From the NCBI GenBank assembly GCA_036511555.1, contig DATCBZ010000174.1:1-28016 (forward strand): a stretch of DNA of 28,016 nucleotides. Direction: 5' to 3'. This DNA is from Steroidobacteraceae bacterium (GTDB lineage: Bacteria > Pseudomonadota > Gammaproteobacteria > Steroidobacterales > Steroidobacteraceae). Under the pieces are notes generated by a model, which worked only from the letters and a program-made list of their open reading frames with translations, was not told where the DNA came from and did no database searches. This document shows, piece after piece, positions 1 to 28,016 of the stretch (its first letter is position 1; every line of letters starts with the position of its first letter). Both the position numbers and the translations under genes were made by a program.

Positions 1-1579
1 GCGCGCCGCGCGCGCTGTGGGCGACGACTTCCGGTATCGCATTTGACAGCCCACCGGCGCCTACATCGTGTATGAGGACGATTGGATTTTCCGCGCCCAG
101 CGCCCAGCAGGCGTCGATCACTTCCTGCGCGCGGCGCTGCACTTCGGCGTTGCCGCGCTGCACCGAGGCAAAATCAAGCTCGGCGGTGCTCGCACCGCTG
201 CCCAGCGACGAGGAGGCGCCACCGCCCAGACCAATCAGCATGGCAGGGCCGCCGAGCACCACGAGCTTGGCGCCAAGCGGCACTTCGCCCTTTAATGCGT
301 GCGTACGGCGCACATTGCCAAGACCGCCGGCGATCATGATCGGCTTGTGATAGCCGCGAACGCGTGCGGCGGGATCGCCTGCGACGTGCTGCTCGAAGGT
401 CCTGAAATAGCCGCAAATCGCGGGCCGACCGAATTCATTATTGAATGATGCGGCACCGATCGGGCCCTCGATCATGATATCGAGCGCGGCTGCGATGCGC
501 TCCGGTCGGCCAAAATTGCGCTCCCAAGCGCGTTCGAAACCTGGAATGCGCAGGTGCGAGACGGAAAAGCCCGTCAGCCCGGCTTTGGGCTTCGCGCCCA
601 AACCCGTGGCGCCCTCGTCGCGAATCTCGCCCCCGCAGCCCGTCGCGGCGCCCGGAAACGGTGAAATCGCCGTTGGATGATTGTGCGTCTCGACCTTTAG
701 AATGATATCGATAGGTTCTATAACGCCGCCGTAGATCAGCGTGTCCGGATCCGGAAAATAACGAACTCCGAGCTTGCCGCTGATCACCGCGGCGTTATCG
801 CGGTACGCCGACAGGACCCCGTGTGGACTTACCGCGCGGGTGTTCTTGATCATCGCAAACAGGGATTTGTCTTGCAGCTGACCGTCAATGATCCAGCTGG
901 CGTTGAAGATCTTATGCCGACAATGCTCCGAATTGGCCTGCGCGAACATCATGAGTTCAACGTCGGTAGGGTCGCGCCCGAGCCCAACAAAAGTTGCGTA
1001 CAGATATTCGATCTCGTCCGTCGACAGTGCGAGGCCGAGGAGAGTATTGGCCTGCTCGAGCGCCGAGCGTCCGCTTGCAAGTGAAATCCGCGCGAGCGGC
1101 TGCGGCGGCGCGTGCTCGAAGAGCTGCACCGCATCCTTTATTTGGAACAGCGCCATCTCTGTCATGCGGTCATACAGAATGGGCGCAAGGGTTGCGAGCT
1201 GTTCGCGTGCAAACGGGTATGTGGATTTAAGGCGGTAGGCAATGCCGCGCTCGATGCGTTGAATGGCATCGAGCCCGCAGACATGTGCGATATCGGTTGC
1301 CTTGCTCGACCAAGGCGAAATCGTGCCGGCGCGTGGCACGACCAGCAGCAAAATGTCCTGCGAGTCCGTAGGCGCGCTAGCCGAGTCCGCGTATGCCCCG
1401 TACTTCAATAAACCCGCAAGAACACCCTCCTCGCAGACGGTGAGCTTGCGTGCCACATCGATGAAATGCACGAACGTTGCGTCCAGACTCGTAACGGCGG
1501 GCGCGAGTGCCCGCAGTCGCTCAAGTAGTTTTACGATCCGGAAGCTGGAAAGTGCGCTGGGGCCTGGAAGATCGAACAT
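1..1579 (-). CDS. purL: Phosphoribosylformylglycinamidine synthase, large single-chain type; N-terminal part, runs off the left edge
   Basis: Not in the ORF track (no stop in the window). Manual minus-strand translation from ATG 1579 gives [15 protein letters not shown]..., [70 protein letters not shown] and [14 protein letters not shown], all PurL hallmark motifs. Confidence 0.97.
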
Positions 1580-1594
1580 GGCTCGAATTTGATG

Positions 1595-1939
1595 CTACTT
1601 TTTGGGAGGAGAATCTCGCGGCGGCGCGGAGTACAAAGCGCCCGGAAACTGCGAAATGTTGCCACCCTCAAAGGGCGTGATCTTGCTGACGCCCTGCTTT
1701 TTGACCTCGTCCACGCGCAGTACCGAATGCAGCGGCAGATAAGTGCGTTTGACCCCCTCGAACTCAGCCTTGATGCGCTCCTCGCCCGGATCGACTACCA
1801 CCGAGGAGCGCTCACCGAATACGATGTCCTCGATCTCAAGAAACCCAAACAGGCTGCCGTGGCTGACTTTGCGCGCGTAAACTTCGTAAACCTTGCCCTG
1901 ATTCACGAACATAATCTTGAAAATGTGACTGGCTGCCAT
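1595..1939 (-). CDS. DUF1820-family small protein
   Basis: FKIMFVNQGKVYEVYAR...FGFLEIEDIVFGERSSVVVDPGEERIKAEFEGVKRTYLPLHSVLRVDEV matches the DUF1820 pattern as I recall it. Start placed at ATG 1939 (the track extends to 1975). Ends 15 nt before the purL start. Confidence 0.8.
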   Translation of the reverse strand: MAASHIFKIMFVNQGKVYEVYARKVSHGSLFGFLEIEDIVFGERSSVVVDPGEERIKAEFEGVKRTYLPLHSVLRVDEVKKQGVSKITPFEGGNISQFPGALYSAPPRDSPPKK

Positions 1940-1975
1940 AGGGTGTGGGCTCGGGACTGCTATGTTGATCCGCAC

Positions 1976-1981
1976 ATTATA
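1976..1981 (-). promoter_or_regulatory. Candidate sigma70 -10 box (TATAAT) for the DUF1820-purL unit
   Basis: Exact TATAAT on the minus strand about 37 nt upstream of ATG 1939, in a divergent intergenic gap. No convincing -35 box. Confidence 0.35.
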
Positions 1982-2058
1982 TGTCCGGACGCGCCGGGGA
2001 AGCGGGTGCGCGCGAAAGGCATTCAGATGAGAAAGGATTTACGACCTCTGGGGCAACC

Positions 2059-3300
2059 ATGGCGCTACGCCTAAGCGTCGTCAGTGATCATCGGCGGTTG
2101 CTCGGCGACCGCAGCAGCATCGTGCTCGACGCGTCGGGCGCCACCATTGGGCGCTCTTCGAGCAACGACTGGGTCTTGCCTGACCCGCTACGCTATGTCT
2201 CCTCGCGCCACGCCCGCATCGCCTGTCGTGACGGGCAGTATTACCTTGAGGATCTGAGCACCAACGGCGTCTACGTCAACGAGGACGACCAGCCCCTCGG
2301 CAAGGACGTCGCCCGGCAGCTGCGCAGCGGCGATGTACTGCGTGTCGGGGAGTACCAGCTCGTCGTGGCGGTCGAAGAAGAACCCCCTGCCACGCTTGCC
2401 GGGGAGTTGCCGGAACATCAGCAGACTGCAACTGCGGTCCCGAGCAGCATGGGCGAGTTGCGCGCGCTTGGGCGCGCAAAGCAGCCAGACTTGGACAGCG
2501 CGCTCAACCTCGATGAGTTGCTGGTGCCTGATGCTGCCGTGCTAAACGGCGTGCTACCGGTCAATGCTTATGGGCAGGCCGTACCGGCAGCCACGTCGGC
2601 AGGCGCTGACACCTCTCCCGGCCTTGATGAGGCCGCGATCGCACGGCGCATTGCGCGCCTGGCGAAGGCTGCAGAACGCAGCACTAAAAACCGCGCCAGC
2701 GTGCCGGCACTATTCGACGTTCAAAGTGGACTCATCGCCTTCTGTCGCGGCGCCGGCATTGACAGTGAGCGTCTGCCTGCGGATGCGCAGACGCGCCTCA
2801 TGCACCTTGCGGGTCAACTGCTGCGTGAGTCGCTGGTCGGCTTGAAAGACCTCGAGCGCGCGCGTGCGGAGATACGCAATCGTTTTCGCATCGAGATGCC
2901 AGTCGACGCCGAAGACACGCGTCCCTCGCTCGCCGGGTCCGCCATCGAAGAGCTGCTGCTCAATCTTTTCAGCCAGCACGAAAGCCGGCAGACGGATGCT
3001 GTGCAATGGCTGCGCGAGAGCGTCGACGGAGTCAAAGCGCACGAAAATGCCACGGTGCTCGCATTGCGGGCAGCGTTTACCGAATTTGTCGACCGCCTGG
3101 ATCCGGCGGAGCTCGAGGCGCGCTTCGAGCGCGCGAGCCGCCGTGGCAAGCTGCGCAGCAACGGGCGCGCAGGCTATTGGGATCTGTACGCCGGCTTCTA
3201 CCGCGGTCTCATCGAGATGCCCGCCGACCACCTGCCGCATACCTTTGTCGAGGCGTTCGCCAAGGCCTACAAGGACGCTCTGCAAAAGCCTGCACCGTAA
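2059..3300 (+). CDS. tagH: Type VI secretion-associated FHA domain protein (TagH/Fha-like)
   Basis: N-terminal FHA motifs: IGRSSSNDWVLPDP..YVSSRH and LEDLSTNGVYVN. C-terminal TagH-like region: AGQLLRESLVGL, AHENATVLALRAAF..FVDRLDP..LEARF, YWDLY..FY, FVEAFAKAY. Start placed at ATG 2059 (the track starts at 1981). Confidence 0.8.
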   Translation: MALRLSVVSDHRRLLGDRSSIVLDASGATIGRSSSNDWVLPDPLRYVSSRHARIACRDGQYYLEDLSTNGVYVNEDDQPLGKDVARQLRSGDVLRVGEYQLVVAVEEEPPATLAGELPEHQQTATAVPSSMGELRALGRAKQPDLDSALNLDELLVPDAAVLNGVLPVNAYGQAVPAATSAGADTSPGLDEAAIARRIARLAKAAERSTKNRASVPALFDVQSGLIAFCRGAGIDSERLPADAQTRLMHLAGQLLRESLVGLKDLERARAEIRNRFRIEMPVDAEDTRPSLAGSAIEELLLNLFSQHESRQTDAVQWLRESVDGVKAHENATVLALRAAFTEFVDRLDPAELEARFERASRRGKLRSNGRAGYWDLYAGFYRGLIEMPADHLPHTFVEAFAKAYKDALQKPAP

Positions 3301-3368
3301 GGATGCAGCACGCCTGGCCGCATCGATCGGCCGGTGATGCCTGCGCTTTTCTTGCGTAGAATCGGCCG

Positions 3369-6300
3369 ATGCCACACATCCGCAGCGTACTCGTCGCCAA
3401 TCGCGGTGAGATCGCCATCAGAGTCATGCGTGCCGCAAGCGAACTTGGGCTGCGCACCGTCGCGATCTACTCTCAGGAAGATCGCTTTTCTTTGCACCGC
3501 ACGAAAGCGGACGAGGCGTACCTCGTCGGTCGCGACAAGGGTGCGGTCGAGGCATATCTCGACATCGAAGACGTGCTGCGCATCGCGCGCGAAGCGCACG
3601 TCGATGCGATTCATCCGGGCTATGGCTTTCTAGCCGAGAACCCGCAGTTCGCGCAGGCCTGCGCGCAGGCCGGAATTATCTTTATCGGGCCGTCGCCGCA
3701 AACCATGCGTACGCTTGGCAACAAGGTGACGGCGCGCAACCTTGCGACTTCGGTTGACGTGCCGGTCATGCCGGCGACACCGCCGCTGCCGACGGATATC
3801 GCGGCCTGTGCGCGCCTCGCCCGGGAAATCGGTTACCCCGTCATGCTCAAGGCGAGCTGGGGCGGCGGCGGGCGCGGCATGCGCATAGTCGAAAGCGAAG
3901 CGCAGCTGACCGAGCTTCTGCCCATCTCGCGGCGCGAGGCGCTGGCCGCTTTCGGCAACGATGAGGTGTATCTCGAAAAGCTCGTGCGGCATGCACGCCA
4001 TGTCGAAGTGCAGATCCTTGGCGATTCGCACGGCGGCCTGGTGCATGTGTATGAGCGCGACTGCACCGTGCAAAGGCGCAATCAAAAGGTCGTCGAACGC
4101 GCGCCGGCGGTGTTTCTCACCGACGCGGGGCGCGCGGAGCTGTGCGCGGCAGCGCTGGCGATCGGTCGCGCCGTCAAATACGTCAATGCCGGTACCGTCG
4201 AATTCCTGCAGGACGCCGACAGCGGCAAGTTCTACTTTATCGAAGTCAATCCACGCATCCAGGTGGAGCACACGGTCACGGAATGTGCAACGGGTATAGA
4301 CCTCGTCAAAGCACAAATCCGCATCGCCGGTGGTGCGCGCATCGGTACGCCTGAAAGCGGCGTGCCGCTGCAAGAGAACATCCATATCACCGCACACGCG
4401 CTGCAATGCCGGATCACGACGGAGGATCCGGAAAACAACTTCATTCCCGATTACGGCAAGATCACCGCCTATAGAAGTCCCGCGGGCTTTGGCGTACGGC
4501 TCGATGCGGGCACCGCCTACACGGGCGCGATCATCACGCGCTCCTACGACTCGCTTCTGGTGAAGGTCACCGCATGGTCGCCCACGCCGGAGGAATCCAT
4601 CGCGCGCATGCACCGCGCCCTGTGGGAGTTCCGTATTCGCGGCGTGGTTACCAACCTGCGTTTTCTCGAGCAGCTCATTACCCATCCGCGCTTCGCCCGT
4701 GGTGACTATACGACGCGCTTCATCGAGGAGACGCCGGAACTGTTCCGTTGGCCGCGCCGGCGCGATCGGGCGACACGGATTCTTACGTTTATTGGTGAAA
4801 CGATCGTCAACGGCGCGGCCGAAACCAGGAACCGCGTGCGTCCGGCGCGCCTCGCTACACCCAGACTCCCTCAAGCAGCATTGGCGGCGGCGCCGCCAGG
4901 CACGAAGCAGAGGCTAGATGAGCTTGGACCCGAGCGCTTCGCGCAGTGGATGCTGCAGCAATCACGCGTTCTCGTTACCGACACGACAATGCGCGATGCG
5001 CACCAGTCGCTATTGGCGACGCGCATGCGCACCATCGACATGACCGCAATCGCGCCCTACTACTCAAGCCTCTTGCCTGAGCTGTTTTCAGTAGAATGTT
5101 GGGGCGGCGCGACCTTTGATGTCGCGCTGCGCTTTCTGCGCGAGGATCCGTGGCTGCGGCTGACGACGCTGCGCGAGCGCATGCCGAACCTGCTGTTGCA
5201 GATGCTGCTGCGCTCGGCCAATGCCGTCGGCTATACCAACTATCCCGACAACGTCGTGCGCTTTTTCGTAGCGCGCGCCGCCGCACGCGGTGTCGATCTG
5301 TTTCGGATCTTCGACTCACTCAATTGGGTTGAAAACATGCGCGTCGCCATCGACGCGGTGCTCAAGTCGGGCAAACTGTGCGAAGCGGCAATCTGCTACA
5401 GCGGCAACCTGAGCGATCCGCACGAAAAGAAGTACACGCTTGATTATTACCTCAAACTCGCCCGTGGACTGAAGGCTTGCGGGGTCCATATCCTCGGCAT
5501 CAAAGACATGGCAGGCCTGTGCCAGCCGCAAGCGGCATACATGCTCGTCAAAGCGCTAAAGGATGAGATCGGCCTGCCGGTGCACTTCCACACGCATGAC
5601 ACGAGCGGCATCGCCGCTGCAAGCGTGCTCGCTGCCGTCGATGCCGGCGTCGACGCGGTTGACGGCGCGATAGATAGCATGAGTGGACTTACTTCACAGC
5701 CGAATTTGGGTTCTATCGTCGAGGCGTTGCGCCATGGTCCGCGTGCAACGGGACTCGACCCGGCGAAGCTGCGCATGTTGTCGGTCTATTGGGAACAGGT
5801 GCGCAAGCTTTATGCCGCATTTGAAAGCGACATCCGTGCGGGCGCATCCGAAGTCTATGTCCATGGCATGCCGGGCGGTCAGTACACGAACCTGCGCGAG
5901 CAGGCGCGCGCGCTTGGCATTGAGGATGCTCGCTGGCCCGAGGTGGCGCAGGCCTACGTAAGCGTGAATCAAATGTTTGGCGATATCATTAAGGTCACGC
6001 CGACGTCAAAGACCGTCGGTGATCTTGCGATCCTGATGATCACTAGCGGCCTCACGGCTGAGCAGGTTCTCGATCCTGAGACTCAGGTCGGTTTTCCCGA
6101 CTCCGTTGTGCAGCTCTTCCATGGCGACATTGGCCAGCCGCTCGGTGGGTTTCCGCAAGCGCTGCAACGTAAGATCCTCAAAGGCGCAAGCCCTCTTACT
6201 GACAGACCCGGCGCGTCCCTCGCGGCGGTGGATCTTGAGGCGGAGCGCACCAAAATCAGCCAGAAGCTGCCACGGCCCGTTAACGATGAGGATTTGGCCT

Positions 6301-6812
6301 CGTATCTCATGTACCCGAGGGTATGGCTCGAATATGCCGCTGAGCGCGCGCTTTACGGTGATGTGTCGATTCTGCCAACGTCTGTATTCTTTTATGGGAT
6401 GGAACCGGGGCAGGAGATCAGCGTCACTCTAGAGCGCGGCAAGACGCTTATCGTTTTGTATATCGCCACCAGCGAGCCGCACGAAGATGGCACCCGTACC
6501 GTGTACTTCGAACTGAACGGTCAGCCGCGCTCGGTGCGCGTGGCGGACAGAAGCCAAGTCGCGAAGCGTCCGCCGCAGCGCAAAGCTGAACCGGGTAATC
6601 CGCTGCATCTTGGTGCCCCGATGCCTGGAACAATTGCGACCGTCAATGTAACGGTCGGACGTAAAGTTGCGCGCAGCGACATCCTCGTGACTCTGGAGGC
6701 AATGAAGATGGAGACCGCGGTTCGCGCCGAGAGTGACGGCGAGGTCGCCGAGATTCTGGCAACACCGGGTCAGCAGGTCGATGCGAAAGACCTGCTGATC
6801 GTACTTGCGTAA
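3369..6812 (+). CDS. pyc: Pyruvate carboxylase, single-chain (BC-CT-BCCP)
   Basis: 1147 aa. Biotin carboxylase motifs ANRGEIAIR, HPGYGFLAEN, GGGGRGMR, FIEVNPRIQVEH. Carboxyltransferase motifs DTTMRDAHQSLLATR, WGGATFD, IKDMAG, HFHTHDTSG. Biotinylation motif EAMKM. Confidence 0.98.
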   Translation: MPHIRSVLVANRGEIAIRVMRAASELGLRTVAIYSQEDRFSLHRTKADEAYLVGRDKGAVEAYLDIEDVLRIAREAHVDAIHPGYGFLAENPQFAQACAQAGIIFIGPSPQTMRTLGNKVTARNLATSVDVPVMPATPPLPTDIAACARLAREIGYPVMLKASWGGGGRGMRIVESEAQLTELLPISRREALAAFGNDEVYLEKLVRHARHVEVQILGDSHGGLVHVYERDCTVQRRNQKVVERAPAVFLTDAGRAELCAAALAIGRAVKYVNAGTVEFLQDADSGKFYFIEVNPRIQVEHTVTECATGIDLVKAQIRIAGGARIGTPESGVPLQENIHITAHALQCRITTEDPENNFIPDYGKITAYRSPAGFGVRLDAGTAYTGAIITRSYDSLLVKVTAWSPTPEESIARMHRALWEFRIRGVVTNLRFLEQLITHPRFARGDYTTRFIEETPELFRWPRRRDRATRILTFIGETIVNGAAETRNRVRPARLATPRLPQAALAAAPPGTKQRLDELGPERFAQWMLQQSRVLVTDTTMRDAHQSLLATRMRTIDMTAIAPYYSSLLPELFSVECWGGATFDVALRFLREDPWLRLTTLRERMPNLLLQMLLRSANAVGYTNYPDNVVRFFVARAAARGVDLFRIFDSLNWVENMRVAIDAVLKSGKLCEAAICYSGNLSDPHEKKYTLDYYLKLARGLKACGVHILGIKDMAGLCQPQAAYMLVKALKDEIGLPVHFHTHDTSGIAAASVLAAVDAGVDAVDGAIDSMSGLTSQPNLGSIVEALRHGPRATGLDPAKLRMLSVYWEQVRKLYAAFESDIRAGASEVYVHGMPGGQYTNLREQARALGIEDARWPEVAQAYVSVNQMFGDIIKVTPTSKTVGDLAILMITSGLTAEQVLDPETQVGFPDSVVQLFHGDIGQPLGGFPQALQRKILKGASPLTDRPGASLAAVDLEAERTKISQKLPRPVNDEDLASYLMYPRVWLEYAAERALYGDVSILPTSVFFYGMEPGQEISVTLERGKTLIVLYIATSEPHEDGTRTVYFELNGQPRSVRVADRSQVAKRPPQRKAEPGNPLHLGAPMPGTIATVNVTVGRKVARSDILVTLEAMKMETAVRAESDGEVAEILATPGQQVDAKDLLIVLA

Positions 6813-6813
6813 C

Positions 6814-7635
6814 TCATCGCGGCTTTCGCCCGCTTACGATCGGGACCTGCCACACCGCGTAATCGCGCGGGTTGCGGATGCTGGCAATGACGTATTCAAA
6901 CAGAGCGCGCGCCTCGTTCGCGGGCAACGCGGTTTTTGCACCAATCGCATCGACATAGCCATCGCGCCACGCCTCCAGCATTGTGGCGAATGTCTCGCGC
7001 GGCACGCGCAGTGTATCGACGGTGACATAGTCGACACGCAGATCGGTAACTCCCAGATCGTGCAGCAAAGACCAGGTGCGACGGCCGATACGCGCATCCG
7101 CCCCGGTATTGCGCGCATACGCAATCGCGCCCTCTTGCCACAACCGGTCTGGCTCGAGCTCGCGAGCGATCATTTGCAGCATTCCGTAATCTTCGCTTAA
7201 GACGTGCAGCCAGCCGCCGGCTTTGCAGACGCGCAGCAGTTCCCGCAGCACCTTCTCCGGTTCAGGAATTGATTGCGTCACGTGGCGGCATACCACGAGA
7301 TCAAATTGCTGCGTGGCAAAATGAAGTTCAAACGCATCGCCCTGCTCAAATTGCAGGCGCGGCGCAAGATCAACATAGCGGTGGGTCGCATACGCAATCG
7401 AGCTCGATAGAATGTCGACGCCAATCACAGTGGCCTGCTCATATGCAATCGCAAGGCGCGAAGTAATCTCACCGCTACCACAGCCGATATCGGCAATGCG
7501 GCATTCTCCCGCAAGTCCATAGCGCGCAAAGAGCAGCTCCTCCTGCGGCCAAATTGCACGCGCCTGCGCCGCAAGCGTGCGAATCATGGATTCATCGGCC
7601 ATCTGTTGGGCGTGTGGGTTGCGATTGGTGCTCAT
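6814..7635 (-). CDS. Class I SAM-dependent methyltransferase, substrate unknown
   Basis: Motif I IADIGCGSGEIT, acidic GVDIL, QGDAF, FDLVVCRHV and LRVCKAGG. Start overlaps the stop of the upstream lipoprotein gene (ATGA, 7632-7635). Confidence 0.85.
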   Translation of the reverse strand: MSTNRNPHAQQMADESMIRTLAAQARAIWPQEELLFARYGLAGECRIADIGCGSGEITSRLAIAYEQATVIGVDILSSSIAYATHRYVDLAPRLQFEQGDAFELHFATQQFDLVVCRHVTQSIPEPEKVLRELLRVCKAGGWLHVLSEDYGMLQMIARELEPDRLWQEGAIAYARNTGADARIGRRTWSLLHDLGVTDLRVDYVTVDTLRVPRETFATMLEAWRDGYVDAIGAKTALPANEARALFEYVIASIRNPRDYAVWQVPIVSGRKPR

Positions 7636-8303
7636 TGAGCATTACTCAAGCCGCGCTCGGCGGCGCGCAACCACTCGGCGCGATCGGCACTATCGGCAAG
7701 CGTGCGCGCAGCATCACGGGCGCGCGCGTAGCTTGCACGTGCATCGGTGGCGGCTCCCTGTTTGGCCTGCGCCTCGGCAAGCGCCAACAGATTCGGCGGA
7801 TAGGCAGGCCGCAGGGCAGCGGCACGCCGCGCGGCGGCAAGCCCGCGCTCAGGATCTCCTGGCCCAAGAGGCCAGCCCGGCGCACGGATCAACACCAGCG
7901 CCTGTACGCGCGCTGGCCCGGCATTATCGTAAGCGGGATCGACTGCTTCGGCCTGCTCAAGACTTGCGAGCATCTCGTTCAACAACGAAGGTGCACGCGT
8001 CGGGTGTTCCTTCGCGTTGAGACCCAGTGCGACCGCTCGGCCGTACAGACAGGCGGCGTCGTGCGGCGCGGTCTGAATACAAGTCTCAGCATCGTGGCGC
8101 GCCGCATCGGCCAGCTCTGCTCTGACATGCGGGTCAGATTCGTGCTCACTGCGCTCGGCAGCAGTTGCGATCGACGCGCTAAGCGTTGCAACCGGCACAG
8201 GAGCGGCACCCGCTGCAGGAGTCGGCGTGGGGTTTCGCGGTGGTGTCGTGCATGCCGCAAACGCCAGGAATGCAGGCGCCGCACACGCGAGCCGCAGTTT
8301 CAC
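7632..8303 (-). CDS. Helical-repeat (TPR/TatT-like) lipoprotein; candidate BstC-like lipid carrier
   Basis: Signal peptide with lipobox-like LAFAAC, Pro/Ala linker, then an all-alpha repeat body with CLYGRAVALG and DPAYDNAGPARVQALVLIRAPGWPLGPGD, resembling TRAP-T (TatT)-family TPR lipoproteins. GTG start overlaps the upstream stop (GTGA). Confidence 0.6.
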   Translation of the reverse strand: MKLRLACAAPAFLAFAACTTPPRNPTPTPAAGAAPVPVATLSASIATAAERSEHESDPHVRAELADAARHDAETCIQTAPHDAACLYGRAVALGLNAKEHPTRAPSLLNEMLASLEQAEAVDPAYDNAGPARVQALVLIRAPGWPLGPGDPERGLAAARRAAALRPAYPPNLLALAEAQAKQGAATDARASYARARDAARTLADSADRAEWLRAAERGLSNAQ

Positions 8304-9073
8304 GGCCGTGACGGCGCAGGCGGCAGTTGTGGCACTACAAAGCCGCGCAGGCGAAGGTTCGCCAGCACTTCGGCGTTGGCTGCAGACCCGGACATGCTCA
8401 ACAGGGCCGCACGCAATGGCGCCACTTGCGTCTTGGGCACGCGGGCGTCAACGACGGCGAGGATTGCCGTGGGCAGGGGCGCCGATTCCTTGACGGCTTG
8501 CAGCTCGCCGGCAAAGGGCAGACTTGCCAGTGCGCCCATCTGCGTCGCATCAAGGAGCGCCGTGGACTGCTCCCCCGCGGCAATGCGTCGCAACACCGAA
8601 AGCACCTGAGCGCTCTGTGAAATCTTGACGTCTGCGGGCAGTGCCCAGTCAGCCAGCGCGTAGCCGCGCACGAAGTCCGGTGCGTAGCCTGCAATGCTGA
8701 GAATGCTGTATCCGGACAGGGAAGCAGGTCCGCTCACGCGGCCTTTTTTCGCGACCAGCGTCCAGTGCTCCTTGAAACCTACTGCCGTCACGTCCGCCTG
8801 TACAAGCGGTGCAAGCTTAAGAGCGACCGCGTGTTCGACAAAGAACGGGAACGGCACGAGCGCAAGCGCTGCCTCCGGCGTTGCAAGTTTCGCAAGACCG
8901 CCCTCCTCGGTCGCATCGTACGTTGCCTTAAGGCTGCCGGCAGGCCACTTGGCAGCTTGAGCGACAGCGACGGCAAAGGCATCGAGAAACGGTTGCGCAT
9001 CGCCGGCCGCGCCGGGATAACCCGGCGCACAGAACACTAAAGTCGCAACCGCACCGGCCAATAACATAGTCAT
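8300..9073 (-). CDS. Periplasmic binding protein, PhnD/SsuA-like type II fold; candidate BstB-like shuttle
   Basis: 257 aa with alternating beta/alpha pattern typical of type II binding proteins (ALALVPFPFF, WTLVAKKG, VLRRIAAGEQSTALLD, SAPLPTAILAV, LRAALLSM). The N-terminal hydrophobic stretch is very short. No ABC ATPase or permease nearby. Confidence 0.55.
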   Translation of the reverse strand: MTMLLAGAVATLVFCAPGYPGAAGDAQPFLDAFAVAVAQAAKWPAGSLKATYDATEEGGLAKLATPEAALALVPFPFFVEHAVALKLAPLVQADVTAVGFKEHWTLVAKKGRVSGPASLSGYSILSIAGYAPDFVRGYALADWALPADVKISQSAQVLSVLRRIAAGEQSTALLDATQMGALASLPFAGELQAVKESAPLPTAILAVVDARVPKTQVAPLRAALLSMSGSAANAEVLANLRLRGFVVPQLPPAPSRP

Positions 9074-9102
9074 TCCACTAGGCTATCATCCCGGGGCGCG
9101 AT

Positions 9103-11421
9103 GTGCCTGCGCGGTTTTTAGAGCCTAATTTGCCGCGAATGAACGTGCCCGCCTCGCCCGCACTCGTTCGGTTTTTCCTGCGCGTCTTGAAGGCGCGCGG
9201 CTTTATCGCAGCAGCGTTCTTGCTCGCCGCCGCCGCCGGGCTTTACGGCGCAACGCAAGTGCCCAGTGATCCGGCAATCGACCGACTGATCGTGGCTGAC
9301 GACCCGGACGCACGTGCCGCACGGGCGTTGGAGAAGCTGTTTCCCGAGGGCGAGCATGCGCTACTCATGCTGGAGGCGCCCGATCCCTTGAGTGCGGCCG
9401 CGTTGCGCGCGGCCGATGACCTCACAAACAAGCTTTCGCAGCTAGCGCACGTCGAGGCGCTAAGTCTCGTGACGCTTTATCGGCACGCGGGAGCTACCGC
9501 CGCGATCGGGGCCGATGAGGCCCTACGGATACGCAAATTCGCGACCGGCACCTTATTGTTTCGGCGTGCCGGCCTTCTGGGCGACCATTACCTTGGCATC
9601 GCACTTGAGCTGCGGGTGCACTCGCCCGCCGAGCGCGACCAAGCGTTGAGTAACATCGAGGCGCTAACGAAGCCATTCGAGACCGGCGGCGGCCCTTTTA
9701 CGGCGCTGCGCAGGGTCGGATCACCGTGGCTCGATGCGTGGCTTGAGGCGAAGACTTCCACCGCATCGACGCACGTAATGCCGCTCTTCGGTGTATTTCT
9801 CATGGCGCTGATCGTCGTGGTATTTCGTTCGTGGCGCGCGCTCGCGGCCATCGTATTGACGCTCGGCGCCGTAGTTGCGATGGCCATGGGGCTCGCCGAT
9901 CCGTTGAGCTGGCCGAACACGATCGTCTCGGCGCTCGTGCCACTGACGGTGCTGGTTACGACGACGGCGACGCTTGTGTATATCCACACCCGTTACATCG
10001 AACGTCAGGATGGTCTGCCGCTCATCGAGCATCACGCACATGCACTTGCGAACAAATTCCTACCCTGCACCGCGTCGATGTTCGCAACCGCGATCGGCTT
10101 TGCGGCGCTGGCGGTGTCGGACATTCGCCCGATCCGGCAGATGGGCTTGTGGACAGCAAGTGGACTCATCGTGGCGTGGATCGGTAGCTTTACTTTATTC
10201 CCCGCGCTGCAATCACTGCTGCGCGCGCCGACGCGTGCCGAACGCGCGCCGGTAGGACGCATATTTAGCGCGTTCGTCGATCATTGGATACCATTTACAA
10301 GGCGCTACCGATGGCCATTGGTGGGAACCGCGATCGTCGTGATGCTGTGCGGCGCGGCGGCGCTTTTCGGCGTGCCGGGCAAACTCGCACCGCTCGCCCT
10401 GCAAACCGACTCTCTCGCCTATATCAATCCAAAAGTTGCGGCCGCCCGCGATACGCGCGAATTTGAGCGTACCAATGGCCTGACCGTCAGGGAGCTGTGG
10501 CTGCAAACAGCGGACGGGGAGGCACTGCAGCCGCAGTTTCTGCTGGCGATTGAAAAACTCACGCGGCGCCTGGAACGCGACCCACGCATCACAGCGGTCG
10601 ACGGGCCGACCTCGGCGCTACGTTGGGCGCAGTATTTCCAAACCGGCTCAGATCATTTGCCATCCGATCCGCAAGCATGGCCTAAGCTTGCCGCCGATCT
10701 GGAGCAGATTCTGCTGACGCAGCCTGGCGCGCGCGACTACGTCGACGTCGCGAGCCTCGCGAATGCGCGACTCAGCATTCGCGGCCGCGGCGCAGCCTTC
10801 GGCGGCCCGGGGGCAATGCGTGCGTTCATCGAGAACGCCTGGCACGAGGAGCAAATGCAGGACGCGGCCCTGCGCAATGTACACGCACGAGTCGCAGGCC
10901 AGGGCGTGCTCAATGATCAGATCACGCTGCGGTTGATACCAAGCTTGATTCAAAGCTTTGCGATCACGGCGAGCGTAATTTTCCTCGCATTCTTATTCGT
11001 GTTTCGCAGCCCCGCGGCGCGTTTGATGGCAATGATCCCCTCGCTGTTCGCGATTCTGGGCGCTTTTCTCCTGATGCGCGTGACTGGTATCATTTTGAAC
11101 ATCGCGACTATCCTCATCGGCTCGACCGTGTTGGGATCTACCGAGAATGATCAGATTCATTTTTTCTACCATTTCCAGGAAGGCCGGTCGACGGGTTCGA
11201 CCGCGGGGGCGCTGCGGCATGCACTGCTCGTGGCGGGCCGTCCCATCGCCTTTGCCACGCTGATCAACGCCGGCGGCTTTGTGGCTCTGAGCTTTTCCGA
11301 TCTTCCGCCGCTGCGTCAATTTGGCATTGTCTCTGCTTCGGCTTTCGTGCTGGCATTGCTTGCTGATTTTACTGCGCTGCTGGGAGCAATGTGGATCTTG
11401 GACCGCAAGTCGAAAACATGA
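9103..11421 (+). CDS. MMPL-family RND transporter; candidate BstA/HpnN-like lipid exporter
   Basis: 772 aa with two repeats of TM + periplasmic loop + five-TM bundle. Repeat markers SWRALAAIVL/SPAARLMAMIP, SDIRPIRQMG/SDLPPLRQFG and GSTENDQIH. Start is GTG 9103 or ATG 9139. Confidence 0.85.
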   Translation: MPARFLEPNLPRMNVPASPALVRFFLRVLKARGFIAAAFLLAAAAGLYGATQVPSDPAIDRLIVADDPDARAARALEKLFPEGEHALLMLEAPDPLSAAALRAADDLTNKLSQLAHVEALSLVTLYRHAGATAAIGADEALRIRKFATGTLLFRRAGLLGDHYLGIALELRVHSPAERDQALSNIEALTKPFETGGGPFTALRRVGSPWLDAWLEAKTSTASTHVMPLFGVFLMALIVVVFRSWRALAAIVLTLGAVVAMAMGLADPLSWPNTIVSALVPLTVLVTTTATLVYIHTRYIERQDGLPLIEHHAHALANKFLPCTASMFATAIGFAALAVSDIRPIRQMGLWTASGLIVAWIGSFTLFPALQSLLRAPTRAERAPVGRIFSAFVDHWIPFTRRYRWPLVGTAIVVMLCGAAALFGVPGKLAPLALQTDSLAYINPKVAAARDTREFERTNGLTVRELWLQTADGEALQPQFLLAIEKLTRRLERDPRITAVDGPTSALRWAQYFQTGSDHLPSDPQAWPKLAADLEQILLTQPGARDYVDVASLANARLSIRGRGAAFGGPGAMRAFIENAWHEEQMQDAALRNVHARVAGQGVLNDQITLRLIPSLIQSFAITASVIFLAFLFVFRSPAARLMAMIPSLFAILGAFLLMRVTGIILNIATILIGSTVLGSTENDQIHFFYHFQEGRSTGSTAGALRHALLVAGRPIAFATLINAGGFVALSFSDLPPLRQFGIVSASAFVLALLADFTALLGAMWILDRKSKT

Positions 11422-12416
11422 GCGACGCGCAGGCCCCCAGCATTGCTGAAATGCGTGCCGCTGCCGAACGCATCGCGCCGCACATTCTGCAAACGGCGAC
11501 GCAGCGCTGGCACGCAGTGCAACTCGACGCGCGCCTTGGCCGGCAGACAGAACTCTTCTTGAAACTCGAGCTCTTCCAGCGCACCGGCACTTTTAAGTTG
11601 CGCGCGGCGATGCTCAACGTTCTTAGCCTCGATGCCGCCGGACGACAGCACGGCGTCACAGCGGTCAGCGCCGGCAACCATGCTATAGCGGTCGCTTGCG
11701 CTGCGCAGCGCGCGGGTGTCTCGGCTAAAGTTGTCATGCTGGCGACTGCCAATGCGCTGCGCGTCGCAGCGGCACAGTCTTTCGATGCCGAAATCATCAT
11801 GGCACCCGATGGCCGCACCGCGTTCGCCACCGCGCAGTCAATCTGCAGTACGGAGGGCCGTGCGTTTATTCATCCCTTCGACGGGCGCAACGTCGTTCTC
11901 GGTACGGGCGGGGTCGGAATTGAACTTCTGGATCAAGTCCCGCAGCTCGAAGCGGTCATTGTCGCGATTGGCGGCGGCGGACTCATGTCGGGCGTTGCTG
12001 CCGCGGTAAAGCAAATGAATCCTGCTTGTCTGGTCTATGGGGTGGAACCGATCGGCGCCGCCATCATGAGCCGCAGTTTTGAGGCCGCATCGGCGCAGAG
12101 CATGGATCGGATCGACACGATTGCCGACAGCCTCGCACCGCCTCTGACAACGCAGGCAACCTACGAGCTGTGCAAGCGCTTTGTCGACGATATTGTCACC
12201 GTATCGGATGACGCCATTTGCGAGTCGCTCGCACTCTTGTATCAGGCAGCAAAGCTTGCGGTTGAACCCGCCGGCGCCGCAGCGCTTGCCGGGGTCTTGG
12301 GCCCGCTGGCCGCGCGCCTTGCCGGCAAGCGCATCGGTGTAGTGGTCTGCGGTGCTAATATCGACAGTGGCAGTTTCTATCGCTATCTACAGCGCGGCGA
12401 GGCGCTATTGACCTGA
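11418..12416 (+). CDS. PLP-dependent threonine/serine dehydratase-family enzyme without ACT domain
   Basis: KLELFQRTGTFKLRAA (PLP lysine), SAGNHA, IGGGGL, GVEP, DTIADSL, AVEPAGAAALA, CGANID. ATG 11418 overlaps the MMPL stop (ATGA). Confidence 0.88.
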   Translation: MSDAQAPSIAEMRAAAERIAPHILQTATQRWHAVQLDARLGRQTELFLKLELFQRTGTFKLRAAMLNVLSLDAAGRQHGVTAVSAGNHAIAVACAAQRAGVSAKVVMLATANALRVAAAQSFDAEIIMAPDGRTAFATAQSICSTEGRAFIHPFDGRNVVLGTGGVGIELLDQVPQLEAVIVAIGGGGLMSGVAAAVKQMNPACLVYGVEPIGAAIMSRSFEAASAQSMDRIDTIADSLAPPLTTQATYELCKRFVDDIVTVSDDAICESLALLYQAAKLAVEPAGAAALAGVLGPLAARLAGKRIGVVVCGANIDSGSFYRYLQRGEALLT

Positions 12417-12457
12417 AGCGCGCGAGGAAGGCTGCGTCGCGTATCGCTTCAGTTTTT
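12413..12457 (+). terminator. Intrinsic terminator-like hairpin after the MMPL-dehydratase unit
   Basis: CTGAAGCG (12413-12420) pairs with CGCTTCAG (12445-12452); inner CGCGA/TCGCG pair; followed by TTTTT (12453-12457). Lies between convergent genes. Confidence 0.55.
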
Positions 12458-12526
12458 GACACGGCGTGGTGCGCGGCTCTCAATGCAGCGCGCAGCACGG
12501 CGCATTTAATCGAGCAACCCTCCTCC

Positions 12527-14431
12527 TCAGACGACGCTTACCGAACGCAGCCGCTCGGGAGCGTGCAGAGCCCACCAGCGCTCAACGCTTGCGCTCAAGC
12601 CCGCAAGATCAAGGCCGGCCGCGGCGAGGCAGCTTTCGCGTGAGCCGTGCTCGATAAACCGGTCGGGTATACCGAGCTGCAAGAGCGGCAGCTGCAGCCC
12701 CTGTACTGCGAGCAACTCGCTGACGCCGCTTCCGGCGCCGCCAATAATGGCATTTTCCTCGATCGTGACTATGGCGCGATGGCGGGCAGCCAGCGCGGTG
12801 ACAAGATCTTTGTCAAGTGGCTTGATGAAGCGCATATTGACAAGCGTAGCGTCCAATCGCTCGGCAATTCTCTGCGCGGAATCAACGAGCGCACCAAATG
12901 CCAGCAGCAGCAGCCCGCTGCGGCCTTCACGGCGCAACTGCGCGCGTCCGAGCGGCAGCGCCGTCATCTCCTCAGCGATTGGCACACCCGGACCCATGCC
13001 GCGCGGAAAGCGCACGGCCGCAGGACCGGCCAAAGTGCTCGCCGTGTACAACATCTGCCGACATTCGTTCTCATCGGCCGGCGCCATCACCACCATGTTG
13101 GGGATACAGCGCAGAAACGTCAGATCGTAACTGCCTTGATGGGTGGCACCGTCGCTGCCAACGAGCCCAGCTCGGTCCAGAGCGAACACAACGGGAAGAT
13201 TTTGCAGGGCGACGTCGTGTATCAGCTGATCGTACGCGCGCTGCAGGAATGTCGAATAGATTGCAACGATCGGCTTATAGCCTTCGACCGCAAGTCCGGC
13301 AGCGAAGGTCACCGCGTGCTGTTCGGCGATCGCCACGTCAAAATAGCGGTCGGGAAACTTTTTGGAAAATTCGACGAGTCCGGAACCTTCGCGCATCGCC
13401 GGCGTGATGCCAATAATCCGTGAGTCATGCGCCGCCATATCGCAGAGCCAGCGACCAAAGATCTGCGAATACGACGGGCCGGTACTTTTTTCCTTAAAAA
13501 TTGTGCCGCTCACCGGATCGAATGGTCCGGGCCCGTGCCATTTGATCGGATCCGCCTCGGCCGGCGCATAGCCCTTACCCTTGCGAGTCACAACATGCAG
13601 AAACTGCGGGCCGCGCAAGTTGGCAAGATTGCGCAACGTCGCAACGAGCGCCTTCACATCGTGGCCATCCATCGGGCCGATGTAATTGAAGCCCAACTCC
13701 TCAAACAGCGTGCCCGGCAGCACCATGCCTTTCAAGTGTTCCTCGGAGCGGCGCGCAAGCTCCCATACGGCGGGCATCTGGCGCAGAACTTTTTTACCGC
13801 TTTCGCGCAGATGAGCGTACATGCGCCCCGACAGGGCGCGCGCGAAATGATTCGACAGCGCTCCGACGTTCTCCGATATCGACATGTCGTTGTCGTTCAG
13901 AATCACCAAAAGATCCGCGGGTAATGAGCCCGCATGATTGAGCGCCTCAAAGGCAAGCCCCGCGGTGAGTGCACCGTCACCGATGATTGCGACGACGCGG
14001 CGACTCTTGCCGCTGCGCTCTGCAGCCACTGCCATGCCAAGCGCCGCACTGATCGAAGTGCTGGAATGACCGACGCCGAAGGTGTCGTATTCGCTTTCGC
14101 TGCGTGTTGGGAAAGGCGCAAGCCCGCGATCCTGCTTGATAGTGTGCAGCTGGTCACGGCGGCCGGTCAGAACCTTGTGCGGATACGCTTGGTGGCCGAC
14201 GTCCCAGACCAAGCGGTCATGCGGTGTATTGAACACGTAATGCAGTGCAATCGTCAGCTCGACCGTGCCGAGCCCTGCGGCAAAATGACCGCCGCGCGTG
14301 GCGACGCTATGGATCAGGAACCGGCGCAGTTCCTCTGCCAGGGGGGCAAGTTTCGTCACCGGCAAGCGCCGCAGGTCTGCGGGTAGCCGGATTGAGTCGA
14401 GCAACCCGTTTTTATCGGCGGAGGAAGTCAT
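12527..14431 (-). CDS. dxs: 1-deoxy-D-xylulose-5-phosphate synthase
   Basis: 634 aa. [40 protein letters not shown] motif [15 protein letters not shown]...[38 protein letters not shown]. Confidence 0.98.
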
Positions 14432-14566
14432 TGGGTCGAAGTTCAGCCTATTCAGCCGCGAAGCTCATAAGGATTGTAGAGCGCATCGACCCAGCGTACG
14501 CGTTTTACGCCCCCGGTTAAATGCATGCGACATCATTGACGTTCCAATCAAAACGGGCTGCACGTC

Positions 14567-15712
14567 TTAGGTCATCGGCTTGCCACAGCGAGCCAATACG
14601 CCGCGCAGATCACGCAGCGCCGGAAACACCTCGTTGTTCCAGTCCGCGCCCTGTGCATCATATGCACGCTGCTCGAACTCCACGATCTCTTTGTCCTCGC
14701 GGAAAATGTTCTCGGTGAACCAGACCACGAATGGCCACACGGCATGGATTAACCCTGGCAAGCGCGGTTTCTTCACGGACAGATACCCATAGGTACGGTT
14801 GGTGCGCTGCTCGGCATCGAGCGGCGTATAACCGAGCCAAACCTCGAGCACGGGATCATTGCTTTGTTGAATGTCACGGCCCACCCACACTTTCAGACTT
14901 TGCGTCGGATAGTCGGTGCGGATCCGCATGTGATCAGAGAAGTCCTTTTTCGCCTCGCCGCGTTTGCGCATCAAGTCCACAATTACCTGTTCGCCGACGG
15001 AAGACTTCCCCGCAGTACGGCTAAAACTGTATTCAACCTGGGCCCATGTCTCGCCATGCTGCCGTCCCAGGCAATGAGCTCTAATTGAACCCATCTGTTT
15101 GCGATGCATGAACTGATGGTTCATGTCGAACAGATTCTCGTGCATGAAGGTGTAGTGGCAGGCGACCTCGCGGTTCAATCGCCGCGTCTTGTAGTCACTG
15201 CGCTGCGAGGAACCCAGCCCGGTCGGCAGCCGGGCCTCCGCCAGGACCGGATCACCCGGGAAGACGAAGATCAGGCCGTCAACCTCGCGCACCGGATAGC
15301 TCTTCACGCCGTTTGGCAGTCGCTCCGACCCTAGGTACGGCACGCTGACGCACTTGCCGCTGTGGTCGTAGGTCCAGCCATGGTAGTGACATTTGAGCTG
15401 TTCGCCGCTGACGACCCCCAGGTGCAGCGGCACCTGACGGTGGGCGCAGCGGTCCTCGAGCGCGAACACCCGACCGCTCTTACCGCGATACAGAGCGATG
15501 GGTTCAGCGGCAAAACGGCGCCCAAGGGTTTTACCCACTTTCAACTCATCGCACCACGCCACGGGGTACCAGTAATCCGGGTGCGCGCCCACGCGCCGCA
15601 GATCGAAAGCGTTGGGCGAATTGGCCGTACGCATGGTGACGAGATTGGAACTGTCTTCGGACATCAGGTCCTCGAAACATCGGTCCAGGACGAAAGAGTA
15701 GCGCGTCGACAC
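14567..15712 (-). CDS. Rieske non-heme iron oxygenase, alpha subunit
   Basis: Rieske motif CAHRQVPLHLGVVSGEQLKCHYHG (CxH-x16-CxxH) and mononuclear Fe motif ENLFDMNHQFMH, plus a distal EDKEIVE. Start is GTG 15712 or ATG 15664. Confidence 0.9.
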   Translation of the reverse strand: MSTRYSFVLDRCFEDLMSEDSSNLVTMRTANSPNAFDLRRVGAHPDYWYPVAWCDELKVGKTLGRRFAAEPIALYRGKSGRVFALEDRCAHRQVPLHLGVVSGEQLKCHYHGWTYDHSGKCVSVPYLGSERLPNGVKSYPVREVDGLIFVFPGDPVLAEARLPTGLGSSQRSDYKTRRLNREVACHYTFMHENLFDMNHQFMHRKQMGSIRAHCLGRQHGETWAQVEYSFSRTAGKSSVGEQVIVDLMRKRGEAKKDFSDHMRIRTDYPTQSLKVWVGRDIQQSNDPVLEVWLGYTPLDAEQRTNRTYGYLSVKKPRLPGLIHAVWPFVVWFTENIFREDKEIVEFEQRAYDAQGADWNNEVFPALRDLRGVLARCGKPMT

Positions 15713-15860
15713 GCCCCGCGGTCAAGGGTCCGCCTTTATAATGTTGTACGACGGCTACTCGGGCATCGATTCTACTTAAGACGCCGACGGTACGCCCGCA
15801 CAGCGTAGCCGCTGCGCGAGCAAAGCAGGCTCGACCGCTGCGGTTGGCCTCGTTGGCGGG

Positions 15861-17198
15861 TTAAAACGGATAATTGAGGCCGGTGAATGCCGCTATGCCC
15901 TCGCTGCCGTAGCCGATGTCGACGTACCCGACAACAAACGGCCGGGCGACTCCGCGGAATCCGACCCCATAGACGTGGTGCAGCTGTTGCAAAGGAAATG
16001 TGCCTGCGTGCGCAAAGACACGCCCGAGATCGACGAACGGAGCCACTTCGAGATCGACAAAGGTCGAGATTGCGTTGAACGACGCTACCGTGCGGCGCAA
16101 TTCGACCGTGGTCGAAAACGAATCGCGGTCGTAAAAGCGACCGGCGCCAAAGCCCCGCAACGGCTGCTCGCCACCGATGTCGCTGCGATCGCCGCCCACG
16201 CTGCTCAGCGCCCAGAATGGCACTTCGTGCGAGCTTGGCAGGTAGCGTAATGCCGTATGCACCGCGAGCACCGTCTTGGGCGCAACTGACCAGAAGGCGC
16301 GTGCATCCACTCCCGTTTCGCTGTACATCGAATCGTTCAAGAGACCGCTGCGGGTTGCAAGGCCGCCGTAGGCAACCCATTCCATGCCGCTCGTAGACAC
16401 GGTCAGGTCGTCGCGCGTGTCATAGACGATCGACATGCGATTGAGCCTCAAGTCATTGGTACCAACGCCCAGAACATGACTGAAGCGAGTGTCAATTGAT
16501 GCGACGTGCTGCAAAGTCCCCGGCTGTACGTCCACGACCTGCACTCGCCCGGTATACAAAATTTGCCATGCGTGATTCAGATTGAAGCCAATCTGCACCT
16601 GCGCGAATTGCTGCTCATTGGTGTAATTTGTTTCCGCCGTCGCCGGCGACTCGTTGCCAATACCGTAGAAACGCGGCGTACCGTCGCGATCGAAGATGAC
16701 GCTTGCGTTTATTGACCAACGCCGATCACGCAACCGACCGTCCGAATATGCGGCGCTGAAATCTCGTTCCACGCGCTGCTTGATGCCGGCAATTAGCGAC
16801 CACTGCTCATCCGCGGACGGATAGGAGTAGACACGCCCGTGCGCGCCGAATCCAAAGTAGGGGTTGTAGAGAAAATCCGGCGCGATGATGCGCCGGATGT
16901 CGTGATGCTCATCCGTTTGCACCCACGTCGGCAGAACGCCAACGGTCGTACCGCTGTCCGGATCGACGCCGATGGACGGAATCGGGATAAACGGGGCGGT
17001 CGCAGGATTGAACCATCGCGATATACCGACGTGCGCAGCTGGCCCCTGCGGCAGTGGTGCGGGCACTACCGGCGGCGGCGCCGACGCTTGCGCTGCGACA
17101 TCATCCGATTCGGCCCACGACGGCACCGCCAGAGCTGCGGCGAGGCCGCCGCAGCACAGCGCGATCGCAACTGGCCTCGTGGTTTTTGTTGTTTGCAT
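15861..17198 (-). CDS. Omp85/BamA-TamA-family outer-membrane beta-barrel lacking POTRA domains
   Basis: Signal peptide ending PSWA, short Pro-rich linker, amphipathic beta strands, Omp85 loop-6-like LRGFGAGRFYDR, and C-terminal ...FTGLNYPF ending in Phe. 445 aa is too short to carry POTRA domains. Confidence 0.7.
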   Translation of the reverse strand: MQTTKTTRPVAIALCCGGLAAALAVPSWAESDDVAAQASAPPPVVPAPLPQGPAAHVGISRWFNPATAPFIPIPSIGVDPDSGTTVGVLPTWVQTDEHHDIRRIIAPDFLYNPYFGFGAHGRVYSYPSADEQWSLIAGIKQRVERDFSAAYSDGRLRDRRWSINASVIFDRDGTPRFYGIGNESPATAETNYTNEQQFAQVQIGFNLNHAWQILYTGRVQVVDVQPGTLQHVASIDTRFSHVLGVGTNDLRLNRMSIVYDTRDDLTVSTSGMEWVAYGGLATRSGLLNDSMYSETGVDARAFWSVAPKTVLAVHTALRYLPSSHEVPFWALSSVGGDRSDIGGEQPLRGFGAGRFYDRDSFSTTVELRRTVASFNAISTFVDLEVAPFVDLGRVFAHAGTFPLQQLHHVYGVGFRGVARPFVVGYVDIGYGSEGIAAFTGLNYPF

Positions 17199-17223
17199 AA
17201 CGGCAGGCAGAGCAGTTTAACCC

Positions 17224-18309
17224 TCAGCGAGTCGACCCAAGTAACTGGGCGAAGCCCTGCAATAGCCTGTCGATGTCCGCCGCCATCAAATCGCCCATCG
17301 TTGAAATGCGAAACAGCACTTTCGACAACGGCCCTTGGCCTGCATAAATCACAAAGCCCTGCGCCTTCAAAGCATCGTGCAAGCGCGCATAGCTAAGACC
17401 AGCGGGCAATCGGTAGGCTCGTAACCCCACCGACGACTCCGCGGGCGGCACGGCCGGCTCGATGCCAAATTTGGCAAGACCCGTGCGCACCTGCTCGGCG
17501 AGCGCCGCATAGCGTTCGTAGCGGCCACGCCGGCCGCCCTGCTCGCCGAATTCTCGCAGTGCCTCGACGACCGCATAGAACACCTGCACGGCGGGCGTGA
17601 ACGGCGTGTCACGCTGGTCTTGCAGACGTGCGAGACGGGTCACATCTAGATAATAGGCCCGGCTCACGGCACCCACGAGCGCGCCGCGGCGCACGATCAC
17701 GAAAGAAACCCCCGGCACCCCATGCAGGCATTTATTGGCAGTCGCCGCCACGGCCGCAAGGCTTGCGTCGGCAAAATCCACCACTTCGGCGCCGAAGCTG
17801 CTGACGCCGTCAACGAGCATACTCACGCTGCGCATTCGGCACAGCTCACCCAGTTCCTGCAAGCCATTCAGCCGTCCGGTGGTCGTCTCGTGATGCACGA
17901 CTGCGAGGTGTGTAAAGCGCGCGTCGGCGGCTGCGTTATCCAGCCGCGCCGCGATTGCCGTCAGACTCGGCGCCTGCATCCAGGGACAACTGACGCAGTC
18001 GTGCGCAATCCCGTATTGCACGCAAATCTGGGCAATGCGCTCACCGTAGACGCCATTTTCTACGATCAGCAATCGGCCGTTCTCGGGAACCAGCGCGGCG
18101 ACCATGGCTTCAACGGCAGCGGTTCCGGACGCCGTCAGCAACACGGCGGACCATTCGGCAGGATCGAGCTCATAAGTTGCCAGCAAACGGGCTCGCGCTT
18201 CATCCTGCAGGTCAAAAAACTCGCTTTCACGATGGCAGAGGTCCGGTTGTAACAGACTGTGGCGCACACGCGGCGTCAACGTGACCGGGCCTGGATTCAG
18301 CAATAGCAT
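17224..18309 (-). CDS. aepZ: 2-aminoethylphosphonate aminotransferase, biosynthetic context
   Basis: Class V aminotransferase motifs LLNPGPV, CHRESEF, SGTAAVE, NGVYGERI, HHETTTG, DGVSSFG, TANKCLHG. One-base start/stop overlap with the decarboxylase at 18309. Confidence 0.9.
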   Translation of the reverse strand: MLLLNPGPVTLTPRVRHSLLQPDLCHRESEFFDLQDEARARLLATYELDPAEWSAVLLTASGTAAVEAMVAALVPENGRLLIVENGVYGERIAQICVQYGIAHDCVSCPWMQAPSLTAIAARLDNAAADARFTHLAVVHHETTTGRLNGLQELGELCRMRSVSMLVDGVSSFGAEVVDFADASLAAVAATANKCLHGVPGVSFVIVRRGALVGAVSRAYYLDVTRLARLQDQRDTPFTPAVQVFYAVVEALREFGEQGGRRGRYERYAALAEQVRTGLAKFGIEPAVPPAESSVGLRAYRLPAGLSYARLHDALKAQGFVIYAGQGPLSKVLFRISTMGDLMAADIDRLLQGFAQLLGSTR

Positions 18310-19499
18310 TACTGAGCGTCCGCCGCAGAATGGAAATGCTGCATCAGCCGTTTCTTAGCTTCGATCGGCCTGATGCTCGGCCGCGGCAAATCCCGGGGTG
18401 TGCCGCTGCGCGTCAGGAGACGCGCAAAACGCGCGCCATCAAGCGGCGCGGCTTCCAGCCACGTCGGCAGTTGTTGGAGCTCATCGCTCTCAAGCGCCGA
18501 TGCATAGCCGCAGGCGGCGGCGACCTCCGCGAATGACACGCACGACGACACCGTCGCCTGCCCGCCAGTTGAATCGTGTACACCGTTGTCGAGCAGCAGG
18601 TGCTGCAGATTGGGTGGCCCATAGGCTCCCACGGTTGCCAATGCCCCCATCCGCATCAATGCCGCGCCGTCACCATCGAGCGCGATCACGCGCAAGTCCG
18701 GGCGTGCCAGAGCAAGGCCAAGAGCAAGAGGCACGACGCATCCCATCGATCCCACCATGTAGAAGTGGTTCGGCCGATCAGCAATGGCGTACAGTTCCCG
18801 TCCGCAAAATCCGGTGGACGCAAGCAGTGCCGTCGTGGCCGGCGGCGATTGGCCGACCACTTGCCGCAACACGTCGCGACGCGATGGACGCGCGTCGGCT
18901 GCAACGCCCGTCAGTGCCACTACCGCCTGCGCCCCGACAGAGCGTCGCTTTATCAGGCCTGCGGAGGCTCGCAGTGCATAGGCCGCGACACTGCCTTTTT
19001 GCATTAGTAGCGCATACGGCCGGCCGGTCGCATCCATATGCGCCGTCGCGCGCTCTAACGCCGGGCCGATGGCATCGACCGCCGCCGGAAACAGCTCCCA
19101 GGGAATCTGCATCGCATCCAACAGAGCCGTCGTGATTGAGCCCATGAGCGCGTGCTGTGGTTCGTCCGCTACTCCCGGCTGCCCGCGCCACGTTTCGATC
19201 AACAGTTGCGGCAGCCGGAACACCCAGGTCAGTGACGTCAAGGGGCTCACCGCATTGCCGAGTCCGGAGTTCTGCATCATCGTGACGCCGCGCTGCCGCG
19301 CCAAACCCGCATCGCCTGCGAGCGCCACTCCGGCAATCAGCGCTACCGCGTCGCCTTCATTGGCCATCGAGAGGTAGTGCAGCGACGCATCCTGCAACAC
19401 GTAGTTAATGAAGGGCGTCAGGTAAGAGCACGGCACTCCCGCATACCAGAAAAATCCGCGCGCGCGCGCCGCTTCGACAAAGTGATGTGCTTCAATCAT
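18309..19499 (-). CDS. aepY: Phosphonopyruvate decarboxylase
   Basis: From ATG 19499: [75 protein letters not shown] and the TPP motif DGDGAALM...DNG. The track's longer 5' extension overlaps pepM. Confidence 0.93.
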
Positions 19500-21207
19500 G
19501 GTCCGCCGCGCCAAGCGCCGCGTCGGGGGCAGTGCCGAGCGGCGTCTGCGCGTGGGCGAAATCGACCGCGCTATGAAAATCGTCGATGTCATTGACGCCG
19601 CGCCAATGCCCGTGCACATACAGCACTTCGATCGCAGCGCCAGCGGCGATCAGGGCATTCAGAAGGGCGGGCATATCGAGTTTGTCGAAGTCTGGCCGCG
19701 ATTGCAGCGCTGTGACGACACTCGTCAGCATCACGAGGCCGCGCCGGCTTACTTTAAACATGCCGATCCAGCGACCGTGCGCAGTATCGTCTTTGGCAAG
19801 CAAGTGCGGCACCGCCCCATTGACGTCCGCGGCGCTTGCTACACGCGCGAGCAGCACTGGCTTGCCGAACAAGCCGCGGTCGTCGCTACGAGAACAGTAG
19901 GCGAAATCACGCACAGTACGATTGTTGGTTCCCGCCACGGATGAATCGACCAGCAACGAGAAATCCGCCGCACTATCGAGAAGATCGCGCAGCACGTAGC
20001 TGCGAAACAGCAAATCACCGTAGGCAATGACCGTGTCCGCTTCGAGCCCATCGATGGCACAGGCGAGCGAGGCAAGTTCGCCCGTTTGCGCATGTCGCTC
20101 GTTCACGATCAATTTGATACCGGCGCTATCGATCGCATCGGCACGATAGCCTCCGACGACAGGGATATCGTTGATGTTCTCTTTTTTAAAAGCGTCGATT
20201 AGCCAGCGCAACAAAGATTTTCCGGCGATCGGCAGCATGACTTTCGGGCGGTCAGTCGTCATCGCTTCAAGACCCCGGCCGCGGCCCGCAGCAAGCACCA
20301 CCGCAGCGCGCGAAGAGCCGGCCACCGACAAATAGAGCTTTTCCGCGGCAGAGTACTCGTCTGCATCCTGCAGCCGGAAAATCTCGTTGACCGGCACAAT
20401 CCGGTCCTCGACGTTGACCAGCGTCTGACTTTCGTAGATCTCCTTGGCAACAGTCTGCATCGCCGACGCGGCGGCACGCAGCATATGATTAGCCCAGATC
20501 ACGACGCTGATTCCCGCGTCGCGGAAGACCTCAGGCGGCGTACTGTAATAGCGGGTCGGCACGATCACGAGCGGGCCGCGCCGTGCCCATTCGCGCGCGA
20601 AAGCAACGATCTCATCGGGCTTGGCAAGCTTGCTGTGTATCAGAATCGCATCGGCACCCGCGCGGCGATAGGCTTCCGCGCGGCGCAGCGCTTCCTCCAT
20701 GCCCCAGCCGGCGATCAGCGCTTCGACGCGCGCGACAATCGAGAAATTGGGATCGATCTGCGTGTCTTTGCCGGCGGCGATTTTACCGGCAAATTCCTCA
20801 ATGTCCGCAAGCGGCTGGCGCTCACCGTTTAAGAAACTATTGGTCTTGGGAAACTGCTTGTCCTCAATGCAGACGCCAGCAATATCGCGCTGCTCGAGCT
20901 TGCGCACCAAACGGCGCATGTTGTTGAAATTGCCATAGCCAGTATCGCCATCGAGCAGGATTGGCAAATCACTCGCGTCGGCCATGAACTCCAGCATGTC
21001 CACCACCTGGGTCCAGCTCGCCTCATTATTATCGCGCACGCCAAACTGCGCCGAGATCGACAGGCCGGAGGCCCAGATTCCTTTGAAGCCCGCTTCGCGC
21101 GCAATGCGCGACGACAGGCCATTATGTGCCTCCATTAGGAATTCGAGCTGCGGACTGAGCAGCATCTGCCGCAATTGTGCGCTGCGTGAGGGCACCGCAG
21201 CGGTCAT
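19492..21207 (-). CDS. aepX: Phosphoenolpyruvate mutase fused to a C-terminal nucleotidyltransferase-like domain
   Basis: PepM signature [10 protein letters not shown] (EDK-x5-NS), [36 protein letters not shown]-terminal domain begins [22 protein letters not shown] and contains YGDLLF. Confidence 0.96.
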
Positions 21208-21971
21208 CGCGAAAGCTCTGTCAACGGTTGCAGCTGCGGCAGAATTTCGGCGGCCGCGCGCCGTACATCATCCGGAAAATCGATCTCGATCCATGGGGCG
21301 CCAGTCACATCGCTGACTTCGAACGTCTGGCTGCGCTCGCGCAGCAGATCGCGCACTGCCTCCTCATGCGGCATGCTGGCATGATTGCCGTCGATGTAGC
21401 CCGCCACCAGTGCAGCCAATCGCCGCGCGCCGGCTTGGTTGAAGCGAAAGAATCCGACCGACTCACCGATCGTGTCGAACTGCAGCGTGGCGGGCAGCTG
21501 CTTGCGAAGTTCCACCGGCACGCCACGATCCACGCAAAGCTTGACGGGCTCATCGCCAGGCTCAAAGTCGCGATCGATCAACAGCCGGTTGACGGGCGGC
21601 TCGCCTGCGACCAGCGCACTCATGATGCGCTCATCGTAAAGGACATCGGCATCCATCAACAAAATGCTGCCGCCGCGCGTCATCGCCTCGGCAGCGGCGT
21701 GAACGGTCAAAACACTGCCGAGCTCAAAACGCTTATTCAGCACAATTTCGGGACGCGGCTGCCAGCCGAGCCGATCAAGTTCAGCTTCAATGAGTTCGTG
21801 CCGAAAACCCAGTGCCAGAACGACCTCGGTGACACCGGCGGTTTTGAGCATCTGCAGATGGCGTTCGAGAAGGCTCACACCGTCGAATCGCAACAGACAC
21901 TTCGGCGACTGCTGATCTTCGGAGAGCTGCAAACGCGACCCGTGACCCGCTGCAAGAATGATAGCGCGCAT
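21204..21971 (-). CDS. LicC/PntC-like cytidylyltransferase (NTP transferase family)
   Basis: [14 protein letters not shown]...[31 protein letters not shown]. Stop overlaps the pepM start (ATGA). Alternative start at 21995. Confidence 0.85.
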
Positions 21972-22084
21972 GAGAATCCAAGCAAAATCAAGCATAAGAA
22001 ACGCGACAGGAACATTACCATACCGTGTGCAGCATCCCGCACTGCACTGGCAAGGCCTTGCAGTCTTGCGCCGTCCGCGACTGC

Positions 22085-23080
22085 TTACGGTGGCGCCGCA
22101 CGTGCCGCACCCGCAGCGGAGCGCTCGGAGAGGTGCAGGTAGAGGAGTCCGGGCAGCCCCAAGATAAGTTCGCGCGCGCGTTTTGCGAGCGACAACGCCA
22201 GCGCTGCGTCCGCCGGCAAGCCTACCAACGGCGCGAGCAGCAAATAGCCTCCCTCTTGCACGCCAAGTGCACCGGGAACGGCGAACGCGGCGCCGCGAAT
22301 CGCCTGGCCCAGACTTTCCAAGAGCAGCGCGTCAGTCCAGCCGAGCGGGTGTCCAAGCAGTTGCGCAATCAGAAACACCTCGCCCGTGCCGACGAGCCAA
22401 CCGACGAGGCTGAGTACGAAGCTCGCCGCCACCCGAGCACTTCGACCGTAGGTCAGCTGCACCGCGACGTCCATTGCCTCCGCTTGCGTCCTCAACTGAG
22501 ACCAATCCCGCTTACCGGAGAAACGACTCGCAAGACTCATCAGCTTGGCAAAAAAGCCGCGCCGCTGTAGAAGATAAAACCCCCCGACCTGTAGTGCGAG
22601 CAGCGCGCTTGCGAGCAGCGCAGAAGTGCGCAGAACACTTTGGGAAAAGTGACTCGCATGCGCACCCAGGAGCACAACCCCCAGCAGCGCAAAAAGAATC
22701 TGTGCGAAGGTCTGCAGCGTCGTACTAACGGTGATGGCCGCGGCAGCATCCTGCATGCGCATGCCGCGCTGCGCCAGGTGGCGAACCATTAAGACCGGAC
22801 CGCCTAGCTGCCCGGCTGGCAGGAGACTGTTCGCGGATTCGCCCGCCCAGCGCGCGAGCAATGCCTCACGCATTGGTCTGCGCGCCATTGCGCGAACAAA
22901 CAGCACACGGATTGCTGCAGCGTCGAGCACCAATGGCAGCAAATGGAACAACGCAATCAGCAGCAACCCCCAACCGGCAAGCGCTAACGCCGCAACGACC
23001 GCCGGCAGCCCTTGCGAGACGAGCACGCCGACGAACAGCAGCACACCGGCTGACAGGAGCCACGCTGCCGTGCGCGTCAT
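22085..23080 (-). CDS. HpnL-like polytopic membrane protein (lysylphosphatidylglycerol-synthase TM / flippase-like family)
   Basis: 331 aa, mostly hydrophobic, with RWAGESANSLLPAGQLGGP, AAITVSTTLQ, VGWLVGTGEV, ESLGQAIRGAAFAVPGALGVQEGG and SLAKRARELILG, typical of the UPF0104/HpnL family. Confidence 0.75.
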   Translation of the reverse strand: MTRTAAWLLSAGVLLFVGVLVSQGLPAVVAALALAGWGLLLIALFHLLPLVLDAAAIRVLFVRAMARRPMREALLARWAGESANSLLPAGQLGGPVLMVRHLAQRGMRMQDAAAAITVSTTLQTFAQILFALLGVVLLGAHASHFSQSVLRTSALLASALLALQVGGFYLLQRRGFFAKLMSLASRFSGKRDWSQLRTQAEAMDVAVQLTYGRSARVAASFVLSLVGWLVGTGEVFLIAQLLGHPLGWTDALLLESLGQAIRGAAFAVPGALGVQEGGYLLLAPLVGLPADAALALSLAKRARELILGLPGLLYLHLSERSAAGAARAAPP

Positions 23081-23958
23081 GCGCGTCCGGTACGTCTTTG
23101 CAGTAGGCGACGAAATACCTGCCGGAAGCCGAAATACGCAACCGCATCTTTCATGTTGGAGATGAGGCGCCAGCCCGCGTTCATGCGCGGATCAGTGACG
23201 TACTCGAACGTCAAAGAAACACCCACTTCGCCCGCTGCCAGAGGCGTGATCCGATGGCGCAGCTTGTCGCCATCAAAAAAAACCATGCCACCTGGGGCGA
23301 TCTGCAGCGACCCCGACACCCCCGCCATACCTGGTTCGCGAGTGTGCAGTTCGTAATCAAGCCGGCACGATGAGTCATCGATGATTCCGAGCAACAGTGT
23401 GTAGCGACGCCCGGCATAGTAGGAGGTGTCGTAATGCCAACCAATGTGGTCGCTGGGCAGCGTGTAAAAATACAGCGCATAGGCGTGCGCGTCTTGCGCC
23501 GGCGACAGCCGCAGGTGCTCACCGCAAAGTTGTCCGAGCCACTCGAGCAACGCGGGCGCGCGATACAGTTCGGCGATGGCCGGGGCAAGTTCGTCTATCG
23601 AGTGGCGGCTGACGCTGCCGCCTTGCTTGTGGCCAGGTAAATAATTGCGATGCACCGATGCCTGCACGCTCGAAACGGCAGCAATGAGCTGTGCGTTCAT
23701 CTGCTGGGTCAGGAAATCCGGCAGGTATATGAAGGCTCCCTGCGCTGCAAACTTGCGGCGCAGCGGCTCCATGTCGAGGGCTCGCAGGCGCGCGCACATT
23801 GCACTATTGGCGTCTACGGGCAGCGAGGACACCTCTTCATCCGCGCCCGGCAACGCCGGATCCGACCCGGTTTCGAGCGCGGCGTTTTTTATTGGGCTAC
23901 CGTGGCGTCGGCGTGGCGGGAAGCAAACGCAGGCGCCGCCGGATCCGCAACCAGTCAA
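23077..23958 (-). CDS. Fe(II)/2-oxoglutarate-dependent oxygenase; true start uncertain
   Basis: Facial triad GWHYDT (HxD) with distal LRHRITPL, plus beta-rich RYTLLLG and MVFFDG. The track start overlaps the upstream gene by 62 nt; the real start is probably downstream (e.g. ATG 23799 or a nearby GTG). Confidence 0.75.
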   Translation of the reverse strand: MTGCGSGGACVCFPPRRRHGSPIKNAALETGSDPALPGADEEVSSLPVDANSAMCARLRALDMEPLRRKFAAQGAFIYLPDFLTQQMNAQLIAAVSSVQASVHRNYLPGHKQGGSVSRHSIDELAPAIAELYRAPALLEWLGQLCGEHLRLSPAQDAHAYALYFYTLPSDHIGWHYDTSYYAGRRYTLLLGIIDDSSCRLDYELHTREPGMAGVSGSLQIAPGGMVFFDGDKLRHRITPLAAGEVGVSLTFEYVTDPRMNAGWRLISNMKDAVAYFGFRQVFRRLLQRRTGRA

Positions 23959-24562
23959 TCAGCACCCAAATCGCGAATAAGGGGGCGCAGATGGAGGCGG
24001 CGATCAGCAACGGTGCAACGCCATCGCAGACCGTCACGAGCGGCAGCAAATATAGAACGTCCTCGGTTTCAAAGCCGCCGAACGAAGCTTGGCGAACCGC
24101 AGCTTTTCCGACCATCTCTTCGATGCGCATGCGCAAAAAGAAAATCAATGCAATTGCGGCGCCGGCCGCAACGCCGAGCAGCGCGGGCGGAAATTGCAGC
24201 GCCACTCTTCCTTTCGCCACGACCCCGATGCCGATTGCGAGAAACAGCAGAATCGTTACGGCGGCATCGCTTGCAAGATCATAGAGGTGTCCGAACCGGC
24301 TCGTTTTCCCGCTTATGCGGGCGAGTTCGCCGTCGGCGTGATCGGCAAAGTTCGAAAGCACGAACAGCAGCGCGGCCAAATTCGACCAGGTATAGGTGCC
24401 GGGCACGAAAGCGGCGGCGGCCGCGAGGCCTAGGAGCAGGCGCAGCGTCGTCAGATGATTAGGCGTCACCCAGGTCTCGCTCAGCATTGCAACCAAGCGG
24501 TGTGCTAGGCGCAAATCCCAAGGACGCTGCGCCGATAAGGCGGAATGTGTGGGTGTGGACAT
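23897..24562 (-). CDS. CDP-alcohol phosphotransferase
   Basis: TPNHLT, and the family signature DHADGELARISGKTSRFGHLYDLASD (DxxDGxxAR-x8-GxxxDxxxD), followed by several TM helices. Confidence 0.9.
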   Translation of the reverse strand: MSTPTHSALSAQRPWDLRLAHRLVAMLSETWVTPNHLTTLRLLLGLAAAAAFVPGTYTWSNLAALLFVLSNFADHADGELARISGKTSRFGHLYDLASDAAVTILLFLAIGIGVVAKGRVALQFPPALLGVAAGAAIALIFFLRMRIEEMVGKAAVRQASFGGFETEDVLYLLPLVTVCDGVAPLLIAASICAPLFAIWVLIDWLRIRRRLRLLPATPTPR

Positions 24563-25012
24563 TTTTACTTAGTCGATTCGACGCGTCGCCGACGGACCCG
24601 CAGGATTTTACGCTGGTTTTCGCGGGGCGCTAGGCGCGCACATGGCCGTGCGGTTGTGTTGGTATTATTGAACTCATTGAATTTAAACTAAAAAGTCATA
24701 CTTACTCTGCCTGAGTGCGCAGCCGGGCGCTCCGCCCGAGGTGCCAGGCCCCACCGCACGGTCCTCCTCAAAAATGCCGGCTGGTGGAAAAGTATGCGCG
24801 GTGCGAGCGCACCGCTGCGGTGGCGCAAACGCAACGTTATGACTTCGCTCGCGCGGGTCGAGGAGCGCCTGGACTCCTTCGTCGCGATCGGCAAGCGCAA
24901 GCTTGGGTTTGAGTTGAAGATGTGCGCAAAGGCCCTACAGGGAGGAGCGCCGCGATCAGTTTCGCCGGTTGGCGCAACTTATTGCGGGTAACTTCCTGAC
25001 GCAAAGCCCCTC

Positions 25013-25049
25013 CGTTAGGTTAGGTTGCAGCACCATTTACCACCTAACG
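25013..25049. promoter_or_regulatory. 8-bp inverted repeat upstream of squalene synthase; candidate operator or hairpin
   Basis: CGTTAGGT (25013-25020) and ACCTAACG (25042-25049) are exact reverse complements with a 21-nt spacer; the left arm overlaps a GTTAG direct repeat. Confidence 0.3.
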
Positions 25050-25086
25050 TGTTCCTATTCCTACGATTTCCCGGGATACTGTCTGT

Positions 25087-26256
25087 ATGGATTCCGTCAC
25101 TTCCGATGCAGTCTATCAAGATCGGATTCTCCCCTACGTCTCGCGCACCTTTGCGCTGACGATCCCACAACTGCCGCCGGCACTGCGTACTGCGGTGACC
25201 AGTGCCTACCTGCTCTGTCGGATCGCCGACACGATCGAGGATGAGCCGGCGTTGTCGGCCGCAGAAACGCTTGCGTTTCTGCAACGCTTTCGTGCGACGG
25301 TATCCGAGTGTGCCGAGTCAGCACCGTTGGCAAGGGATCTGTCGCGGCGTCTGTCGGACCGCACATTGCCCGAAGAGCGCGATCTTGTGAATAACATGGA
25401 GCGCGTCATTCGCATGACGGGCGCTCTGGATGAGCTGCCACGATCCGCCATTCAGCGCTGCGTCGATCTCATGTGTTATGGCATGCCGCATTTCCAACTG
25501 AGCGCAAGCGTACGGGGGCTTGCCCGCTCGAGCGACCTCGACGACTACTGCTACTACGTCGCTGGCGTGGTCGGCGAGATGCTCACCGAGCTGTTTTGCG
25601 CCCACTCTGCGGACATCGCACGGCGGCGTCCTGCCCTGCAAAGCCTGGCGGCCTCTTTTGCGCAGGGGCTGCAGATGACGAATATTCTAAAGGACGTCTG
25701 GGAAGACCGCAGCCGCGGCGCCTGCTGGTTGCCGCAGGATGTCTTCACGCGCCATGGGGTGGACCTTGCACCACTGTCGCCGGAGAGCCAAGACGCGGGT
25801 TTCGCTGCGGGAATGTGCGAACTCACTGCAGTCGCACACGCGCACCTTCGTAATGCGCTTGCCTTTACGCTGCTGGTTCCGGCAAAGGAAACCGGCATCC
25901 GGCGCTTCTGTCTGTGGGCCATCGGACTTGCCGTCCTCACGCTGCAGAAAATTCATGGGAATCCGCAGTTTACGGCCGGAAAGGAAGTAAAGGTGTCGCG
26001 CTCCGCCGTTGCCATGACTCGCCTCCTGACAAGCGCTACCGTGCGCAGCGATTGGCTTCTTAGACAACTTTTTGAATTCGCCGCGCGCGGCCTGCCGCTC
26101 GCACCACTTCCGCCCGCCGTGCCGCGAACAACGACCGTTCTCGGGGCGTCCGAGCCGATCCCGCTCCATGGCCGGCATGCGCCGCGCCCCCAGCCCGACG
26201 CGAGCGCGCCGCTTGAGCGCGTGCGCCGGCGCTCCGACGGAAGTGCAGCCACATGA
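25087..26256 (+). CDS. sqs: Squalene synthase, single-enzyme (FPP to squalene) type
   Basis: VSRTFALTI, YLLCRIADTIEDE, YCYYVAGVVG, GLQMTNILKD, RRFCLWAIGLAVLTL and VKVSR. These resemble SQS-type enzymes such as Methylococcus SQS more than CrtB/HpnD. Confidence 0.8.
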   Translation: MDSVTSDAVYQDRILPYVSRTFALTIPQLPPALRTAVTSAYLLCRIADTIEDEPALSAAETLAFLQRFRATVSECAESAPLARDLSRRLSDRTLPEERDLVNNMERVIRMTGALDELPRSAIQRCVDLMCYGMPHFQLSASVRGLARSSDLDDYCYYVAGVVGEMLTELFCAHSADIARRRPALQSLAASFAQGLQMTNILKDVWEDRSRGACWLPQDVFTRHGVDLAPLSPESQDAGFAAGMCELTAVAHAHLRNALAFTLLVPAKETGIRRFCLWAIGLAVLTLQKIHGNPQFTAGKEVKVSRSAVAMTRLLTSATVRSDWLLRQLFEFAARGLPLAPLPPAVPRTTTVLGASEPIPLHGRHAPRPQPDASAPLERVRRRSDGSAAT

Positions 26257-28016
26257 GTGTTTCGCGCACACGCACGGCGCCGGGAACACCTAAGCCCAAG
26301 ACTGCACGCTCGGAATTGTTGTCGCATACTCTCGCGCGCGTCAGGGAGTCATCGCTGCTTGACCGCTGCATTGCGGCCGCGCGCGACGCTCTCGTCGATG
26401 CGCAGCACGAGCATGGCTACTGGTTATTCGAGTTGGAAGCGGACTGCACGATTCCCGCCGAATACATTTTGATGATGCATTTCCTCGACGAGATCGACGC
26501 GCCGCTTGTGGCCAAGATCGCCGTCTACTTGCGCGCTCATCAGGCGGAGCACGGTGGCTGGCCGCTCTACCACAACGGCGACTTCGACTTAAGCTGCAGC
26601 GTCAAGGCATATTTTGCTTTGAAGCTCGCAGGCGACGATCCGGACGCTGCACATATGCGACGCGCACGTGCAGCAATTCTGCAGCGCGGCGGTGCCGCGC
26701 GTGCGAATGTGTTTACGCGCATCGCACTGGCACTGTTCGGGCAGCTGCCCTGGCGCGGCGTACCTTACATTCCCGTGGAAATCATGCTGCTGCCACGTTG
26801 GTTTCCCTTTCATATCGACAGGGTTTCTTACTGGTCCCGCACGGTCATGGTGCCGCTCCTGATTCTGTGCACACGAAAGCCCATCGCTAAGAATCCGCGC
26901 AACATCAACATTCGCGAGTTGTTCACGACGCCACCGGAGGAGGAACGCGACTACTTCCGTGGTAGTCGCCGGCAGCCGGGATTTCTTGCCAAGCTCTTCC
27001 TGGTGCTGGATCGAATCGGCCGCACCATAGACCCGCTTGTGCCCCGAGCCGTGCGCGCACATGCAACGCAGCGCGCGCTTGACTGGATGCTCGAGCGGTT
27101 GAACGGCGAAGAGGGCCTGGGCGCAATCTTTCCGGCAATGGTCAATGCCTTGGAAGTGATGGCGGTACTGGGATTTGACAGCAACGATCCGCGGCGTGTC
27201 ACGGCCAAACGGGCACTGCAGAAGCTCCTCGTGGTCAGTTCGTCAAGCGCCTACTGCCAGCCATGCGTCTCCCCGGTCTGGGACTCTGCATTGGCAGGCC
27301 TTGCTATGCAGGAAGCCGGCTGCGCCGTGTCGGTCGACGCATCGGTTCGAGCGCTCGACTGGTTGAAGTCACAGCAGCTGCTGGATGATCCGGGTGATTG
27401 GCGCATTCGCAGGCCAGAGTTAGCCGGCGGCGGATGGGCGTTTCAGTTCGCGAACAGCTATTACCCCGATCTTGACGATACCGCGGTGGTCGCTTGGGCC
27501 ATGCACCAGTCGCGTGATAGCGAGCGCTATACCGAGACTGTCAACCGCGCTCTTGATTGGCTGGTGGGAATGCAAAGTAGCAACGGCGGCTTTGCGGCAT
27601 TTGATGCGGACAATACCTACTATTACCTGAATGAGATTCCGTTTGCCGATCATGGTGCACTCCTTGATCCGCCGACGAGCGATGTGAGTGCGCGCGTCGT
27701 CGCGGCGCTCGCACGCATTGCTCGACCGCAGGACAAAGCGGCGCTCGATCGAGCAATCGTTTACTTGCGCAGTGAGCAGATGGCCGACGGCTCTTGGTTC
27801 GGCCGCTGGGGCACAAACTACATTTACGGAACGTGGTCGGTATTGACGGCCTTCGCCCAAGCAGGCATCAGCGCGACTGACCCTGCAGTGCGTAAAGCGG
27901 TCAGCTGGCTGACTGCACGCCAGAACGAGGATGGTGCCTGGGGTGAGAGCAACGCAACATACTCGCAGCAGAGCTATGTTGTCGCGGACAAGTCGCCAAA
28001 TACACCGTATCAAACC
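26253..28016 (+). CDS. shc: Squalene-hopene cyclase; runs off the right edge
   Basis: Not in the track (no stop in the window). ATG 26253 overlaps the sqs stop (ATGA). Manual translation gives GYWLFELEADCTIPAEY, GGWPLYH, ANVFTRI, SYWSRTVMVPL, YCQPCVSPVWD, GGWAFQF.N.YYPDLDDTA (DXDD protonation motif), MQSSNGGFAAFDADN and GSWFGRWGTNYIYGTW. Confidence 0.97.
   Translation, partial: MSVSRTRTAPGTPKPKTARSELLSHTLARVRESSLLDRCIAAARDALVDAQHEHGYWLFELEADCTIPAEYILMMHFLDEIDAPLVAKIAVYLRAHQAEHGGWPLYHNGDFDLSCSVKAYFALKLAGDDPDAAHMRRARAAILQRGGAARANVFTRIALALFGQLPWRGVPYIPVEIMLLPRWFPFHIDRVSYWSRTVMVPLLILCTRKPIAKNPRNINIRELFTTPPEEERDYFRGSRRQPGFLAKLFLVLDRIGRTIDPLVPRAVRAHATQRALDWMLERLNGEEGLGAIFPAMVNALEVMAVLGFDSNDPRRVTAKRALQKLLVVSSSSAYCQPCVSPVWDSALAGLAMQEAGCAVSVDASVRALDWLKSQQLLDDPGDWRIRRPELAGGGWAFQFANSYYPDLDDTAVVAWAMHQSRDSERYTETVNRALDWLVGMQSSNGGFAAFDADNTYYYLNEIPFADHGALLDPPTSDVSARVVAALARIARPQDKAALDRAIVYLRSEQMADGSWFGRWGTNYIYGTWSVLTAFAQAGISATDPAVRKAVSWLTARQNEDGAWGESNATYSQQSYVVADKSPNTPYQT

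What the first reader, a model, noticed from the sequence alone, without database searches (positions are those of the whole stretch)
7632..11421. BstABC-like lipid transport trio (MMPL + PhnD-fold shuttle + TatT-like lipoprotein) near a hopanoid, not sterol, cyclase
Seen: an MMPL transporter divergent from a coupled PhnD-fold protein and TPR lipoprotein, with no ABC ATPase, ABC permease or TRAP M/Q subunits. Established, as I recall: the Methylococcus capsulatus sterol transport proteins are BstA (RND), BstB (phosphonate-binding-fold periplasmic protein) and BstC (TRAP-T-like lipoprotein). Inference: this is a homologous inner-membrane-to-outer-membrane relay, but the only cyclase in the window is SHC, about 15 kb away, so the cargo could be hopanoid or phosphonolipid. 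That would extend the Bst system beyond sterols.
Basis: partly seen in the sequence, partly recalled or inferred. Interest (0 to 1): 0.8.

Follow-up and report, generated by a model that had tools for sequence, protein, structure and literature searches.

The report
Bst-like lipid transport trio, no sterols
A peat-soil gammaproteobacterium that can make hopanoids but apparently not sterols carries distant relatives of two Methylococcus sterol-carrier proteins beside a membrane pump; this probably moves a hopanoid or another greasy envelope lipid, but the "shuttle" protein has lost its export signal.

Summary
9103-11421(+) is an MMPL/RND pump. It is divergent from a translationally coupled PhnD-fold protein (8300-9073) and a TPR lipoprotein (7632-8303). 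No ABC or TRAP membrane parts lie in the window.

The two small proteins are true but distant homologues of BstB and BstC: 27% and 31% identity, and the best PDB hits by sequence. By fold BstB is clearly the best match; BstC ties with another TatT. They score far below NCBIfam's equivalog cut-offs. The pump is not specifically BstA- or HpnN-like.

The trio is a fixed unit in at least 80 species of peat and soil Steroidobacteraceae. All 19 family genomes that hold it have a squalene-hopene cyclase, and none has an oxidosqualene cyclase or a canonical HpnN. In several lineages it lies 3-15 kb from shc-sqs-dxs or an HpnL module. So a sterol cargo made by the cell is very unlikely, and a hopanoid cargo is the best guess (about 0.45).

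Two results temper this. A sister lineage in Acidobacteriota carries bstABC-like operons, mostly in genomes with no cyclase detected. And in this clade the BstB-like protein has no signal peptide, in 79 of 80 loci, so a periplasmic relay is unproven.

Verdict: a new variant of a known kind.

The parts
9103..11421 (+). MMPL/RND inner-membrane transporter, 772 aa (alternative ATG start at 9139). Nearest family is HAE3; it is not a BstA or HpnN equivalog.
   Evidence: Pfam MMPL 57.4 bits. NCBIfam: HAE3 121, HpnN 73 and 53, BstA 31 bits, all below their cut-offs. No PDB sequence hit even at E 10. About 12 TM segments with two periplasmic loops of about 170-190 aa. 63-84% identical and always divergent from the B gene in relatives.
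9074..9102 (.). Short divergent intergenic region between the MMPL and the B gene. It runs to 9138 if the MMPL starts at ATG 9139. Two in-frame stops lie just upstream of the B gene's ATG.
   Evidence: no signal-peptide coding potential upstream in any frame.
8300..9073 (-). BstB-like PhnD-fold lipid-binding protein, 257 aa, with no signal peptide. Beta-strand 1 is residues 10-15, inside the invariant CAPGYPG motif.
   Evidence: PDB phmmer finds only 7T1M. NCBIfam BstB is the only hit, 61.7 bits against a cut-off of 350. 27% identity over 245 aa to a true BstB. AF2 pLDDT 95.5. Foldseek and VIA both rank 7T1M first. 57 of 71 BstB cavity positions are apolar or small.
7632..8303 (-). BstC/TatT-like nine-helix TPR lipoprotein, 223 aa, with lipobox Cys18. 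It lacks the N-terminal helices H1-H3 of BstC. It keeps the invariant loop APGWPLGPGD (residues 141-150).
   Evidence: PDB phmmer best hit is 7T1S, E 1.7e-13, then 8G53 at 8e-4. NCBIfam BstC is the only hit, 64.4 bits against 350. AF2 pLDDT 91.3. VIA Z 19.2 to 7T1S and 19.1 to 8G53. Cys18 is invariant in 37 homologues.
6814..7635 (-). Class I SAM methyltransferase, translationally coupled to the C gene. It is an accessory gene seen only in the window's own genus.
   Evidence: Pfam Methyltransf_31/11/25. Present next to the trio in only 4 of 80 loci.
25087..28016 (+). Context, not part of the module: squalene synthase and squalene-hopene cyclase (the cyclase is cut by the contig end).
   Evidence: SQS_PSY 191 bits. 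TIGR01507 737 bits, above the cut-off of 431.
22085..23080 (-). Context: HpnL-family membrane protein, a hopanoid-associated family.
   Evidence: TIGR03476 319.9 bits, above the cut-off of 195.65. HpnL tracks SHC in the family and is present in 18 of 19 trio genomes.
14567..15712 (-). Context: Rieske oxygenase whose best family match is the sterol C-4 methyl oxidase SdmA.
   Evidence: NF052579 156 bits against a cut-off of 600. 28% identity over 348 aa to a true SdmA.

Best explanation
The three genes form a self-contained module for moving a bulky hydrophobic envelope lipid.

- The driver is a proton-motive-force RND/MMPL pump in the inner membrane.
- It is paired with two soluble lipid-binding proteins that descend from the same ancestors as the Methylococcus sterol carriers BstB and BstC.
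- One is a bilobed PhnD-fold protein with a large apolar cleft. The other is a ring-shaped TPR lipoprotein tethered in the periplasm.

In this Steroidobacteraceae clade the cargo is most likely a hopanoid or a hopanoid derivative made by the nearby sqs-shc-hpnL genes. It would be exported towards the outer membrane in organisms where no canonical HpnN was found. The C protein's invariant APGWPLGPGD loop is predicted to dock on the mouth of the B protein's cleft for hand-over.

Shown: the homology, the folds, the apolar cavity positions, the fixed gene unit, and the co-occurrence with SHC but not OSC.

Inferred: the cargo, the direction of transport, the B-C contact, and the compartment in which the signal-less B protein acts.
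For: Homology and fold: B is closest to BstB by sequence and by fold; C is closest to BstC by sequence, while its fold match ties with another TatT.

Cavity: 57 of the 71 BstB cavity positions are apolar or small here, against 50 in BstB. Six are charged, against nine. Glu118 is kept as Glu102. Tyr120 becomes Trp104.

Fixed unit: the gene order is conserved in 77 of 80 species loci, while the flanking genes vary.

Co-occurrence in 201 family genomes:
- B is in 19 genomes.
- All 19 are among the 43 with SHC. None of the 158 others holds it.
- No OSC is in any of the 19. Five of these are at least 96% complete. The one OSC-like genome, G620, lacks the trio.
- Canonical HpnN is in only 3 genomes, none with the trio. 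The best HpnN-like hit in the window's own genome is this MMPL.

Synteny:
- shc lies 10-15 kb away in the window and three other genomes of its genus.
- shc-sqs(-dxs) lies 3-6 kb away in three other species, in three different layouts (L079, L080, L097).
- An HpnL module lies 1-8 kb away in three more loci.

Complex prediction for B plus C: ipSAE 0.46 against a best control of 0.01, rated 'weak support'. The calibration mark was reached by 51 of 78 solved complexes and 2 of 108 mismatches, but scores of 0.60 or under were reached by only 5 of those 78 solved complexes and by all 4 passing mismatches. The interface pairs C residues 142-152 with B residues 20, 156-162 and 177-181, which are cavity-mouth positions.
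Against: - The wider family is not tied to triterpenoids. In an Acidobacteriota class, B homologues occur in 61 of 111 genomes, and 45 of those 61 showed no squalene or oxidosqualene cyclase at E 1e-30. Four such loci have no isoprenoid neighbours.
- The 19-of-19 overlap with SHC is largely phylogenetic. The six trio genera lie within the eight SHC genera. Within-genus evidence is weak: 1 of 9 genomes in g327 and 2 of 9 in g329 hold the trio.
- 64 of 80 loci show only the trio among the window's genes, and 2 more only B and C; none of these has a hopanoid gene within 10 kb.
- TatT relatives of the C protein bind fatty acids (PMC11713862). By fold the C model is as close to the TatT-family chain 8G53 as to BstC.
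- The B protein has no signal peptide in 79 of 80 loci, whereas C is an exported lipoprotein. A B-to-C hand-over in the periplasm needs an unknown export route.
- The MAG is only 78.7% complete.
Confidence: 0.45

Rival explanations
1. The machine is the same, but the cargo is not a hopanoid. It carries another hydrophobic envelope component, such as long-chain fatty acids, phospholipid, a phosphono- or amino-lipid made by the HpnL/CDP-alcohol/AEP genes, or a carotenoid. The link to shc is inherited genomic background.
For: Most Acidobacteriota genomes with B/C homologues showed no cyclase. TatT homologues bind palmitate (PMC11713862), and 8G53 ties with BstC in fold score. Three loci place the trio beside the HalD-HpnL-NTP-transferase-Omp85 module rather than beside shc. 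In this window that module carries an AEP phosphonate pathway.
Against: All 19 trio genomes have SHC. Three independent layouts place shc-sqs directly beside the trio. The B protein is nearer to the sterol carrier than to any other solved PhnD-fold protein. HpnL tracks SHC rather than the trio, being present in 38 genomes against 19.
Confidence: 0.35
2. It is an uptake or sensing system for exogenous sterols or steroids from plant and fungal litter, in a family named after a steroid degrader. B and C would capture steroids for catabolism.
For: There is homology to sterol-binding BstB and BstC. NCBI labels relatives as Steroidobacteraceae. PhnD and TatT families are classically import components. 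The neighbouring Rieske protein has the sterol oxidase SdmA as its best match.
Against: The partner is an MMPL/RND protein, a family known for export. No importer is linked: no ABC or TRAP membrane parts. No steroid-catabolic genes recur next to the trio in 80 loci. The trio is absent from 181 of the 200 other family genomes sampled and is confined to SHC carriers.
Confidence: 0.07
3. In this clade the relay has been rewired. The signal-less B protein works in the cytoplasm, as a chaperone that takes hydrophobic products from membrane-associated biosynthetic enzymes to the pump or to modifying enzymes. C works separately in the periplasm. There is no direct B-to-C hand-over.
For: At most 16 residues, with no Lys or Arg, precede the conserved Cys in 79 of 80 loci. 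Stops lie 3 codons upstream. The AF2 model places residues 10-15 as core strand beta-1. Model residue 5 aligns to residue 22 of BstB in the 7T1M entry's numbering, near the start of the mature, signal-less protein. Every more distant homologue carries a signal peptide of 24-54 aa. The pump partner was also changed and inverted in this clade: 25% identity to the pump of the sister lineage, against 46% for B and 39% for C.
Against: B and C stay translationally coupled or adjacent in every locus. The complex prediction places C's most conserved loop on B's cleft mouth, though the support is weak. RND pumps of this type are not known to take cargo from a cytoplasmic carrier protein (my own knowledge, not tested here).
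Confidence: 0.3

Closest known systems
BstABC sterol transport proteins of Methylococcus capsulatus (Zhai et al. 2024, eLife, PMC10942540; PDB 7T1M, 7T1S)
   Same: It has the same three-part plan: an MMPL/RND protein, a PhnD-fold carrier and a TatT-like lipoprotein. B and C are the nearest solved relatives by sequence, and B also by fold; C's fold match ties with another TatT. The cleft is apolar, Glu118 is kept, and the KAPxWPxGxGD loop is kept in C. An SdmA-like Rieske gene lies nearby.
   Different: Identity is only 27% (B) and 31% (C), far below the equivalog cut-offs. The pump is not BstA-like: 772 aa against 907 aa, with similarity only in the TM region. It is transcribed divergently rather than within bstA-bstB-bstC-sdmA-sdmB. 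There is no SdmB and no OSC. B has no signal peptide. C lacks helices H1-H3. Tyr120 is replaced by Trp.
HpnN hopanoid RND transporter (Burkholderia multivorans, PDB 5KHS), with the proposed periplasmic partners HpnM, HpnS and HpnT (Lawrence et al. 2025 preprint, PMC12324291)
   Same: Proposed job: an RND-driven move of hopanoids to the outer membrane, helped by a soluble carrier and an outer-membrane lipoprotein. The system occurs in shc-bearing diderms and is sometimes syntenic with shc.
   Different: The pump scores 73 bits on TIGR03480 against a cut-off of 752. The helpers have different folds: PhnD and TPR here, against MlaC-like, MlaA-like and lipocalin there. The preprint does not mention Bst-, PhnD- or TatT-like genes.
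TatT / TPAT T-component lipoproteins (Tp0956, PDB 3U64; Enhygromyxa salina TatT, PDB 8G52)
   Same: The helical-ring TPR lipoprotein fold: VIA Z 17.0 to Tp0956 (3U64) and 17.2 to Es_TatT (8G52). The unassigned TPAT-family entry 8G53 scores higher, at Z 19.1. The family binds lipids.
   Different: No TRAP P, Q or M partners are present. Sequence is nearer to BstC (E 1.7e-13) than to 8G53 (E 8e-4). The known TatT cargo is long-chain fatty acid.
PhnD/PtxB/AioX phosphonate- and oxyanion-binding proteins of ABC importers (Pfam PF12974)
   Same: The bilobed class II periplasmic-binding-protein fold: VIA Z 16-20.
   Different: Identity is 9-16%. The Pfam hit covers only the C-terminal half, at 30 bits. 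There is no ABC permease or ATPase. The cleft positions are apolar. There is no signal peptide.

Membership tests
BstB (NCBIfam NF045601, equivalog) | Whole-protein score at or above the curated cut-off of 350 bits | tested here: not met
   61.7 bits. True BstB proteins score 405-465 bits.
BstB | BstB-type bilobed fold with a large apolar cavity | tested here: met
   Foldseek ranks 7T1M first, E 2.3e-19, TM 0.76. VIA Z 23.5, rmsd 3.3 over 249 residues, against 19.8 for the next chain. 57 of 71 cavity positions are apolar or small.
BstB | N-terminal Sec signal peptide (periplasmic location) | tested here: not met
   Only 14 residues precede the conserved Cys, and none is Lys or Arg. Stops lie 3 codons upstream. 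This holds in 79 of 80 clade loci. No signal-peptide predictor was available, so the judgement rests on alignment and on the model.
BstC (NCBIfam NF045602, equivalog) | Whole-protein score at or above the curated cut-off of 350 bits | tested here: not met
   64.4 bits. A true BstC scores 431 bits.
BstC / TatT superfamily | Lipoprotein signal plus a helical-ring TPR fold | tested here: met
   The lipobox Cys18 is invariant. The model has nine helices. VIA Z is 19.2 to 7T1S and 19.1 to 8G53. Generic TPR proteins score 16-18, so the fold alone does not discriminate. The sequence does.
BstA (NCBIfam NF045600, equivalog) | Whole-protein score at or above 1400 bits, or full-length similarity to BstA | tested here: not met
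   31.2 bits. BLASTP to a true BstA gives 25% identity over 139 aa of TM region only.
BstABC system | Co-directional bstA-bstB-bstC operon with sdmA and sdmB, in osc-bearing genomes | tested here: not met
   The pump is divergent here. An SdmA-like gene is 3 kb away and there is no SdmB in the window. No OSC was found in the 19 trio genomes. The canonical operon was seen in G178.
BstABC system | Selective binding of 4-methylsterols | not testable with these tools
   This needs a pull-down or MST assay with purified protein.
HpnN (TIGR03480 / NF052374) | Score at or above the cut-off (752 / 1100 bits) | tested here: not met
   72.8 and 52.6 bits.
MMPL family, RND superfamily (Pfam PF03176) | Pfam gathering score and a 12-TM, two-loop topology | tested here: met
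   57.4 bits against 20.5. Hydropathy profile. The HAE3 subfamily model TIGR00921 scores 121 bits against a cut-off of 352, which is not met.
PhnD-type ABC phosphonate importer | Linked ABC permease and ATPase, and a polar anion pocket | tested here: not met
   No ABC genes lie in the window or recur in 80 loci. Cavity positions are apolar by alignment. The pocket geometry itself was not computed.
TPAT (TatT-associated TRAP transporter) | Linked TRAP P, Q and M genes | tested here: not met
   None in the window or in the neighbourhoods examined.

The most novel reading that the evidence does not exclude
The trio is a third, undescribed route for hopanoid trafficking, distinct from HpnN alone and from the proposed HpnN-HpnM/S/T routes. 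It would be built from sterol-carrier homologues and be common in peat and soil Steroidobacteraceae in which no HpnN was found. Its carrier protein has lost its signal peptide. So it either reaches the periplasm by a non-classical route or picks up hopanoids on the cytoplasmic side before the pump. Together with the sister operons in Acidobacteriota where no cyclase was detected, the B-C pair would then be a general, re-targetable lipid hand-over module with exchangeable RND partners.
Probability: 0.3. Interest if true: 0.75.

Novelty: new variant of a known kind. Interest (0 to 1): 0.55.

Why it matters
How hopanoids reach the outer membrane is only partly known. HpnN is the one tested component, and its periplasmic partners are still only predicted.

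In the Steroidobacteraceae sampled, SHC was found in 43 of 201 genomes but canonical HpnN in only 3. Nearly half of the SHC carriers hold this trio instead. If it carries hopanoids, it fills that gap for an abundant group of peat and soil bacteria.

It would also show that the only known bacterial sterol-carrier folds are not specific to sterols. That gives a matched pair of natural systems for asking what makes a pocket prefer a sterol or a hopanoid.

The survey also warns against reading 'Bst-like' as 'sterol' or 'hopanoid'. Most homologous operons in one Acidobacteriota class sit in genomes where no cyclase was detected.

The conserved loss of the carrier's signal peptide is an unexplained feature that can be tested directly.

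Tried and rejected
- Window from Methylococcus itself: rejected. Identity to true Bst proteins is only 27-31%.
- Cyclase is an OSC: rejected.
- OSC elsewhere: not found in this MAG (78.7% complete), nor over the cut-off in 201 family genomes.
- Canonical HpnN in the MAG: not found.
- Hidden signal peptide upstream of the B gene, by another start, another frame or read-through: rejected. TGA and TAG lie just upstream, and nothing is coded in the other frames.
- Other conserved neighbours, sought by all-against-all ORF clustering over 80 loci: none found beyond the trio. High-GC shadow ORFs blur this method.
- Omp85, Rieske protein or methyltransferase as a fourth core component: rejected as core. 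They are present near the trio in only 4-7 of 80 loci.
- HpnL as a discriminator of trio carriers: rejected. It tracks SHC, not the trio.
- First alignment (A1): too diverse for the locus scan. A2 was used instead, and its best 80 loci were all from the close clade.
- PDB sequence search with the MMPL and the Omp85: no hits.
- RNA evidence: no RNA run holds the stretch. It was found only in DNA runs from peat and soil, four studies besides the probable source sample.
- Complex prediction for B plus C: only 'weak support' (0.46 against a control of 0.01). It is cited as a lead, not as proof.
- Completeness values for the Acidobacteriota genomes were not given, so 'no cyclase' there means 'not found'.
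- Unpublished genome G039: the count of 3 true-BstB genomes includes it. No other claim rests on it, and its locus L011 was not used.

Full report
**What is there.** The window is a whole 28-kb contig of a MAG: 2.26 Mb, 408 contigs, 78.7% complete. ORF listing and Pfam/NCBIfam scans give the following map.

| Coordinates | Strand | Gene |
|---|---|---|
| 2-1579 | - | purL fragment |
| 1981-3300 | + | T6SS FHA protein |
| 3369-6812 | + | pyruvate carboxylase |
| 6814-7635 | - | SAM methyltransferase |
| 7632-8303 | - | 223-aa lipoprotein (C) |
| 8300-9073 | - | 257-aa PhnD-fold protein (B) |
| 9103-11421 | + | MMPL/RND |
| 11391-12416 | + | PLP dehydratase |
| 12527-14431 | - | dxs |
| 14567-15712 | - | Rieske oxygenase |
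| 15861-17198 | - | Omp85-family barrel |
| 17224-21207 | - | AEP phosphonate pathway: aminotransferase, phosphonopyruvate decarboxylase, PEP mutase fused to a nucleotidyltransferase |
| 21204-21995 | - | second nucleotidyltransferase |
| 22085-23080 | - | HpnL (320 bits, cut-off 196) |
| 23077-23958 | - | HalD-like oxygenase |
| 23897-24562 | - | CDP-alcohol phosphatidyltransferase |
| 25087-26256 | + | squalene synthase |
| 26253-28016 | + | squalene-hopene cyclase (737 bits, cut-off 431; OSC model 174 bits against 851) |

No ABC or TRAP membrane component is present. The B, C and methyltransferase genes overlap stop-to-start by 4 nt.

**Homology to Bst.**
- phmmer against all PDB sequences finds a single hit for B: 7T1M (MCA1014, BstB), E 1.6e-12.
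- For C the best hit is 7T1S (BstC), E 1.7e-13. Next is 8G53, a TPAT/TatT protein, at 8e-4.
- In NCBIfam the only hits for B and C are the BstB and BstC equivalog models, at 61.7 and 64.4 bits against cut-offs of 350.
- I recovered a canonical bstA-bstB-bstC-sdmA-sdmB operon from a complete gammaproteobacterial genome, G178. All five proteins there are above their cut-offs.
- Direct comparison with that operon gives B 27% over 245 aa, C 31% over 127 aa, and the window's Rieske protein against SdmA 28% over 348 aa. The MMPL against BstA gives only 25% over 139 aa of TM helices.
- The pump scores better on the generic HAE3 model (121 bits) than on HpnN (73 and 53) or BstA (31). It has no PDB sequence hit at all.

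**Structures.**
- B: AF2 with a 69-sequence alignment gives pLDDT 95.5. Foldseek ranks 7T1M first, at E 2.3e-19 and TM 0.76; the next chain is ArrX at 6.5e-14. VIA-align gives Z 23.5 (rmsd 3.3, 249 residues) against 19.8 for the next chain.
- C: pLDDT 91.3, with nine helices spanning residues 38-221. 7T1S is first by Foldseek E-value, 6e-7. By VIA it ties with 8G53 (Z 19.2 and 19.1), and generic TPR proteins follow at 16-18. So the fold alone does not single out BstC; the sequence does.
- C aligns to BstC residues 66-260 and lacks the H1-H3 segment.
- I mapped the 71 cavity residues that Zhai et al. list for BstB (PMC10942540, Table 4) through a family alignment. 57 are apolar or small in the window protein, against 50 in BstB. 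Six are charged, against nine. Glu118 is kept as Glu102. Tyr120 becomes Trp104, which is nearly invariant in this family.
- I could not read the model coordinates, so the pocket geometry was not computed.

**Distribution and context in the window's family.**
- Both proteins have more than 1,300 clusters at 90% identity in metagenomes. Where they carry NCBI names, these are mostly Steroidobacteraceae.
- A motif scan of species-representative genomes found 252 loci. The best 80 are peat and soil MAGs at 55-79% identity.
- In 77 of the 80 the order is MMPL(-), B(+), C(+); the other three hold only two of the three genes within the contig stretch fetched. 64 show only the trio among the window's genes. 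An ORF clustering found no further gene conserved in more than 16 loci outside the trio region.
- In the GTDB family, 19 of 201 sampled genomes hold B. All 19 are among the 43 with SHC: 41 over the cut-off and two as frameshifted pieces.
- None of the 19 has an OSC. The single OSC-like cyclase, in G620 at 753 bits, is in a genome without the trio.
- Canonical HpnN occurs in three genomes, none with the trio.
- HpnL occurs in 38 genomes and tracks SHC, not the trio.

**Linkage.**
- In the window and in three other genomes of its genus (of four others sampled; in the fourth the two genes lie on separate contigs), shc lies 10-15 kb from B.
- In three species of other genera, shc-sqs(-dxs) lies 3-6 kb from the trio, in three different layouts (L079, L080, L097).
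- In three more (L099, L110, L122) the HalD-HpnL-nucleotidyltransferase-Omp85(-Rieske) module lies 1-8 kb away.
- This repeated, rearranged linkage is the best positive evidence for a hopanoid connection.
- The 19-of-19 overlap is weaker than it looks. The six trio genera sit inside the eight SHC genera, and kin are not independent.

**The control that limits the claim.**
- More distant B homologues (40-49% identity) belong to Acidobacteriota.
- Their loci are bstABC-like. A 909-911-aa MMPL, a signal-peptide-bearing B and a 267-aa C are co-directional in L145 and L146. L147 has B and C with no adjacent pump. One further case (L148) has a divergent 747-aa pump. None of the four has an isoprenoid gene within 10 kb.
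- In that class B occurs in 61 of 111 genomes.
- Only 17 of the 111 have SHC over the cut-off, and 12 of those have B. Four more genomes have only a sub-cut-off, possibly OSC-like cyclase; all four have B.
- So 45 of the 61 carriers showed no cyclase. Completeness was not reported for these genomes.
- B (46%) and C (39%) are far better conserved between the two lineages than the pump (about 25%).
- The B-C pair thus looks like an old, general lipid-handling module whose RND partner and cargo have changed. Cargo has to be argued lineage by lineage.

**The missing signal peptide.**
- In the window, B starts MTMLLAGAVATLVFCAPGYPG. TGA and TAG lie just upstream, separated from the ATG by three codons, and no other frame encodes a leader.
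- The AF2 model makes residues 10-15 the first core strand.
- VIA aligns model residue 5 with residue 22 of BstB in the 7T1M entry's numbering, near the start of the mature, signal-less protein.
- In 79 of 80 clade loci at most 16 residues, none of them Lys or Arg, precede the conserved Cys. Essentially every homologue outside the clade has a signal peptide of 24-54 residues.
- C, in contrast, has an invariant lipobox cysteine and a Pro-rich tether.
- ESMFold2 complex prediction for B plus C (residues 36-223) scored ipSAE 0.46 against a best control of 0.01. The tool rates this 'weak support'. The mark was reached by 51 of 78 solved complexes and 2 of 108 mismatches. Scores of 0.60 or under were reached by only 5 of those 78 solved complexes and by all 4 passing mismatches.
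- The three runs agree. They place C's invariant APGWPLGPGD loop on B residues 20, 156-162 and 177-181, which are cavity-mouth positions.
- A contact between a signal-less B and an exported C is unexplained. Either B reaches the periplasm by another route, or the contact is a relic, or the prediction is wrong.

**Literature.**
- Zhai et al. (PMC10942540) and the 2024 Account (PMC11713862) establish several points. The Bst proteins bind 4-methylsterols. TatT relatives bind long-chain fatty acids. About a quarter of TatT proteins have partners that are not TRAP components.
- A 2025 preprint on hopanoid transport (PMC12324291) proposes the MlaC-like HpnM, the MlaA-like HpnS and the lipocalin-like HpnT as partners of HpnN. 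It also lists hpnL as shc-linked. It does not mention PhnD-, TatT- or Bst-like genes.
- I found no paper linking B/C homologues to hopanoids. Only two literature searches were run.

**Verdict.** This is a new, abundant and architecturally distinct variant of the Bst-type lipid module: a different and divergent pump, a leaderless B and a truncated C. A sterol cargo made by the cell is effectively excluded. A hopanoid cargo is the best-supported guess (about 0.45). Another envelope lipid remains a serious rival (about 0.35). The topology of the pathway is open.

The count of 3 true-BstB genomes includes the unpublished genome G039. No other claim rests on it.

Noticed in passing
window 17224-24562: An AEP phosphonate pathway sits between the Omp85 gene and sqs-shc. 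It comprises a PEP mutase fused to a nucleotidyltransferase, a phosphonopyruvate decarboxylase, an AEP aminotransferase, a second nucleotidyltransferase, HpnL, a HalD-like oxygenase and a CDP-alcohol phosphatidyltransferase. In close relatives (L035, L036, L053, L054) the same module lacks the three phosphonate genes, so here they look like an insertion. Another agent's note (e1-5303972) proposes a phosphonate-capped hopanoid.
   Followed up: partly
window 14567-15712; L110 19699-20730; L122 18327-19418: The Rieske oxygenase's best family match is the sterol C-4 methyl oxidase SdmA (156 bits; 28% identity). It is 82-88% identical across genera in which the B protein is only about 60% identical. 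It repeatedly sits at the end of the HalD-HpnL-NTP-transferase-Omp85 module. No SdmB-like partner or reductase lies in the window. Hopanoids keep a 4,4-dimethyl group, so an SdmA-like attack on it is conceivable but untested.
   Followed up: partly
window 15861-17198; L003/L004 11532-12794; L060 11535-12698: A 420-445-aa Omp85-family barrel lies directly after the C gene in one lineage, and 4.5 kb from the pump here. The Omp85 domain starts at about residue 143 and no POTRA hit was seen. It is near the trio in only 7 of 80 loci, so it is not a core part.
   Followed up: partly
G620:C250:14590-16512 (same GTDB family): One of 201 family genomes has an OSC-like cyclase: 753 bits on TIGR03463, just under the cut-off of 851, against about 210-245 bits for SHC cross-hits. 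It has no SHC and no trio. It may be a sterol producer within Steroidobacteraceae.
   Followed up: no
Acidobacteriota class around G778; loci L145-L148: B/C homologues with an MMPL are in 61 of 111 genomes, and 45 of those showed no squalene cyclase. All four genomes that have only a sub-cut-off, possibly OSC-like cyclase (G818, G845, G848, G860) have a B homologue. In L146 and L147 an fn3 protein and a CarboxypepD_reg/TonB-dependent-like barrel follow the C gene.
   Followed up: partly
window 6814-7635: A class I SAM methyltransferase (BioC/UbiE-like scores only) is translationally coupled to the C gene. This is seen only in the window's own genus (4 of 80 loci). Its substrate is unknown.
   Followed up: no
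G680:C1:2355721-2357488; G625:C4:256662-258371; G635:C4:355487-356888: In three long-contig MAGs, SHC appears as two or three pieces, with in-frame TGA stops in two of them. These are probably long-read frameshift errors rather than pseudogenes. The Rieske gene is likewise split in L002, L037 and L055.
   Followed up: no

Follow-up and report, generated by a model that had tools for sequence, protein, structure and literature searches.

A phosphonate head-group operon adjoins hopanoid genes in an uncultured soil gammaproteobacterium

The closest described counterpart of the locus analyzed here is the 'Group 1 phosphonolipid' cluster, a name from Yu et al. 2013 as cited in PMC8942020, which corresponds to the 'Burkholderiales_CDP-OH' gene-cluster families of Li & Horsman 2022 (PMC8942020) and for which no chemical product has been reported in the literature. 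Its seven-gene core comprises a Ppm-PF12804 fusion, Ppd, an AEP (2-aminoethylphosphonate) transaminase, a 2OG/Fe oxygenase, a second PntC, a CDP-alcohol transferase and an LPG-synthase-TM protein. The cassette is usually read as making a diacylglycerol-type phosphonolipid, and for a predicted phosphonolipid cluster in a lichen-associated Nostoc the authors propose a glycerolipid product (PMC5987646). On the hopanoid side, HpnL is reported to be enriched near shc (bioRxiv 10.1101/2025.07.29.667474; PMC12583986). The literature reports no hopanoid that bears a phosphonate or phosphate, and the library searched yielded no paper linking phosphonolipids and hopanoids. The preliminary description of this DNA had likewise known of no phosphonate-bearing hopanoid, which stands for reported molecules, but a 'phosphonoterpene' product had already been suggested for a 'phosphonate-terpene' region of Nitrosococcus (PMC7285500; GCF 731 in PMC8942020).

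Here, we analyzed a window of 28,016 nucleotides from an uncultured soil gammaproteobacterium of the Steroidobacteraceae, in which a phosphonate head-group operon adjoins hopanoid genes. Eight co-directional genes on the minus strand lie head-to-head with a divergent sqs-shc pair, and all ten genes were found where the preliminary description had placed them; profile matches and motifs also bear out its enzyme assignments (PEP to AEP, CMP activation, alcohol transfer, a flippase-like protein and an outer-membrane barrel). The shared divergent region, given there as about 520 bp, measures 524 bp (24563-25086) and holds a conserved leader block with an inverted repeat just 5' of sqs (approximately 25010-25086), which is kept in two same-genus genomes; the leader block matched no Rfam family, and the region held no match to the sigma-70 consensus. 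The start/stop overlaps described earlier stand for five gene pairs (oxygenase/HpnL, NT2/PepM and sqs/shc, 4 nt each; PepM/Ppd, 8 nt, taking the Ppd ATG at 19499; Ppd/AepZ, 1 nt), but not for transferase/oxygenase, where the overlap is produced only by the longest-ORF call and alignments to oxygenase orthologues begin only near the ATG at 23799. Counterparts of the first seven genes occur in the same order, at 59-73% identity, in Mycetohabitans rhizoxinica pBRH01, Burkholderia multivorans and Cupriavidus; judged by sequence, the operon represents the Group 1 cassette in Steroidobacteraceae, and its gene set is already known rather than new.

Synthesis of AEP is encoded by three adjacent genes. 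PEP mutase (PepM, 19492..21207; TIGR02320, 395.9 bits) contains the ten-residue Ppm motif, is 72-73% identical to the aepX products of Burkholderia and Mycetohabitans, and is fused to a LicC-like cytidylyltransferase domain (NTP_transf_3, PF12804, residues 302-414) whose best PDB match is LicC 1jyk; such a Ppm-cytidylyltransferase fusion is the commonest Ppm form (Rice et al. 2019, PMC6697681). Phosphonopyruvate decarboxylase (Ppd, 18309..19499; TIGR03297, 426.3 bits) has a longest ORF reaching 19619, but the profile match begins at residue 55 of that ORF, and the likely start is the ATG at 19499, overlapping the PepM stop. The AEP transaminase AepZ (17224..18309) scores 364.6 bits against TIGR03301 (cutoff 360.8). 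A stand-alone PntC-like cytidylyltransferase, NT2 (21204..21971; PF12804, 51 bits), has as its best solved relative the AEP cytidylyltransferase PntC Tde1415 (6pd1; full-length alignment, E 7.5e-11), and both cytidylyltransferase domains, NT2 and the PepM C-terminal one, are candidate AEP activators.

The first gene of the operon encodes a CDP-alcohol phosphotransferase (23897..24562; PF01066, 52.9 bits) that carries the full motif D-x2-DG-x2-AR-x8-G-x3-D-x3-D (D74..D77G78..A81R82..G91..D95..D99) and is 65% identical to the cluster gene of B. multivorans and Mycetohabitans. It is followed by an Fe(II)/2-oxoglutarate oxygenase of the hydroxylase type (23077..23799; PF23169, 31.7 bits; longest ORF to 23958) with a likely start, from orthologue alignment, at ATG 23799. 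The H..D..H and R residues are invariant across 12 orthologues, and the AlphaFold model (pLDDT 90.6) has as its closest folds the amino-acid halogenases HalD/HalB/BesD and their hydroxylase homologue (TM about 0.7); we rejected a halogenase identity because the Asp ligand is retained. The HpnL-family membrane protein (LPG_synthase_TM, flippase-like; 22085..23080; PF03706, 94 bits) scores 319.9 bits against TIGR03476 (cutoff 195.65), and its orthologue in the Mycetohabitans phosphonate cluster scores 329.8. The last gene encodes an Omp85-superfamily outer-membrane barrel (15861..17198) with a signal-peptide-like N-terminus, PF01103 as its sole Pfam domain (49.9 bits), a below-cutoff NF047779 match (124.8 bits) and no POTRA domain detected by Pfam search. 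The position of the barrel gene is conserved across Steroidobacteraceae loci, and it was not seen beside the seven genes in the Burkholderiaceae loci examined.

On the plus strand, single-gene squalene synthase (sqs, 25087..26256; PF00494, 191 bits) precedes squalene-hopene cyclase (shc, 26253..28016; TIGR01507, 737 bits, cutoff 431), which is cut by the contig end. Reading downstream for hpnH and hpnG, as had been advised, located both after shc in the same-genus genome G001 (hpnG-hpnA-idi-hpnH-ispA), but hpnH was not found in the 78.7%-complete source genome, where its presence is presumed from same-genus genomes. Beyond the other end of the operon, on the same strand, lies a Rieske/mononuclear-iron oxygenase distantly related to SdmA (14567..15712; PF00355 and VanA_C; NF052579, 156 bits, under cutoff). 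Of the 201 family genomes, 38 encode it, and 37 of these are shc-positive; in 40 of 80 related loci it lies immediately 5' of the transferase gene, making it a recurrent module partner. Next is dxs (12527..14431, also minus strand; TIGR00204, 912.6 bits), for isoprenoid precursor supply; in Mycetohabitans, too, dxs comes after the AEP genes, and in locus L139 it lies just beyond them on the opposite strand.

The functional tie to hopanoids suggested for this operon holds up as co-occurrence and recurrent linkage rather than as fixed adjacency. We surveyed 400 Gammaproteobacteria genomes and 201 genomes of the family, each evenly drawn, and found the transferase family only in hopanoid producers in both independent samples, repeatedly inside hpn operons; these counts take in related genomes and thus overstate independence. 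In the class sample, 27 genomes from 17 families carried the transferase: 26 had shc, against a background of 66/400 (16.5%), the 27th (62% complete) had hpnH, and 26 of the 27 had PepM. Hopanoid producers made up 28 of the 38 PepM genomes in that sample. The family sample held 22 carriers, 21 with shc and the last (74% complete) with hpnH fragments; that genome excepted, the transferase family was absent from the 159 family genomes without a shc match. All 40 carriers tested had HpnH, or HpnG beside shc or PepM. Published supplementary tables list 1409 occurrences of the CDP-alcohol transferase family no more than 20 ORFs away from 3662 shc genes, together with a correlation of r = 0.43 between PepM and SHC in Gammaproteobacteria; these figures, which their authors leave undiscussed, agree with the co-occurrence.

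Cassette genes lie beside or within hpn operons in at least five arrangements across three proteobacterial classes. They diverge from sqs-shc in the source genome, G001 and G003; follow ispA-sqs-shc-hpnG-hpnA in eight Steroidobacteraceae loci and the complete genome G046; are read as shc-hpnG-hpnN-transferase-hpnA with overlapping stops and starts, then oxygenase-NT2-PepM-Ppd-AepZ, in loci L139, L142 and L146; precede dxs-MMPL-ispH-hpnH-hpnA in Mycetohabitans; and, in the alphaproteobacterium Roseomonas, place the AEP genes, HpnL and the transferase between hpnN and ispH-hpnH-hpnG-shc-hpnEDC. The pepM-shc linkage envisaged earlier is recurrent, but only in part a matter of adjacency: shc lies within 10 kb in 5 of the 20 shc-positive genomes among the 21 other family-sample carriers, and the closest full-operon relative, G005, has operon and shc on separate contigs. 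In the class sample, adjacency to shc was found in 5 of 26 shc-positive carriers, though short contigs are common in these data.

The three AEP-synthesis genes were lost by separate deletions in two same-genus genomes, which retain the transfer, flip and barrel genes as well as NT2, and are thus dispensable in this lineage. The module must therefore also work with another donor, for which scavenged AEP or phosphoethanolamine would be candidates, and since it persists where PepM is missing, AEP is either not its sole donor or not an obligatory one.

We propose that AEP is made by PepM, Ppd and the transaminase; the later chemical steps and the acceptor are all ones that we infer. The small amino-phosphonate would probably be hydroxylated by the oxygenase and conjugated to CMP by a PntC-type cytidylyltransferase, after which the CDP-alcohol phosphotransferase would transfer the phosphonyl head group to a membrane-lipid hydroxyl, the HpnL-family protein would flip the product across the inner membrane and, in Steroidobacteraceae only, the Omp85 barrel would act at the outer membrane. 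The acceptor would most likely be a hydroxyl of a bacteriohopanepolyol, an extended hopanoid, rather than diacylglycerol, so that the product may be a phosphonate-capped hopanoid; we hold this identification of the acceptor with modest confidence. For the hopanoid polyol acceptor put forward in the preliminary description, comparative genomics strongly supports a functional tie to hopanoids, with diacylglycerol as a less probable acceptor. The +123.009 Da increment proposed there for detecting modified lipids would not by itself establish a C-P bond, since phosphoethanolamine is an isomer of hydroxy-AEP. Were the acceptor a hopanoid, the cassette would be a hopanoid-tailoring module.

One possible but doubtful alternative is a conventional glycerophosphonolipid in which diacylglycerol or alkyl-acylglycerol bears (hydroxy)AEP and the hopanoid link reflects only joint envelope deployment, export or regulation. 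CDP-alcohol phosphotransferases with soluble CDP/CMP donors, such as CPT/EPT enzymes, classically use diacylglycerol, which favors such a product, as do the published prediction for the cluster family (PMC5987646) and the separation of the cassette from hpn genes in G005 and in B. multivorans, where no hpn gene lies within 14 kb. Yet diacylglycerol is universal, whereas the transferase family occurred in none of about 490 genomes without hopanoid genes across the two samples; in several lineages the transferase gene is coupled in translation to the flanking hpnN and hpnA, and no such glycerophosphonolipid has been found in Burkholderia although the cluster is abundant there (PMC8942020). Transfer to something else, for instance ceramide (the case in Bacteriovorax stolpii), lipid A or LPS core, a polyprenol-linked glycan or a protein, is improbable: the only structurally solved bacterial hydroxy-AEP lipid, as cited in PMC8942020, is a sphingolipid, and a terminal Omp85 barrel could suit a surface or outer-membrane target, but sphingolipid or glycan-assembly genes were beside the cassette in none of the loci examined, it is constantly accompanied by hpn and isoprenoid genes together with a flippase-like protein of the HpnL type, and the B. 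stolpii cluster falls into another gene-cluster family (PMC8942020). Around the cassette, Steroidobacteraceae gene order is fluid, with shc within 10 kb in 10 of the 80 closest loci, which would suit a chance juxtaposition with sqs-shc in the window; recurrence of the linkage in the several gene orders and classes, with complete co-occurrence with hopanoid genes, already disfavors this reading and makes it very improbable.

Compared with characterized enzymes, NT2 aligns over its full length with PntC (Tde1415, PDB 6PD1; PMC6697681), but at low identity, and persists in genomes without PepM. The best solved relatives of the transferase, IPCT/DIPPS (PDB 4MND) and AF2299 (PDB 4O6M), likewise pair a cytidylyltransferase with a CDP-alcohol phosphotransferase, and IPCT is also related to NT2; in contrast, those enzymes join soluble inositol phosphates, and the low similarity (E 4e-8 to 1e-4) is uninformative on the acceptor. 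Canonical hpn clusters (bioRxiv 10.1101/2025.07.29.667474; PMC12583986) share sqs-shc with this locus and hpnG-hpnA-idi-hpnH-ispA with G001, whereas phosphonate genes and the CDP-alcohol transferase go undiscussed in the main texts of those papers, both appearing in the preprint's supplementary tables. By published description, the Nitrosococcus region similarly sets an AEP-type ppm neighborhood next to squalene synthase and cyclase genes; the suggestion made for it draws on a hybrid call by antiSMASH and a single sentence, without survey or chemistry. By published description, the Nostoc cluster (PMC5987646) matches this gene set down to one gene labelled hpnL, but its authors drew no hopanoid connection. 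[quoted passage not shown]

The minus-strand operon at 15861-24562 very probably encodes a pathway that builds a 2-aminoethylphosphonate (AEP)-type head group and transfers it to a membrane lipid, a prediction drawn from what the genes are and from their orthology to a catalogued cassette. The ORF listing and the Pfam and NCBIfam scans bear out the preliminary description of eight co-directional genes, which in order of transcription encode a CDP-alcohol phosphotransferase (hereafter the transferase; 23897-24562, minus strand), an Fe(II)/2OG oxygenase, an HpnL-family membrane protein, a stand-alone PntC-like cytidylyltransferase (NT2; 21204-21971, minus strand), a PepM-cytidylyltransferase fusion, Ppd, an AEP transaminase (AepZ) and an Omp85 barrel, with four start/stop overlaps joining the middle genes. 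The PEP mutase (PepM, or Ppm) scores 395.9 bits on TIGR02320, carries its fused cytidylyltransferase domain (PF12804) at residues 302-414 and has an intact EDKxxxxxNS motif (ten residues, letters not shown), while Ppd (TIGR03297, 426 bits) is adjacent to the transaminase (TIGR03301, 364.6 bits). The transferase matches PF01066 at 52.9 bits against a gathering cutoff of 22 and contains the complete CDP-alcohol phosphotransferase motif D-x2-D-G-x2-A-R-x8-G-x3-D-x3-D, its residues D74, D77, G78, A81, R82, G91, D95 and D99 being invariant across four orthologues. The HpnL-family protein reaches 319.9 on TIGR03476 (curated cutoff 195.65). In the Omp85 protein, Pfam gives the PF01103 barrel alone (residues 143-403) and detects no POTRA domain, unlike BamA/TamA-type insertases with their N-terminal POTRA domains, and NF047779 scores 124.8 bits against a cutoff of 200.

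NT2 aligns full-length with PntC, a characterized AEP cytidylyltransferase, and the PepM-fused domain is closer to LicC; the two resemble each other recognizably, at 31% identity, over only about 60 N-terminal residues. The predicted structure of the oxygenase (pLDDT 90.6, a high confidence, from an alignment that left out rows from annotated public records) is nearest to BesD/HalA-D and their hydroxylase homologue at a TM of about 0.7. BesD and HalA-D act on free lysine and ornithine, and as Fe/2OG halogenases they have Gly or Ala in place of the carboxylate ligand, whereas the cassette oxygenase has an invariant H..D..H facial triad. A halogenase is ruled out by this retained aspartate, and the enzyme is therefore probably a hydroxylase acting on a small amine-bearing substrate, a model-based reading that agrees with the 1-hydroxy-AEP head group predicted for the cluster family (PMC8942020). 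The mass shift of +123.009 Da, earlier proposed as the mark of hydroxy-AEP, cannot alone prove a C-P bond, since hydroxy-AEP is isomeric with phosphoethanolamine.

The squalene synthase and squalene-hopene cyclase genes, sqs (25087-26256) and shc (26253-28016), lie as described on the plus strand, across a 524-bp gap from the cassette, and the contig end cuts shc, which though truncated scores 737 bits on TIGR01507. Terminator-like hairpins are present in this divergent gap, in which a sigma-70 promoter scan gave no match, and an Rfam search of the whole window returned no family. A block at about 25010-25086, immediately 5' of sqs, is conserved in two genomes of the same genus and holds an inverted repeat of the GTTAGGT...ACCTAAC type that may be an operator; G001, also of this genus, has a TetR-like gene past its hopanoid operon. 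The window is an entire contig, stopping inside shc, of a metagenome-assembled genome that is 78.7% complete, and in that genome no HpnH was found above cutoff, only weak radical-SAM matches. In three genomes of the same genus (G001, G002 and G003) hpnH lies about 2.5-2.8 kb past shc; in G001 shc is followed by hpnG, hpnA, idi, hpnH and ispA, so that hpnG and hpnA lie between shc and hpnH. It is almost certain that a complete operon for extended hopanoids lies behind the contig break.

Conserved adjacency of pepM and shc in relatives, which had been put forward as a check on the hopanoid link, fails in its simple form. In the nearest full-operon relative, whose PepM is 80% identical, the eight genes share a contig and shc is on a different one, and of the 21 other carriers in an evenly drawn sample of 201 Steroidobacteraceae genomes just 5 have transferase and shc within 10 kb of each other. 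Although adjacency is not general, co-occurrence with hopanoid genes is complete in both of our samples, and to that extent the proposed tie stands. In the family sample shc occurs in 42 genomes and the transferase in 22; shc accompanies the transferase in 21 of these, and the remaining genome (74% complete) contains fragments of hpnH. Among 400 evenly drawn Gammaproteobacteria genomes the transferase family (E <= 1e-22) occurs in 27, from 17 families, and shc is found in 26 of these against a background of 66/400, the 27th genome (62% complete) having hpnH. PepM is present in 26 of the 27, and hopanoid producers make up 28 of the 38 PepM genomes in this sample. Leaving out one genome flagged as unpublished, hopanoid genes occur in 26/26 carriers and PepM in 25/26, and each of the 40 carriers tested encodes either HpnH or an HpnG next to shc or PepM. 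Related genomes are non-independent and these counts thus overstate significance, but a single-ancestor artefact is unlikely because the carriers span 17 families. Independent figures come from the supplement of a recent hopanoid preprint, where a CDP-alcohol transferase family is counted 1409 times within 20 ORFs of 3662 shc genes and PepM is given as correlated with SHC in Gammaproteobacteria (r = 0.43), points absent from its main text (bioRxiv 10.1101/2025.07.29.667474).

Linkage between the two gene sets recurs in different gene orders. The divergent arrangement with sqs-shc is that of the source genus; eight further loci of Steroidobacteraceae, as well as the complete genome G046, have the cassette after an ispA-sqs-shc-hpnG-hpnA string on the same strand; and in loci of three other gammaproteobacterial families (L139, L142 and L146) the transferase sits within the hopanoid string, adjoining hpnA, with oxygenase-NT2-PepM-Ppd-AepZ nearby on the same strand. 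In L139 the transferase has hpnN on one side and hpnA on the other, and stop and start codons overlap. The Mycetohabitans cassette is followed by dxs, an MMPL gene, ispH, hpnH and hpnA, and in the alphaproteobacterium Roseomonas marmotae PepM, Ppd, HpnL-like, transaminase and transferase genes stand between hpnN and ispH-hpnH-hpnG-shc-hpnEDC. At least ten class-sample genomes have PepM within 10 kb of shc or hpnH. A neighbor-joining tree of the transferases, tentative and without support values, places a Steroidobacteraceae clade beside the Burkholderiaceae cassette copies, both inside a larger group that includes copies in hpn strings beside hpnA, and phosphonate and hopanoid contexts are interleaved over the whole of it. 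The HpnL name was rejected as independent hopanoid evidence, as TIGR03476 scores highest on phosphonate-cluster copies (329.8 in Mycetohabitans), against 277.2 for the shc-adjacent paralogue of the nearest full-operon relative and 171.4, below cutoff, for the copy in L139. In one complete genome (G376; loci L141 and L163) there are five transferase-family matches, three of them within about 7 kb, which suggests a diversification of head-group transferases.

Several neighboring genes accompany the cassette elsewhere. Downstream on the same strand are dxs and a Rieske oxygenase gene (14567-15712, minus strand), the latter encoding a distant relative of the sterol demethylase SdmA; it is present in 38/201 family genomes, 37 of them shc-positive, and in 40 of 80 related loci it is the gene immediately upstream of the transferase. 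In two loci of another family (L153 and L154) it stands beside PepM-Ppd-AepZ-transferase strings in which no homologue of the cassette oxygenase or NT2 was detected. Against the SdmA model the Rieske protein of the window reaches 156 bits, and against the SdmB model HpnA of G001 (L020, 6407-7393) reaches 240 bits; such an SdmA/SdmB-like pair beside a hopanoid, not a sterol, cyclase may serve oxidative tailoring of hopanoid methyl groups. An MMPL transporter gene divergent from BstB-like (PhnD-fold) and BstC-like genes (7632-11421; weak matches, far under sterol-transporter cutoffs) also adjoins the cassette in three other loci (L040, L071 and L074), and this trio may export the lipid that the cassette makes. 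Between purL and pyruvate carboxylase lies a gene for a type VI secretion-associated FHA protein of the TagH type (1981-3300, plus strand), with no other T6SS gene in the window, and a tagH-purL neighborhood also flanks the cassette in L064, L067, L073, L075 and L091.

The AEP genes themselves come and go. Among the 80 closest loci all three are present in 44, none in 22 and some in 7, with 7 not judgeable, and 7 of the 21 other family-sample carriers have no PepM genome-wide, including one 100%-complete and one 99%-complete genome. The complete genome G046 has an intact transferase-oxygenase-HpnL-NT2-Omp85 string just past its hopanoid string, with an opposite-strand MMPL gene between it and hpnA, and NT2 is kept in the pepM-less variants. 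A stub of the aepZ 3' end survives between NT2 and the Omp85 gene in both G001 (about 60 nt; L020, 15065-15144) and G003 (about 300 nt; L022, 12974-13264). These remnants reject insertion of the AEP genes into the source genome, and as the deletion end points differ, the loss in this genus is secondary and occurred at least twice. AEP-synthesis genes are dispensable in this lineage, and since the module is kept without them it functions without endogenous AEP, presumably using scavenged AEP or the phosphate analogue phosphoethanolamine. In L165 (12104-13232), from a genome without a PepM match, partial AepZ-like and NT2-like matches covering about half of each query adjoin hpnA-hpnG-shc and may represent a further decayed phosphonate module within a hopanoid cluster.

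As to the acceptor, we lean slightly towards a hopanoid polyol because in both samples the transferase family is absent from all genomes without hopanoid genes and because it is embedded in hpn operons. A conventional glycerophosphonolipid working together with hopanoids is a rather unlikely alternative: a glycerolipid was predicted for the same gene set, one gene of it labeled hpnL, in a lichen-associated Nostoc (PMC5987646), yet diacylglycerol is universal, and neither the restriction of the transferase to genomes with hopanoid genes nor its wiring into hpn operons would then be expected. Ceramide, a surface glycan or some other acceptor seems improbable. The solved transferase relatives AF2299 and IPCT/DIPPS are uninformative on the acceptor. 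Chance juxtaposition with sqs-shc sits with the failure of simple adjacency, but set against linkage in several gene orders it is very improbable at best.

The fuller proposal, to which we give an even prospect, is that the product of this cluster family, the commonest among bacterial pepM clusters, is a phosphono-hopanoid. The hpn-linked transferase would esterify AEP or 1-hydroxy-AEP to a side-chain hydroxyl of bacteriohopanepolyol, HpnL would then flip the phosphono-hopanoid, and the lineages that lost pepM (among them G046, G001 and G003) would make the phosphate analogue. If so, the cluster product and the role of HpnL, whose function recent hopanoid papers give as unknown (bioRxiv 10.1101/2025.07.29.667474; PMC12583986), would be one puzzle, whose solution would be a new class of charged, zwitterionic hopanoid lipids in soil, plant-associated and clinical Proteobacteria, with functions for HpnL and for the unnamed hpn-operon transferase. 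It would bear on outer-membrane biology, on phosphorus cycling, through C-P compounds held in very stable lipids, and on the reading of hopanoid biomarkers. The natural pepM-less variants are ready-made comparisons, and the idea is directly testable in cultured carriers.

Our literature search found no paper tying phosphonolipids to hopanoids, and nothing relevant on a phospho- or phosphono-hopanoid. In Nitrosococcus, squalene synthase and cyclase genes beside ppm led to mention of a 'possible phosphonoterpene' (PMC8942020), a remark that goes back to an antiSMASH hybrid call (PMC7285500); bar that one sentence, the broader phosphonate-hopanoid inference is new to the literature. The cassette itself is already catalogued. 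Its seven genes from transferase to transaminase keep their order, with proteins 59-73% identical, in Mycetohabitans rhizoxinica, on a megaplasmid, and in Burkholderia multivorans and Cupriavidus, on replicons listed as plasmids (PLSDB). This core is the 'Burkholderiales_CDP-OH' cluster of Li and Horsman, equated with the Group 1 phosphonolipids of Yu et al.; it accounts for 318 of 882 ppm neighborhoods analyzed from RefSeq, about a third, and has no member with a characterized product (PMC8942020). All the genes that define Group 1 are found in the window, namely the Ppm-PF12804 fusion, adjacent Ppd and transaminase, the 2OG/Fe(II) oxygenase, a second PntC, the CDP-OH transferase and the LPG-synthase-TM protein. 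The locus is thus another member of a known, chemically unsolved cluster family, set apart locally by its Omp85 gene and Rieske partner, by its head-to-head placement and by having natural siblings without pepM.
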